Source: a virus (lineage: Duplodnaviria > Caudoviricetes). From it: 42,633 nucleotides of DNA. Shown here one piece after another: positions 1-42,633 of the stretch; position 1 is the stretch's first letter, and every line of letters begins with the position of its first letter. The stretch lies in the IMG/VR virus record IMGVR_UViG_3300049004_000034, positions 1 through 42,633 of that record, one strand, 5' to 3'. Under the pieces are notes generated by a model. It searched no databases. It was not told where the DNA came from and saw nothing but the letters and a program-made list of their open reading frames with translations. The translations under genes and the position numbers were made by a program.

Positions 1-127
1 ATGAGGATGCCTTTCCCTCCGTACTTTTCGGTAGCCCACTCGGGCGGGCCTCCACGCAGGATGAAAACGTGTTTCTTAACGGCCATGTAGAAATCTTTGT
101 CCGGGCAGTCCTGATGCCCCTGGACGC
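1..127. repeat. 127-bp direct terminal overlap (circular assembly), copy 1
   Basis: 1-127 is identical to 42507-42633; the capsid ORF reads in frame across the join. Confidence 0.97.
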
Positions 128-1124
128 TGAGATTTCCGACCATGATCGACTCCCCGTCTCCAGTGTTCTGGGATTTCGTGTCGGGGAAGCGAACCTGGGT
201 GTAGCTTTCGTTTTCCAGGTTGGCGATCTGAACTAGAGACGTGAAGGCCCAATCAGGGGTTTCGCCCTTCTGGCGGAGCCTACGCTTCAGTTTGATCACC
301 TTCTGACGCGTGATCGGGGTCGATTTGGCGTCTTCCACGATGCCCTTCCAAGAACCGGTCGTTTCCGGTTTCAGACCGCCCAAGGTCGTGGTTTCCGAAG
401 CGAGGTTGCCCCAGCCGTTGTTCTCGTAGCTGGTTTCCCCGGAACGGGAGTTGGCGAGGGAGACGTAGTCGGTTTCCGCCGTTTTGACTTTGGTTGCGAT
501 TTCCAGCGTCGGCGTTTCTTCTGATTCGGAGAAGGCCAGGATCGCTTTGTCAGCGGCCCGGAGTCCCTCTTCTGTTTTGGAGCCGATATCGATGACCTGA
601 CCGACAGGCAGATAGCCGTTACGGAGTGCCTGGTAGCCGAAGCCTGTTTTGAGCAGGTTGATCGTTTTGGATTCGGATTCTTCTTTGGCGCACTGGGCGA
701 TCAGCGCGGTGCCGTCTCCGAACAGGGTGCGGGTAAGCTGCTTGCGCAGATCTGAGAGCTTGCCTTCGACTTCGAGGTCAAGCTGGCGCATGATCGCCTT
801 CGCGGCGTCTTTGGTCCGCTCAATCGCAGCGGTATCCATTTCGATCATGCCCCACTGGCGCTTGTATTCCCATTTCGCCCGCGTGGTCTGTTGCGAGGCT
901 GCTTCGTTGAGGGCTCCCGATCCTGTTTTGGGGACCCAGGTGATACCGCCACCGCGTCCGGTCTGGACGGGAGTGAGGGCTTCAAGGCCGATCTGGATTT
1001 CTGGTTTTAGCTTTAAAACCTCTTCCAACATCGGGTCTTTCGAATAGAACTGCTTCTCGAAGTTCTCGCCGGTCCAGACCTGCTTAGCACCGGCTTCTGC
1101 GACTTCGAATGTCGAAACGGACAT
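1..1124 (-). CDS. Major capsid protein, 5' part (continues across the circular junction to stop at 42401; 409 aa total)
   Basis: ATG at 1124 with AAGGAG RBS; MSVSTFEVAEAGAKQVW...DLEVEGKLSDLRKQLTRTLFGDGT; directly follows scaffold; missed by the ORF track because of the window edge. Confidence 0.9.
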   Translation of the reverse strand, partial: MSVSTFEVAEAGAKQVWTGENFEKQFYSKDPMLEEVLKLKPEIQIGLEALTPVQTGRGGGITWVPKTGSGALNEAASQQTTRAKWEYKRQWGMIEMDTAAIERTKDAAKAIMRQLDLEVEGKLSDLRKQLTRTLFGDGTALIAQCAKEESESKTINLLKTGFGYQALRNGYLPVGQVIDIGSKTEEGLRAADKAILAFSESEETPTLEIATKVKTAETDYVSLANSRSGETSYENNGWGNLASETTTLGGLKPETTGSWKGIVEDAKSTPITRQKVIKLKRRLRQKGETPDWAFTSLVQIANLENESYTQVRFPDTKSQNTGDGESIMVGNLSVQGHQDCPDKDFYMAVKKHVFILRGGPPEWATEKYGGKGIL

Positions 1125-1149
1125 TCAAGGCTCCTTATGGATTCGGGAG

Positions 1150-1917
1150 CTATTCAAGCGACGGAGCGGCTTCCTCTGCCACTTCGTCATAGAACTTGAA
1201 ACGCTCCTCTTGATTCGTAGGGTCAAACGCCTTTTTCGCAGGGCTTCCCTGACTTATCCGCCGACCGGACTTCTTGGACTCAATCCACTGTTTCTGGCGC
1301 TGATCCATCATCCGTTCCAGAAGCTCGTTGGCTCCTTGAACGTTGGGGGCACCATTGGGCAGCGGGTGGCGATTGGCCATCATCGTCAGGTAAGACACTT
1401 CGTCTTCGCTGAATTTGAAGCCATTGCCTTGAGCCGCCTCCAGCTCATCGATTTTGTCTTCGATGAATCCGGAGATTTCTTCTTCTTGCTGAGACGTGAA
1501 TTCAGCCTCCTCGCGTTGCGCGAGATGGCCTTTGAGCGCTTCTACCTCGGCCCGAAGCTCTTCCTCGGGATCACGGTATTCCTGCTCATCTCCGTCCTCG
1601 AATTCGTAGCCGAACTCCTGCTGGAGCCAGGCATCTCGTGCGGCGGGGTCATTCTGTATTGCCGTGATGAAATCACGGTATTCCTGCGCTTCTTGGCGCT
1701 CCTGCGCAATCCCCTGAGTTTTCTGCGTGAAGCCTTTGCGCAGCTCGTTGTATTGATTCTCAAACCACGCTTTGTCGGCATCCTCAGGGATGTCTGTTGC
1801 AGGATCGAAGTCCGTAAAGGACTCCTGAGCCTCGTCAGCTTGTCCCGTCTCGGGGGCTTCGGTGCTCTCTACGGCTTGTTCCGATGATCCGGAGGCCTCT
1901 GTGCTGTCGTCTGGCAT
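1150..1917 (-). CDS. Capsid scaffolding protein
   Basis: Acidic, coiled-coil, ELRKGFTQKTQ motif; between portal and capsid; AAGGA RBS. Confidence 0.8.
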   Translation of the reverse strand: MPDDSTEASGSSEQAVESTEAPETGQADEAQESFTDFDPATDIPEDADKAWFENQYNELRKGFTQKTQGIAQERQEAQEYRDFITAIQNDPAARDAWLQQEFGYEFEDGDEQEYRDPEEELRAEVEALKGHLAQREEAEFTSQQEEEISGFIEDKIDELEAAQGNGFKFSEDEVSYLTMMANRHPLPNGAPNVQGANELLERMMDQRQKQWIESKKSGRRISQGSPAKKAFDPTNQEERFKFYDEVAEEAAPSLE

Positions 1918-1924
1918 TCGTGCT

Positions 1925-2035
1925 TCCTTTGATTGGCGGGGCTTTCATCCAAGTCCTTGGACATATTTGGATAGATTTGGAGTTCAGCTTGTCCGCTGTT
2001 GAACGGGGCTTCCGAAGAAGCTTGTCCGCTGAAGT
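1925..2035 (-). promoter_or_regulatory. Structured 5' leader of scaffold/capsid mRNA with repeated GGA-loop hairpins
   Basis: 13-bp direct repeat AGCTTGTCCGCTG at 1986 and 2019; minus-strand hairpins AGC-GGACAA-GCT twice and TCCAA-GGAC-TTGGA. Confidence 0.5.
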
Positions 2036-2051
2036 CTTGTAGGGTGTCTCC

Positions 2052-2366
2052 ATGAACGAAAAGAAAAAGACAGCAATCAAGCGGCTAGAACAGCAAATTG
2101 ATGAACCGATCATGGAGAGTGAGTACCCAGAGGAGTGGCTGAAAGCCGGGGTCGTCGCTACCGATCAAGCGTTTCTCGCAAAGTGCAAGGAGGAACGAAG
2201 CGACGACGGCACGTGGCGATTTACGTCCTCAATTGAATTCGACGCTCAGGGCGGAGGTTGGGACTCTCCCCGGTTCAAAGAGGAAGCTGCCACTCAAATC
2301 TGGGGACTCGCGGAAGATATGGCCAGGTCAATGGGCCGTTGCCGGACCCTCGTAAAAGCTGATTAA
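2052..2366 (+). CDS. Hypothetical protein (leaderless, antisense cargo gene)
   Basis: TAGGGT (2040-2045) + 6 nt + ATG; fills the gap between structural genes. Confidence 0.75.
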   Translation: MNEKKKTAIKRLEQQIDEPIMESEYPEEWLKAGVVATDQAFLAKCKEERSDDGTWRFTSSIEFDAQGGGWDSPRFKEEAATQIWGLAEDMARSMGRCRTLVKAD

Positions 2367-2416
2367 CTTGCAACTGGCGGTCATCATGCTCCTTGAGGCC
2401 CTAAGTTTGGACCGGC

Positions 2417-2620
2417 ATGCTCCCTCCTGAAGTGGCCAAGGATAGGGCGGAGCGCCCATCCCCTCGGCGTTTTTGGTTCGTCTTGGGATGCATGGCGATA
2501 TCGTCTATTTACATGGCCTTCCTGGATGCTCCGGGTTGGGCCATCTTCCTAACCGTTTACGTAACGTGGCTAGTCCTCGGAGTTCTACCCTTAGTTCTAC
2601 CCTTGTTTCTCAAGAAGTAG
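2417..2620 (+). CDS. Small two-TM membrane protein
   Basis: Two hydrophobic segments; intergenic position. Confidence 0.65.
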   Translation: MLPPEVAKDRAERPSPRRFWFVLGCMAISSIYMAFLDAPGWAIFLTVYVTWLVLGVLPLVLPLFLKK

Positions 2621-2648
2621 AAACACGGCAGTTCTTAGCGAGGCCACG

Positions 2649-4847
2649 TCAGGCGTTCTGAGGGCCTGGAAGGCCTTCAGGGGGTTCTCCCCCTCCTGAG
2701 CCTCGATTGAGCGCAGGGAGGCTTGGCATTGGCTTCTGAGGGGCATTAGCCGCATTTGCCATGCCCGCGTTTTCAGCCATCGTGTTCTGAAGTTCGGCTT
2801 TCTGCTGAGCTTCTTTGCGTTCGATGTCCCGTAGCGCCGAGAAGATCATCATCGTCGCCTTCTGGGCTTCTTCGTCCATGCGAGCAAATTCATCGCTCTT
2901 GGCCCAGTTGGCGAGAACGCTTTTCCAAACAGCGATGTTATCGATATCCGGGCGAGGCATCCAAGACGGAACCTCGGTCTCCATCACCGGACGGCCGGGA
3001 TTGGCCGGTTGGCCCGTTCCTGGAATTTCTTCCCCAAGTTCGTTCTGTTCGCCGGGGACTTCCGGTTCCGGTGGTTCGATCCATTCCGGTTCTTCGGTTT
3101 CGAGGTTGAGCTTGGGAGATTCCTCTCCCGGCCATGCGGGACGCATCGGCATCGACCAGAAGGCTCCAGAGCGGATCTGGGTGATGATGTAGTTGATCCG
3201 GCCCACGTCCTCTTCGTAGCCTTCAAGCAGTCCTTCCGCGTTGCCGTTGTTCATCGCGCTGAGGAGAACCTCCGGCGGGAAGTAGCCGGGGAACATCTGA
3301 GCGACGTTCTGGATACGCTGTTCGATCGCGCTGCGCGTGAAGGGTGTAAGGGAGCCGGGCTGGACTCGTACGTCCGTCTGATCACGGAGATCCGCGCCCT
3401 TGAAGTCTTCAATCGGGAACCAACCAGAGCGACCCCGGAACTTCAGCATCCGATCCTCGGTGTAGTGGCGCTGGACGAGCGTAAGGCAGTCCCTGGCTAT
3501 GCGCGAATAGACTTCAGCCAGAGTCGCAATCATGTTCTCCCAGGAGATTTCATCGCGCTGGAGCAGGCTCTGGACTACCTGCTGAGGAGCCGCGGAGGGG
3601 ATTTCGCTTTCGTGGGCGATCCCGCTCATCTCGACCTGGGACTCTTGTTTGAGCGTGAACAGCTCTTGCGGGATTCCTTGAATCGGAGCGAATTCGACTT
3701 TCCCGCCCAGTAGCGCGGTCGGATCATATTCTTCCCTGGCTCCAGGCTGGTCGGTCGCCGGGATTTTGAAAGCCCCGATGGGGGCCATTGTCTTCGGGAC
3801 CAAGCCCTCCTGCGCGAACTCCGCGATCTTGTTCTGAGCGAAGTCATAGGTCCGCATCGACTCGATCAGCGAGCGAACCAGGCCTTTGTCTTTGTCTTTG
3901 CTGGCGTTGATCGCGTAGCCGAGACGGTGGATACAGGGCTCATCGACCACTTCGCCTTTGGAATTGGTCAGTGGATAGCCCTCTTCCGGGAAGATCTGCT
4001 TACCGGCTGCGAGGAAGAGGCGACGTCCCTCCGGGTGCTTGGCCGAGGGGCGCTCCAGGTACTCGGTGGTCGTCACGAGATTGGAGGACTCGGCTTTCTT
4101 GATCTGGCCTTCGAATTCGGCATTAGCCGGAAGTTTGCCGCCGAGATAGCCCGGTTCGGATTCAACCTGGTCCTTGGGCCTTGCGTGTTCGATGGCCCAC
4201 CAACGGCTTTCCTCGAAGTCGACGCCGGGTTCGGCCATCACTTCGCGGCCATCCCAGACGCTGATTCGCACGTCCCCGAGCCCTACGTGTTCAGGTTCCC
4301 CTTCAGGGTCCATCTGCGTGTTGACGAAGGGGCCGATGGAGGAATCCCAGTAGGCCATGATGTAGCCTTCGTCGGTGACCAGGGCGTTGTAGACGAGTTT
4401 CTGGAAGGCGCGCTTGACGTGCCAGAGTTCATACCCGGCGTAGGCGATCTTTTTGGCCGTCTGGGCCGCCGTGTAGTCCTCCGGATCGTTGGTCGAAGGA
4501 TTGATTTCATAGCCGGGGATGCGCTGGGTAGCGGCTGAGACCTTGGCTTGGATCATCGGGCCGATCAGGTCGTGGGAGCGCCTGACGCGGTGGTCTTCCT
4601 TCTTGCCACCAAGTAGGTAGGTCAACGTGGCAAGGTGTTTGACCGACATCCCATCTTCACTCAGATGACCGTAGTGCTTGCCTTCGGCGAACTCGACGGA
4701 GAGCTTACGAGATGGCTTCAGTTCTTCCAGCCGTGCTTTCCCACGCGTGATTCGCTCCTGCACGTCCTTTGGGATCGGCATGGTCGCAGGACGCAGGGCG
4801 TCTAGCGCCTGTTCTGCCTTCTGCTCAATCTTGTCGAGCATAGCCAC
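2649..4847 (-). CDS. Portal protein
   Basis: 732 aa, between terminase and scaffold; NPSTNDPEDYTAA and LTLVQRHYTEDRML segments typical of P22-like portals; Pro/Gln-rich tail. Confidence 0.85.
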   Translation of the reverse strand: MAMLDKIEQKAEQALDALRPATMPIPKDVQERITRGKARLEELKPSRKLSVEFAEGKHYGHLSEDGMSVKHLATLTYLLGGKKEDHRVRRSHDLIGPMIQAKVSAATQRIPGYEINPSTNDPEDYTAAQTAKKIAYAGYELWHVKRAFQKLVYNALVTDEGYIMAYWDSSIGPFVNTQMDPEGEPEHVGLGDVRISVWDGREVMAEPGVDFEESRWWAIEHARPKDQVESEPGYLGGKLPANAEFEGQIKKAESSNLVTTTEYLERPSAKHPEGRRLFLAAGKQIFPEEGYPLTNSKGEVVDEPCIHRLGYAINASKDKDKGLVRSLIESMRTYDFAQNKIAEFAQEGLVPKTMAPIGAFKIPATDQPGAREEYDPTALLGGKVEFAPIQGIPQELFTLKQESQVEMSGIAHESEIPSAAPQQVVQSLLQRDEISWENMIATLAEVYSRIARDCLTLVQRHYTEDRMLKFRGRSGWFPIEDFKGADLRDQTDVRVQPGSLTPFTRSAIEQRIQNVAQMFPGYFPPEVLLSAMNNGNAEGLLEGYEEDVGRINYIITQIRSGAFWSMPMRPAWPGEESPKLNLETEEPEWIEPPEPEVPGEQNELGEEIPGTGQPANPGRPVMETEVPSWMPRPDIDNIAVWKSVLANWAKSDEFARMDEEAQKATMMIFSALRDIERKEAQQKAELQNTMAENAGMANAANAPQKPMPSLPALNRGSGGGEPPEGLPGPQNA

Positions 4848-4863
4848 CTAGAATCCTTCGTGG

Positions 4864-4880
4864 TAGAATGTGGACATAAT
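4864..4880 (+). promoter_or_regulatory. -10 box with overlapping palindromic operator AATGTG-GA-CATAAT
   Basis: Matches the recurrent ATTRTG-NN-CAYAAT motif. Confidence 0.7.
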
Positions 4881-5058
4881 GGTCACAAAGAAGACAGTGC
4901 GAGACGAGATGGCAGAAGTTCGCTTCGCCCTGCGTGAACTTGAGCGCGCCTTGAAGGCCGGAGATCTCGATGAGATCGCGTATCACGCGGGCGATGCACG
5001 AGAAACCGCGCTAATGGTCTATAACCAGGCAGACGCGTACGTGACACAGCGCCGCTAG
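4879..5058 (+). CDS. Hypothetical helical protein (antisense cargo)
   Basis: TAGAAT -10 and palindromic operator immediately upstream; start may be 4870 or 4879. Confidence 0.65.
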   Translation: MVTKKTVRDEMAEVRFALRELERALKAGDLDEIAYHAGDARETALMVYNQADAYVTQRR

Positions 5059-5303
5059 TCTCCAGACAAGCCCTGTCGCTCCAGCCGTAGCTTCTCATAA
5101 GCCTGATCGTCGTCCATGGCGATAGGCGCTATCGGCTGCGGTTGCTCTGCCTGATCCCGCGCATAGGCCGCTATAGCCGTTTCGGGACTCTGAATGCGCT
5201 GCACGAGTTCCTTGCGCTCCTGGGACCAGTTGTTGCGCTCCCAGGCATGGAAGGCGATCTCAACAGCGCAGACGAGGAATAGGAAGCCTAGGGCTAGCTC
5301 CAT
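5055..5303 (-). CDS. Hypothetical protein with N-terminal TM helix
   Basis: Hydrophobic N-terminus; coupled in operon. Confidence 0.75.
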   Translation of the reverse strand: MELALGFLFLVCAVEIAFHAWERNNWSQERKELVQRIQSPETAIAAYARDQAEQPQPIAPIAMDDDQAYEKLRLERQGLSGD

Positions 5304-5545
5304 CAGCTTAGGATTTTCCCTTCCTGAAGGTCGTCTATGACGCCGTTGATCAGTTTCTTCAGCTCGTTGACTGCCGCGTTGGTCGTGTTGAACTGCCCCG
5401 CAACTTCGGTCAGGAGAGCGATCGTGACCGATTCGGAGAGTTCCGTTTTGGCCTGGGTGCGAGCTTTGGTAGAATAGGTCTGCGTATAGGCAGAGCCGAA
5501 TGGGCCGCCTGCACCGGGCGTGGGTGGGTTCGAGAGGCTTCCCAC
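5303..5545 (-). CDS. Putative head fibre/decoration-like protein
   Basis: C-terminal ELKKLINGVIDDLQEGKILS helix resembles small head-fibre proteins; GTG start just after the upstream stop. Confidence 0.5.
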   Translation of the reverse strand: MGSLSNPPTPGAGGPFGSAYTQTYSTKARTQAKTELSESVTIALLTEVAGQFNTTNAAVNELKKLINGVIDDLQEGKILS

Positions 5546-5547
5546 GA

Positions 5548-5841
5548 TCAGACTTCCGCGTAACAAAGGTTGGATTCTTCAGAAGCGGTGATCACAAAGA
5601 CCGCGCCGGAATAGCTTGTATTGGTCCAAGTACCGCCGCTGGCCTTGAGATAGATGCCTTCTTTCGCCACGGCGGTGGAACCCAAAGAGAGCCAAGCGTC
5701 TTTCGCCCCTTCGTTGGAGACGATCAGTTCAAGCCGGTCTCCATTGGCTTTGACCAGTTCTTTCGATTCAGTTTTGGCCGCAAATTTGCCCTTTGTGATC
5801 CGGGCTTCCGTGCTGGAGCCGCTTTGCTGAGCGAAAGCCAT
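5548..5841 (-). CDS. Small beta-rich virion protein
   Basis: Beta-sandwich-like pattern (LIVSNEG..AWL.LG...GIYL); in head module. Confidence 0.6.
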   Translation of the reverse strand: MAFAQQSGSSTEARITKGKFAAKTESKELVKANGDRLELIVSNEGAKDAWLSLGSTAVAKEGIYLKASGGTWTNTSYSGAVFVITASEESNLCYAEV

Positions 5842-5844
5842 TAC

Positions 5845-6306
5845 TCAGCGGTTCTCTCGCAGGGCGTCGATCAGCTCCGACTTAGAGAAACCGGAAGTTC
5901 CTTTGAGATCACGCTCTTTAGCCAGCTCGCGCAGTTCCTCAAGCGTGCGGGACTCGTAAGAGCCACCTGAACCACCACCCGTATCGCCACGATCAGCGGT
6001 GGGCTCCGGGGGCGCTGAGGATATCCCTGCCGCCGTGTCCGGCGGCTCCTGAACAATCGGGAACTCAGAAGCGTAAGTCACCGTCACGTGAGCGCCATCG
6101 GGGCTGTAGAGAGCCAGAGAGGGCGTGTCTTTGCCATCGTAGGCTTTCTCTTTGTCGACCAGCGTGCTTTCGATCTCGTAGCCACCATCCTCATCGGTCG
6201 GGAGTTTGCGGGTAACGAGAACGGAGCCGACGCCTACGGAGATCTCGCGCACGGGAGCCTCCAAGGCCTTTGAGTCCTGAATGTTGAGGGTGAAGACGGT
6301 GGGCAT
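5845..6306 (-). CDS. Protein with C-terminal Rho-N-like helix-extension-helix domain
   Basis: YESRTLEELRELAKERDLKGTSGFSKSELIDAL; AAGGAG RBS before ATG 6306. Confidence 0.75.
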   Translation of the reverse strand: MPTVFTLNIQDSKALEAPVREISVGVGSVLVTRKLPTDEDGGYEIESTLVDKEKAYDGKDTPSLALYSPDGAHVTVTYASEFPIVQEPPDTAAGISSAPPEPTADRGDTGGGSGGSYESRTLEELRELAKERDLKGTSGFSKSELIDALRENR

Positions 6307-6307
6307 C

Positions 6308-6721
6308 TTAGCTTTCCTCCTTGGGAGCAAGATCGTAGAGTTCTTGGGGAATTGGCTTCTGGGGAATAAACTCGGGACCGCTGGGGCTAGCGGTTTCGCT
6401 TTTCACGCCAGCCGTAACGCCAGCTTCAAGCGACTGGCCGAATTGAGCTTCAAAGTCCTTGGTGAGATTGAGATCTGAGAGAGCCGCGTCTAGTTTCTGA
6501 CCTAGCTCGCCAACCTGTCGGCGCATCTCTTCGATCTCGTGCAGCGGGACCATGCTGCAGCACTCACGGGCTGCCTCTTCCACAACCTCACGGCGAAGGT
6601 AGACCCTTGGATCGATACCGATGAAGTCTCGTTCGAAGTCGATTAGTTCTCCGTCCTCCGACCCAGTCACAAGGCATCTGTGAGGGGAGAAGGGAAGCGG
6701 TCCTTTGGTCAAGCGAGGCAT
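6308..6721 (-). CDS. Hypothetical protein
   Basis: AAGGA RBS; central coiled coil. Confidence 0.75.
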   Translation of the reverse strand: MPRLTKGPLPFSPHRCLVTGSEDGELIDFERDFIGIDPRVYLRREVVEEAARECCSMVPLHEIEEMRRQVGELGQKLDAALSDLNLTKDFEAQFGQSLEAGVTAGVKSETASPSGPEFIPQKPIPQELYDLAPKEES

Positions 6722-6733
6722 GTTGTCCTTTGG

Positions 6734-6750
6734 TAGGATGTGGACATATG
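6734..6750 (+). promoter_or_regulatory. -10 box TAGGAT with operator GATGTG-GA-CATATG
   Basis: Near-identical to 4861-4878 (TGGTAGRATGTGGACATA). Confidence 0.7.
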
Positions 6751-7089
6751 AGCGTTATCATTGACTTTCTAGTCATTGCCCATCTTCCGTCCCCCCACGT
6801 CTTGGAAGAAATCAACTCCAAGCTCTATGAGTTGGACGAGGAGCGTCATCAGCAATTCAGGCCCCTCGATACTGATCAAGCGGGAGGGACTAAGGCCTTT
6901 GGGACGGAGGTTTGGGCCGGGGCTTTCAACCACCTGCTGCCAGAGGAGGTCCGGGAGGCCATTCTATCGGCCGATTGGTCAGGTTTCTTTGGCCCCGAAG
7001 AGCTGGACGCACTCATAATCGAATCAAGCGGAGACTACGAGATAGACCTTCGCGCTCGGACGCTGCAAGAGCTACGCAAAGCGTCCTAG
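6748..7089 (+). CDS. Hypothetical protein (antisense cargo; AGGTKA...AGAFNHL motif)
   Basis: Fills the gap downstream of TerL; own promoter. Confidence 0.75.
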   Translation: MSVIIDFLVIAHLPSPHVLEEINSKLYELDEERHQQFRPLDTDQAGGTKAFGTEVWAGAFNHLLPEEVREAILSADWSGFFGPEELDALIIESSGDYEIDLRARTLQELRKAS

Positions 7090-8658
7090 CGGTCCTACGG
7101 GTTCAGGAGCCGGTTTCGTAGGCGCAGGGGGCGCGGTATTCGGCTCCCACTGTTCAGGCCTGCGCTGGGCCATGCTCATCGCTTTCGGCCTGTTCAACGG
7201 CCGGTGGTTGCAGAGATAGCGTTTGCAGTCCGGTCCGTGGTCTTCTCGCTTCACAACGTCAAATCCACCATCGTCTTTCGGTTTGAGCCGGTAGCGCCTG
7301 GTCTCGCGCTTCAGGTTCGTGCAGTTTTCCCCCAGCAAGATCAGCGGGTCCGGCTCTCCTTCTTTGTCCTTGTGCTCAAGGCGGCGCATAACCTCGAAGA
7401 CACCGCCCTCTTTGTCATTGTTGGCGCGAACGTTGGGGATGCCTGCGCGGTAATAGGCGGCCTCGACCGTGTCCTGGCGCGTCACGCCTTCGATTTCGGT
7501 GGCAGTGAGGGAATGGTTGCGGGCCGAAGGATCGATCAGGGTTAGGACGGGCTTGCCGGTACCCCAGGCCTGGCGCTTCTCCATGATCCGTTTCGCCGCA
7601 TTCTCCGGGATCGCATCGGATTCCGTCAGGTAAAGCTCGTCGTAGATCAGCAGGCGGTTTTCGGGATCGAAGCCTGCGAAAAGGATCGCGGTTGTGTTGT
7701 AGCCCGGATCTATCGCCTCGTAGGTTTCGAGGCGCTGGACGTGATCTTTGCCTGCGTCTGAGCGTAGCCACTCGGCATTGACGCAGTGCAAGTCCTTGTC
7801 GAACATCGGGTAGACCAAGCCCTCCATGTGAAGGAACTCTCCATCTTCTCTGGCGCGCCTAACAAGCTCTGGGAGGCCCGCCATCGCTAGATCGATCTCC
7901 TCAGGAGGAATCGCCGGATTATCTCGCACAGAGGCTCTGACAACGAGCATCTTGTCGTCCAGCCAGACGTTCTTTTCGATTTCCGGCCCCTTCTGTTCTT
8001 CGAACTCATCGAAAGTCCAGCCAAGACCCTTGAGCGGGGTGAAGGTGAAGATCTCGTAACCGCGCGACTCCATCAAGCGCATCTTGCACTCCTGGCGAAT
8101 TGCCTGCCCCTTCTCCCCATCAGGCTCCTCGTCGTAGTGGCAGAAGTCGCGCGTTACGCCACCAAACTTGGAAACGTCCTGCTCGTAGGAGAGAATCTCC
8201 AAGAAGGAGCCGTTGCCAAAGGAAAGGCGATGCTCTCGCTGAGACCAAGCTGTTTCCCACGAGCCACCCTTGAATTCAAAGCTTGGGCACCAACGCAGCA
8301 AGGTCTCCACAATGGCTTGCAGAGGAAGGCCGAAGTCCGGGACGACGATGCGACCGCGCACGGGAGGTTCCAGGCGCTTGAAGCGTTTCAGATGATCCGG
8401 CACCGATTCCAGATCGATGCATTGAATGATGTCGTCTATGCCACCCCCAGCCGTCTTCCCGCTCCGGTTCCCGCCGAAGTAACAGCGCAGACGGGCCTTT
8501 GCGGCATGGAAGGCGTATTGCTTCGAATGCGGCCTGTAGCCCCAGAGCGGATTAGCTTCCAACGCCTGCGATATCTGCGCGATTTCCTGCTGGACGGCAG
8601 GATCGCTGAGAGCAGACGGGTCGGTTGCTTCAATCCGTGGGGCTGTGGTCTGATTCAT
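7072..8658 (-). CDS. terL: Terminase large subunit
   Basis: Walker A GGNRSGKT, Walker B CHYDEE, coupling motif FTFTP, nuclease AIDPG...DHGPD; start moved to ATG 8658 because the longer call overlaps a + gene. Confidence 0.95.
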   Translation of the reverse strand: MNQTTAPRIEATDPSALSDPAVQQEIAQISQALEANPLWGYRPHSKQYAFHAAKARLRCYFGGNRSGKTAGGGIDDIIQCIDLESVPDHLKRFKRLEPPVRGRIVVPDFGLPLQAIVETLLRWCPSFEFKGGSWETAWSQREHRLSFGNGSFLEILSYEQDVSKFGGVTRDFCHYDEEPDGEKGQAIRQECKMRLMESRGYEIFTFTPLKGLGWTFDEFEEQKGPEIEKNVWLDDKMLVVRASVRDNPAIPPEEIDLAMAGLPELVRRAREDGEFLHMEGLVYPMFDKDLHCVNAEWLRSDAGKDHVQRLETYEAIDPGYNTTAILFAGFDPENRLLIYDELYLTESDAIPENAAKRIMEKRQAWGTGKPVLTLIDPSARNHSLTATEIEGVTRQDTVEAAYYRAGIPNVRANNDKEGGVFEVMRRLEHKDKEGEPDPLILLGENCTNLKRETRRYRLKPKDDGGFDVVKREDHGPDCKRYLCNHRPLNRPKAMSMAQRRPEQWEPNTAPPAPTKPAPEPVGPLGRFA

Positions 8659-8661
8659 GAT

Positions 8662-8675
8662 ATTGTGTCCATAAT
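8662..8675. promoter_or_regulatory. Palindromic operator ATTGTG-TC-CATAAT between divergent terL and + cassette
   Basis: Exact copy of the 12545-12558 site. Confidence 0.7.
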
Positions 8676-8695
8676 TCAACGGAAGGGAGAGAGGC

Positions 8696-8818
8696 GTGGA
8701 ACAGACAGTGAGCTGCAAAATTTGCGGGAAGCCTTACAAGTTCTATGGGCATTACGCCGGGGACCAGAGCGCGTGCCCGAAATGCGTTAGGCAAGCGGAG
8801 AAAGAACTGGTCAAATGA
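8696..8818 (+). CDS. 40-aa zinc-ribbon microprotein
   Basis: MEQTVSCKICGKPYKFYGHYAGDQSACPKCVRQAEKELVK; GGAGAGAGG RBS; ATGA overlap with next gene. Confidence 0.75.
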   Translation: MEQTVSCKICGKPYKFYGHYAGDQSACPKCVRQAEKELVK

Positions 8819-9060
8819 GCCGCCTTCGCAACCTCAACCTTGAAGTGATCTTGGGTCTGCTCTGCATCGTGGCCCTCGTGATCTTTACGCAAGACCCCTT
8901 CGGATGGGCTGAAACTCCTCCCTCAAAGCCCGATTGGCACAACGCCAACTGCTACAAGATCCCTGAGCGCTACCACGGCGGTCTGTATTGCTCAGACCAA
9001 GAGGCCGGTGGGAATCACGGCTATGTCAACCCAGGATCTATGGAATGGGAAGTGGAATGA
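8815..9060 (+). CDS. Small membrane-anchored/exported protein
   Basis: N-terminal TM helix followed by a short Cys-pair domain. Confidence 0.65.
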   Translation: MSRLRNLNLEVILGLLCIVALVIFTQDPFGWAETPPSKPDWHNANCYKIPERYHGGLYCSDQEAGGNHGYVNPGSMEWEVE

Positions 9061-9239
9061 CTCAAAACCACAAGAAGCCGAAAGTCAAAAGCTACGAATG
9101 GGAATCGGGGAGACGGCGCCGGGGATGCATTCGACCCCCTGAAAGTACAAGAAGCGTTTGACTGGGCGCTTGAGCACCACTCGAACCTCATCGTCAAGCG
9201 AGCAATCATTCAGCTACGAGATTGCTTTATCTTCCCGCC

Positions 9240-11036
9240 CTAGGCCGCTTTAGAGCCGTAGCGACGTTCGAGTTCAGCCAGAATACTCGCTTTCGATTCT
9301 GAGCTTCCCGAGGGCTTCTCAGATAGCCCTGCGCCAACCTGTTCCAGCTTTTTCAGAGTCCGGTGGGCTTTCTGATTCGACGTTAGCTTGATCGGGGACT
9401 TGGAGAAACCCGGCTTGTCTCTCGTCGCGGTTGCACTCGAATCTACGGTAGCTGTCGTGCCACTTGCCGAGAGGGTCATGCCGGGGAAAGATTGGGTGGC
9501 CTGTGCGGAGAAGCCGAGCTGTAGGGCCTGCTTCTTGCCGAGGCCCGGTACGTGGCCCACGCTGTACTGAGCCAGATAGCTGGCTGAAGGGGCTGGGTGG
9601 GGGCCGAGGCCTCCCGCACCGCTGTCTCCCACGCTCGTACCCCAGTATTCGTTGCCGATCTTCATGAACGTGTGCTCGCCGTTGTAGAAGACCGTCACGG
9701 CTCCGGGACCGGGCTTCAGAACCTCTCCCATCGATCCCGACGTCAGGGGTGTCTTGAGGATGCCTGCTTTGCTTAGGACCCAGGAGACGGCCCCCGAGCA
9801 GTCCAGACCGGCCGGGGCCGATTCGATTGAGCCGTGCCCGCCGCCCCAGATGTAGGGGATATGGCGCTTTGTCAGGGCCGCCGCTGCGCTCTTGATCGCC
9901 TTGAAGCGGGTTACGACCTTCTTGGGTGCTATCCCAACGTTCGCTTGCTTACCGACCGCCAACCCAAGTTTCTGGGCCTTCGCTTGGGTTGCGGCAAGCT
10001 TGCGCTGCTGGGCTGGCTTCAGCCCTCCGCGTTCGAAGGCCTTGACGATTGCGTTTGCCTGAGGCTTGACTTCGTCGTAGCGTTCGGGGAAAGCAGAGCC
10101 CTGCGCGGCCTGGGCAGCCGATCCGGCTGTGGGCGCAGTAGCAGCCCCCGGATCTGTACGCAACTCTTTGTAGAACCGATCAGCGGAGGCCTTGACGTTC
10201 CTTGGCCCTGTCGGTCCCGTTCCATAGATCGAAGTCCTCTCTTGTCGCCAACCTTCTGAGTCCGCGTCACCACCTGGAAGATTTTCAAAGTGGCTCTCGA
10301 CCAAGCCCGTCTCCGAAGCAGAAAGAAGATTCTTGCGTGTCACGTGTTTCTTCTCGCCTTGGCGCAGTACCGTCCTAGCTACGTGGCTCTCTTGCGGGGT
10401 AAGGCCTGGGAGTGGGCCGTTCGAACGTCGTGCCTTCGATTCAAGCCGCTTGAGAGTCCGGGCGGTCCTCCGAACGGCCGGAGTCGTGACGAAGCCCTTA
10501 CGATTCGTAAGTAGTTTCCCGCTACTCGAAGCTACTTGCAATTCTTTCAAGCTGGGCGTACCAGCCGTCTTGACCCCCTGAAACTTCGGAGGTTTATAGC
10601 TCGGAGACTTGGGCCTCATCTGTGCACTGGCCCTTTCGCCTCCGAGCGGTTTGGACGATATCACCGTCTTCGTAGTCATCGGCGTATCGCGCTTAGCCAA
10701 CGCTGCCGCAGAGGGTCGTGAGGCCCGCTGCTGGCTTCTGCGATGGAACCCCAGGGCTGAAGCCTGCTGAGCCTCTACGCGGCTTACACGGCGCCTGCCA
10801 GCTCGTGAGCGCTGCTTAGCTTGAACTGCGGCATGTGGAGAGGAGAAGCCTGAGGTCGTTACGTGACCCGTGGGGCTGGTCGTGACGATGGTGGTCGGCG
10901 CTCGCCGGATCTTCGCGCCCTTGGGCTTTGAGCCAGAGCCTGAGTAGCTGCGAGTCTTCGGGTTGTAGGTCGTCGTCCCTTTGCGGGTGGGGTAGGAGAC
11001 GGGGGACTCGCCGGGACGGCCTGAGACGAAGGGCAC
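9240..11036 (-). CDS. Virion-associated peptidoglycan hydrolase (lysozyme-like domain plus NlpC/P60 peptidase)
   Basis: ETGLVES...GGDADSEGWRQER...AQAAQGSAFPERY lysozyme-like motif; PYIWGGGH...GLDCSG...H NlpC/P60; basic low-complexity N-terminus. Confidence 0.8.
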   Translation of the reverse strand: MPFVSGRPGESPVSYPTRKGTTTYNPKTRSYSGSGSKPKGAKIRRAPTTIVTTSPTGHVTTSGFSSPHAAVQAKQRSRAGRRRVSRVEAQQASALGFHRRSQQRASRPSAAALAKRDTPMTTKTVISSKPLGGERASAQMRPKSPSYKPPKFQGVKTAGTPSLKELQVASSSGKLLTNRKGFVTTPAVRRTARTLKRLESKARRSNGPLPGLTPQESHVARTVLRQGEKKHVTRKNLLSASETGLVESHFENLPGGDADSEGWRQERTSIYGTGPTGPRNVKASADRFYKELRTDPGAATAPTAGSAAQAAQGSAFPERYDEVKPQANAIVKAFERGGLKPAQQRKLAATQAKAQKLGLAVGKQANVGIAPKKVVTRFKAIKSAAAALTKRHIPYIWGGGHGSIESAPAGLDCSGAVSWVLSKAGILKTPLTSGSMGEVLKPGPGAVTVFYNGEHTFMKIGNEYWGTSVGDSGAGGLGPHPAPSASYLAQYSVGHVPGLGKKQALQLGFSAQATQSFPGMTLSASGTTATVDSSATATRDKPGFSKSPIKLTSNQKAHRTLKKLEQVGAGLSEKPSGSSESKASILAELERRYGSKAA

Positions 11037-11200
11037 TAGGAACGCCTGATCTTGCGTTTAGGCCGCTTGACCTTGCGAACGTGCTGGAGATGGGGCACAT
11101 GAGAGCCGTGCGCGTCTTTGACGAATTTCTGCGCCCAGGGGACGCCTTCGTTGGCCTTCGCATGAATGTATTTACTTTGGGATATGCTGGAGTAAGGAAT
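11036..11200 (-). CDS. Small basic protein (possible ATT start; alternative TTG at 11221)
   Basis: GGAG-8nt-ATT CCT TAC TCC; K/R-rich C-terminus; stop abuts next start. Confidence 0.6.
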   Translation of the reverse strand: MPYSSISQSKYIHAKANEGVPWAQKFVKDAHGSHVPHLQHVRKVKRPKRKIRRS

Positions 11201-11214
11201 GGTATATTCTCCGT

Positions 11215-11823
11215 ATGCCAAGACACGCGAATAAGACTAGCTTCAAGAAAGGTCATACGCCCTCCGATGCTGAAAAGCGCAAAAGGAGCGAGTCCCTCAA
11301 AGCACGATACGCGGCGCAGGGCTTCGGGCCACCACGCAATTCATGGACCGAGGAGTCTAGACGAAAGCTACGAAAGACTCAGCGAAAACGAGCTAAAGAA
11401 CAGCGCGAAGAAAGACTTGGAAAGACCCGGCTCCAGAATGGGTATCGGCAGATCATGACCCTAGATGGCTATCGCTACGAGCATCGGGTCGTCATGGAAG
11501 AACATCTTGGGCGGTCTCTGCAGAGCAATGAACTCGTCCATCATCGCAACCATGACCGGCTGGATAATCGGATTGAGAACCTTGAACTAATGCAAGGCCA
11601 TAGCTCACACATGAAATTGCATGGGAGGTCTGAGTTCGGCAAAGAACAAGGTCCGCTATCCAGACTGGAAGCCGGGGAGTGGTCCCGACACTTTGAGTCA
11701 TGCGCATCCTGCGGGACGACCAAACGCCGATACGCTGGACGTGGGCTTTGCTGGAAATGCTACGAAAGAGCGAGAAAGTCCGGCGCGCTACCCAGCGTCA
11801 GCGACGGACGAAGACGCGCTTGA
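11215..11823 (+). CDS. Free-standing HNH homing endonuclease (NUMOD3-like N-terminus, C-terminal CxxC...CxxC)
   Basis: SFKKGHTP; YEHRVVMEEHLGR...VHHRNHDRLDNRIENLEL; leaderless TATATT-N6-ATG. Confidence 0.9.
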   Translation: MPRHANKTSFKKGHTPSDAEKRKRSESLKARYAAQGFGPPRNSWTEESRRKLRKTQRKRAKEQREERLGKTRLQNGYRQIMTLDGYRYEHRVVMEEHLGRSLQSNELVHHRNHDRLDNRIENLELMQGHSSHMKLHGRSEFGKEQGPLSRLEAGEWSRHFESCASCGTTKRRYAGRGLCWKCYERARKSGALPSVSDGRRRA

Positions 11824-11863
11824 CGACCGTGAGCAAGGCTTTTACTGGGCACATCAATCTCCT

Positions 11864-12193
11864 CTAAGTTTTCAGCGTCTCTTCGAGCCTGCGTTTCGCC
11901 TCACGGCGGGCTTCGGCCATTGTGCAGGCCGTTAGATCGCCTCGATTCGGCTGTTCGGCGTAAATCCCTCGCGCCAGTTCCTCCACGTCCACGGCGTTCT
12001 CGGGATCGCCCTGGGGATTCTCCAGCTTCTCGTCTCGCTGGTTGCGAGTCTTCCTGGCCTTCGCCAGGCCGAGCTTCCCTCGTACGTAATCGGAGGTATT
12101 GAGATTGGCTTCTCTCGCCTGTCGGTCGAGCTGGTTCTTCTCCCAGACGACGAGGGGCAAGATGAAACGAACGTTGCGAAGCGGCTTACTCAT
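11864..12193 (-). CDS. Ribbon-helix-helix (MobC/CopG-like) DNA-binding protein
   Basis: VRFILPL..EKNQLDRQAREANLNTSDYVR; ATGA-coupled. Confidence 0.65.
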   Translation of the reverse strand: MSKPLRNVRFILPLVVWEKNQLDRQAREANLNTSDYVRGKLGLAKARKTRNQRDEKLENPQGDPENAVDVEELARGIYAEQPNRGDLTACTMAEARREAKRRLEETLKT

Positions 12194-12528
12194 CGACAGG
12201 CGAAAAGCGCCTGCTTGGCGCATCCGAAGTAAGGCGTCTTTTCGGCTGGCGAGAGGCCCGCCCACTCCCGCCCGCGGTCCGAGGTCCCGGCAGACATCCG
12301 CCGGACGGCTTTGAAGAAGTGCTCGGCCATCGTCTCAACTGCCTCGTCACTCTGTAGCACCTCCTTAAGCCGCTGACGCTCCTGGTCGGCTCCCTGTTTG
12401 CGGAGGGCGGGGGCAACGGCGGCCACTACGTCATCCAGATCACTTTGGTCGCTTTCCACATCGATGACCAGGCCGTTTTTGCATGCCGTCGACCACGCGG
12501 CGGTCAAAGCTTCTTTCGGTAGCTCCAT
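12190..12528 (-). CDS. Hypothetical protein (leaderless)
   Basis: TAGGCT (12535-12540)-N6-ATG. Confidence 0.75.
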   Translation of the reverse strand: MELPKEALTAAWSTACKNGLVIDVESDQSDLDDVVAAVAPALRKQGADQERQRLKEVLQSDEAVETMAEHFFKAVRRMSAGTSDRGREWAGLSPAEKTPYFGCAKQALFACR

Positions 12529-12537
12529 GCCGGGAGC

Positions 12538-12696
12538 CTAGCAGATTGTGTCCATAATCACGACAAGCTCCCAAAGACCGTCTTCCCGTTCGCGCCACTG
12601 CCCAACGTTACGAGACTTCCCGGTCTCGTCCTCGACCTCTACGAATACAAAGGTCGCTCCGGGCTTGCGATCGAAGACGAAGCGAAGCTCTTTCAT
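12538..12696 (-). CDS. Small hypothetical protein
   Basis: MKELRFVFD...FVEVEDETGKS..VGQW; ATGA-coupled to upstream gene. Confidence 0.7.
   Translation of the reverse strand: MKELRFVFDRKPGATFVFVEVEDETGKSRNVGQWREREDGLWELVVIMDTIC
12545..12558. promoter_or_regulatory. Palindromic operator ATTGTG-TC-CATAAT just upstream of the -10 box of the 12528 gene
   Basis: Exact copy of 8662-8675. Confidence 0.65.
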
Positions 12697-13118
12697 GCCG
12701 TTCGATAGGTCGTCGGCGGAACCGGGGCGTAGCCCTCGCGCTGGGGGATCTTCTCCAAGACCTCCCCCTTCTTGACCTTCGCCCATTCCTCTCCGGCCTG
12801 ATGCCTGGCTGTTACGCCGGGCCAGCGTCTCTCAACGTCTCTGTGAAGTTCGGTAATGCGCTCGTAGAGATAGCGTACGTAGTCGTCGCGGGAGGCGTCT
12901 TCAGGAACGAGAAGCGCCTCTACGTCCTCCAGCGCCGGAGGGGTCTCGTGGCCCTCAAATTCAAGGGTGTCTCCCACGCTGGGCGTCGGGCCGACTATGG
13001 AGCAGGTTCGAACGTAATCGGAAGTCTTTTGGCCAAACTCCTCGGCCAGGACCTCAATCCGTTCCTTCTCCTCGGTTGTGGCCCGGAACTTGATGGTCTC
13101 GCTTCTAGTTTCTGTCAT
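12693..13118 (-). CDS. Ribbon-helix-helix (MobC-like) DNA-binding protein
   Basis: TIKFRATTEEKERIEVLAEEFGQKTSDYVR; leaderless TACCGT-N6-ATG. Confidence 0.75.
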   Translation of the reverse strand: MTETRSETIKFRATTEEKERIEVLAEEFGQKTSDYVRTCSIVGPTPSVGDTLEFEGHETPPALEDVEALLVPEDASRDDYVRYLYERITELHRDVERRWPGVTARHQAGEEWAKVKKGEVLEKIPQREGYAPVPPTTYRTA

Positions 13119-13285
13119 GTGGCCACGGTAGCAGAGGACCACAGTGTTTGTGGCCACAGAGGGCTATTGGTTCCCAGCTAGTGCATCTCTGGCTTATAAA
13201 GATATTAGCTACGCACGCACAGCCGACCCACTCCCCCGCCCCCTATGGCTTGCTAGAGCGGTTTGAGGTTGATCAGCGCTCAGGC

Positions 13286-13372
13286 CTACTCGTGCTCAGC
13301 GCCGCAGCGTGCGCACTTGAGCCTGTCGATCTCCAGCCAGGACAAGAGGCGATAGCACGCTCTACATCGCAT
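13286..13372 (-). CDS. 28-aa zinc-ribbon microprotein
   Basis: MRCRACYRLLSWLEIDRLKCARCGAEHE; TAGGCT-N6-ATG. Confidence 0.65.
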   Translation of the reverse strand: MRCRACYRLLSWLEIDRLKCARCGAEHE

Positions 13373-13386
13373 GGCTACAGCCTAGC

Positions 13387-13515
13387 TCATCTGGCTCTGT
13401 AATGCGGGTTAGCGCTGTTTACAAGCGCGTAGGTACGAGCGCAACGTAGACATAGCGCCAGGTACCTCGCAGGTCGTAGTGCTCCACAGCGCTCACAGCG
13501 CGGGTCTGCGCTCAT
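13387..13515 (-). CDS. 42-aa zinc-ribbon microprotein
   Basis: MSADPRCERCGALRPARYLALCLRCARTYALVNSANPHYRAR. Confidence 0.55.
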   Translation of the reverse strand: MSADPRCERCGALRPARYLALCLRCARTYALVNSANPHYRAR

Positions 13516-13614
13516 GCCTGGATACCCCTGAGACGCTCTGTAAGACGTTCTAACGGCAATCGAGGGTCTCCTGGTAGGAAGCTATTCATTTAGCTCTAGG
13601 AGTGGCTTAGAAGG

Positions 13615-13767
13615 CTATTTGACAGGACGAGAGAGAGCATCTTGTTGTAGCAAGTACCTTACGTAAGCGCTAAAGCTGCTTCCGTGGTTCTTAGCCTGTC
13701 TCTCTACCGCAGCGCGTTCCTTAGCGCTCATGCGAAGTCTTAGTTGTCCGTGCTTGTGTTCTGGCAT
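13615..13767 (-). CDS. 50-aa ribbon-helix-helix protein
   Basis: MPEHKHGQLRLRMSAKERAAVERQAKNHGSSFSAYVRYLLQQDALSRPVK. Confidence 0.7.
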   Translation of the reverse strand: MPEHKHGQLRLRMSAKERAAVERQAKNHGSSFSAYVRYLLQQDALSRPVK

Positions 13768-13788
13768 GTAGCAACGAAGGTCGAAGGA

Positions 13789-13884
13789 CTAAATCTGAGA
13801 TGCGCCGCAATTCGGGCACTTACCCAACGTGCCGAGATGCCAGCCGCACTTGCAGATCCTTGGTTCTCTGCTCTCATCGCTCAT
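13789..13884 (-). CDS. 31-aa zinc-binding microprotein
   Basis: MSDESREPRICKCGWHLGTLGKCPNCGASQI; TAGGAT-N7-ATG. Confidence 0.65.
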   Translation of the reverse strand: MSDESREPRICKCGWHLGTLGKCPNCGASQI

Positions 13885-13916
13885 AGCCTCAATCCTACCA
13901 GCAAACCGCTCTGTGT

Positions 13917-13945
13917 TTGCTTTTCAGGTTCTTAGGGTCTACAGT
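13917..13945 (+). promoter_or_regulatory. Sigma70-type promoter of the + strand small-gene (early-like) operon
   Basis: TTGCTT-17bp-TACAGT, divergent from TAGGAT at 13892-13897. Confidence 0.55.
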
Positions 13946-13978
13946 GCAGTAGAAGACAACAACTAGCGAGAAGGACGA

Positions 13979-14164
13979 ATGAACTGGAGAGAGTTGGAGC
14001 AAGAGGCCATGATCGCGGCCGAGGAAGCACGCCGTCACTCCTTCGAAAGCCACACGATCAACGACCTACGTAGATGGCGTGATGAAGCCGAAAAGGCCGG
14101 TGAGCACGGTGTGGCTGACGAGATAGCCCGAGCGTTTGATCGCAAGATGGCCCCTCATGCTTGA
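13979..14164 (+). CDS. Hypothetical early protein
   Basis: AAGGA RBS; first of tightly coupled small ORFs. Confidence 0.75.
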   Translation: MNWRELEQEAMIAAEEARRHSFESHTINDLRRWRDEAEKAGEHGVADEIARAFDRKMAPHA

Positions 14165-14351
14165 CCAACGCTCACTGGCCGAGAAGAGCGCTGACCTGGA
14201 GCTTGAGATCGTGCGCTCTGACCTAACGGCTCAGGGCGAAGAGCTTGAGAAGGAAGGACTCCACGAGCCTGAAATCCTCGGAGCCTTCTGCGAACAGCTC
14301 GAAGAACGGCTCGCTCACCTGTACCGCGAGCTTTACGAGATCGGAGTCTGA
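14157..14351 (+). CDS. Hypothetical acidic protein
   Basis: Overlaps upstream stop. Confidence 0.7.
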   Translation: MLDQRSLAEKSADLELEIVRSDLTAQGEELEKEGLHEPEILGAFCEQLEERLAHLYRELYEIGV

Positions 14352-14491
14352 TGTTCGGTCTCCGGATCGAAATCTACGCCGATGACCTCAACGGAGTGAC
14401 CTACCAACTTCATGGCAAGGAATCGATCATGTACAAGGCGTGGCAATCCGGATTCGAGGACGAAGCCGACTACATGCCCTTCGGATGCTAG
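14351..14491 (+). CDS. 46-aa hypothetical protein
   Basis: GGAG RBS, TGATG coupling; MFGLRIEIYADDL. Confidence 0.65.
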   Translation: MFGLRIEIYADDLNGVTYQLHGKESIMYKAWQSGFEDEADYMPFGC

Positions 14492-14551
14492 ACGCCAACG
14501 TTTCTCGCAAAGCCCCTGCAGAGCGTCTTAAGTCTAAGAAAGGACAAGACA

Positions 14552-14734
14552 GTGGCTGACACTCAGAAGACAACAAAAGCCGCTAGAGAGGCTCTTACGG
14601 CTTCTCAGAAGATACCAGTTCTTTTGACCAGGGAAGAGTTGGGATATTGCCTTGGCTTTAGTAAGCCGATGGTCAAACTCTCCGACATCAACAGGAAGTT
14701 TAGAGCCGCTCTGGGAAGGCTTGAAAATGACTAA
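14552..14734 (+). CDS. Hypothetical protein
   Basis: AAGGA RBS, GTG start. Confidence 0.65.
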   Translation: MADTQKTTKAAREALTASQKIPVLLTREELGYCLGFSKPMVKLSDINRKFRAALGRLEND

Positions 14735-14891
14735 GACAAATCCTCGCTACACCGTCGAGCTGACGACTGAGGGATGGCAGATCAAGGACAACGAGAAGAA
14801 CAACTACGGCGGAGACGCTTACGGCTCAAAGGCTATCGCTGAAGCTGAGGCAGACGCTGCTAATCGTTTTGAAACGGACTGGCCTAGCTGA
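14727..14891 (+). CDS. Hypothetical protein
   Basis: MTKTNPRYTVE...WQIKD; overlaps upstream stop. Confidence 0.7.
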   Translation: MTKTNPRYTVELTTEGWQIKDNEKNNYGGDAYGSKAIAEAEADAANRFETDWPS

Positions 14892-14962
14892 TGGACCGCT
14901 CTGACGTCCTAGGCATCCTTCTCGGAGCCTGCGTGATCTTCGTCCTGGTTCACTGGATCTAG
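14891..14962 (+). CDS. 23-aa single-TM peptide
   Basis: MDRSDVLGILLGACVIFVLVHWI; coupled at both ends. Confidence 0.55.
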   Translation: MDRSDVLGILLGACVIFVLVHWI

Positions 14963-15141
14963 TGGCCGGGCTAACGCAAGCGGAGTTCGAAGCCTACGCA
15001 GCGCTGGCTTGGAAGTGCAGGCTGATCAACAAAGACCAGTTCGAGCTTCTTCGCAAAGAACACAAGCGCCTTGAGGGCTGGCCTTTCGCACAGGCTGTCA
15101 AGTGCCTCGAAGACGAAATGCGCTTCGAAGGGCGATTGTGA
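14962..15141 (+). CDS. 59-aa hypothetical protein
   Basis: GTG coupled to upstream TAG; GTGA overlap downstream. Confidence 0.6.
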   Translation: MAGLTQAEFEAYAALAWKCRLINKDQFELLRKEHKRLEGWPFAQAVKCLEDEMRFEGRL

Positions 15142-15356
15142 CTGAGCCAAGCGCTGAACAAATCAGAGCCGAACTGAGCCGTATCGGCTACGAGAAGGTC
15201 AAGGCCCGCGGCGCAAAGAACAAGAACGCCGTTGAACTCAAGCAATGGCTGCTTGAGGCTCGGCACAACCCAGAGGTATCGATGAACGAAGCGATCAAGC
15301 TGGCTGGGACGTATTGGTCCGTTGCCAAACACCTAGGGCTACTGGAGGAGAAATGA
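15138..15356 (+). CDS. Hypothetical protein
   Basis: GTGA coupling. Confidence 0.65.
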   Translation: MTEPSAEQIRAELSRIGYEKVKARGAKNKNAVELKQWLLEARHNPEVSMNEAIKLAGTYWSVAKHLGLLEEK

Positions 15357-15562
15357 CGGTAGGCGAGCTACGCAAAGCACTTGAGAAGTACGACCAAGAC
15401 GCCCTTGTGCTCACTCGCGGATACGAGGACGGCTACGTCGCTGCTGCGCCCGAGACCGAGTTCATGGCCTATCAGAAATCAAGCGCCTGGTACTACGGCG
15501 ATTGGTGGGAGGTCATGGATGCCAAAGACGGCCCGGGACAAAAAGCGCTCTACATCGGCTAA
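15353..15562 (+). CDS. Hypothetical protein (MTVGEL...L N-terminus)
   Basis: GGAGGAG RBS; ATGA coupling. Confidence 0.75.
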   Translation: MTVGELRKALEKYDQDALVLTRGYEDGYVAAAPETEFMAYQKSSAWYYGDWWEVMDAKDGPGQKALYIG

Positions 15563-16089
15563 GCCGCTGAGTCCTCAATCTCCTCAGCCGTTCCCTCAAG
15601 CACTTCCCCTGGCAAGAGAACGCGAACGCCCTTGTTGGCCAGGTTGGCGATGTTCTGCGTGATGTTGACCTGAACCGTAGGTGTCTGCTCTTCGTCGAGC
15701 TGCTGGCCCTTATCGGTATGGATCGCTGAGCCAAGGCCAGCTTTGCCCTTGAGCGTCAGTTCAGCCTCGGGCTTAAGCTCTCCAGCCTTCATCTTCTTCT
15801 TGAGGCGCTTCGTGACTTCCTGCTCAAGTTCCAGGTCCCTGATGGCCGCTGCGTGATGTTTGTCGGCAAGGAATTCTTTTACGTCCTGCGCTCGTTTGAC
15901 GCGAGCTGCGCGGTACTTGCCGGGGTGTTCAACTCGCGCAAGCTTCTTGAGGCGGTCCTTGGAGACCGGAAAACCTTCATCGCCTAGCTGGCGCGTTGTA
16001 GCGGCCAGGTTGCCTGCGTTGACGGCCAGGGACTCCAGGATGTGCTCTATCTCGGGGACAGAGAGGGTGCGTTGGAGGGCTGTGTTCAT
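15559..16089 (-). CDS. HTH protein, candidate terminase small subunit
   Basis: N-terminal HTH-like GNLAATTRQL..VSKDRLKK, helical middle, IHTDK..L and VQVNI tail. Confidence 0.5.
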   Translation of the reverse strand: MNTALQRTLSVPEIEHILESLAVNAGNLAATTRQLGDEGFPVSKDRLKKLARVEHPGKYRAARVKRAQDVKEFLADKHHAAAIRDLELEQEVTKRLKKKMKAGELKPEAELTLKGKAGLGSAIHTDKGQQLDEEQTPTVQVNITQNIANLANKGVRVLLPGEVLEGTAEEIEDSAA

Positions 16090-16262
16090 CGGTACATCTG
16101 CCTTGTGAAGAAGCGCCTAGCTATGAGTTCAGAACGCGTAGGGTCCCAGGGTCGCTTAGGCCACTCCCAGGTTGCTTGAGCTAGATCTGGCCCAACGTCC
16201 CAACCACAGAGCGGGTGTGCCCAAGCGGCCAGTGGAAGATCCTGAAGGTCGTACGGCCTCAT
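16086..16262 (-). CDS. Trp/Pro-rich small protein (leaderless)
   Basis: TAGGAT-N7-ATG; ATGA overlap with downstream gene. Confidence 0.55.
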   Translation of the reverse strand: MRPYDLQDLPLAAWAHPLCGWDVGPDLAQATWEWPKRPWDPTRSELIARRFFTRQMYR

Positions 16263-16299
16263 ACCCATGATCCTATCTCAAGAACTACGAAAAGAGAAG

Positions 16300-16380
16300 T
16301 GGACGCGCGGGGACTTGAACCCCGATCCGATTGGCGAGACTCGTCAGTCCCGGTCGGCAACTGATCCGCAGATCGCGCCC
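16300..16380 (-). ncRNA. tRNA-like RNA with Ala identity (G3-U70, A73) and non-canonical D/anticodon region
   Basis: Acceptor GGGCGCG/CGCGTCC+A; T-arm CGGGG-TTCAAGT-CCCCG; TACAAT -10 exactly 6 nt before G1; CCA not encoded. Confidence 0.8.
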
Positions 16381-16395
16381 ACCCACATTGTATCG

Positions 16396-16651
16396 AAAAC
16401 TCCACCGCTCGCGGATCAACGGCGAGGAGGCTCTACGAGCGGTGGCATTGCGGGAGAGAACCGCAAAAGGTGCCCCTCGGCTGTCATGACAGCGCTCGCA
16501 ATTAAGCTCGTAAGGGGCATGAAGTCTAAGACGGGTGCTCGATGGTCCCGTTTCGCACGGGACTGTGATCTAGCTGCTCTATCTCCCACTGGAATGTGGG
16601 CGAACCACTCCCGGCGACCGGGTGAGCGCGATCTTATGGCGCTCCAGCTAA
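16396..16651 (-). ncRNA. Candidate highly structured ncRNA
   Basis: Extended -10 TGcTATGTT (16658-16666); 4-way junction closed by TAGCTG/CAGCTA, then four more stems ending in a 10-bp stem + GTTTT. Confidence 0.55.
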
Positions 16652-16672
16652 TGCAGAAACATAGCAGTTCGG

Positions 16673-16765
16673 TCAAGCCCAACCAAAAGCGACGTAACAA
16701 ACCCAGTAGCCCGTATGGATAACAGCGATAGCCAAAAGGGCCACAATCATCCTCCCGTCGCTCAT
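16673..16765 (-). CDS. 30-aa membrane peptide
   Basis: MSDGRMIVALLAIAVIHTGYWVCYVAFGWA; ATGA-coupled. Confidence 0.5.
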   Translation of the reverse strand: MSDGRMIVALLAIAVIHTGYWVCYVAFGWA

Positions 16766-17109
16766 GAGTTCAACGGATTCATAGGCTGAATATCGCCCAA
16801 GAGGCTCATCTGGTCTTCCTGACGTCGCTTCGCTCCTGCTGCCGGATGAGCTATCAGTTTGATCCGTTCGTCTTCCTGACTATCCTGATAGACATCGACC
16901 TCGTAGCCGCGAGCCCTCAAGTCCATAGCAATGGCTGGCAGGCTGGCCCAGCCGTTTTCATGGAAGACCTCGGCCAGAACGCCGTCTTTTTTGCTCTCAG
17001 CCGTGCTCAAGAGTTTCACGACCTCTGAAACGTTGGTCAGGTCTTTCGTCAAGGCTTGCGGCACCCAGCCGCCTGCACCATCGTCCTTGTAGGGCTTATG
17101 CAACGGCAT
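16762..17109 (-). CDS. Hypothetical protein
   Basis: Operon continuity; C-terminal QMSLL resembles a sliding-clamp-binding motif. Confidence 0.7.
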   Translation of the reverse strand: MPLHKPYKDDGAGGWVPQALTKDLTNVSEVVKLLSTAESKKDGVLAEVFHENGWASLPAIAMDLRARGYEVDVYQDSQEDERIKLIAHPAAGAKRRQEDQMSLLGDIQPMNPLNS

Positions 17110-17269
17110 TCTTGATCAGATAGTCCTGCTCGGCTTGCCAAAGACGTTGCTCAGCAGCGGAGAGAGCATCGTCTAGCTCAGAAGAGGCCATGGCGCTAAG
17201 TGCCTGACGCACTGCCATGAGAAGCTCTTGCGTCTCTGGAGGATGGCCCTCCCAGCCCCTAAGGGGCAT
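17096..17269 (-). CDS. 57-aa hypothetical protein
   Basis: TAATG coupling; MPLRGWEGHPPETQELL. Confidence 0.6.
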   Translation of the reverse strand: MPLRGWEGHPPETQELLMAVRQALSAMASSELDDALSAAEQRLWQAEQDYLIKNAVA

Positions 17270-17631
17270 TAAGGGGCCAACCCGTCTATCCGCTCGCTAG
17301 TCCGATGCAAATCCCGTACGACCGTGGCCTCGCGCTCTGACTCCTCGACCTTCAGCAGAGACGCCTTAGCCAGCGACGCTGCGATATTTCGCTTCATGCG
17401 ATGTTCCGCTGCGTCTGCTTCTGCTCGAATCTGCGCTACGCCCGATGGTTCTCCGGCCGCGCGATATTCGACAAGCTTGATCGCCTTGGTTTTGCGGTAG
17501 GCAAGGTCTTCCTTGGCAGCCTCTTCTGAATGGTGCACGTAGTCTCGCCGGGCAGCCCTACGGTCTTCTGCGATGGAACGGTCGGCCTTCCGACGGGCAT
17601 CAAGATCCATGACCTCGGGGTTTGCGTTCAC
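17269..17631 (-). CDS. Helical hypothetical protein
   Basis: GAGGGG RBS; GTGA coupling. Confidence 0.75.
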   Translation of the reverse strand: MNANPEVMDLDARRKADRSIAEDRRAARRDYVHHSEEAAKEDLAYRKTKAIKLVEYRAAGEPSGVAQIRAEADAAEHRMKRNIAASLAKASLLKVEESEREATVVRDLHRTSERIDGLAP

Positions 17632-17870
17632 GCGGCCCCTCTCTCCTCATAAGGCCAGAAATCCCCAGCCTCTACCGCGTTACCGTCAACGAAATAAGCC
17701 ACCGTGGTCCATTGCGGGTGCTGCGCTTTGCCTGTAACAAGGATCTCCTCAACTCGGCACTTGCCGATCCACCGAGACACCATCCTCGCTACTTCCTCCG
17801 CTTGTTCACGATGTGCGAACTGAGGACATTCCGATGATCCATCTTTCGGTGCGATCAGATAGACCTTCAT
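17628..17870 (-). CDS. Hypothetical protein
   Basis: MKVYLIAP; ATGA coupling. Confidence 0.7.
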   Translation of the reverse strand: MKVYLIAPKDGSSECPQFAHREQAEEVARMVSRWIGKCRVEEILVTGKAQHPQWTTVAYFVDGNAVEAGDFWPYEERGAA

Positions 17871-18124
17871 CGGAATAGCTGTTCGTTCTGATCGGTCCAC
17901 GCAGCGTAATCGTCCAGCGGCCTTTCGTGGCGTGCTTCTTCTTCTACGCGGCGCTGAGAGCGCTCGTCTGCAAAGAGATATGGAGGCATCGGTGGGTCCT
18001 GGACTCGCCAAGGACCAGAAAGCGCCTCGGCTTTCCAACGCGCGTCTTCTCGCGCTACTCGCCGTTCTTCGGCCTGATCCGCTGCTTCTTGCTCGGCACG
18101 CTCTCTGGCTTCTTGAGGGTTCAC
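17867..18124 (-). CDS. Hypothetical protein
   Basis: Coupled at both ends. Confidence 0.7.
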   Translation of the reverse strand: MNPQEARERAEQEAADQAEERRVAREDARWKAEALSGPWRVQDPPMPPYLFADERSQRRVEEEARHERPLDDYAAWTDQNEQLFR

Positions 18125-18240
18125 GGCTGCAGCGACCCCGGACGCTTGAAACCCTTCTCAGGGCTGAGTCGTTTCTGGTCGTAATCAGCGCGTCGAATTG
18201 CTAGCTTGCGTCGCGCTCTCTTCGCCGCTCTCTTGCTCAT
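18121..18240 (-). CDS. 39-aa basic protein
   Basis: MSKRAAKRARRKLAIRR...GFKRPGSLQP; coupled at both ends. Confidence 0.6.
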   Translation of the reverse strand: MSKRAAKRARRKLAIRRADYDQKRLSPEKGFKRPGSLQP

Positions 18241-18815
18241 ACAGCTCTCCTCGCCGTCTCGTTGATCCTGGCTTCCAGCTTGCTCAAGACCTTTTCGATC
18301 TTTCTCTCGGCAAACCGAAGTTCCGATCCAAAGGTACCACGGCCGTGCAAGAGTGGGTTGTCCCGGATGCGGTCCAAGGCTCCTTTGACGTCGGCGCGAT
18401 GACTTCTAAGCAGTTGAAGGGCTGGATCGCTGCTCTGTTTCTTGAAGCGTTCCTGGTCTGCTCTTGAGACTTCCTCTCCAGAGCCTCTGAGGGCCGCTCC
18501 AGGGCTATGGGTATAACCAGATGCCTCGGAGGCTTTGACAAGCTCAGCGCCCGTTAGATCGTCTCTCAGGCCCTCCTCGTAGCCCGCACTACGTGTCCTG
18601 GCGCGTAGTAGGCGGGGGCGGTCGTCCCTGACCACGTAGATCAAAACTCGTTCCTCGTCGCTCTCTTCGATGCCCGCTATGAGAAGAGACACTTTCGTTG
18701 AGAGCTTCAAGTCCTTTTCGTTGCCGATGTAGGTCCAGTCCTTCGGCAACGTGATCCTTGGGTGTTCTCCCGCAAACAGAGCTTTGCGTTGAGCGCGCGT
18801 GAGGCTCAGTCGCAT
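18237..18815 (-). CDS. Hypothetical protein
   Basis: 192-aa ORF in operon. Confidence 0.8.
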   Translation of the reverse strand: MRLSLTRAQRKALFAGEHPRITLPKDWTYIGNEKDLKLSTKVSLLIAGIEESDEERVLIYVVRDDRPRLLRARTRSAGYEEGLRDDLTGAELVKASEASGYTHSPGAALRGSGEEVSRADQERFKKQSSDPALQLLRSHRADVKGALDRIRDNPLLHGRGTFGSELRFAERKIEKVLSKLEARINETARRAV

Positions 18816-18961
18816 CGTGCGAGCTTCCCTTCTTCGCGTTCGCGCGCCTTGACGAGTTGTTCACGGCGCCACGCCTCGGCCCGTTCCAGCCGTGCAGCAC
18901 CTAGCCGACCATAGATCTTCTCGTTGGCTTTGCGTTGCTGGCGGGTAAGGGAGAGAGTCAA
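18806..18961 (-). CDS. 51-aa hypothetical protein
   Basis: TTGA coupling; N-terminus (M)TLSLTRQQRKA resembles that of the next gene (MRLSLTRAQRKA). Confidence 0.55.
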   Translation of the reverse strand: MTLSLTRQQRKANEKIYGRLGAARLERAEAWRREQLVKAREREEGKLARCD

Positions 18962-19182
18962 GCGGATCTTCCTCGGTGAATGTCAACCACTTCCTTCAGA
19001 TAGAGCGCCCAGAGAGCTGGGCCACCCACGGTGACAAAAGCCGCCTTAACCCACGCAGGAGGTCGATGGTTGTAGTGGCGCTGGACTGGGCCGGACATAA
19101 GCCGCAGCACGGCAACCAAGAGGGCTTGAATCGCTAGCGCGACAAGCCACCAACCGGAGATTGTAATCGTGACGCTATGCAT
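18958..19182 (-). CDS. Small two-TM membrane protein
   Basis: Two hydrophobic stretches. Confidence 0.65.
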   Translation of the reverse strand: MHSVTITISGWWLVALAIQALLVAVLRLMSGPVQRHYNHRPPAWVKAAFVTVGGPALWALYLKEVVDIHRGRSA

Positions 19183-19266
19183 CGCTAACCTTCAAACGCT
19201 CTTCGGCTACCGCGCGCCAGTGCACATAAGCGCGATAGCTGCACCGCCATTCCGTGAGGTAGTGAG

Positions 19267-19779
19267 CTAGTTTAGCTTCAAGTTCGCTTCGATCCTCCTT
19301 ACGAGCCAAATCTTCCATTGCTCAGATCCCTCCTCGCCTGGAACTCTCTCTGCAAAGCGTTCCGTCTTGGCCTTGGTTTTGAAGATCGTATCCCAATCGT
19401 TATAAGCCTTCAACTTGCCGTTCTTCTGCTCGGCTTCGTAGGGATCGAAGGCAGCGCCGCAGATTGCTTTTAGGCAATCGATAAGCCCGTGCTTCCCTCG
19501 CTTCAGGTGGGGGCGGATCAACTTGAAGTCCTCCAGGTCAAACCCAGTCAGAGGATGCCAGCAAGCTAGACGCCACCATTCATGAATGGCTTGCGCCTCT
19601 TCCCAGAGCGGATCGTTAGAGCTGACCTGTTCTTCGGCCCGTTCCAGCTTCGTGATCTTGGCCTTGAGGATGCGGAGATCCTTCTCGTACTGGACCAGGG
19701 TTCGCTCAGCCTGATCGCAACCAGGACACCCCTCATGAACCTCTCCCTGCTCATCTACGACCCGAAGAAGCGGCCTCAC
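19267..19779 (-). CDS. Protein resembling the C-terminal domain of phage replication initiators
   Basis: CLKAICGAAFDPY...YNDWDTIFK...ERF; N-terminal CPGC and coiled coil. Confidence 0.5.
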   Translation of the reverse strand: MRPLLRVVDEQGEVHEGCPGCDQAERTLVQYEKDLRILKAKITKLERAEEQVSSNDPLWEEAQAIHEWWRLACWHPLTGFDLEDFKLIRPHLKRGKHGLIDCLKAICGAAFDPYEAEQKNGKLKAYNDWDTIFKTKAKTERFAERVPGEEGSEQWKIWLVRRIEANLKLN

Positions 19780-19943
19780 GTCCAGTCTGCTTCGGTCTTC
19801 TGCTGATGACGCAGTGCAGCGAACAGACGTGGGTCTGCGCCTAGACGGTCCAGGAGGGGCCAGAGACTACGCAAGCTCTCAGTTTCCCGATGCACCTTCA
19901 CGACCTTCATTTCCCAACGCTGGAGCTGCTCTGAGGCCGTCAC
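19776..19943 (-). CDS. 55-aa hypothetical protein
   Basis: GTGA overlaps at both ends. Confidence 0.6.
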   Translation of the reverse strand: MTASEQLQRWEMKVVKVHRETESLRSLWPLLDRLGADPRLFAALRHQQKTEADWT

Positions 19944-20374
19944 GCGGTAGCCGCAAGCGCGTCGGCCAGGATGTTGAAATGGGCTCCATGGTGGCCCTTG
20001 ACCCAGCTAAATCGCATGGCAGGTAGAACAAGGGCGTCTAGCTCGCGCCAGAGGTCCACGTTCTTGACGCGATGCGGGGACTTGGCTTTCTTGCGCCAGC
20101 CGTTGCGCTTCCAGTTATGCCGCCAGTCGTTGATCCCATCGACCACGTATCTGGAGTCGGAGATCAGTTTGATATGGCGAGGCGATTCCCGGAGTTCGCC
20201 AGTCCACCGCAGAGCTTCGATCATTGCCGTTAGCTCCATGCGATTGTTCGTGGTCTCCTCGTCCGAGCAGCCGGAAGCTTCCCAAATGATTGCGCCTTTC
20301 TCCTCAACTACGAAAGCCCAACCTCCAGGTCCTGGGTTTCCTACACAAGAGCCGTCTGTCCAGATTCTCAGCAT
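19940..20374 (-). CDS. rnhA: Ribonuclease HI
   Basis: TDGSC.GNPGPGGW, TTNNRMEL, SDSRY, WKRNGW, VKNVDLW, WVKGH, N..ADALA; all catalytic acids present; GGGGAG RBS before ATG 20374. Confidence 0.96.
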   Translation of the reverse strand: MLRIWTDGSCVGNPGPGGWAFVVEEKGAIIWEASGCSDEETTNNRMELTAMIEALRWTGELRESPRHIKLISDSRYVVDGINDWRHNWKRNGWRKKAKSPHRVKNVDLWRELDALVLPAMRFSWVKGHHGAHFNILADALAATA

Positions 20375-20399
20375 TCTCTCCCCGTCTCTCCCTGCACTC

Positions 20400-20836
20400 A
20401 CTCCTTCTATCACGTCCCAGACTCAGAAGCTACGTGTTTTCCAAAGCCCCGTAAGGGCCATAGAACCCCCGGCAGCCGTTACGCCCAGGCACTCCCTGCG
20501 CTTAATGAGCCCTGGAACAGACTGGCTGGGTAAGGCAGGCTGTGGAAGGGCTCTTAGGTAAGCCGCTCTCCCTCTGTCCGTTACGACAAAGAGATTGAGA
20601 TCCCGTTCCGCTCCTTCTCCTCTGACCTCCCGGTGACTTCTAACTTCAGAAGCTCCAACTGAGGGTTTGATGTATCTGCTCTCGGGCTAGACTTGCCCAG
20701 AAGGTGCCTTCTCTTCTGATCGCTACTTCAGAAGTCAGCGGCTACATTCGGCCTACCTATGGACTGGTTAACGCCTCTCGGTGGGGGCGCTCCGGGCTTT
20801 ACCGGCAGTGGCTTGACACAAGGTAGGCCGCGTCTG
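20400..20836 (-). other. Long structured non-coding region, candidate RNA-primed replication origin
   Basis: No convincing ORF; inverted repeat 20749-20758/20821-20830; ACTTCAGAAG repeats; minus strand ends GGGGG-TT-CTATGG...TGGAAAAC. Confidence 0.4.
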
Positions 20837-21079
20837 CTACGCTGCGGCTGTCGATCCTTTCTGGCGAGTGGGTTGACAATCTTTGAGAGGCCGTCCTTCG
20901 GGGCGGTCTTTCTCTTTTGAGGCAAGCTGCTTCCTGAAAGCCGCGTGAGCCATCTCCTGCCACGAGAACGGCCTAGAAGCCCGCGCGAGCCATTTCTCCC
21001 ACGCCTTCTCAGCCTCAGATCCCTCCCAGCGCTTCTGCGCCGCTAAGATCTGCTCCAGTAGATCGGAGGTTTCAAGCAT
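20837..21079 (-). CDS. Hypothetical protein
   Basis: MLETSDLLEQIL; overlaps upstream stop. Confidence 0.6.
   Translation of the reverse strand: MLETSDLLEQILAAQKRWEGSEAEKAWEKWLARASRPFSWQEMAHAAFRKQLASKEKDRPEGRPLKDCQPTRQKGSTAAA
20849..20918 (+). ncRNA. Candidate ~70-nt antisense RNA
   Basis: TTGACA (20813) and TGcTACGCT (-10 at 20838-20843); hairpin 20849-20878; terminator stem with cUUCGg loop and U-tract; GU pairs only work on +. Confidence 0.6.
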
Positions 21080-21281
21080 GTGCCTTGACCTTCGCCCGGC
21101 TCTCCACGAAGAGGCGCTTCTCAACGCGAACTTTCGAATGCGGGTTCTCAACGCCTCCCGTGCACCACTCGCGCATGGAGTTGCCCATCCCGTGCCTAGC
21201 CACCTTTCCAATCCGATGGCAAGTCGGCTCCGGACAAACTGGGAGACAGACATACAGCCGTTTGTGCACGCGCTCAGGCAT
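21072..21281 (-). CDS. Cys/His-rich small protein
   Basis: YVCLPVCPEPTC...WC...H; TAGGAT upstream. Confidence 0.65.
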   Translation of the reverse strand: MPERVHKRLYVCLPVCPEPTCHRIGKVARHGMGNSMREWCTGGVENPHSKVRVEKRLFVESRAKVKAHA

Positions 21282-21314
21282 CAGAGAACCATCCTAACAT
21301 GCCTCGGCGCGCTT

Positions 21315-21350
21315 AAAAGCCCGCCACCCTCAACCAAGAGAGCAGCGGGC
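21315..21350 (-). terminator. Intrinsic terminator
   Basis: GCCCGCTGCTCTC-TTGGTT-GAGGGTGGCGGGC-TTTT. Confidence 0.75.
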
Positions 21351-21406
21351 CGGTCCCATCGTCGTCAGCGGTGCGTAGATAGTCTTGAGAGCTTCTGTTG
21401 TAGCTC

Positions 21407-21664
21407 CTAAGGAGCGTTCTCGTCTTTTGAAGGAGCACATAGCGTCGCGGGCCTACGGGGCCTTGTAGAGCCCCCTACGACTCGCTCTGCGTAATCGGCT
21501 GCTTCTCGTTCGGTCGTGCTATTGGGACCGTAGTAGCACGGATGCTTGAACTTCTCGGCGGCGTGTCGGCTGCCTGCCGTCCAACCCCGCAACCATGCGG
21601 TTTCGAGTTCTTCTCGAAGGAGCACTTCAATCCCCTCGGTTCCAATCAGATCCTCAATTGTCAT
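21407..21664 (-). CDS. Hypothetical protein
   Basis: Operon continuity. Confidence 0.7.
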   Translation of the reverse strand: MTIEDLIGTEGIEVLLREELETAWLRGWTAGSRHAAEKFKHPCYYGPNSTTEREAADYAERVVGGSTRPRRPATLCAPSKDENAP

Positions 21665-22175
21665 GAGAAGCCATCCACTTTTCGATTCGGGCCAGGAGGA
21701 TCGCTCCAGTGCCTAGCTTAATCTGAGCGTCATTAATCACTCGGCCGCCATCCTCAGGACCGCGACCCTTGAAAAGGGTTTCAGCTTGAACAAGGGCTTC
21801 GTCGTCCTGGCGCTGCCACTCCTCCAGCCAGGGCCCTAGCTGGGCCACTGGGAAGAGTTCTCCGAGAGGCCAAGAGGTTATGCCGCCTTGGAAAGCATCA
21901 ACTTCAGGGCTCTCTCGCTCCCAGCCGATATCGCCCAGGAGGTTGGAGAGAGCTGCGACCTGGCGAGCAGCGTCGGAGCACTCTGCATAGATCTTGGTTG
22001 AGATCCGGTGGTCCAAACGTTGAGCAAGCCTTTGAATTGAATCCAAAGCATGGCATGCGACGTGGTCTCTCTCCTCTCGACTGAGGCGAAAGGCTTCTCC
22101 TCGCAGGTTCTCGGGTCGCATGGCCTCTCCGATCTCTTCGAAACTGAGCCCTGTGAATTTGGAATTCATACTCAA
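21654..22175 (-). CDS. Hypothetical protein
   Basis: GGAGG RBS; start at 22175 or 22169. Confidence 0.75.
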   Translation of the reverse strand: MSMNSKFTGLSFEEIGEAMRPENLRGEAFRLSREERDHVACHALDSIQRLAQRLDHRISTKIYAECSDAARQVAALSNLLGDIGWERESPEVDAFQGGITSWPLGELFPVAQLGPWLEEWQRQDDEALVQAETLFKGRGPEDGGRVINDAQIKLGTGAILLARIEKWMASHDN

Positions 22176-22570
22176 GCCTCCACGGGACGGCCGGTGGCTC
22201 GGATGATCTTAGCTATCTGGCTTGGCTCCTTGGCAAACGCATCGCGTCCGTCGAGTACTTCTGCGATCTGATCCAGAGCCACCGAGTCTCCGATTTCAGC
22301 CAGAAGATCTTCGTTGATCCCGTAAAGATGTTCGGCAGCCCCGCGTCTGGGGATTTCATTGAGAAGCTTCAGGGCTCCCTCGTCCCTTAGCTTCATTACG
22401 TGGTAGCTGACGCTGCCAATCGGTCGTTTGAGCTGCTTGTGCAGCCCCACGGGGCTTACGAGGCGACCTTGGGCGTGAGCCTCACGAGCTGCCTGGAGGA
22501 CCTCTCGCCTGATCTCGTGGCCGTTGATCACGGCCAGACGCTCTGCGATAGATTTCTCGGGCTTAGACAT
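22172..22570 (-). CDS. ArsR-like winged-helix transcriptional regulator
   Basis: H.IRREVL...SPVGLHKQLKRPIGSVSYHVMKL...RRGAAEHLY. Confidence 0.85.
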   Translation of the reverse strand: MSKPEKSIAERLAVINGHEIRREVLQAAREAHAQGRLVSPVGLHKQLKRPIGSVSYHVMKLRDEGALKLLNEIPRRGAAEHLYGINEDLLAEIGDSVALDQIAEVLDGRDAFAKEPSQIAKIIRATGRPVEA

Positions 22571-22745
22571 CTCCCTCTTCCTCCCGTTTCAATGCGTCGC
22601 GGTCCCCATCAGGCCATAGATAGGCGCCCACCAACCTCCTGGCCCAGGTGCCATCACCCAACTCGTAGCGAGACCGAGCGATAGCTGCTGCCAGGCGTTC
22701 ATCGTGGTCAGCGGGGCGAATATCAACCCTTGACGTTGCGTCCAT
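22563..22745 (-). CDS. Hypothetical protein
   Basis: GGGAG RBS after a strong promoter. Confidence 0.7.
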   Translation of the reverse strand: MDATSRVDIRPADHDERLAAAIARSRYELGDGTWARRLVGAYLWPDGDRDALKREEEGDV

Positions 22746-22782
22746 TGGCTCTCTCCCAACGTTGTTAGTCAGTGCTTCTTAG

Positions 22783-22810
22783 ACCATACAGTTTGAGGAG
22801 AACCTGTCAA
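22783..22810 (-). promoter_or_regulatory. Sigma70-type promoter
   Basis: TTGACA-16bp-TATGGT just downstream of a terminator. Confidence 0.65.
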
Positions 22811-22822
22811 GAGCTACAGAAC

Positions 22823-22853
22823 AAAAAGAGCCACCCTCCGAAGAGAGTGGCTC
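22823..22853 (-). terminator. Intrinsic terminator
   Basis: GAGCCACTCTC-TTCG-GAGGGTGGCTC-TTTTT. Confidence 0.85.
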
Positions 22854-22911
22854 GCAAAAGGACCAGTCCAAAGGTCGCTGCACTCGGAGCGTATCAGCTA
22901 GAAAGGAAGCA

Positions 22912-23373
22912 TTAGTCGATCCGCTGCATAAGCCCGTGATGCTGCGAGTGATGGGACGGGCATAACCACCTGACCTCCAAAGGCTTGCTGTAGTCGTCGT
23001 GGTGGGCATGAACGATTTGGTCTCCGCAAATCTCGCAAGGCTGTCGGATGAGTTTACCGCTTCGCACTGCCTTGGCCACGATTGAATGAACCCGCTTCTT
23101 CTCGGGATTTGCCTCATTCCAGCGCTTACCAATTTCGCGGATCTTCTCGGGGTTCTCCCGCGCCCACTTCTTCGCAAGCGCTTGTCGTTTCCCCTTATCC
23201 CTTTCGTAGCGCGCTCGGTCACCCGCTCGCACAAGCGCAGGGTCACGCCTAGCTATCCATTCCCGGCGTTCCTTAAGGGTCTTGCGGTTGTACCAGCCCC
23301 GCATGTAGTCCCGTTTCTTGCACTTCGGGCAGACCCCACATTGACAACTCGGAGGTCTGCCCGTCTTCGCCAT
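22912..23373 (-). CDS. HNH-family endonuclease with Zn motifs
   Basis: CQCGVCPKC; GKLIRQPCEICG...HAHHDDYSKPLEVRWLCPSHH. Confidence 0.8.
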   Translation of the reverse strand: MAKTGRPPSCQCGVCPKCKKRDYMRGWYNRKTLKERREWIARRDPALVRAGDRARYERDKGKRQALAKKWARENPEKIREIGKRWNEANPEKKRVHSIVAKAVRSGKLIRQPCEICGDQIVHAHHDDYSKPLEVRWLCPSHHSQHHGLMQRID

Positions 23374-23904
23374 CTAGAAAGGAATTGTACTACTTTCCCC
23401 GTCTTCTTTGGGCGCGGGTTTGGCTTCTTTAGCCGCATCGCTGATCGCAGCGGTCTTTTCATCCAGGACACAGGCGAAAGCCTCTAGCTCGTCGATGCGG
23501 CCTTGAACTTCCGAGCCAGTTGCCGCAACGGGCAATGGTAGGAAGCTATGAGCCGCTACGAGGAGGTTGTGAGCGTGTCTGGCTCCAGCGATTTCAGAGG
23601 GATCACGCGACTTGAAGGTGCCTCCGCCTCCTCCAGGCGAGGTACCGCCGGAGAATCCCTCCTTCTGGGCCTTCTTAAACCTCGGAGGGAAGTCCGGGTT
23701 CCTATTGGGCATGATGTCCCCTGAGAGCGTTTCTCCGGGCTGTGGAGGCGCTGTCGTAGGCTTCTGGTTCATCTCCACCTGGTGAGTGATCCCAGAGCCC
23801 TGAGGCGCCTCTTCCAGCTCCAGAGCATAGGTCTTCATCGGGCCGTATTGCCCCGACCAGTCTTCCTTGTGGTCCGCTCGTACGATTACGTAATCCTTGC
23901 TCAT
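23374..23904 (-). CDS. Single-stranded DNA-binding protein (putative)
   Basis: OB-like N-terminus (WSGQYGPMKTY.L), Gly linker, C-terminal ...STIPF. Confidence 0.65.
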   Translation of the reverse strand: MSKDYVIVRADHKEDWSGQYGPMKTYALELEEAPQGSGITHQVEMNQKPTTAPPQPGETLSGDIMPNRNPDFPPRFKKAQKEGFSGGTSPGGGGGTFKSRDPSEIAGARHAHNLLVAAHSFLPLPVAATGSEVQGRIDELEAFACVLDEKTAAISDAAKEAKPAPKEDGESSTIPF

Positions 23905-24107
23905 CAGTGAGTCTCCACCTTCTCCCGCGTTTCTTCTTTCTCGAGGTTTTCGTTGGCGCGCAACCGCGCTATCAGCAAGTATTCTTCCGCCAGAGTGAGG
24001 AGTCCTTCCAATCGTTTGTCATCCCGGCTGAGTCGCCTGAGGTACTTGACCTTGACGGCCAATTCCTCGGACTCCCGGCAGAGCCGCTTCATTCTTAGCT
24101 CGTTCAT
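23904..24107 (-). CDS. Hypothetical helical protein (leaderless)
   Basis: TAGATT-GTGTCC-ATG; operator 24103-24116 overlaps the start. Confidence 0.7.
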   Translation of the reverse strand: MNELRMKRLCRESEELAVKVKYLRRLSRDDKRLEGLLTLAEEYLLIARLRANENLEKEETREKVETH

Positions 24108-24155
24108 GGACACAATCTAGCGCAGCTTGCGGACGTAGGATAGGGTGCCCTCTCC

Positions 24156-24836
24156 GTGGCGAGGAGAAAGACAGGGAAACGTTCGCGGCAAGCGCGAGAA
24201 GCGGTGCGGGCTGGCCGCCATAAGCAGATCAATCGGGATCTGGAAGCTAGAAATCAAGAACCCGAGCAGAAACGTTGCTCGTTATGCAGGGTCTTCAAGC
24301 CAATTGACGAGTTCTATGCGCGACGAATCAAGCTCAAGAGCGGAGCGGTTGTTCAGCGGGCAGAATCGTGGTGCAAGGAATGCACGAAGGAGCGCCAAAA
24401 GCTCTACCGGAAACGTCAGGGTTCCCAAAAAGGAAGTTGGGCGAATTACCGGAAGGGACTCAGCGGGATTCGCTTGGAACGGTACCTGGAAAAGCAGCGA
24501 CAACGTTCAACCGCGTACCGACGTCGCAAGGGGAGTCTTCCCGGGACGACACGTAAGCCTGCCAAAGAAAAGGGGTTCAGGAAACGTGTGCCTGTGGAGC
24601 CGCTAGCCGTGTTTCTGGAATCCAAGGAGAAAGGCAGTGTGCGAAGGCTCTCGCGTCTCTCGGGGGTCGATGAACGCCGTTTCCAAGCGATTCTCAAACG
24701 TGAGACCAAAGGCATCTCGCTCAAGCTGGTCGATGAGATCCTCGTCGGTCTGGACTGCGCAGAGGAACTGGCTACGCTATATCCGCTCCCAGAACCCAGG
24801 GTGGGCTATCGAGTGATCAGCCTGCCGAAGACATAA
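24156..24836 (+). CDS. Zn-finger plus C-terminal Cro/C1-type HTH protein
   Basis: CSLC..KPIDEF...SWCKEC; SVRRLSRLSGVDERRFQAILKRETKGISLKLVDEIL. Confidence 0.7.
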   Translation: MARRKTGKRSRQAREAVRAGRHKQINRDLEARNQEPEQKRCSLCRVFKPIDEFYARRIKLKSGAVVQRAESWCKECTKERQKLYRKRQGSQKGSWANYRKGLSGIRLERYLEKQRQRSTAYRRRKGSLPGTTRKPAKEKGFRKRVPVEPLAVFLESKEKGSVRRLSRLSGVDERRFQAILKRETKGISLKLVDEILVGLDCAEELATLYPLPEPRVGYRVISLPKT

Positions 24837-24870
24837 AAAAACCTCCCGTCCCTTTTCAAGAACGAGAGGC
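24835..24870 (-). terminator. Intrinsic terminator (end of lysis operon / sRNA)
   Basis: GCCTCTCGTTCTT-GAAA-AGGGACGGGAGGT-TTTTTT. Confidence 0.8.
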
Positions 24871-24925
24871 TATTCCATCGAGCAATTGACTTATCTCAAC
24901 CGTAACCCAATGAGAGAGAGTCAGC
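24835..24925 (-). ncRNA. Candidate ~90-nt small RNA
   Basis: TTGACA-16bp-TAAGTT promoter (24932-24959), no ORF, 5' hairpin, then terminator. Confidence 0.55.
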
Positions 24926-24955
24926 GGAAGCAACTTACCAGGTTATGGTCATATG

Positions 24956-25273
24956 TCAAGGCCACTGCAACGAAGGCAGGAAACGCCGCTCTCCTCGGGG
25001 CGGCCAATAGCAAAGCTCGGCCTTGGCCCCCGCTTTGTAGGCTTCTCGCAAAAGCTCAGCCCGCTCGGCTGTGCGGAAGTTCATGTAGGGGCCGCCGGAG
25101 ACGTTAGCCTTGACCTCAATGAAGCGGGGAAGCTCTCCAGCCTTCAGAGCTACGAGATCAGCGACGCCCTTTGAAGCTGGCGAGCGCAGGACCCACCAAG
25201 AGCCCCCGGCCTCCGATTCGAGATAGCGCTTGACATCTCGCTCTCTCGCGTGGCCTTTGGAGACCGCCGTCAC
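24956..25273 (-). CDS. Holliday junction resolvase, Hjc-like PD-(D/E)xK nuclease
   Basis: KG..RERDV...VLRSPASKGVADLVAL...FIEVK. Confidence 0.85.
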   Translation of the reverse strand: MTAVSKGHARERDVKRYLESEAGGSWWVLRSPASKGVADLVALKAGELPRFIEVKANVSGGPYMNFRTAERAELLREAYKAGAKAELCYWPPRGERRFLPSLQWP

Positions 25274-25332
25274 CGAACGAGCAGAACCACGATCACGACG
25301 ATCAGCAGGATGACGAGAAGGGTCGTGATCAT
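25270..25332 (-). CDS. 20-aa hydrophobic peptide
   Basis: MITTLLVILLIVVIVVLLVR; ATGA and GTGA overlaps with neighbours. Confidence 0.65.
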   Translation of the reverse strand: MITTLLVILLIVVIVVLLVR

Positions 25333-25517
25333 TTCCTGAGCCCTCGTCCAGCCTGGTTCCGGGCGTGGCCTACGGCCCCACCGCCTGCACTCGTAATGCC
25401 CCAGGCAGCCAGCGCTTCGAAGATCGAGATATCATGGTTGAGGTAGCCGACCAGGGCGAGCAGACCCCCGCCGATCGCGGTTACCGTAGCGAGGGGAATG
25501 TCGTCAAGGAATTTCAT
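25329..25517 (-). CDS. Putative holin
   Basis: Two TM segments, basic C-terminus, GAGGA RBS, near endolysin. Confidence 0.6.
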   Translation of the reverse strand: MKFLDDIPLATVTAIGGGLLALVGYLNHDISIFEALAAWGITSAGGGAVGHARNQAGRGLRK

Positions 25518-25660
25518 CAGTCCTCTGTCTTTTCGTCGTGCAGTTTGTAGCCAACGGCCAGAGCCTGTAGCTCCAAGGCCATCCGCATCGTACGCAGCGG
25601 CCTAGGCGTTCCTTCCAGCCAGGTCCGGTCTGCCTTGAGTTCCTGCATGTTTGTGTTCAT
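25517..25660 (-). CDS. 47-aa hypothetical protein (leaderless)
   Basis: TAGGCT-N6-ATG; TGATG coupling to holin. Confidence 0.5.
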   Translation of the reverse strand: MNTNMQELKADRTWLEGTPRPLRTMRMALELQALAVGYKLHDEKTED

Positions 25661-25669
25661 GATTGCAGC

Positions 25670-26506
25670 CTACAGGTAAGTGCGAATCACGAAGTCGGAA
25701 TCCCCGAACAGATCGAAAACCCCTTCGTCGATTGGAGGGCTGCCGTGCCCACAAGTAGTTTGCCTCTCGGGGTCAAGGACGACCTCAACATGGTGATGCG
25801 GGAACGACCCATACAGCACGAGATCCCCAACCTTCGCCAGGGCTGCCGGGACCTCCTTGCCATGTGCTCCCTCCGTGCCGGTGTAGCCTTCGTGGTAGTC
25901 GGTGGCGCTCGGGTCTTTCAGGCCACAACAGAAGTAGATCCCATCGGCAAAGGTCGAGCAGTCGAAGATATGGCCGTAAGGCATCCCTTCAAGCATCTTG
26001 CCGTAGAGTCGTTCGGCACCGCTTTGGCTGTAATAGCCGGGTTGTTTGCCGTGCTGGTAGTTCAGCATGGCCCGTAGAAGGGCTGCTCTGAGGCGTTGGC
26101 GGGCGGTCCCTCCTTCGACTTTGTTCCCGGAGATCACGACTCCATGCGTCTTCCTCCATTTCGTCAGTTCAGCTTCGATCTTGTCTTCGTGGACGCCGAG
26201 GTCGTGCTTCCTTTGGACGCCCTGCTTGACTTTGTCTCGCCAGTAGACGGAGCGCAGATGGGCCTTGTGAGCGCGGTGTAGGCAGCGATCGGCCTTGCGG
26301 GTCTCCGCTTCCCCTTTGACCTGATCTTGGTTGGGGCCGAAGTGGAGCACCTTGTCGGCGGCTTCCTGTGCCTTCACGGCTTTCGCCTTCTCCCGGCCTT
26401 CGAGCGCGATGTTGGCCTTGTAGCGCTTACGGGCCTTCTTCAACTGTGTCTGGTTACTGGTCAGCTTCTCAACGATCTTGGCAAGTCGTGCTTTGATCCT
26501 AGCCAT
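25670..26506 (-). CDS. Endolysin, NlpC/P60-like cysteine peptidase with N-terminal coiled coil
   Basis: YYSQ...FDCSTF...GYTGT...GDLVLYG..HHHVE; flanked by membrane proteins. Confidence 0.8.
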   Translation of the reverse strand: MARIKARLAKIVEKLTSNQTQLKKARKRYKANIALEGREKAKAVKAQEAADKVLHFGPNQDQVKGEAETRKADRCLHRAHKAHLRSVYWRDKVKQGVQRKHDLGVHEDKIEAELTKWRKTHGVVISGNKVEGGTARQRLRAALLRAMLNYQHGKQPGYYSQSGAERLYGKMLEGMPYGHIFDCSTFADGIYFCCGLKDPSATDYHEGYTGTEGAHGKEVPAALAKVGDLVLYGSFPHHHVEVVLDPERQTTCGHGSPPIDEGVFDLFGDSDFVIRTYL

Positions 26507-27256
26507 CTAGGGAATCCCTTCTATCGTTACTTCAGGAGGTTTGATTTCGACTTTAACCGGAGTCGTCGGAAGTTCTGGGCGTTGAGGCGCGTCGACCACG
26601 TTGGTGCCGGGGCCTTCCGCCTGTTGAGATTCAGCGGGCACGGGTGCTTCTTCTGCCGGTTCTTGTGCTTCCGGCGGTGGCGCAGGATGCGTATGCCCTG
26701 TCTGAGGCGCTGTGGGAGCGCTGGGCGCCAACCCAGGCTTCAGTTGGTGGGGAACCCCGGATTCGTCTATCCCGGCGTGAGCAGGCCTGACAACGCTTGG
26801 CAGGAAACCTCCCTGTTTGTGGGGTGATCCTGCGCTCTTGTGGGAGATCCCTCGTGAGACAGGCTTTCTCAGCTTCGGCTCGAAGTGCTGGAGGATTTCG
26901 TGGATCTGTCTGAGCGCCCTGCGGACCTGAAGCCCTACCGGCGGGAACCCCGGAGCGCTTTTGCATTCAGAACCGCGAGCCAGACGCAGAGTCTGCTGCT
27001 GGGCTTGCATGCGGGTGAGGAAGTGGCGGATCGGCTCCACGTTTCCGCTCGGCGTCAAGGACCGAAACCTGTAGCTATTGGCCGTGTTCTGGACTTGAGC
27101 GCAGATGATCGCGTGCTGACTCATCACAGCCGTGCGGATTTCCTTCTGGTTGTCAGAGGCCGTTGGGTTGACCGAGAAGAGAATCAGGCCTAGGGCCACG
27201 AAGAGAGCCAGCACGGTGATCGCGGCCGCGCCTAGAACGACAGGAGGGCGTCTCAT
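26507..27256 (-). CDS. Membrane-anchored protein with Pro-rich tail (lysis cassette)
   Basis: N-terminal TM, Cys pair, PAPPPE-rich C-terminus. Confidence 0.7.
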   Translation of the reverse strand: MRRPPVVLGAAAITVLALFVALGLILFSVNPTASDNQKEIRTAVMSQHAIICAQVQNTANSYRFRSLTPSGNVEPIRHFLTRMQAQQQTLRLARGSECKSAPGFPPVGLQVRRALRQIHEILQHFEPKLRKPVSRGISHKSAGSPHKQGGFLPSVVRPAHAGIDESGVPHQLKPGLAPSAPTAPQTGHTHPAPPPEAQEPAEEAPVPAESQQAEGPGTNVVDAPQRPELPTTPVKVEIKPPEVTIEGIP

Positions 27257-27396
27257 GGTCTCGTGGCCCCGACAATGATTGCCCCTACGAGCAGGATCGC
27301 CAGACAAGAAAGGACGAGGAGGACGATGGGGGGAGTACTGAGCAGTTCCTCATAGATCAGGCGCAGCTCTCGGATGACTCTCTCCGGAAAGCTCAT
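27253..27396 (-). CDS. Small TM protein
   Basis: MSFPERV...IVLLVLSCLAILLVGAIIVG; ATGA overlaps. Confidence 0.65.
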   Translation of the reverse strand: MSFPERVIRELRLIYEELLSTPPIVLLVLSCLAILLVGAIIVGATRP

Positions 27397-27584
27397 TTGC
27401 CTATCGCCCTTGACCCCACGACTGCGCCTAGTGCTACTGCGATAGCCCCGATGGCCCCACCCATTACCTCCGGTTTGGCTCCAATCAGCGCGGCGAGTGG
27501 CAATAGAAGTGTCAAGTACAACAGCGCTAGGGCGAGCAACAAAGGAATCCAATCCCTCCCGGGTCTGTTCTCTTGCTGGCTCAC
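27393..27584 (-). CDS. Two-TM protein (holin-like)
   Basis: Two hydrophobic helices. Confidence 0.65.
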   Translation of the reverse strand: MSQQENRPGRDWIPLLLALALLYLTLLLPLAALIGAKPEVMGGAIGAIAVALGAVVGSRAIGK

Positions 27585-30500
27585 TCATGGTCCGCCTATC
27601 GAGATGCCGTTAGGACCGCCGATACCTCCACCGGCCGGTCCTCCGATTGAACCTGCGCTTGGTCCTCCGATACTGCCTCCCGTCCCGCCTATACCACCGC
27701 GTTTGATCTTTCTAGGGGTTCCCGAAGGCCCCGTCTTCCATGCGTCTTCCAGCATCCTGAGCGCTTTGGATTGTTCTTTGGAAAAGCCTCCCTCACTCGG
27801 GTAGAAGGGAGCCTCGCTTTCTTTCGCCAGGACGCCCCCTTTTTCAGAGGCGTGGACTTCTTTGATCAGGTGTTTCAATCCGGCCCAATCGACTTTGTCG
27901 CCGTTCTTACCGCTGAACAGAACTGCCTGAGCGGCGCGGGAGTCAAGCGTGCTGGGCAGATGCCCCTTGCCGTACTTCAGGTTGAAGGCCTTGGAAAGCG
28001 CTTCTGTGCGACCGAAGTTTCTGCCCGTCTGAGGCAAAAGCGGATTGACTCCGGAACGAATGGTTTTCCCAGGATCAAGCTTTTCATAGGCCTGAGAGGC
28101 GACAGAGCGCTCCGGGCCGCCTAGGGCTTGTAGCCCCTTTTCGCCCAGGCTCTGGTTGCCAAGGAAGGAAGCACGGGCACGTAGAGGGAAGGGGAGACTT
28201 GTGATCTGTTCGAGAGCTGCCCAGCCCTTGGGCTTCGTAGTCTTTTCCCCGCTGAAGGGTTCAATCCCCGTGAAAGCCGTTATCCCAGATGAAATGAGTG
28301 GGTTGGCGCTGGAAAGAACCGCTGCGGGGTTGGCGCTGCCCAAAGCCTGGGTCACCGATGACTGTCCGGGAGAAATGCGCGTGCCGCCGGGGAGGACGGA
28401 CTTCCTGCCAGTCGGCCCCTCATAGACGGGCATTGCAAAGGCCAGGGGATTGGATGGTTTCGCCGGGGCGTTGGTCCTTTGCAGCCCGGCTTCATGCAGT
28501 CCTTCTCCCGTCAGCTTTTCGATCTGGTTGGCGTTGGCCTGGCCCAGCATGTAGGCGGCCGTCGCCATGATCGGGTGGTCCCTAGGAAAAGCCCAGGCAG
28601 TCCAGCGCAGCGAGTAGCGCAGGAAGCCGTAGAAGATCGCCAGTGGGGCGAAGGCGCGCTCATAGCGGGTGAAGGCGGTCCAGTTGCCCATCGAAGAGTC
28701 CATGTGGTCTTCGAGTTTGGCTTTCCAACGCTTGCCCTCCGGGTCCTTTTCCAGCCATTCCCAGAGTTTCTCGCGTGGCTGGTGACGAAAGCGCTGGGAT
28801 AGCTCGGCCTGCATATCGAACATCCCGGTCACGCCTTTGTGCCAGGCGCGGAACTGTTTGTCGGCCTTCATCGCGTAGACGACCTGGCGCAACTCGGACT
28901 CGAAACGAGCATTGGCTTTGCCAAGCATTTCCAGCTTTGCAAAGGAAAGAGCGGTCCGCGCTGGTTTACCTCGCGTCAGTGCCTTCGCACCACGTGCCCA
29001 CTCAACCGGCGTGAGGGCCTCCTGCATATCGAGAGGCGTGCGTAGAGCGGCACTAGAGATCGACTGCGCTCCCGCCGCTCCCTCCATTGCCAACGCTGCC
29101 TCGGGGTTGTTCTTGCGCTGTTTGAGAACGTTGCGGTAGATCGAAGCCACGTGGACGGGGTTGAGCAGGCCCGGATTCGTTAGGATCGCCGAGATCGCCA
29201 CTGCGGGCAGTTGGGCTATAAACCAGGCGGGGTTGGTGCCGAGCAGGGTTCTGACCGCACCACGGTTGACTGTATTGGCGACTTTGGTTATCTCGTGGTG
29301 CTGGGCGCTTACCTGTGCCCTGGCCTCAACGATGGCCTCTCGCGGTACGAGCAGGGAGGGTTCGTGGCCCTTGACCTTCCCGGCCTCGGCTTCATCCAAG
29401 ATACGGGTGATAGTCGTGGTCCGCTCTGCCTCGCTCATGTAGGGGTCTTTCAGCGCCGAGTTGAACTCTCGCAAGGCCAATCGCCCGTAGCTTTTCGGGT
29501 CGACCTGTCCGCCGTTGGGGTTCTCCTTCGTCCTGCGCGTCGTGATCGCTTTCCAGTCCTTGGCGTCGCGGATGATGAAGCGCTCTTTGCCGTCAAGTCT
29601 GAAGGGCGTCTTGAAGGTCTCGGGAATCGCGCGCATGAATTGGCGTGCTGCCTCACGTTGACGGGGGACGTGGGCTACGCCTCTAACCAAGCCCTCAAGG
29701 CTGCGGTCGAGGTTGTCTTCCAGCGCGGTTTGGCCAGTCCGCATGTGTTCAACCGTGGCGGGACGTTGCCCCGGCGTCCCCTCAAGCCCGGCTCCGCGCT
29801 GCTCAAGGGGAGCATGGTGGGTCCAGATGGCCGAGGCATAGCCCTCAGTTGTACGAGCGGTTTCAACCCGATCTTTGTAGCGACCAAGCATTTCATCGTT
29901 ATAGGGCTTCAGTTTGCTCTGGTCGATGTTGCGCTCGGGATGCGTAAAGTCCTTGATCTCGCCGTAGAGCGCTTTGTTCTGCTTGAACTGCGCACGAGCC
30001 TCGGCGTAGCGAGCCCGGCCTTGGTCCAGAACGCGCTGGCGATCTGTCCCTTTTAGGACCTCGGCCTGATTGAAGAGTTTGCGGCCTTCTTTGCGCAGCT
30101 CCGTTACGCGCTTGTCGTCTGCCGCCAGTTTGTCCCAAGCTTCCTGACGCGTGGTAGCCCCGCTCAGCTTCTCAGCCTTCGCTGAGATCATCTCCTCGGG
30201 CCGGTGGATGCCGAAGAGATCACCTTGGGGGAGCAGCCGTGCTCGCTCGCCCTTGCCAACCACAGCAGCAGGCGCCGCCTCTCCGGCGTTCTTAACAGTC
30301 TCCAGCACCCTCAGAGTCGCCTTGTGCTTCCAGACCTCTGGATGCTTTTCGAGGTAATCGACTGCCTCTAGAAGTTGTTTATCTCCCGGCCCCTCGTGGC
30401 GCAATTTAGGAATATGGCGCGGATCTCTCGCCCCATACTCGGCCAGAACTTGCATCGCCTTGTGCGCCTCGGGGGGGAGATCGGCGGCGGCGTGAGCAAT

Positions 30501-31925
30501 TGAGGCCTCGTGTCTCTCCCTAGCAATCCGCTGTGGATTATCGATCCGCTGCTTGACCAGGGCCACCTTCTTACGTAGTCCTTTGCGCTCGGACAGCCCC
30601 GTGACGCGAGGCTTTGACCCAGCAGGGGCGTGACGAACCTTGGCGTTCAAAGTGTCGCTGCGAGAAGCGACTTTGCGTCGTGCCTCGTTAGCCGTCTCGC
30701 GCAAAACCCCCCGTCCACGCTCATAGGCCTTGAGCCGTGTAATGGCGGGGAGCGGGGTAGCAAGCGCAAGAGAGCCCTCTTTGCGCGCTGCTTCTTCAGC
30801 CTTCTTTGTGTCTCCCGAGAATGCTTGGCCGACGATGTGGCCTACACCCTTGACCTGTTCCTCTGCCGTGTTTACTAGCGGAGCGGGCGTCCCGTGCTTG
30901 ATCGAGCTAGCCGTTGCTCCAAGTAGCGCTGCTGGGCCGGTGATAGCTCCCGCGAGAGATCGTCCAGTAGTCTCAAGAGTTTCGGCGGGATGCTGGGCGA
31001 GAGCCTTTGCGCTTCCTTCCGCAAACGCACGTGCTCTCTTGGTCGCGTCCCCAGGTAGAGCGCCTTCTGGAAGAACGACTGCTGCGCCATACCCCGAGCG
31101 TACAGGGTGCCGTCGGGCGGAACGTGCGGTCTCCTTCGCAGCCGCCCGACGCCCCTGTTTAGTAGCTACTGCACGTCTCGCGCGCTTCGGTGCGCTTCGC
31201 AGCCTAGCAGGAGTCGCCTTGACTTTGGCTGCCTTCCTGGCTGGGTAGGAACGGGCGCTCTTAGCCACGCGGGTAGCGGCGCTCTCTGCTGCGCTCGTCC
31301 CCTTCGAGGCGATGGTCTTGAGACCGACCTCCTCGATTCCCTTGGCTGCGCCCTTGACCACTGCGCCAGCCCCTCCGGCCAGAGAGGCGATTTCAATCGC
31401 GTGGGTGATGTCTTCCGGTTCGCCCAGGTTTTCTTTCGTGGCAAGTTTTGCCAGTGCCGTGTCTGAGGCGCGTTTGTAGGCGCTCGGGTATTTCAGCTTC
31501 TCGACGGCCGGAGGGAACGTGCCGTGGGCCCGAGCCTGGCGCAGGATCGTGCTCGGCTCACCTTCCGCACGATGCTGTGTCCGGGTCTCGCGTTGGAGCG
31601 TGTCGAGAGCACGCAGGCGCTTGACCTTGCGCGCGGTTTCATGTTCGAGGCGCTTGCTCTTGCGCTCAATCGTTTTAGGGAGACTGGGCACTCTCAGCAA
31701 GCTCCCAGCCTCCGTGTCCCTATGCAAGGGCTGAGGGGACGGCGGGGAGACTATACGATGTTCCGCGGGTGTAGCTTTTCTGCGGATCGAAGGAACTGAA
31801 GACTGGCTGCGATATGGCCCTGCAGGCTCGTGAGAAGCCTTGTAAGCGCCTTCGGCTTTCTTCCCCTTAGCGGTAGGCGCGAAGACGAGAGGAACCGCTG
31901 GTGGTCGCTTGAGCTTCTTGGTCAT
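27585..31925 (-). CDS. Large internal virion / DNA ejection protein
   Basis: 1446 aa, last structural gene before lysis; basic, Ala-rich; GIEPFSGE motif near C-terminus; terminal IGGP repeats. Confidence 0.7.
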   Translation of the reverse strand: MTKKLKRPPAVPLVFAPTAKGKKAEGAYKASHEPAGPYRSQSSVPSIRRKATPAEHRIVSPPSPQPLHRDTEAGSLLRVPSLPKTIERKSKRLEHETARKVKRLRALDTLQRETRTQHRAEGEPSTILRQARAHGTFPPAVEKLKYPSAYKRASDTALAKLATKENLGEPEDITHAIEIASLAGGAGAVVKGAAKGIEEVGLKTIASKGTSAAESAATRVAKSARSYPARKAAKVKATPARLRSAPKRARRAVATKQGRRAAAKETARSARRHPVRSGYGAAVVLPEGALPGDATKRARAFAEGSAKALAQHPAETLETTGRSLAGAITGPAALLGATASSIKHGTPAPLVNTAEEQVKGVGHIVGQAFSGDTKKAEEAARKEGSLALATPLPAITRLKAYERGRGVLRETANEARRKVASRSDTLNAKVRHAPAGSKPRVTGLSERKGLRKKVALVKQRIDNPQRIARERHEASIAHAAADLPPEAHKAMQVLAEYGARDPRHIPKLRHEGPGDKQLLEAVDYLEKHPEVWKHKATLRVLETVKNAGEAAPAAVVGKGERARLLPQGDLFGIHRPEEMISAKAEKLSGATTRQEAWDKLAADDKRVTELRKEGRKLFNQAEVLKGTDRQRVLDQGRARYAEARAQFKQNKALYGEIKDFTHPERNIDQSKLKPYNDEMLGRYKDRVETARTTEGYASAIWTHHAPLEQRGAGLEGTPGQRPATVEHMRTGQTALEDNLDRSLEGLVRGVAHVPRQREAARQFMRAIPETFKTPFRLDGKERFIIRDAKDWKAITTRRTKENPNGGQVDPKSYGRLALREFNSALKDPYMSEAERTTTITRILDEAEAGKVKGHEPSLLVPREAIVEARAQVSAQHHEITKVANTVNRGAVRTLLGTNPAWFIAQLPAVAISAILTNPGLLNPVHVASIYRNVLKQRKNNPEAALAMEGAAGAQSISSAALRTPLDMQEALTPVEWARGAKALTRGKPARTALSFAKLEMLGKANARFESELRQVVYAMKADKQFRAWHKGVTGMFDMQAELSQRFRHQPREKLWEWLEKDPEGKRWKAKLEDHMDSSMGNWTAFTRYERAFAPLAIFYGFLRYSLRWTAWAFPRDHPIMATAAYMLGQANANQIEKLTGEGLHEAGLQRTNAPAKPSNPLAFAMPVYEGPTGRKSVLPGGTRISPGQSSVTQALGSANPAAVLSSANPLISSGITAFTGIEPFSGEKTTKPKGWAALEQITSLPFPLRARASFLGNQSLGEKGLQALGGPERSVASQAYEKLDPGKTIRSGVNPLLPQTGRNFGRTEALSKAFNLKYGKGHLPSTLDSRAAQAVLFSGKNGDKVDWAGLKHLIKEVHASEKGGVLAKESEAPFYPSEGGFSKEQSKALRMLEDAWKTGPSGTPRKIKRGGIGGTGGSIGGPSAGSIGGPAGGGIGGPNGISIGGP

Positions 31926-33073
31926 CAGGGGAAGCCCGGGAGTGCTTTCTTCAGCGCCGAGCTACGCCTGTTTTTAGCTTCGACCTTCTTCTTGATTCGA
32001 GCTACGGCAGCTCTAGCTTCCGCTGGAGTGATTTCGCTTTCCTTCGCAACGGCTGTAGCCAGTTCCCCCCAGGAGTTCCAGCCGACGTGGTTGCCTTCCG
32101 CATCTTTGGTCCCCGCTTCGTACTGATTGCGAGCTGCGGCTATGGCCTTGCGGTTGACGCCGCCTTTCCCACCCGATTCCCGAGCTTCACGTCGGGCTTT
32201 GCGTTCTGCCGTAGCAGCGTTCCTGGCGCTGGCATTGGAAGAGCGCCTTGAAGCTTCTGCCGAGATACGGGATGAACCCGCGCTGAAGCGGGAGACAGCT
32301 CTGTCCGCCGCGTTTTCCCTGGCTTTCTGAGCCCGTTCGATAGCCGCTTCCTTGGAGCCCACGGCCAGTTCCTTGCCTTTCTGCCCGAACGCCTGTTTCT
32401 GGATCGCGTAGTCCCGCGCGCCTTCCCGCAGTTTCTCCAGGTTCGAGACGACCGCCTGACCGCGCTCCTTCTTACCTGCCCGGAGGTCTTCCTTGATTTT
32501 ACGCCTACGTGAGGTCTCCGCCTTGCGAGCCTCTATGCCGCGTTCTGTGGCCGAGACGCCCCGTTGTCCCAGGTAGTTCTGGTAATTGGCTCTTTCTGCG
32601 GTGAGGGGCGACGTCAGGGCGACTCGCTGCTGGGCGATGGCCGTAGCGCCCGCCGAGGCCGAAGGCGCGTTGGAGACGCCGACCTGGTTGGTGCCGAGCA
32701 GTTTCCCCAATGCTTCATTTTTGGAAGCGGTTTCTTTGAGCGCGGTTTGGTCAGAGGCGCTAGCGTTGGCAAGCCGCTGCGTCAGCGCCGTCTCGGCTGC
32801 CTGAGATGACGTGGCGGCGTTTTGCTGCGCCTGTCCGATCTGGGAGGTCAGTCCTCCGTACCAGTTGCCTAGTTCCCCCTCACGTTTCTTGGAGCCCGCG
32901 ACTTCAGATCTAAGCCCGCGCAGGACTGGTCTATAGACCGTATTAGCCTGCGCTCGTGCGGTCTTCGCAGCCCTTTTTGGAGTTGGAGATTCTATAAATC
33001 TCGCCTGGGCTTTCTGTTCGCGTGCTTCGCGGTGAAGCTGACGTTTGATCTGGTTCCGGCGCTGTTTAGGCAT
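31925..33073 (-). CDS. Putative internal virion/ejection protein
   Basis: Helical, A/R/K-rich; coupled. Confidence 0.6.
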   Translation of the reverse strand: MPKQRRNQIKRQLHREAREQKAQARFIESPTPKRAAKTARAQANTVYRPVLRGLRSEVAGSKKREGELGNWYGGLTSQIGQAQQNAATSSQAAETALTQRLANASASDQTALKETASKNEALGKLLGTNQVGVSNAPSASAGATAIAQQRVALTSPLTAERANYQNYLGQRGVSATERGIEARKAETSRRRKIKEDLRAGKKERGQAVVSNLEKLREGARDYAIQKQAFGQKGKELAVGSKEAAIERAQKARENAADRAVSRFSAGSSRISAEASRRSSNASARNAATAERKARREARESGGKGGVNRKAIAAARNQYEAGTKDAEGNHVGWNSWGELATAVAKESEITPAEARAAVARIKKKVEAKNRRSSALKKALPGFP

Positions 33074-33810
33074 TAGCCGATTCCTTTATTTCGTTTGAAC
33101 CCACCGCCGCCGCCTTTTTTGTTTTTGCTTTTATTCCCGCCGCCGCCACCTGAAGGCGCGGGACCAACCGGAACAGGTTCCGGAGCCACTTCAGCCGCTC
33201 GCTGAATTGCAGCTTCCTGCGCTGCCAGTTCTTTTTCCTGCCGGATCTGCTGCGCTTCGTTGCGCTGTGCGCCCCATTTGGCTTCGTCGGCCGCAAGCTG
33301 CTGCTGGAGGCCGTACTGGCCTTCGTTATAGCCACGTTCGACCTGGCCGAGGTGGTTGACAGTCGCGCCTGAGTAGAGCTGACCCGGTCGCTGGTTGGCC
33401 CCCCGGTTGCCGATTTCTCTCTGGCGCTGAAGCAGGGAAGCCTGGGAGTAGGGGTTGTTTTCATAGCCCGCGCCAAGGCCGATGTTGCGCCTCGTGAAGT
33501 CTTCGTTCGCGCCGATAGCCGCGATGGCGTTCCCGTAGCTCATCCCGGCTACATTGACCTGATCGGTGGCAGAGGAATCCCAAGGCATGGCGTTAGAAGC
33601 TTGCGGGAGGCCGTTAGAGCCCTGTGCGCCTGCCCCCTGACCTCCGGCCCCAGCTCCGCCTTTGTAGCCCGCAGAGGCTCTTGCAGGACGCCCGCGAGAA
33701 ACCCCGATGTTTCCGCTCGCCCTCCGGTTCTGAGAGACCGAGAGCCGCGGTTGCGCAGGGCGGTTCTGGGCTACGGCTGCGCGTATGACCGCTCTACGAG
33801 GACGGGCCAC
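33073..33810 (-). CDS. Putative internal virion protein
   Basis: G/Q/A-rich; GQLYSG motif. Confidence 0.6.
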   Translation of the reverse strand: MARPRRAVIRAAVAQNRPAQPRLSVSQNRRASGNIGVSRGRPARASAGYKGGAGAGGQGAGAQGSNGLPQASNAMPWDSSATDQVNVAGMSYGNAIAAIGANEDFTRRNIGLGAGYENNPYSQASLLQRQREIGNRGANQRPGQLYSGATVNHLGQVERGYNEGQYGLQQQLAADEAKWGAQRNEAQQIRQEKELAAQEAAIQRAAEVAPEPVPVGPAPSGGGGGNKSKNKKGGGGGFKRNKGIG

Positions 33811-33816
33811 GTGTTC

Positions 33817-34269
33817 CTAGTAGAGCTTCCGCTTGGCGCGTTCGAGGCCCTGAGCCCGTTTCGCAGCGACCTGGCGCTGAGCGAACGGACCTTGGATTCC
33901 TTTTGCGCCGCCCGCTCCGAAGACCTGTTTGCGCCAGTCGGCCCCGAAGGCTTTCTGGAGCATCGCCCGCTGACGCGCCACCGTCTGCGCCTGCGTCTGG
34001 TCTATCGCTCCGCTCTGAACGCGGCCCTGGAGCTGCGCGCCCAGTTTGACCGGAGCGCTCAGGGTGCTCCCTTGTCGCGGTGCGCCGCCACCGACCTGGG
34101 GGAAGCGCTGCGGGCGCGGCATGCGCTGTGGGATCTCGGTCTGCCCTCCGGGGCCGGTCGGCTGTTTGCGAGCCTGCCCGAGAGCTTCGCGTATCTGCCT
34201 GCGCCTGGGCGCTTCAGTGCCCCCGCCGACGCCCATCCCATCCATAATGCGTGCTCTGCGTGATGCCAT
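33817..34269 (-). CDS. Basic G/Q/R-rich virion protein
   Basis: GAGGAG RBS before ATG 34269. Confidence 0.65.
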   Translation of the reverse strand: MASRRARIMDGMGVGGGTEAPRRRQIREALGQARKQPTGPGGQTEIPQRMPRPQRFPQVGGGAPRQGSTLSAPVKLGAQLQGRVQSGAIDQTQAQTVARQRAMLQKAFGADWRKQVFGAGGAKGIQGPFAQRQVAAKRAQGLERAKRKLY

Positions 34270-34382
34270 CGTGCTCCTCTGTAGGCGTTCGCCCTGTTTT
34301 TTGGCTTTCGAAGTGATCGTGACTTTGCCGAGGATTTCCCTCGGTCCTTCATTCCTGTGTCCCCTTGAGCCTGGCACCTGCT

Positions 34383-35819
34383 CTATCCAATCGCCTGCCA
34401 GTGAATAGTTTGTTTGACGCCCGCGACAGGCACGGCGTCGGCGCAAGCAGAGTTCAAGCCAATTTTAGTGCTTGACGTAGAGACGATTTGGGGGAACATC
34501 CTGCGCGTGGCTTCGACGTAGACGGGCGTCAGCAGGACAACAGCGGGAGTAGCCCCCAGCCCATGGGTTACTTCAGTGGTTTTGCTTTGGATGCTGCCAC
34601 CCGCCCATTCGACTTCAGCGGTCCCGAAGTTGATCTTGCGCGAGGCCGGAGTGACAAGCTGGGGAAAGAGTTCTTTGGCCCCGGTGGCAAGCTTGGCGCT
34701 TCCTACGGCTCCGGCGGTCAGGTCGGCTTCGAGGATCTGGTTGACCAGGCTGAGCTTTTTGTATTCGATCCCGGCCGTGTTGGAGACATCCCCGTTGACG
34801 ATCACTTCGTCGTTGAGCATCGGATTGGGATAGGTCCCTTTGAGGTCTCCGCCCGCTACCCCCGTGGGGGCAGCCGTGAAGGCCGAGTATTCCTGCGTTG
34901 TGGTCCCGATGACAATTGGGTCAGCGGTAGTCAGAAGCCAACTGGTCGCCGTGTTCACGGTGCCTTTGGTGACCAGGACGAACATGCCCTGTTTGACCTC
35001 TTCGGTCGAGTCCGCGTCTTTGGTCCGGGTCAACTGGATTTTGGTGCCGGAAGCGAATGTGCCGGTTCCGGCGAACGAGCCTTCCCCGGCGAAGGTCGGG
35101 TTTTTCGTCACTTCCCAGATGCCGTTGCGGGTTCCTACGGTCTGGTTCTTGAGAAGCAGTCTCGTGCCGACCGCAAAGCTCGTGGTCCCGTCGATGGACA
35201 GGGGGACGGTCTTTTCCAGCACGAGTGCCGAGACTTCCGTGAAGCCCGTGATGTTCGCGGTGGATGCATAAGCCACCGGGCTCTTGATCGTCAGACCGGC
35301 CGCGGCGGCCGAGGCGAGGGCTTTAGCCGTTTCTTCGGCTTCGAGTAGCACTGAGGCGATCGTTTTGCCGGAGTCTTTGACGATCTTTCCGGTAGCGCCG
35401 TTGTAAGTCGCTATGTCTTCGGTGGTCGCGGAGGCGGGACCTTTGACTCGTTCGTTGTCGGCTTCTTCGCGTTTGGATTTCTCCAGCGTGTCGGCGGCTT
35501 CTCTTGCTTCTTTCTCCGCTTTGACCGCTGCTTCGCGGGAGGCTTTCTCGGTTTCCCCTTCGCCTTTGAGGATGAGATCGACTTCTTTTCGCGCCGTGGT
35601 CTCGTTTTCGAGTTCGGCTTTGTAGGCAGGTTCTTTGGCGAATTCGGGATTGGGGTATTCCCCTTTGAGAACGCCGCCTGCTTTGCCTGAAGCCGGGAGC
35701 CCTTTTTCTTCGATCAGGCGTAGTTCACGCTCCAGTTCCCCGCCACGCCTGCGCAGGATGCGCAGGTTTCGCTCAGTTGGGACCTCTGGAACCGTCCCTG
35801 CTGACGGCCAGTTGGTCAT
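34383..35819 (-). CDS. Tail fibre protein (paralog of 36569-37444)
   Basis: RLLLKNQ...NGIW...LTRTKDADS; AGGDLKGTYPNP; C-terminal VTHGLGATP lectin-like domain. Confidence 0.8.
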   Translation of the reverse strand: MTNWPSAGTVPEVPTERNLRILRRRGGELERELRLIEEKGLPASGKAGGVLKGEYPNPEFAKEPAYKAELENETTARKEVDLILKGEGETEKASREAAVKAEKEAREAADTLEKSKREEADNERVKGPASATTEDIATYNGATGKIVKDSGKTIASVLLEAEETAKALASAAAAGLTIKSPVAYASTANITGFTEVSALVLEKTVPLSIDGTTSFAVGTRLLLKNQTVGTRNGIWEVTKNPTFAGEGSFAGTGTFASGTKIQLTRTKDADSTEEVKQGMFVLVTKGTVNTATSWLLTTADPIVIGTTTQEYSAFTAAPTGVAGGDLKGTYPNPMLNDEVIVNGDVSNTAGIEYKKLSLVNQILEADLTAGAVGSAKLATGAKELFPQLVTPASRKINFGTAEVEWAGGSIQSKTTEVTHGLGATPAVVLLTPVYVEATRRMFPQIVSTSSTKIGLNSACADAVPVAGVKQTIHWQAIG

Positions 35820-36295
35820 TCAGGCACTTCCACCCAGAGCCGACGATCTTTGCCCGTCACGCTCCCGGAGGTCGCTTTGAACTGGACCGATACATCGTAG
35901 GTCCCCGCCGCAACGAACAGCTCAGCCATCCCGCCTTCGATGCTGGCTGAAATCAACTGGCCGGTGGTCACGTCGGCCCCCACGGCTTCTCCCGCCGTAG
36001 AAGTCGCCAGCCCCGTGAAACTCGAAGAAGAGAGCTGACGAAAGGTCGTCCCAACCGTTGTAGCAGCCTGGACTTTCGGTTCGATCGTATAGATCTTGAG
36101 CTGATTGGCGCCGATGAAGATCGCGGCTTTCCCAGCGCCTGAGACGCTTGACTTGAAACGAGCGGAGTAGCCGATCCGAAGCAGGCCCTTTTCGCCTACT
36201 TTGACTTCTTTGATCAGGTCGGCAGTAGGGAGCGTCCCGAAGGTCGCTGATTCCCGCGTCTCTTCTTTTGCGATTACAAGGGACTGGAGGGCCAT
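35816..36295 (-). CDS. Tail/receptor-binding beta-sandwich protein (paralog of 37444-38049)
   Basis: AAIFIGANQLK, AAGTY..SVQFKATSGSVT; AAGGA RBS. Confidence 0.7.
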   Translation of the reverse strand: MALQSLVIAKEETRESATFGTLPTADLIKEVKVGEKGLLRIGYSARFKSSVSGAGKAAIFIGANQLKIYTIEPKVQAATTVGTTFRQLSSSSFTGLATSTAGEAVGADVTTGQLISASIEGGMAELFVAAGTYDVSVQFKATSGSVTGKDRRLWVEVPE

Positions 36296-36321
36296 TCGGT
36301 TCCTTTGACTAGGATGGGACG

Positions 36322-36480
36322 ATGAATGATAAGAAGAGAGCCGACGAACTTGAACTGATCGTCAAAGCATTCCTACGCGATCAGCAAAAGTTCATGGAGA
36401 TAGCTACGGAGGCGTTGCGGCTCGCGCATCACATGCACGGCTACCGCCGTTCCTTGGCAGCGCTGCAAGAGAAGAAGTAG
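36322..36480 (+). CDS. 52-aa helical protein (leaderless antisense cargo)
   Basis: TAGGAT-GGGACG-ATG; MNDKKRADELELIVKAF...QEKK. Confidence 0.7.
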   Translation: MNDKKRADELELIVKAFLRDQQKFMEIATEALRLAHHMHGYRRSLAALQEKK

Positions 36481-36559
36481 CCCCGGCTGCGCGGGACGAT
36501 GCGGGACACGCGCGCCGGGGCTTGCTACGTAGGGTCGAGAGAACCAGGGAGCCCTACGC
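36481..36559. terminator. Tandem GC-rich hairpins between convergent genes
   Basis: CCCCGGC...GCCGGGG and CGTAGGG...CCCTACG followed by T-run on +. Confidence 0.5.
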
Positions 36560-36568
36560 AGTTTTAGG

Positions 36569-37444
36569 TTAGCCGAAGGCTATCCATCCAAAAGCAGCGG
36601 TACCTGTTACGGAACCGAAGGGGGAAGCTCCTACAGCTTCAAACGTGGTGGAGCTAAGACCCTGCGAGCGGGCGAATAGCAGGCCCAGTTCCGTTCCTTG
36701 CTGGGCAAGCACGACAGAGGATGGGGTCGTTCCCAGTTCGTGTGTGACGGTTTTGATCGCAGAGATCGTTCCTGCCGTGAAGGTCACGCTCACGGTGCCA
36801 CTAGCGATCTTCTTAGTCCCGCTCATAGGGAGCTGCGGGAACAACTGCTTGGCGGTCGTGGCCAGGTCCGTTGAGGCAACCTGTTCTTTCAGGTCGAGCT
36901 TGGAGGCTTTGATCCCGGCGCTTGCTTTGACTTTCGAGTTATCGATCACCGCTTCAGCAATACTCGGTTCTGAGTAGCTCCCCGTCAGGTCCCCACCCGC
37001 TGCCCCTAAGGCTCCGGCAGCAAGGGATTCGAAGGTCTGGGCAGTAACCCCGACTTCGATCGGCCCGGGCGTCCGCTGTATCCAAGAGGTCTTGCGGTTG
37101 GTCGTCCCTTCTTCGACCGGGACCAGCATCCCCTCTGTGACCTCTCCGGAAGAATCAGCATCGGCCGTACGGGTCAGGACCCATTCGCTTCCAACTGCGA
37201 ATTTGCCTGAGCCAGCAAACGAACCGCTGCAGGCAAACGCTTCATATGTCGCTACTTCCCAAAGACCGTTTTGGGAGGCCGTAACTTGGTTCTTGAGTAG
37301 GAGCCTCGTCGTTAGAGGCAGCCCCCCGCCACCATCGACGGTGAGGGGGCCTTTGCCTTCCAGCAGTTTCGCTTCAGCTTTGGTTGTCGAAATGGCTTTC
37401 GTAGAAGCCTGGAATGCAGGTAGCTTCGCGTCTAGGATCGCCAT
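36569..37444 (-). CDS. Tail fibre protein (paralog of 34383-35819)
   Basis: RLLLKNQ...NGLW...LTRTADADS; AGGDLTGSY; KQLFPQL; VTHELGTTP. Confidence 0.8.
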   Translation of the reverse strand: MAILDAKLPAFQASTKAISTTKAEAKLLEGKGPLTVDGGGGLPLTTRLLLKNQVTASQNGLWEVATYEAFACSGSFAGSGKFAVGSEWVLTRTADADSSGEVTEGMLVPVEEGTTNRKTSWIQRTPGPIEVGVTAQTFESLAAGALGAAGGDLTGSYSEPSIAEAVIDNSKVKASAGIKASKLDLKEQVASTDLATTAKQLFPQLPMSGTKKIASGTVSVTFTAGTISAIKTVTHELGTTPSSVVLAQQGTELGLLFARSQGLSSTTFEAVGASPFGSVTGTAAFGWIAFG

Positions 37445-38049
37445 TAGGCGCCCAGGACTCCGACCCAGAGTTTTCTTTCTTTGGCCGTCACAGAGCCAGA
37501 GGTCGCTTTGAACTGGACCGAGATGTTGTAAGTCCCGGCAGCGGCGAATACGTAGGTTAGGCCACCGCCGGTACCAGGACCGAGGATCTGCCCGGTGGTC
37601 ACAAAAGCGGTTGCAGCACTGCCGTTACTCCTAGAGAGCCCCGATGATGTAGTACCAAGCGTGCTGAGTTCAGTGGTCGCAGTCGCTATTTCTTCAACAA
37701 GGGGCGCGCCCGTAGCCGCATTCTTGAGCTGATTGGCGCCGATGAAGATGGCGGCTCTCCCAGCGTTCGATACCGATGATTTAAAAATTGCGGTATAGCC
37801 TATGGCGAACAGGCCGTTGGCAGGCAGCACAACTGATTTGACTTCGTCGGCCGTGGTGAGAGTGCCAAAGGCAACATTTTCTCGGGTCTCTTCTGTTGCG
37901 ATGACCGTCGGCGTCTGCCAGCGAATCGTATTGCCAAGTTTATTTTCAGTGTTCAGAAGTTCATTGACGCCTTTGAGCATCGTTTTGATCTTCGGGTCCT
38001 CGGTGCTATTCGGGCTGCCTTCGGTCGGAATTTCGTAAGTGCCTGCCAT
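37444..38049 (-). CDS. Tail protein (paralog of 35816-36295 with an extra N-terminal segment)
   Basis: Shared EETRE..FGTL.TAD, AAIFIGANQLK, SVQFKATSGSVT motifs. Confidence 0.75.
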   Translation of the reverse strand: MAGTYEIPTEGSPNSTEDPKIKTMLKGVNELLNTENKLGNTIRWQTPTVIATEETRENVAFGTLTTADEVKSVVLPANGLFAIGYTAIFKSSVSNAGRAAIFIGANQLKNAATGAPLVEEIATATTELSTLGTTSSGLSRSNGSAATAFVTTGQILGPGTGGGLTYVFAAAGTYNISVQFKATSGSVTAKERKLWVGVLGA

Positions 38050-38208
38050 CTAGGTATTCAGTCTGCTTTCTTGTTTAGTCGTGGTAGCTCCGAGCAAGAC
38101 GCTCGGCTCTACAGGCAGGCTCCAATCCCTTGGCCCCTGCCGCCTGAGAACCCTACCGTTTCTTGTCATAACAGGTCGTGAAGGCCTTGTTAGTTCTGAG
38201 GTCTCTGC

Positions 38209-38225
38209 TAGATTGTGGACATAAT
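38209..38225 (+). promoter_or_regulatory. -10 TAGATT with operator ATTGTG-GA-CATAAT
   Basis: Full match to the recurrent palindrome; followed by GAGGAG RBS. Confidence 0.7.
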
Positions 38226-38241
38226 CGAGAGAGGAGAGAAG

Positions 38242-38844
38242 ATGGCTGAGGGGGTGAAGCGGTTCGAGGTCGGGTCTAGCACGCTCTCCGGTGGATGGAT
38301 GAGAGAGGCGGCTGACGGCAACTGGGTCCGCTACCCCGACTACGAGAAGCTGGAGGCAGAACAGAAGGATGACAAGGCGACCACTGGGCTGGCGGTAGAC
38401 CGTGCCAAGAGAGCCGAAGCCCAACGCGACCAAGCCCGCCAAGAGGTACTAGAGGAGGTGCGGGAGGGGCTGCTTGACGACGAGGCGCTTCGACCTCTGG
38501 CTTCTGCGCTCACAAGCCAGAACTTTCCGGCCCTAGACGATGCGCGGCGTCTTGTCGAAGCCGCCCTCGCCACCCTCGATCCCTCTGGGGAGGAGGAGTG
38601 CGAGCGCTGCGGCGGATCGAAGCGAATCCAAGATCCCGACCAAGCCTCGAAGACGACGGTCTCCTTTGTGCCCTGCCCCGATTGCCAACCCACCGAAACT
38701 CGCGGTCCCGGCTGGGCGCAAATGTGCCGCAAGTGCGCGATCCGCCGCCACGACCTTTGCGAAGGCACGGCCAAAGACGGCGGGGCTTGCACGTGCTCTT
38801 GTCGCGGCATCCTCATCCTTACGGCTTCCGATCCCTCCGTTTGA
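38242..38844 (+). CDS. Multi-Zn-motif hypothetical protein (antisense cargo)
   Basis: GNWVRY motif, coiled coil, CERCGGS...CPDC, CRKC...H.LC...CTC.C. Confidence 0.75.
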   Translation: MAEGVKRFEVGSSTLSGGWMREAADGNWVRYPDYEKLEAEQKDDKATTGLAVDRAKRAEAQRDQARQEVLEEVREGLLDDEALRPLASALTSQNFPALDDARRLVEAALATLDPSGEEECERCGGSKRIQDPDQASKTTVSFVPCPDCQPTETRGPGWAQMCRKCAIRRHDLCEGTAKDGGACTCSCRGILILTASDPSV

Positions 38845-39431
38845 AGCGCCTCCTTCTCCTCACAGCCCTCCTAGTGCTCTTCCCAGCCTCTGTAAGCGCT
38901 TCCTGTGGCTTCGGCTGCCTGCACCGTCAGATCGAAGCGATACGACGTCAGGCGCTTCCTGTGCGCGTGCTGCACCTGGAGGAACGAATGGCCGCTGCCG
39001 AGAGACGATTGCAAGCTCAAGACACCTACATCGCCTGGTTGGAAAAAAGGGCCACAAAGGCAGAAGACAGGCTGGCGAAAGTCCAAGCCGAGATGAAGTG
39101 CTTCGGAGAAATACCACTGACGCGCTATGGAGAAGCGTTGGGGCCGTCTGGCTACCTGTTCAAACTGGAAAGACCGGAAGGCCCTCAGACGCTTGCTACG
39201 ACGGCTCTGGACATGACCTACCCGAATGACCCCGTAGGCGCTTGGGTCCTTGCCAATGCCTGCAACAAAGAACGGCTAGGCAGCGATGCGGCTTGGTTCG
39301 TCCAAAGAGGGAACGAGAAGCTCCAGGCGGTGCCACGAGAACTCTTGGTTCAAGGCTTCGTTGGTCAAGAGGACCGAGAAGACCGTCCCTCGCTGAGCTA
39401 TACGCCGCTCTTTGCCCACGAGCCCCGCTGA
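38841..39431 (+). CDS. Secreted protein with signal peptide and coiled coil
   Basis: TTGA-coupled; (M)KRLLLLTALLVLFPASVSA signal; 3' end overlaps the nozzle gene. Confidence 0.7.
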   Translation: MKRLLLLTALLVLFPASVSASCGFGCLHRQIEAIRRQALPVRVLHLEERMAAAERRLQAQDTYIAWLEKRATKAEDRLAKVQAEMKCFGEIPLTRYGEALGPSGYLFKLERPEGPQTLATTALDMTYPNDPVGAWVLANACNKERLGSDAAWFVQRGNEKLQAVPRELLVQGFVGQEDREDRPSLSYTPLFAHEPR

Positions 39432-40856
39432 GAAGTCCCCGAAGAAGCCTTCTCCACCGAAAGCCCCGGCACCGGCAAAGAGCGAGCTGCCGATTCCGCT
39501 CAAGTCTAGCTCTTCGGGTTTTCCGGTCGATTCAGCGAAATCCTTGTCGATCTCGACCGTGACCTTGCCGGTCCCCCAGGCCTTCCCGGCCCTGATCTTC
39601 TTGACGTCGGCTGAGCCCAGGTCAAACCAGCCCGAGCGCCACCTCTCTTTGATCGCCGCACCGTCGTCGTTTTTGTAATCGGTTTTGTGGCGCCCGATCA
39701 TCTTTTCTCCGGATGAGTAGCCAAAGACAAGCTCGGTTTCGTTTTCGACCCGGAAAGTCGCAAAGCAGGAGGCGGGCAGGTTGAGGATCGACCACCACTT
39801 GTAATCAGGGCTATAGACGAGTTGGCGGTTGGCCGCTTCTGCTGTCGGGAAGGTCAGATAGATCTTTTCGTCCCAGGTTTCCATCGCGCAGTTCTGGATC
39901 GCCGAGAAGACCAGGGTGCCCTGCTTGTAGAAGAGGCTGGTATCTCCCGACCAGATCGGTTCTACGCGGTTACTGATCTGTTCAGGCTCCTGGCCCGTGG
40001 TCCTGTAGACGCCGCCCCGGCCCATGAAGTAGACGCCTGACTGATGAATGCAGACGGCACGTGGGGAGGCGAGGCCTACGCCGGTTTCAATCGTTTGGAA
40101 GACGAATTCCGGTTTGTTTTCGGAGTCCCGGGCCTGGTCGGTGATGACGAAGAACTTCGATTCCTTAAAGACGAAGACGAATTCTCGCCAAGTTACGACC
40201 GCTAGGACTTTCTCCCCGTCTCCCGGCGTGAACTGGATGTAGGCGGTGGATTCGAAAGCCTCAGGATTACCTTCTTCTGAGAAGTAGACGTGGCTGGGAG
40301 AGCTTTCAGCGCCGCCGGGACCGCCAGTTTTAGTCGAGAACGCGCCGCAGACCAATCGGTTATAGGCAGGTAGGGTGCAGAGGGAACCTGCCTTAACCCC
40401 GGTTTTAGCTCCGACCCCGTCAACCGTGATCGTTGGGTTCGTCCAGTTCGAGCCATCCCACTTGCGAAGGCTATCAGTGCCGTTGCCAGCGTAGACGGCC
40501 TCTTCATTGGGTTTGCCGAATCGCGTGAAGTCCCAGGGACCACCCGAGAGGCCCGTAGCGCTCGCTACGACGGCCCCGGCGGTCGAGATGGTCTCCAGCC
40601 TGGAACCGCAGCCTGCGACAAGCTGGCGCGTTCCTGAGGCCGTGTAGTAGGGGGAGAGGCTTTCAACGCGGTTCGTAAGTTCCGAGCCAGTGAGATTGTT
40701 GTAGCCCGGCCTCGATTCAATCGTCCCACGCTGTGTAAAGAGAACGTTGAGCAGGTCAACCGCCTCGTCTGGTTTGACAGCGTCGACCTTTTCAACAAGG
40801 TTCACCCCGCCCCCGAACCCTTCGAACGGCAGTGATTGGTAAGAGCGCGCGGGCAT
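39276..40856 (-). CDS. Tail tubular/nozzle (stabilisation) protein
   Basis: FGGGVN...N.LF..RGTIESRPG start; beta-propeller-like repeats (FVFKE, GVYF); WRSGWFDLG..DVKK. Confidence 0.8.
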   Translation of the reverse strand: MPARSYQSLPFEGFGGGVNLVEKVDAVKPDEAVDLLNVLFTQRGTIESRPGYNNLTGSELTNRVESLSPYYTASGTRQLVAGCGSRLETISTAGAVVASATGLSGGPWDFTRFGKPNEEAVYAGNGTDSLRKWDGSNWTNPTITVDGVGAKTGVKAGSLCTLPAYNRLVCGAFSTKTGGPGGAESSPSHVYFSEEGNPEAFESTAYIQFTPGDGEKVLAVVTWREFVFVFKESKFFVITDQARDSENKPEFVFQTIETGVGLASPRAVCIHQSGVYFMGRGGVYRTTGQEPEQISNRVEPIWSGDTSLFYKQGTLVFSAIQNCAMETWDEKIYLTFPTAEAANRQLVYSPDYKWWSILNLPASCFATFRVENETELVFGYSSGEKMIGRHKTDYKNDDGAAIKERWRSGWFDLGSADVKKIRAGKAWGTGKVTVEIDKDFAESTGKPEELDLSGIGSSLFAGAGAFGGEGFFGDFSAGLVGKERRIAQRGTVFSVLLTNEALNQEFSWHRLELLVPSLDEPSRIAA

Positions 40857-40857
40857 C

Positions 40858-41454
40858 TCAGAGATAAAACGAGCCGGTGCGGACTGTTAGAGGACTGGAC
40901 TGAAGGTCGCGCTTGAGTTCTGCCGCGACCATGCGTTGCAGATCAGCCTCTACTTCTTCTTTTAGTTCTCGCGCTACTGAGTATTCATCATTGTTTTTCA
41001 AAGCATCGACCACGGCCAGGTCCACAATGAGATATTGCCATTCCGAGGGCATCGCCGGTTCTGCGGAGGTCGTCAGTTTTTCCGGTTTCTTCAGGTAGCG
41101 AACCGAGATGTTTTCGCTAGTGCTCGTAGGGAAGACCCGTAGCGTCAGGTTGTCCAGCCACCACCACGCAGGCGAGCCGCTTTCTTCGAGGTTGGGATAG
41201 TGTTCGGCAAGCCACTGGCGACTCTGGCCGTAGATTGCGGATTCAGCCGTTGTGTTCTCGACCGAGAGGATTCCGCGCAGATCTTTGATTTCGAAGGGAG
41301 CTACGCCTTCTTTCGTCCCTTCTCGCCAGGGCCAGTTGTAGCGGGCTTCAAGGCGCTGGTAGTGGCGCTGGATCGAGCTTTCGATCGTCGCTGTCGTTTC
41401 GTATTGGAAACCTCTCGCAAGGACTTCCTGGGTCAATTCAGCCAGGCTTGCCAT
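40858..41454 (-). CDS. Head-tail adaptor protein
   Basis: MASLAEL...NWPW...GSPAWW...VFPT...VRY...P.MP.EWQYLIV pattern. Confidence 0.8.
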   Translation of the reverse strand: MASLAELTQEVLARGFQYETTATIESSIQRHYQRLEARYNWPWREGTKEGVAPFEIKDLRGILSVENTTAESAIYGQSRQWLAEHYPNLEESGSPAWWWLDNLTLRVFPTSTSENISVRYLKKPEKLTTSAEPAMPSEWQYLIVDLAVVDALKNNDEYSVARELKEEVEADLQRMVAAELKRDLQSSPLTVRTGSFYL

Positions 41455-41459
41455 AAACG

Positions 41460-42008
41460 TCAGGGTTTCTCGCCAGGCTCTGTGCGGCCCTGTGCCATCT
41501 TCTTGCGATAGGCCAGGGTCTCAGGACTCGCCTTGAGGTCGGAGCGTTTCTCGAAGCCCATGGGGTCCTTCAAACGCTTGGCTGCACGCATCGCCAGGTC
41601 GGCTTCGTCCAAGGCCTGTTCCTTCTCGGTAGCTCGGGCTCGTTGCTTGGCTTCGGCTACATGGCGCTGGATGCGCTTGCGGTCCTGCTTGACTCGGTCA
41701 TCCCACATGTCTGCACCAGCAAGCATATCAAGCATCCAGGCTCCTGGTTCGCGGTATTGGCCCTGCGGTCCCTGAAGGACGATGTAGGCGTCGACTGACC
41801 CAGGCACCCGTTTCCTAATCGACCAGTAGCCAGCCCGTAGCTCCGAGTCATCGGCGTTTTCCTTGCCTAGGACCAGCGAGAGGCCAGGGTCGATCCGCTT
41901 CAACTCCTTGTTCCAGTGAGCGGCCTCTTCGATCTGAGCGTCTACCTGCTGCTCGATTTCGCGGTTGATCTGCTGGGCTTCGTAGGACTCGGGGAGGACG
42001 AGAGGCAT
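41460..42008 (-). CDS. Hypothetical protein of the head-completion module
   Basis: GQYREPG...L..ADMW; in operon. Confidence 0.7.
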   Translation of the reverse strand: MPLVLPESYEAQQINREIEQQVDAQIEEAAHWNKELKRIDPGLSLVLGKENADDSELRAGYWSIRKRVPGSVDAYIVLQGPQGQYREPGAWMLDMLAGADMWDDRVKQDRKRIQRHVAEAKQRARATEKEQALDEADLAMRAAKRLKDPMGFEKRSDLKASPETLAYRKKMAQGRTEPGEKP

Positions 42009-42011
42009 TGG

Positions 42012-42341
42012 CTACTTTCCGTAAGCGATTACAAGAACTTTAACTTTACTCAAATCTTTCCCAGTAGCCACAACTTTGCCAGTTTTCCACGAGTACGCTT
42101 CGATCACGGCCGCAACATCGGATTTACGAACGAGCGACAAGAAGCCGAGTTCTATTGTTTCCGATTCAGTCCCGGTCAGCGGTAGGCAGAAGCCCCATTC
42201 AAAACGTGAGAGCCCAAGTTCCGCTGCCGTAACCGGCTCCCCACCCGCTGCGTATTCGGTATCGAGCGTCACTTCGGTGACCGTCTGACGCCTTGAGCCC
42301 GGCACTATGGCCGTGTCGATGATTTTGCTGGTAACAGCCAT
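42012..42341 (-). CDS. Putative capsid decoration protein
   Basis: Immediately after capsid; EYAAGGEP and DLSKVKVLVIAYG; AAGGA RBS. Confidence 0.65.
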   Translation of the reverse strand: MAVTSKIIDTAIVPGSRRQTVTEVTLDTEYAAGGEPVTAAELGLSRFEWGFCLPLTGTESETIELGFLSLVRKSDVAAVIEAYSWKTGKVVATGKDLSKVKVLVIAYGK

Positions 42342-42364
42342 GCTGTCCTTTCAGAAGATTTGAA

Positions 42365-42394
42365 GCCCGCCCCCAGCGCTAGCCAGAGGCGGGC
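42365..42394 (-). terminator. Hairpin after major capsid gene
   Basis: GCCCGCCTCTGGC-TAGC-GCTGGGGGCGGGC-TT. Confidence 0.6.
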
Positions 42395-42400
42395 AGATGC

Positions 42401-42633
42401 TTATGACGACAGGCCGGTCAAGCGACCTATCGAATTCCTTCGATTAGTCGCCATCTCCATATAGGCCTCGATTGCGCCGTTCACATAGGTCGTCCCGATT
42501 TTGTACATGAGGATGCCTTTCCCTCCGTACTTTTCGGTAGCCCACTCGGGCGGGCCTCCACGCAGGATGAAAACGTGTTTCTTAACGGCCATGTAGAAAT
42601 CTTTGTCCGGGCAGTCCTGATGCCCCTGGACGC
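42401..42633 (-). CDS. Major capsid protein, 3' part
   Basis: In frame with 1..1124 across the junction; ends EMATNRRNSIGRLTGLSS, a typical capsid C-terminus. Confidence 0.9.
   Translation of the reverse strand, partial: VQGHQDCPDKDFYMAVKKHVFILRGGPPEWATEKYGGKGILMYKIGTTYVNGAIEAYMEMATNRRNSIGRLTGLSS
42507..42633. repeat. 127-bp direct terminal overlap, copy 2
   Basis: Identical to 1-127. Confidence 0.97.

What the first reader, a model, noticed from the sequence alone, without database searches (positions are those of the whole stretch)
16300..16392. Promoter-driven tRNA mimic with alanine identity but no normal anticodon arm (mini tmRNA-TLD-like RNA)
Seen: the minus strand reads GGGCGCG-ATCTGCGGATCAGTTGCCGACCGGGACTGACGAGTCTCGCCAATCGGAT-CGGGGTTCAAGTCCCCG-CGCGTCC-A. 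It has a 7-bp acceptor stem with G3-U70, discriminator A and a perfect T-arm. The D-like stem is only 3 bp (CTG/CAG), and the middle arm is irregular (CCGA/TCGG enclosing GACT-GACG-AGTC) with no 7-nt anticodon loop. TACAAT sits exactly 6 nt before G1, so transcription could start at the mature 5' end. Established: G3-U70 and A73 specify charging by AlaRS, which ignores the anticodon; the tmRNA tRNA-like domain uses the same elements. Inference: an alanylatable non-decoding RNA. It might be a decoy for tRNA-targeting anti-phage nucleases, a sponge for SmpB/EF-Tu, or an Ala donor for non-ribosomal transferases.
Basis: partly seen in the sequence, partly recalled or inferred. Interest (0 to 1): 0.85.

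Follow-up and report, generated by a model that had tools for sequence, protein, structure and literature searches.

The report
Swappable alanine-type tRNA mimic in phage
A soil phage carries an 81-base tRNA-shaped sequence with alanine-loading marks but no normal anticodon loop, behind a likely promoter, in a slot that related phages fill with quite different short non-coding sequences, so it is likely one of a set of interchangeable small RNAs that would act as decoys for host proteins.

Summary
Window 16380-16300 (minus strand) has a 7-bp acceptor with G3·U70 and A73, a perfect T arm and a tetraloop-capped long arm. 0 of 300 shuffled windows give this pattern.

It is neither a tRNA nor a tmRNA by Rfam, although the same tmRNA model finds the similar-shaped, TLD-only RNA of phage DS6A. 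It departs from near-invariant tmRNA bases, which weakens the SmpB-sponge idea.

New here: it is cargo of a variable slot between two conserved promoter blocks. All 9 relatives keep a TANNNT box but hold other 60-150-base non-coding sequences. One relative has a different tRNA mimic nearby. Near-identical copies occur in 2 of 7 other runs laid; one copy sits in tandem with its own -10 box.

Best reading: a stand-alone, non-decoding, probably alanylatable RNA acting as decoy for host tRNA-binding proteins (about 0.4). Expression, charging and target are untested. The scan noted similar alanine-type mimics before, on other DNA.

The parts
16300..16380 (-). 81-base tRNA-shaped RNA gene (G1 = 16380, discriminator A = 16300); CCA not encoded
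   Evidence: near-identical copies in runs X6 and X8
16374..16380 (-). Acceptor 5' strand GGGCGCG; pairs with 16307-16301 (CGCGTCC) to give G1-C72, G2-C71, G3·U70, C4-G69
   Evidence: pair probabilities 1.0 for pairs 1-6 and 0.59 for pair 7; a natural tRNA with G3·U70 and C4-G69 in L041
16358..16373 (-). Non-canonical D region: A8 instead of U8, GG at n14-15, weak 3-bp stem
   Evidence: U8 in 38 of 38 control tRNAs; pair probabilities; no listed change in X6 or X8
16327..16357 (-). Long arm in the anticodon position: 4 bp, 1x4 internal loop, 7-bp hairpin (16352-16335) capped by GACG
   Evidence: pair probabilities 0.93-0.98 for the 7-bp stem; three one-sided changes in homologues all keep pairing
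16308..16324 (-). T arm CGGGG-TTCAAGT-CCCCG, preceded by GGAT
   Evidence: only T arm with acceptor in the window
16387..16392 (-). -10 box TACAAT, 6 bases before G1 (promoter inferred)
   Evidence: TANNNT in 10 of 10 loci, 6 variants; duplicated together with the element in X8; no -35 by consensus scan
16386..16467 (-). Block B: near-invariant 82-base non-coding block, two hairpins and a T run ending in the -10 box; left wall of the slot (terminator plus promoter inferred)
   Evidence: 94-100% identical in relatives while flanks do not align; one-base insertions in L006 and L014 argue against coding; single copy in the window
16260..16298 (-). Block C: next promoter (TTCTCT or TTGCCT, 17-18 bases, TAGGAT, 7 bases, ATG; leaderless start inferred); right wall of the slot
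   Evidence: same TAGGAT-7-ATG layout at 13897
16624..16677 (-). Block A: conserved upstream block with TGCTATGTT and a hairpin whose AAGAT loop is kept while the stem varies
16468..16623 (-). Second variable segment (between A and B), multi-hairpin in this phage; holds a different tRNA mimic in L022
   Evidence: fold z -2.73 for 16390-16680; pieces in runs X2, X3, X4, X5, X10

Best explanation
The element is a tRNA-shaped, likely stand-alone small RNA that sits as exchangeable cargo between two conserved, predicted promoter blocks, is predicted to be alanylated but not to decode, and likely works in trans as a decoy for host proteins that recognise the acceptor end and T-arm side of tRNA.

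Shown: the sequence, its shape marks, the slot, the conserved TANNNT box, absence from 9 of 9 relatives' slots and presence in two other samples.

Inferred, in order: transcription from G1 by the host sigma-A polymerase; 3' trimming and CCA addition by host enzymes; charging by AlaRS through G3·U70 and A73; no ribosomal decoding, because the anticodon position is a closed 7-bp hairpin and U8 and a normal D arm are missing; titration of acceptor-end-targeting defence effectors (toxSAS, nucleotidyltransferase or tail-cleaving types) or of EF-Tu; swapping of cargo by recombination at blocks B and C, as at PeSL elements.
For: Non-chance shape with alanine marks. G3·U70 and A73 are the AlaRS determinants (PMC3968760, passage). 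-10 box conserved only at T, A and the last T. In X8 the element lies about 92 bases after block B with a second copy of 16399-16386 in front of it, so promoter end and RNA move as one unit. The downstream gene has its own promoter block. Slot cargo is 60-146 bases, with no closed ORF over 66 bases and no blastn match over 11 bases between slots. A second, unrelated tetraloop-capped tRNA mimic lies in the same island of L022. Three of four listed changes in the homologues fall in the 7-bp stem and keep pairing. Precedents: phage RNA mimicry against a toxin (PMC3475682, abstract); acceptor-end toxins implicated in antiphage immunity (abstract starts).
Against: No expression, charging or target evidence; the one RNA-labelled run laid (X4) does not cover the element. 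Only two homologues, about 97% identical: all changes are one-sided, and G7>A in X6 breaks acceptor pair 7. About half of random transitions at paired sites keep pairing anyway (28 of 52), and the spacer-versus-element contrast is only p = 0.053. One unlisted difference in X8 lies near an end of its piece, so G3·U70 is secure only in X6. Slot cargo is not generally more structured than shuffles (z -2.13 to +0.37; 3 of 10 below -1.8). In the tested case phage tRNA rescue needed the anticodon (PMC11555353). No tRNA-like RNA in 6 of 6 related genomes scanned, so it is dispensable.
Confidence: 0.4

Rival explanations
1. A degenerate CDS-less tmRNA (TLD-only, like that of phage DS6A) that binds SmpB and dampens or diverts trans-translation.
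For: Same layout and length as the DS6A TLD: 81 against 80 bases, 3-bp D-like stem with 5-base loop, irregular tetraloop-capped arm, 2-base connector, no encoded CCA; one gap in alignment. A8, as in 4 of 31 tmRNAs and 0 of 38 tRNAs. GGAT before the T stem is one transition from tmRNA GGAC and is absent from 38 tRNAs. Read from the GG, equivalents of A15, G19 and A334, which contact SmpB (PMC8363625, passages), are present. A similar molecule inhibits tmRNA (PMC4131195, passage).
Against: RF00023: no match at E <= 10, against 43.2 bits for DS6A. G4, GG-NNNN-GAC and GGAC are in 31 of 31 tmRNAs; the element has C4, GGATCAGTT (score -13.7; lowest tmRNA 9.5) and GGAT. C18, which stacks on G19, is A. 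Its best 9-mer in another register scores -3.6, close to DS6A's -3.3, so this test is not decisive. Similarity of the middle part to DS6A is not above shuffles (511 of 2000). The tmRNA set is mostly Chloroflexota, with none from the likely host phylum.
Confidence: 0.17
2. A cis element: a tRNA-like cutting or stopping signal (t-element or mascRNA type) that lets RNase P/Z or termination insulate the downstream genes from the block B promoter.
For: Acceptor and T arm, the parts these enzymes read (own knowledge), are the best-formed parts; the best Rfam hit over the element is a weak mascRNA match on the T arm (19.4 bits, E 2.4). A T-rich tail follows. The L022 mimic ends the A-B segment.
Against: G1 sits at the expected +1, so there is no leader to cut. 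The downstream gene has its own promoter in all 10 loci, and 9 relatives manage without a tRNA shape in this slot. G3·U70 would not be needed.
Confidence: 0.15
3. Neutral or decaying cargo: a captured tRNA (Ala, Val or Lys type) or tmRNA end that has drifted, the slot being a recombination hot spot filled with odds and ends.
For: Patchy presence (0 of 9 slots; 2 of 7 other runs). No distant homologue in any collection. Pair 7 broken in X6. A GGGCGCG acceptor strand also occurs in ordinary tRNA-Val and tRNA-Lys. The arm begins GCCGAC and closes AA-TCGG like phage tRNA-Lys anticodon stems, as if a hairpin had replaced the anticodon.
Against: Perfect acceptor and T stems, exact promoter spacing, tandem copy with its own -10 box, and no listed change in 29 unpaired positions.
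Confidence: 0.16
4. An odd decoding tRNA: alanine-charged, with an 8-base loop CU-GACG-AG that reads Val codons or a four-base codon (mistranslation or frameshift).
For: ARAGORN draws this cloverleaf; C32, U33 and a purine at 37 are in place; the loop is unchanged in both homologues. G3·U70 allo-tRNAs insert Ala regardless of anticodon (PMC7609411, passage).
Against: The loop-closing pairs form with probability 0.96-0.98 and the open form costs about 5 kcal/mol; no U8, no GG in that D loop; RF00005 gives no match at E <= 10.
Confidence: 0.07

Closest known systems
CDS-less (TLD-only) tmRNA of mycobacteriophage DS6A (PMC4131195, PMC11915505; passages read)
   Same: About 80 bases, G3·U70 and A73, 7/5 acceptor and T arm, reduced D region, irregular tetraloop-capped arm, no encoded CCA.
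   Different: DS6A keeps G4 and CGAC and scores 43.2 bits with RF00023; this element has C4 and A8 and does not score; no significant sequence similarity in the middle.
tRNA-Ala (Rfam RF00005)
   Same: G1-C72, G2-C71, G3·U70, A73; C4-G69 also occurs in a natural tRNA with G3·U70 (L041); canonical T arm.
   Different: No U8, no normal D arm, no 7-base anticodon loop; no RF00005 match.
PeSL promoter-terminator cassettes of T4-like phages (PMC4122927, abstract read; PMC2839356, listing only)
   Same: Conserved stem-loop plus promoter blocks flank unrelated, swapped segments; tandem duplication at the promoter end.
   Different: PeSLs shuffle protein genes and are repeated across the genome; here the blocks are single-copy and the cargo is short and non-coding.
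pseudo-ToxI RNA mimic of phage PhiTE (PMC3475682, abstract read)
   Same: Precedent for a phage non-coding RNA that defeats a defence toxin by mimicry.
   Different: It mimics an antitoxin repeat and was shown by experiment; here the shape is tRNA and no target is known.
Allo-tRNAs and irregular soil tRNA-like RNAs (reviewed in PMC7609411, passages read)
   Same: Soil, mobile-element tRNA look-alikes, some with G3·U70, some non-translating.
   Different: Those have 8/4 or 9/3 acceptor branches and a long variable arm; this one is 7/5.

Membership tests
Canonical tRNA (RF00005) | 7-bp acceptor and 5-bp T arm with TTCRA loop | tested here: met
Canonical tRNA (RF00005) | U8 and a normal D arm | tested here: not met
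   A8, against U8 in 38 of 38 controls; D stem probability 0.11
Canonical tRNA (RF00005) | 5-bp stem with 7-base anticodon loop | tested here: not met
   tetraloop, or at best an 8-base loop
Canonical tRNA (RF00005) | Covariance-model match | tested here: not met
   0 matches at E <= 10; 14 of 14 control genomes positive
tmRNA / TLD-only tmRNA (RF00023) | G3·U70 and A73 | tested here: met
   kept in X6, not certain in X8
tmRNA / TLD-only tmRNA (RF00023) | GGGG acceptor start, D loop GG-NNNN-GAC, GGAC connector | tested here: not met
   31 of 31 tmRNAs have all three; the element has GGGC, GGATCAGTT and GGAT, with a displaced CGAC at n25-28
tmRNA / TLD-only tmRNA (RF00023) | Covariance-model match | tested here: not met
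   none at E <= 10; DS6A TLD 43.2 bits
tmRNA / TLD-only tmRNA (RF00023) | SmpB binding | not testable with these tools
   some contact bases present, C18 not
Bacterial Y RNA (YrlA type) | Rfam match and a Ro60/Rsr gene nearby | tested here: not met
   no Y RNA hit; no such family among 64 ORFs
Allo-tRNA | 8/4 or 9/3 acceptor branch | tested here: not met
   7/5 (definition)
t-element / mascRNA-type processing signal | Lies inside a longer transcript and is cut by RNase P/Z | tested here: inconclusive
   own -10 box at the 5' end and a separate downstream promoter argue against; cleavage not testable
PeSL-type cassette | Conserved stem-loop plus promoter flanking swapped segments | tested here: met
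PeSL-type cassette | Many copies per genome, shuffling ORFs | tested here: not met
   block B single copy; cargo non-coding

The most novel reading that the evidence does not exclude
This phage family keeps a promoter-bounded slot in which whole small RNAs, not genes, are exchanged: two kinds of anticodon-capped tRNA mimic, a kissing-loop double hairpin and a pseudoknot. Each would be an RNA decoy against a different host defence or translation factor, making the slot an RNA-only counter-defence cassette, with the alanylated, uncleavable tRNA mimic as one allele.
Probability: 0.25. Interest if true: 0.78.

Novelty: new variant of a known kind. Interest (0 to 1): 0.47.

Why it matters
Phage tRNAs are known to beat tRNA-destroying defences by replacing lost tRNAs, which needs an anticodon. 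A promoter-driven, chargeable RNA without a usable anticodon would have to work another way, as a sink for acceptor-end toxins, EF-Tu or SmpB. The slot also supplies about ten alternative short cargos at one fixed address, a ready panel for asking what phage small RNAs do. If the cargo is neutral, the case is an ordinary recombination hot spot holding a tRNA-derived relic.

Tried and rejected
Homologue searches that gave nothing:
- Viral-contig patterns for D region plus T loop: 2 hits, one phage, read as chance inside coding-looking DNA.
- Acceptor plus T arm: 0. Connector plus T arm: 0.
- Genome-contig pattern: 3 hits, an ordinary tRNA-Val(CAC) and two with no ARAGORN call.
- blastn against phage and plasmid records: only short, non-significant hits.
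- No prophage relative in genome contigs. Block A pattern: 4 of 10 hits were unrelated chance matches.
- The scan's earlier notes hold nothing for this sequence or genome.

Other dead ends:
- ARAGORN at a lowered threshold gave noise.
- The sigma-70 consensus scan found no promoter.
X2, X3, X4, X5 and X10 do not cover the element, which proves nothing.
- X8 record 15 matches only 16297-16330 with 3 differences; its upstream letters look to me like a tmRNA 3' end, unverified.

Rejected readings:
- attP copy of a tRNA or tmRNA end: both acceptor strands are present, and no integrase was found among 64 ORFs.
- Coding by overlapping ORFs: the slot varies and block B has one-base insertions.
- Permuted two-piece tmRNA and Y RNA: no model match.
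- Homology to DS6A by sequence: not significant.
- 'All cargo is structured': not shown.

Full report
Setting. The window is a complete 42.6-kb phage record with 127-base terminal repeats, 58% G+C. It has terminase, portal, RNase H and Holliday-junction resolvase genes. The runs that hold the element itself are soil metagenomes. The host is probably Actinomycetota: most nearest atlas clusters of its HTH protein are commonest in that phylum (a lead only), and TAGGAT-7-ATG layouts suggest leaderless promoters (the link to that phylum is my own knowledge). The element lies upstream of a 60-aa ORF and a conserved 176-aa ORF with 29 matches including itself and no family hit; small terminase is only a guess.

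The observation. It is ARAGORN's only call, undetermined. A T arm plus 7-bp acceptor arose in 1 of 300 shuffled windows, with alanine marks in 0 of 300; ARAGORN found nothing in 60 shuffles. Acceptor pairs 1-6, the T stem and a 7-bp hairpin capped by GACG have pair probabilities of 0.85-1.0. The outer CCGA/TCGG helix is about 0.6 and the 3-bp D stem 0.11. Overall folding energy is not unusual (z -1.61). An open cloverleaf with an 8-base loop is about 5 kcal/mol worse.

Family tests. Rfam gives no tRNA, tmRNA or Y RNA hit. Single-family searches of the genome find nothing at E <= 10 for RF00005 or RF00023, although controls ring in 14 of 14 genomes and RF00023 finds the TLD-only RNA of phage DS6A at 43.2 bits. 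I compared 31 tmRNAs (30 from GTDB genomes, mostly one Chloroflexota sample, plus E. coli; L071 dropped because its 5' end was cut) and 38 of 39 unique tRNAs (one not parsed). All 31 tmRNAs have G4, GG-NNNN-GAC and GGAC before the T stem; all 38 tRNAs have U8. The element has C4, A8, GGATCAGTT and GGAT. Its acceptor is tRNA-like (C4-G69 with G3·U70 in L041), its linker and connector lean to tmRNA, and it belongs to neither. DS6A's RNA has almost the same layout, but the middle parts are no more alike than shuffles (511 of 2000).

The slot. Terminase relatives showed that the conserved DNA is not the tRNA shape but the 82 bases before it (block B, 94-100% identical), a block A further up, and a promoter block C directly after. 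Block B patterns gave 6 viral and 7 metagenome loci, which collapse to 9 distinct relatives. All 10 loci end block B in TANNNT, with six different hexamers, the pattern expected of a -10 box. The B-C slot holds the tRNA shape in 0 of 9 relatives. It holds other 60-146-base sequences with no closed ORF over 66 bases and no mutual blastn match over 11 bases. Most are not more structured than shuffles; 3 of 10 have z below -1.8. Some are suggestive. L008 and L026 share two hairpins with complementary loops, 27 of 28 cells paired and two two-sided changes, though two sequences cannot beat the shuffle control (127 of 500). L025 can form an H-type pseudoknot. L022 carries, just before block B, a different tRNA mimic with a normal D arm and a UUCG-capped long arm, without G3·U70 (z -2.64); a look-alike with a GAAA cap occurs in another phage contig, L124. 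Six related genomes hold no ARAGORN tRNA or tmRNA and 0 of 10 related records match RF00005.

Homologues of the element. I laid 8 of 20 listed runs. X1 may be the source. Of the other 7, X6 and X8 (two further studies) cover the element. Listed changes inside it: n44 U>C and n33 A>G (X8), n43 C>U and n7 G>A (X6). The first three lie in the 14-base stem (p about 0.02 for the clustering) and keep pairing; the fourth breaks acceptor pair 7. None falls in the 29 unpaired bases. The 6-base spacer varies at 2 sites against 4 of 81 in the element (p = 0.053). All changes are one-sided and about half of random transitions would keep pairing, so this is weak support for selection. Three differences near piece ends are not listed; one, in X8, could lie in the acceptor 3' strand, so G3·U70 is secure only for X6. 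In X8 the element is a second cassette, about 92 bases after block B, preceded by its own copy of 16399-16386 and followed by a block C variant. Promoter end and RNA therefore travel together.

How it likely works. Shown: shape, slot, promoter-type conservation, patchy presence. Inferred: transcription from G1; trimming and CCA addition (DS6A's RNA and several host tmRNA genes also lack an encoded CCA); alanylation through G3·U70 and A73 (PMC3968760); no decoding. A promoter-driven allele of a fast-changing slot most plausibly acts on the host, and without an anticodon it cannot replace lost tRNA, the route shown for T5-like phages (PMC11555353). That leaves titration of proteins that read the acceptor and T arm (0.4). 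Rivals: SmpB sponge (0.17), neutral relic (0.16), cis cutting or stopping signal (0.15), odd decoder (0.07). An alanine donor for a transferase has no partner among 64 ORFs scanned. There is no RNA evidence.

Literature and novelty. Ten library searches turned up no description of this RNA or of a promoter-bounded slot of swapped small RNAs; the library lacks most subscription papers. Passages read: PMC4131195, PMC11915505, PMC3968760, PMC8363625, PMC7609411, PMC11555353. Abstracts: PMC4122927, PMC3475682. Listings only: PMC2839356, PMC5389517, PMC10690425 and the toxin papers. Supplements were not read; the nine 'standard, no CDS' tmRNA entries of PMC11915505 and the viral candidate RNAs of PMC10690425 could bear on novelty. 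Earlier AI notes of this scan describe several alanine-type, anticodon-less mimics and PeSL-like islands in other phages, unchecked, so the kind recurs. Verdict: a real, probably expressed tRNA mimic that resembles TLD-only RNAs in build but is not a member; a new variant of a known kind; interest 0.47. The RNA-cargo slot is the more novel lead.

Noticed in passing
window 16386-16467 (block B): 82-base non-coding block, near-invariant in stems and loops across 10 phages; its 24-base loop holds CCTCCT, which resembles an anti-Shine-Dalgarno sequence (recalled). Could be an sRNA, a protein-binding DNA site or a recombination anchor; no Rfam match.
   Followed up: partly
L022:1243-1324 (-) and L124:490-570 (+): A second type of tRNA mimic: normal D arm, long arm capped by UUCG or GAAA instead of an anticodon; L124 lies in another phage contig, behind a TTGACA-type promoter-like site.
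   Followed up: partly
L008:1466-1545 and L026:125-200: Slot cargo with two hairpins whose loops are complementary (AGATGG/CCATCT against AGATAG/CTATCT), a kissing-loop junction with two compensatory changes.
   Followed up: partly
L025, slot after block B (about 1240-1300): Possible H-type pseudoknot of 7 and 8 pairs.
   Followed up: partly
window 16624-16677 (block A): Conserved hairpin with an AAGAT loop and changing stem; in most relatives a 5' TAGC helix can close a small junction.
   Followed up: no
L014:1405-1430, same motif in L007: A-B cargo contains AGGTCC-AAAC-GGAAGC, which resembles the SRP RNA helix 8 motif (recalled, untested; no Rfam hit).
   Followed up: no
L006, about 900-1590: An ORF on the opposite strand appears inserted between blocks A and B; it looked to me like a GIY-YIG-type nuclease domain, not tested.
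   Followed up: no
window 13160-15560: Region of small plus-strand ORFs and short conserved blocks alternating with variable segments in relatives; three NikA-like ORFs lie at 11864-13767 (one strong Pfam hit, two weaker).
   Followed up: partly
L112, L116, L120, L121, L122: Phage tRNA-like genes interrupted in the anticodon loop by long insertions, probably group I introns.
   Followed up: no
window 5845-6330: ORF among the head genes ending in a Rho N-terminal / SAP-like domain.
   Followed up: no

Follow-up and report, generated by a model that had tools for sequence, protein, structure and literature searches.

A composite RNA locus in a phage genome whose constant two-hairpin block may act as an antisense RNA on the phage's own operon

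The window, which is the whole stretch of 42,633 nucleotides of phage DNA analysed here, carries a densely folded stretch on its minus strand at positions 16396-16666. A preliminary description had read it as one RNA of about 250 bases that forms a new structural family and possibly works together with an adjacent tRNA mimic. Our analysis revealed a patchwork instead, real and more specific than at first read. On balance, we consider it probable that the stretch encodes a small RNA whose constant 3' domain (16396-16467) pairs through two loops with the ribosome-binding sites of the phage's own operon and thereby lowers their translation. Judged from sequence comparison, a multi-target antisense RNA turning down the phage's own early operon is likely the best reading. 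The tRNA mimic is an exchangeable neighbour rather than a fixed partner.

The phage, its probable host and its relatives

The 42.6-kb window has direct terminal repeats and is a complete virus record. Its minus strand carries the large terminase, portal and tail genes, and the portal is P22-like. Distant relatives of the large terminase (39-45% identity) were found in GTDB, and since all five genome carriers are Solirubrobacterales, the host is probably a soil member of this order (Thermoleophilia). A homologue search with the RNase H did not indicate a host. A tyrosine integrase was absent from all five complete genomes searched. Positions 15900-23000 were present as one identical contig in one public run.

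Relatives were collected by two routes: six phages were found via a neighbouring protein and nine metagenome loci via the sequence pattern of the conserved block B described below. Four of the nine loci repeated loci already found and were dropped, which left 12 distinct loci including the window. The five remaining metagenome loci had been picked by hairpin 1 of block B and are therefore not counted for the conservation of this hairpin. The seven genomes compared (the window and G001-G006, of which G006 is 79% complete) are kin and not independent trials. The sequencing runs are known as contigs only; the RNA-labelled runs X15 and X4 carry pieces of related phages, and these cannot show transcription.

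One gene downstream of the folded stretch serves as a landmark:

15559..16089, minus strand: probable small terminase subunit gene, from profile matches near the large terminase in distant relatives

Searches of this candidate against Pfam and PHROG families returned none, and the profile matches suggest that it probably encodes the small terminase subunit. The adjacent terminase protein drops to 63% identity among the relatives. On the plus strand, a series of small frames at 13979-15562 lies behind a promoter-like site at about 13930-13960 and heads towards the small terminase gene; these are probably early genes. The second most conserved DNA block among the relatives was located at 9010-9060, upstream of the large terminase gene.

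The folded stretch is probably non-coding and densely folded

Every stem and box of the preliminary description was recovered in its place on the minus strand:

16658-16666, minus strand: extended -10
16645-16650 with 16571-16576, minus strand: closing helix of the junction
16624-16644, 16610-16622 and 16585-16600, minus strand: junction arms
16545-16563, minus strand: hairpin
16513-16519 with 16471-16477, minus strand: helix around the palindrome 16480-16493
16448-16466, minus strand: hairpin
16436-16445 with 16402-16411, minus strand: 10-bp stem
16396-16401, minus strand: T run

The claimed dense folding was confirmed by shuffling. The 271 bases fold with -105.4 kcal/mol (z -2.48), and 0 of 200 shuffled sequences equalled this value. 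A scan of the genome in 106 segments of 271 bases (15 shuffles each) gave z values of -2.48 or lower in 10 segments, and the lowest value (-4.24) overlaps the folded stretch. The proposed four-way junction stood in part. The first 95 bases, folded by themselves, adopt it as their optimum, but it is altered in the minimum-energy fold of the whole stretch, where a competing long-range helix replaces the closing helix, the third arm and the hairpin 16448-16466. In this competing fold part of the middle pairs with the loop 16452-16462, so that loop 1 of block B can be hidden in the window.

The preliminary description could not assign the stretch to a known family. Rfam models gave nothing at gathering score in the window and nothing below E 0.29 in 16200-16800, and on the 12 related loci they gave nothing meaningful. 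The folded stretch was without a BLAST match among GenBank phages, and the hairpin 16545-16563, searched as an exact pattern in viral contigs, returned 0 matches. The assignment to a non-coding RNA within an island of RNA cassettes was supported: the relatives have not kept the overlapping frames, and one hairpin at the 5' side shows covariation. Two frames are open across the stretch, 16416-16700 on the minus strand and 16267-16722 on the plus strand (94 and 151 codons). That one of them is a protein gene has a nearly negligible probability: neither has a PHROG match, and the lengths and stops across the stretch vary among nine loci.

Constant blocks alternate with exchangeable cassettes

The order of elements in the locus is constant: block A, 5' junction, variable cassette V1, block B, TAnnnT box, cassette V2, a second promoter-like block and the probable small terminase gene. 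Behind the second promoter-like block, a start codon follows within a few bases. The elements outside block B are:

16658..16677, minus strand: block A, promoter-like, ends in the extended -10 box; kept in 9 of 9 aligned loci
16565..16656, minus strand: 5' junction, four-way in the window and three-way in several relatives
16624..16644, minus strand: first junction hairpin, conserved, with a 6-bp stem and a 9-10-base loop
16468..16623, minus strand: variable cassette V1, with more junction arms, the hairpin 16545-16563 and a three-way element at 16471-16519
16299..16380, minus strand: tRNA-like cassette in the V2 slot, found by ARAGORN

The extended -10 nonamer of block A occurs a single time in the genome, and block A is a putative promoter. 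The first junction hairpin was compared in 10 loci. Changes on both sides of a pair were seen in L001 (three pairs) and L014 (one pair), and broken pairs in L003 (one) and L005 (two). The junction arms that follow this hairpin vary among the relatives. A 12-base copy of the sequence that opens the 5' junction in most relatives was noticed at 13174-13185 on the minus strand, upstream of the gene for a NikA-like DNA-binding protein; it is a possible operator.

V1 differs widely. Past its first approximately 38 bases, the V1 of the window has no BLAST match in the other 11 loci. The slot measures 74-749 bases in complete loci and is almost empty in L001 and L014. L002 and L017 have 115 bases of V1 in common and then diverge, and the V1 of L017 contains a cloverleaf-like element. 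The V1 of L005 holds an antisense gene similar to endonucleases with a T5orf172 domain (L005:3825-4433, minus strand), which has its own promoter-like box. Direct exchanges were observed in contigs of run X6: V1 is replaced at 16467/16655 and at 16472/16609, and V2 is replaced at 16187/16386, exactly at the block B edge. In contigs of X3 and X4 the window-type V1 and block B are joined to other V2 cassettes. Because V1 or V2 is swapped at the edges of block B in run contigs, the stretch is composite and the tRNA mimic replaceable.

The proposed partnership with the tRNA mimic was not supported. ARAGORN finds no tRNA in the other loci (L001-L006, L014-L022), and the window-type middle occurs elsewhere with another downstream cassette. 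The best helix between the stretch and the mimic has 11 pairs and was matched by 58 of 200 shuffles. Likewise, a single densely folded RNA of a new family, working with the mimic, is now very unlikely. The folding z value, the covarying 5' hairpin and the recurrence of window-type middles in runs X3, X4 and X5 speak for it, and so does a single RNA of about 390 bases with a tRNA-like end that distant relatives have at the same place. However, the relatives have unrelated middles, swapped where the conserved blocks end. The middle and the mimic assort independently of each other, the helix between the stretch and the mimic is at chance level, and models of the distant RNA miss the locus.

Several cassettes have features of their own. 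The tRNA mimic (16299-16380, minus strand) has a G3-U70 pair, A73 and a long irregular anticodon arm, and a variant of it is present in run X6. G3-U70 together with A73 is the alanine identity set. As a search query, the T-arm pattern of the mimic retrieved only a normal tRNA-Ala. Two tRNA-like cassettes were missed by ARAGORN, L017:1231-1340 and L014:1105-1229 (both minus strand); one of the two has a UUCG-type loop capping the anticodon arm, the other a loop resembling a CUA anticodon, plus a D-arm insert. The V2 cassettes L001:4590-4662 and L022:142-210 (both plus strand) consist of two hairpins with complementary 6-base loops that show a both-side change between the phages, and they are likely to be kissing-loop RNAs. 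No self-complements of the cassettes were found in the phage. V1, V2 and the next promoter are without antisense complements of the block B type. When 301 genomes from the presumed host order were searched with 16299-16680 by BLAST, 22 short matches and no host target were obtained; the 10 matches inspected were due to chance, and the 7 that realigned sit in open frames.

Block B is the most conserved DNA of the genome

Block B comprises 72 bases (16396-16467) with two hairpins:

16448..16466, minus strand: hairpin 1, seed 16452-16462 complementary to target site T1 (see below); kept in 6 of 6 protein-found relatives
16402..16445, minus strand: hairpin 2, whose open loop (16413-16436) contains an anti-Shine-Dalgarno core and is complementary to target sites T2 and T3
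16387..16401, minus strand: short T run and TAnnnT box (16387-16392); inner bases vary, and the pattern, which had itself been used to cut block B, is present in 12 of 12 loci

It is the most conserved DNA and the longest exactly shared stretch of the genome. It contributes 77 of the bases common to at least five of the six relatives and 73 of the 110 common to all six. Of 12 loci, 8 share all 72 bases identically and 11 share the large loop; the sole variant loop belongs to L014, which is a 1.5-kb contig without targets. One full copy was found in each of G001-G006. The pattern of block B was found in 0 GTDB genomes, and two scans for more distant carriers gave none with a changed loop. The loop of hairpin 2 is predicted to be mostly unpaired, and it was open in 8 of 9 full transcripts folded in silico. 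The T run and the TAnnnT box are likely the 3' end of the RNA and the -10 of the next cassette.

Such conservation, in a block that precedes the probable small terminase gene by about 300 bases and in a phage with a P22-like portal, might also be expected of a DNA signal, either a packaging start or a replication origin, that a protein reads as two inverted repeats. We regard this as highly improbable, as block B is constant despite the divergence of the small terminase to 63% and as such a signal leaves both the complementarity to ribosome sites and the G-U-type changes described below unexplained.

Block B is complementary to ribosome-binding sites of one operon

Complements of the two loops lie 1.8 to 6.3 kb upstream and share the strand of the RNA; they belong to one operon of about 6 kb whose extent is inferred from gene order:

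22783..22810, minus strand: sigma-70-type consensus promoter heading the target operon; the only promoter-like match in 8000-27000, present in 7 of 7 genomes
22747..22757, minus strand: T1, the first ribosome-binding site of the operon, in a non-coding leader
21465..21476, minus strand: T3, the end of a gene, a short way upstream of a ribosome site; weak in the window
18247..18268, minus strand: T2, ribosome-binding region at the end of a conserved gene for 192 amino acids; gives the window's best sense-strand duplex

The order promoter, T1, T3, T2, block A, block B is kept in 7 of 7 genomes. The operon contains small genes, including those for an HTH protein and the RNase H. The genes behind T1, T2 and T3 mostly differ between the phages, and the sites and block B stay. 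With unfolding costs included, the predicted net energies for T1 were -7.9 to -11.0 kcal/mol in 7 of 7 genomes. T1 forms 11 of 11 Watson-Crick pairs in the six relatives and has one G-U pair in the window; it stays exact in G004 and G005 despite a diverged promoter spacer and leader. For T2, the predicted net energies were -18.3 to -23.9 kcal/mol in 7 of 7 genomes, again including unfolding costs. T3 has 12-15 exact pairs in G001-G005 and a favourable net energy in five of the seven genomes. In the window it has one mismatch and a net energy of +2.2 to +3.8 kcal/mol, the net value is also positive in G006, and breaking changes were found in G005 and G006. The window's target changes at T1 and T3 are both A-to-G opposite U, a change that RNA pairing tolerates. 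Compensation between loop and target could not be seen, because the loop is invariant wherever targets are available.

The complementarity has a strand bias. Exact matches of at least 11 bases between block B and its own genome numbered 30 antisense and 7 same-sense over the seven genomes, and all six matches of at least 13 bases were antisense. In the relatives, 15-base pieces of the block B loop were found elsewhere on the opposite strand. Conserved 9-mers complementary to block B numbered 21 on the sense strand where 5.6 were expected (0 of 2000 shuffles), as against 5 with 3.0 expected on the other strand (453 of 2000 shuffles). For 10-mers and 11-mers, 2 to 29 of 2000 shuffles did as well.

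As a control for the Shine-Dalgarno core, this core was kept fixed and the flanks were shuffled. The flank pairing of loop 2 was beaten by 0 of 281 and 0 of 259 shuffles, that of loop 1 by 6 of 299. Plain duplex energies against shuffled loops gave a mixed result: loop 2 was reached by 0, 13, 5, 1, 0, 1 and 20 of 25 shuffles. In the four genomes whose best match is not the complement of block B itself, loop 1 was reached by 4 to 12 of 25 shuffles. The codons adjoining T2 and T3, which are coding ends, are also well conserved. One to three T1-like sites occur per genome, and T1, T2 and T3 differ from each other. A further complement of 11-12 bases to the border between stem and loop of block B lies at 12849-12859 inside the NikA-like gene, also in G005 and G006; it may be codon chance.

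Two other explanations bear on these matches. Block B could be a linker of terminator and promoter that is constant as a recombination site, similar to the PeSL cassettes discussed below, with the complementarity as a by-product of C/U-rich loops facing Shine-Dalgarno sequences. Its edges are indeed the exact places of cassette exchange, a T run and a TAnnnT box form its end, and T1 and T2 are exchange points as well. Yet it is single-copy in each genome, a terminator does not need a conserved loop of 24 bases, and the pairing extends past the fixed core and is strand-specific. We therefore judge a mere linker to be unlikely. Alternatively, the plus strand could be transcribed and present copies of ribosome sites as a decoy for an RNA-binding repressor. 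Block B also folds when read on the plus strand (z -2.8), where the target words are present in sense. The chance of this is slight, however: the direction given by the conserved promoter-like block and the T run is that of the minus strand, the region upstream on the plus strand is the variable V2 slot, and the A-to-G changes in the targets fit pairing with a minus-strand RNA.

Distant relatives carry a structured RNA of about 390 bases

A conserved structured RNA of about 390 bases was observed near the terminase genes of distant relatives (L087:805-1195, L088:1020-1415, L065:258-643 and L075:1161-1565, all plus strand). Its carriers, four of the distant records examined, are G013, G015, G019 and a contig of G021. 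Among 93 predicted pairs, 14 have changed on both sides. The RNA has a 5' three-way junction, a C/U core that is paired in cis, and a tRNA-like 3' end. It is possibly a new large RNA class: Rfam returned no family for it in the three of four carriers covered, and nothing meaningful on seven distant loci. The position is the same as that of the window's locus, and the first loop and the C/U core look similar by eye. Models of this RNA matched the window with E of at least 1 and away from the junction, and the locus itself was without a match. A kinship is thus suggestive only. In its own genomes, the RNA has no antisense excess (50 antisense and 55 same-sense matches).

Discussion

The antisense reading can be spelled out as follows. 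The RNA would be made from the minus strand, starting at the extended -10 (16658-16666) and/or as the 3' end of the operon message; between 22810 and block B, no terminator-like site is listed on this strand. It would end at the T run and present two C/U-rich loops. Loop 1 would cover the first ribosome site (T1), and loop 2 the internal ones (T2, and in most relatives T3). Where translation is blocked, polarity would also reduce expression further downstream. In a phage that has no tyrosine integrase, this would amount to a shut-off of early genes by feedback or by timing. The 5' junction probably makes the transcript more stable, and the middle would be passenger cargo, exchanged by recombination at the constant blocks. 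Block B would be constant because several sites must be matched, and this constancy would make it a convenient crossover point, which would explain the cassette exchange.

A wider joint reading is rather doubtful as a whole. It takes the locus as a modular RNA chassis of Thermoleophilia phages, in which a constant antisense head times the early-gene shut-off and exchangeable cargo (tRNA mimics, kissing-loop RNAs) acts as counter-defence decoys. The ancestor would be the undescribed RNA class of about 390 bases, which would hold an anti-Shine-Dalgarno seed in cis until its tRNA-like 3' domain is processed.

Most of the phage antisense RNAs known so far act on one immunity or lysis gene and stem from temperate phages of enteric bacteria. 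If the antisense reading is true, block B would be part of a switch that acts at several sites on an entire operon, in a soil Actinomycetota phage that appears to be lytic. Fixed ribosome-site linkers would then carry the control, and any gene swapped in behind them would be regulated at once. The predicted RNA-target pairs are now exactly named, and the RNA would offer a candidate mechanism for the reader of extended start-associated sequences in actinobacterial phages.

Comparison with known systems

Among the papers listed in a literature search, none was recognised as describing such an RNA. In supplementary files 3-6 of a viral RNA catalogue (PMC10690425) neither the motifs nor the contig numbers are present; other files of the catalogue may list the RNA. 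GOLLD, ROOL and the other large ornate RNAs and ribozymes of Rfam 15 gave no model match, and the middle is not conserved.

The c4 antisense RNA of phages P1 and P7 (RF01695) is described in the consulted sections of PMC12197685 and PMC5320573 as about 75 bases long, with two loops that pair at or near phage ribosome-binding sites. It is cut from or embedded in a longer transcript, has stems P1-P3 with a closing stem, matures by RNase P and represses the antirepressor operon of a temperate phage. Block B likewise has two loops complementary to phage mRNA at ribosome-binding sites, as judged from sequence and predicted energy. Unlike c4, it consists of two free hairpins without a closing stem, and its targets would be spread over one operon, at several sites that lie 1.8 to 6.3 kb upstream. 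The model RF01695 has no match at E <= 10 in the genome. With no tyrosine integrase in five of five complete genomes, immunity is not an evident role.

OppZ and CarZ of Vibrio cholerae are autoregulatory sRNAs derived from 3' ends, which exert feedback with polarity (PMC7398697, in the part consulted). Similar to OppZ as presented there, block B lies at the 3' end of the operon, delimited by gene order, whose ribosome sites it is predicted to block. It differs from both in being phage-encoded, in having two loops for up to three sites, and in its own promoter-like block and swappable 5' cargo. The PeSL cassettes of T4-type phages combine a constant stem-loop with a promoter element, and modules are exchanged at their edges (PMC2839356, in the part consulted). 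Modules are also exchanged at the borders of block B. Compared with that account, block B is single-copy rather than present many times per genome, its large conserved loops have targets elsewhere, and its cargo is mostly non-coding.

The start-associated sequences of cluster K mycobacteriophages are conserved extended ribosome-site sequences before unrelated genes, and the consulted part of PMC3203893 leaves open whether RNA or protein reads them. The phage studied here also has extended conserved ribosome sites before unrelated genes and probably infects actinobacteria as well. In contrast to the one repeated motif described there, it has three different sites, and a candidate RNA reader is present. 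In summary, the locus would work like c4 or OppZ and belongs to neither; it is best compared to the loop-antisense RNAs of phages, here embedded in a series of exchangeable RNA cassettes.

Follow-up and report, generated by a model that had tools for sequence, protein, structure and literature searches.

How does a tailed phage begin DNA replication when its genome encodes no recognisable initiator head, primase, or helicase? The question is raised by the DNA analysed here, IMG/VR record IMGVR_UViG_3300049004_000034 over its whole length of 42,633 nt (hereafter the window), which by its terminal repeat is a complete circular podovirus-like phage genome of 42.5 kb. It comes from soil metagenomes, has a G+C content of 58%, and carries nearly all of its genes on the minus strand; profile searches identified a P22-like portal, a terminase, and an SU10-type adaptor. 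Pfam and PHROG searches of its 68+17 ORFs returned no polymerase, primase, helicase, or integrase, which bears out a first-pass annotation made from the sequence alone, the sole exception being a 57-aa ORF with a weak, below-cut-off match to a 3'-5' exonuclease C-terminal domain. No origin-binding initiator or RepA was found by Pfam and PHROG searches, and the same searches gave no ParB match among the ORFs of the window and its relatives. A family search of 87 ORFs peculiar to the relatives added no replication enzyme, and a six-frame search of five genomes detected no tyrosine integrase, serine resolvase, DnaB N-terminal domain, or ParA (PF13614) in any of them (0/5). The plasmid-like prophage that the first-pass annotation had envisaged is thus left without partition genes. 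Neither of two marker proteins had a host-borne copy in the genome collection searched, and it is only from promoter type, G+C content, and habitat that we infer an actinobacterial host.

The window was compared with six related IMG/VR genomes (G001-G006, five of them complete) and two metagenome fragments (L011 and L016). Counts given below refer to nine loci, namely the window and L004, L005, L006, L007, L011, L016, L019, and L022; four extra contigs (X3-X6, of which X5 and X6 are near-identical) were taken from public runs. Left out of the counts were repeats of G001-G006 (L009, L013, L015, L017, L018, and others), contigs that stop short of the locus (L008, L010, L012, and L014), an unrelated RNase H (L002/L035), and 22-residue matches (L025-L029).

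The first-pass annotation had placed the answer upstream of an RNase HI gene, in a ColE1-like replicon made of a long structured non-coding region and an antisense RNA, with a phage-supplied RNase H. The non-coding nature of the region was confirmed: positions 20376-20836 hold no credible ORF, and relatives carry frame-breaking indels of 1 and 5 nt. At every locus, 223-411 nt without a gene follow the TAG stop of a small upstream ORF. A degenerate or frameshifted coding sequence could account for an 88-codon stop-free stretch in one minus frame, which has no clear start; this explanation is largely refuted and in our view highly improbable, given the indels in close relatives, an in-frame stop of L005 in the type B candidate frame, and a conservation above that of real genes.

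We refer to the gene-free RNA-like part as the body, which in the window occupies 20458-20836 (minus strand) and is predicted to yield a primer or leader RNA. Four body types were distinguished: A (the window, L016, and X3-X6), B (L004, L005, L019, and L022), C (L007 and L011), and D (L006). They are mutually unrelated, with local alignment scores of 9-13 across types versus 47-230 within a type, and the same phage proteins accompany all four. Conservation of the body within a type is high. The type A body is 73% identical to that of L016 over 318 nt, and the body exceeds the initiator gene of the same operon in identity in all six pairs of type B loci (69-96% against 60-85%) as well as in the type A pair (75% against 66%). 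Judged from these comparisons, the body is a real non-coding element, and a modular one.

The evidence that the body acts as a folded RNA is thin. Shuffled sequences fold about as stably as the whole region (551 nt; z = -0.82 and -0.88), so that its earlier description as a long structured region did not hold in thermodynamic terms, and the bodies of the nine loci are likewise no more stable than shuffles (sense-strand z -1.9 to +2.0); local windows of the minus strand reach z = -2.2 to -2.3. In X3, two double changes keep the pairs 20509/20551 and 20639/20732 of I1 and I23, the two longest local repeats. In X5/X6, one change is tolerated only as a G-U pair of the minus strand, and two others would break a minus-strand pair. 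The consensus that RNAalifold returned for the four type B sequences was weak (covariation term -2.4) and was used for one hairpin only; one double change in type B keeps a predicted pair. A 10-bp inverted repeat (20749-20758/20821-20830), which the first-pass annotation had read as part of a structural switch, is present in the window as described; it was rejected as a conserved element since it is missing in L016 and X4 (in X4 with a loose end at 20818).

Strong conservation of primary sequence within types, combined with ordinary folding energy, would also be expected if the body acted as DNA, that is, as an origin or a promoter/operator block bound by a protein of the host or the phage; the antisense unit described below would then be a separate regulator. 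A TGTCAA-containing 16-mer that occurs twice in the window, 60 nt apart, and in inverted form in L011 fits such a site. The body contains no iteron family, four unrelated bodies accompany a single set of phage proteins, and the pair-keeping double changes (two in X3, one in type B) count against it; we therefore regard a DNA site as quite improbable.

At the 5' end of the body, a putative antisense promoter lies on the plus strand at 20813-20843, with a -35 box TTGACA (20813-20818), a 19-nt spacer, and an extended -10 element TG-C-TACGCT (20835-20843). A generic promoter scan missed it because of the 19-nt spacer. The TGnTAnnnT box is kept in 8/9 loci while the spacer varies, and a terminator hairpin follows 60-67 nt off; in type A, a TTGACA box stands 19 nt upstream of TGnTAnnnT, and in X4 both boxes are retained around a new 19-nt spacer. 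The predicted antisense RNA is about 70 nt long (20850-20918, plus strand) and consists of a variable 5' hairpin (approximately 20850-20877) and an intrinsic terminator (20885-20912) with a T tail. The two hairpins are therefore present as the first-pass annotation had claimed, and the start of the RNA is most likely near 20850 instead of 20818. The 5' half of the RNA differs in sequence from locus to locus; nevertheless, in all eight loci examined its 5' part folds more stably than shuffles when read as antisense (z -1.0 to -3.1), compared with z +0.2 to -1.8 for the sense strand. The terminator hairpin is absent from L006, where the body is present. Collectively, an antisense unit of promoter, variable 5' hairpin, and terminator, common to 8/9 loci, is well supported by sequence comparison, and its transcript is predicted.

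The antisense RNA covers the 3' end of a small variable ORF of 80 aa (20837-21079, minus strand), whose TAG stop falls within the sequence complementary to the antisense -10 box. This TAG closes the upstream ORF in 7/9 loci, which between them read the hairpin in three frames; the ORF of L007 ends 10 nt earlier, and that of L016 continues past it. Retention of the TAG in seven loci despite three frames suggests selection that keeps ribosomes out of what follows. The protein itself varies between relatives and matches no family.

This overlap allows the locus to be split into two unconnected elements: an oop-like antisense RNA that would destabilise the message of the upstream ORF and, in the body, an independent non-coding RNA of another function. 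The gene order of phage lambda is cII-oop-O, which the place of the antisense unit ahead of replication genes resembles, and in 7/9 loci the whole antisense RNA falls on the 3' end of the upstream ORF; L006, with a body and no terminator hairpin, would be accounted for as well. Lambda OOP (77 nt) is likewise an antisense RNA over the 3' end of the gene upstream and acts near the 3' end of cII (PMC5415839). Against two independent elements, the supposed target is highly variable and is read through the hairpin in three frames, the antisense -35 box lies inside the body and ties the antisense unit to it, and the distance from the TAG to the word CTATG at the far end of the body stays within 223-261 nt across types B, C, and D (375 nt in the window). 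We consider this explanation improbable.

The far end of the module is marked by G5-TT-CTATGG (20458-20470, minus strand). The first-pass annotation had likened this stretch, together with the hairpin and A-run that follow, to the end of ColE1 RNA II, and the series G5-TT-CTATGG-hairpin-A-run occurs on the minus strand exactly as written there. It was found in 1/20,000 region shuffles, a figure to be read with the fact that the motif was defined after seeing it, and in the window a 17-nt insert separates CTATGG from the A-run. The 27 bases 20458-20484 are invariant in 4/4 contigs and homology breaks off exactly at 20458, the last G, in X3, X5, and X6. The small hairpin and the A-run (20436-20457) are outside the conserved module, being kept only in X4 and replaced in the other three. 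A G-run of at least five directly before CTATG is confined to type A, and an A-run within 10 nt after it occurs in 4/8. The word itself is more widely shared. With the module taken to end at the first CTATG past the body (a second copy is present in L005 and L006), CTATG forms the end in 8/9 loci and CTATGG in 6/9; the locus without CTATG is L016, the closest type A relative. In the window, CTATGG lies about 390 nt from the predicted start of the antisense RNA.

Part of the CTATG signal could reflect translation. In the type B loci L005, L019, and L022, a conserved gene begins at the ATG of CTATG (with C as the sixth base in L019 and L022); the ORF that it opens in the window, X4, L006, and L007 is short and unconserved. 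Of 137 other ATG starts in these genomes, only 8 have CT in front, so that a generic start context does not account for CTATG.

A different reading makes the module the long leader of a replication operon, with the antisense RNA controlling the downstream genes by attenuation or start-codon masking, as in pT181/pIP501, R1, and IncI; CTATG, paired with CATAG in a helix, would then be the start codon of a gene or of a leader peptide. The type B gene has an AGAAG-like box 8 nt upstream of its ATG, and the module stands directly before a tightly coupled operon that includes the initiator gene. A CATAG partner is found in 6/8 bodies; in L006, CTATGG closes a helix of 10 Watson-Crick pairs (reached in 4/1000 shuffles), which fits start-codon masking. 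Such mechanisms are documented (PMC5415839), and the rep leaders of pT181, pIP501, R1, and IncI/IncB resemble the module in placing a short cis-antisense RNA before replication genes. The module departs from them in having no attenuator that we could find, no pairing between antisense target and start site beyond chance at 7/8 loci, and a next gene that differs between genomes and is not the initiator. No sense-strand terminator was found in the module, and a scan of 19000-22000 for minus-strand terminators was negative; the scan needs a T-run and also missed a hairpin near 21317, so weak terminators are possible. Duplexes between the antisense target and the body were no better than those of shuffles in 7/8 loci (12/200 in L011), blocking the target barely altered start-site accessibility in 7/8 under equilibrium folding, and the CATAG helix was within chance in 7/8 (98-663/1000 shuffles). 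A leader is an alternative that we judge unlikely overall.

We then turn to the genes around the module. A candidate extended -10 promoter (TGnTAnnnT) of the replication operon lies at 21291-21299 on the minus strand, just past a terminator-like hairpin that ends near 21317. Boxes of this form stand 300-1100 nt upstream of the hairpin or module in 8/8 loci, and the whole minus strand of the window has 13. The first-pass annotation had identified no dedicated primer promoter, and none was found beside the antisense terminator; a candidate sense promoter does exist farther upstream, which implies that the long RNA would be the operon message (about 830 nt to CTATGG) instead of a dedicated primer transcript. 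The first gene past this promoter is a small conserved ORF of 69 aa (21072-21281, minus strand), which has homologues in the relatives and matches no family.

Directly downstream of the non-coding region is the RNase HI gene (19940-20374, minus strand; possible longer start GTG 20413), which is intact, as claimed earlier, and scores 127.2 bits against PF00075 (cut-off 25.8). Acidic and His residues are visible in its product, which we take to be of the catalytic type. Its place as a core part of the replicon was rejected. RNase H is missing from all six related genomes (G001-G006), and in contigs X4 and X5 the type A module is joined to the next gene without it (joints 19932-20404 in X4 and 19932-20458 in X5). 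Since relatives with the module lack the gene, RNase HI cannot be required for it. Phages commonly carry relatives of the enzyme, with 1,727 records found, every one under 60% identity. On the sequence comparisons the phage RNase HI is an accessory insertion, and it may help at the module.

A 55-aa ORF (19776-19943, minus strand), common to some relatives and without a Pfam match, leads into the ORF at 19267-19779 on the same strand, which we describe as a headless replication-initiator protein with a CxxC motif, a coiled coil, and a DnaD/G39P-like helical domain. Its family comprises 392 clusters, and among 29 longer homologues scanned, 15 have a DnaB N-terminal domain and none has a helix-turn-helix. 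The ORF has no Pfam match, and Foldseek against the PDB gave no match at E 0.001; in the predicted model the domain reaches pLDDT 92, with the fold at residues 58-140. Foldseek against viral structures matched the RSK1 replication protein (prob 1.0, E 0.007) and also HTH-initiators, and the top two structure comparisons were with G39P (Z 4.8, rmsd 2.6, 64 aligned) and DnaD (Z 4.4, rmsd 2.5, 62 aligned), middling values with Z below 5. These matches agree with the earlier view of the ORF as resembling an initiator C terminus. In the model, the fold of residues 58-140 is, at these middling scores, like the C-terminal domain of phage O-type initiators (DnaD/SPP1 G39P-like), whereas the protein differs from them in lacking an N-terminal winged helix, in its CxxC and coiled coil, and in the DnaB N-terminal domain of many homologues. 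The ORF likely encodes a helicase recruiter. A winged-helix protein encoded at 22172-22570 could be a separate initiator head; it occurs in two subtypes, which do not track the module type.

Similarity to known RNA-primed origins was found in layout. MRB plasmids of Vibrionaceae (prototype pB1067; PMC3035462) have an ORF-free origin of about 500 bp that is sufficient for autonomous replication. Their conserved core of 110 bp includes a 68-nt RNA I with two hairpins, and RNA II ends about 360 nt past the RNA I start; one member has only the core in common. The module resembles them in its conserved core, a (predicted) two-hairpin counter-transcript of about 70 nt that has a promoter and a terminator to itself, in the 360-390 ORF-free nt that follow, and in bodies that may be unrelated between members. 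The module differs from them in that it is carried by a phage from soil with 58% G+C, lies inside an operon, overlaps a small ORF, and has a headless initiator downstream.

The cluster A mycobacteriophages RedRock, Gladiator, Alma, LadyBird, and Et2Brutus provide a phage precedent. Their prophages have RNA-based origins of about 600 ORF-free bp without RepA, an experimental precedent described in PMC7157519. In our scan, the tested origins of RedRock, Gladiator, and Alma showed a counter-promoter plus a terminator, past which the ori extends for 370-430 nt. The module shares with them a phage-borne, ORF-free RNA origin layout and the absence of integrase and RepA. They differ in that the cluster A origins lie beside parABS in the integrase slot, whereas the module belongs to a replication operon and its phage has no par genes, and in that our scan gave their counter-transcript one hairpin, compared with two in the module. 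No sequence similarity to the RedRock, Gladiator, and Alma origins was detected at the nine loci (best 3/60 shuffles), and CTATG is absent there.

The comparison with ColE1 (NC_001371) was less favourable. Both have, in the module by prediction, a longer RNA whose 5' part is the target of an antisense RNA, and both have CTATGG at the 3' end, which in ColE1 stands directly before the A-run. In the module, a G-run precedes it only in type A, neither G-run nor A-run is conserved, and no dedicated primer promoter adjoins the antisense terminator. Alignment to ColE1 RNA II scored 13 against 11.7 +/- 1.5 for shuffles (46/200 reach it), none of the nine loci did better than 25/200, and the Rfam RNAI model (RF00106) gave 17.8 and 16.3 bits against a cut-off of 47. 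RF00106 describes an RNA I of about 110 nt with three stem-loops, compared with two hairpins in about 70 nt here. On this analysis, the layout fits MRB and cluster A origins better than ColE1. Of the ColE1-like replicon first proposed, the RNA I/RNA II-like layout, the non-coding nature, the CTATG end, and the headless initiator held in relatives; RNA II similarity, the RNAI model score, the G-run, the A-run, and the 10-bp switch did not. The direction of that proposal was reasonable and is partly supported, and its phage RNase H and strict ColE1 details are unsupported.

Neither the window nor the other eight loci matched Rfam at the gathering score. Blastn against plasmids and phages returned terminator-only matches, and blastn of the region against 72,556 plasmids yielded short terminator matches only, with no Vibrio record. 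The type A core pattern is absent from all other IMG/VR contigs, and our literature searches retrieved no description of the phage group or the module. The antisense-plus-body module at the head of the replication operon is real, conserved, and uncatalogued.

We favour the reading that 20458-20918 is an antisense-controlled, RNA-primed origin, and place it slightly below an even chance. Host RNA polymerase would transcribe the minus strand from 21299-21291 through the two small ORFs and the module. The ribosome would leave at the TAG at 20839, allowing the 380-nt body to fold, and the body RNA would stay hybridised to its template near CTATGG as an R-loop. DNA synthesis would start from the RNA 3' end, with or without prior cleavage by an RNase H, and the headless DnaD/G39P-like protein would recruit the host helicase onto the displaced strand, replacing the missing origin-binding domain. 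Initiation frequency would be set by the 70-nt counter-transcript, which would start at 20850 and pair with the 5' part; its variable loop would make the control specific to each phage. These steps, from the transcripts and the R-loop to priming and the loading of the helicase, are ones that we infer.

Several observations favour an RNA origin: the layout equals that of tested RNA origins (MRB, RedRock/Gladiator/Alma), the body is better conserved than the initiator gene, CTATG at the end of 8/9 modules is the word that precedes the ColE1 A-run, and no origin-binding initiator, primase, or helicase was found. It is weakened by bodies that fold like shuffles and resemble neither ColE1 RNA II nor the mycobacteriophage origins, by the unlinked RNase H, the lack of partition genes, and the middling fold matches, by the type B ATG that starts a conserved gene, the absence of CTATG from L016, and the restriction of the G-run to type A, and by the small effect of blocking the antisense target on downstream folding at most loci. 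Cumulative GC skew, a check proposed earlier, turns near 16.5 and 24 kb and not at 20.4 kb, and fourfold-degenerate sites show no skew switch at the locus, a further point against an origin here; both are uninformative for a one-way origin.

We tentatively propose that this integrase-less, par-less soil podovirus family uses one antisense control unit on at least four exchangeable CTATG-ended primer RNAs, with a headless initiator that turns the R-loop into a helicase-loading site, a combination that is possible and that we hold with some doubt. Were the module instead the leader of its operon, it would still be an uncatalogued antisense switch. The RNA-origin reading predicts an RNA-DNA junction just past CTATGG and loop-specific exclusion between phages. 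If true, it would mean RNA-plus-protein hybrid initiation for the main, and not only the prophage, replication of a tailed phage, and would explain how replication starts in a phage without a recognisable initiator head, primase, or helicase. The family would then offer a natural series of one control unit, four bodies, a common word at the 3' end, and a partner protein that lacks an origin-binding domain, and could give small orthogonal replicons for soil bacteria.

Two conserved non-coding elements lie on the minus strand close to the GC-skew maximum and directly ahead of what is probably the small terminase gene: an 82-nt two-hairpin element (16386-16467), and a 53-nt block carrying an extended -10 box (16625-16677). 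They show the highest non-coding conservation that we saw. The 82-nt element is 95-100% identical in all six relatives, and its 3' end is a TAnnnT box with variable inner bases. Immediately 3' of this closing box, ARAGORN placed a tRNA-like gene whose anticodon could not be assigned (16299-16380, minus strand), and the slot that it occupies differs among the relatives. The two elements may represent the late promoter or a site for packaging, or be a further candidate origin. On the plus strand, a divergent series of very small ORFs (13979-15562) yielded no family matches and is flanked by ribbon-helix-helix genes (12693-13157, 13615-13767, and, weakly, 11864-12265); this part of the genome may serve in early host takeover or in immunity.

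The experimentally tested RNA origins (L060-L062) of RedRock, Gladiator, and Alma, the cluster A mycobacteriophages used for comparison, each have a predicted counter-promoter and terminator, which would give an RNA of ~55 nt directed toward parA; PMC7157519, in the sections consulted, gives no account of this RNA.

The headless initiator domain occurs fused to a stand-alone DnaB N-terminal domain in a large unnamed family, which includes P0037, P0063, P0070, P0078, P0079, P0103, and P0105, among others. In two loci (L001, 6497-7145; L019, 9280-9801), the initiator-domain gene has an HNH-type ORF at its 3' end, and in L001 the 3' end of this gene is present as a second copy after the insertion. 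In L011, a metagenome fragment, the context of the window's antisense -35 box recurs as an inverted copy (1434-1464, 81% over 32 nt) immediately ahead of CTATGG; this copy can form base pairs with the region targeted by the antisense RNA (12 of 200 shuffles). Short conserved linkers, whose motifs are also present in the relatives, mark the joints between variable genes (window 20413-20400 and 21100-21076), which suggests that cassettes in the replication operon are exchanged by micro-homology.
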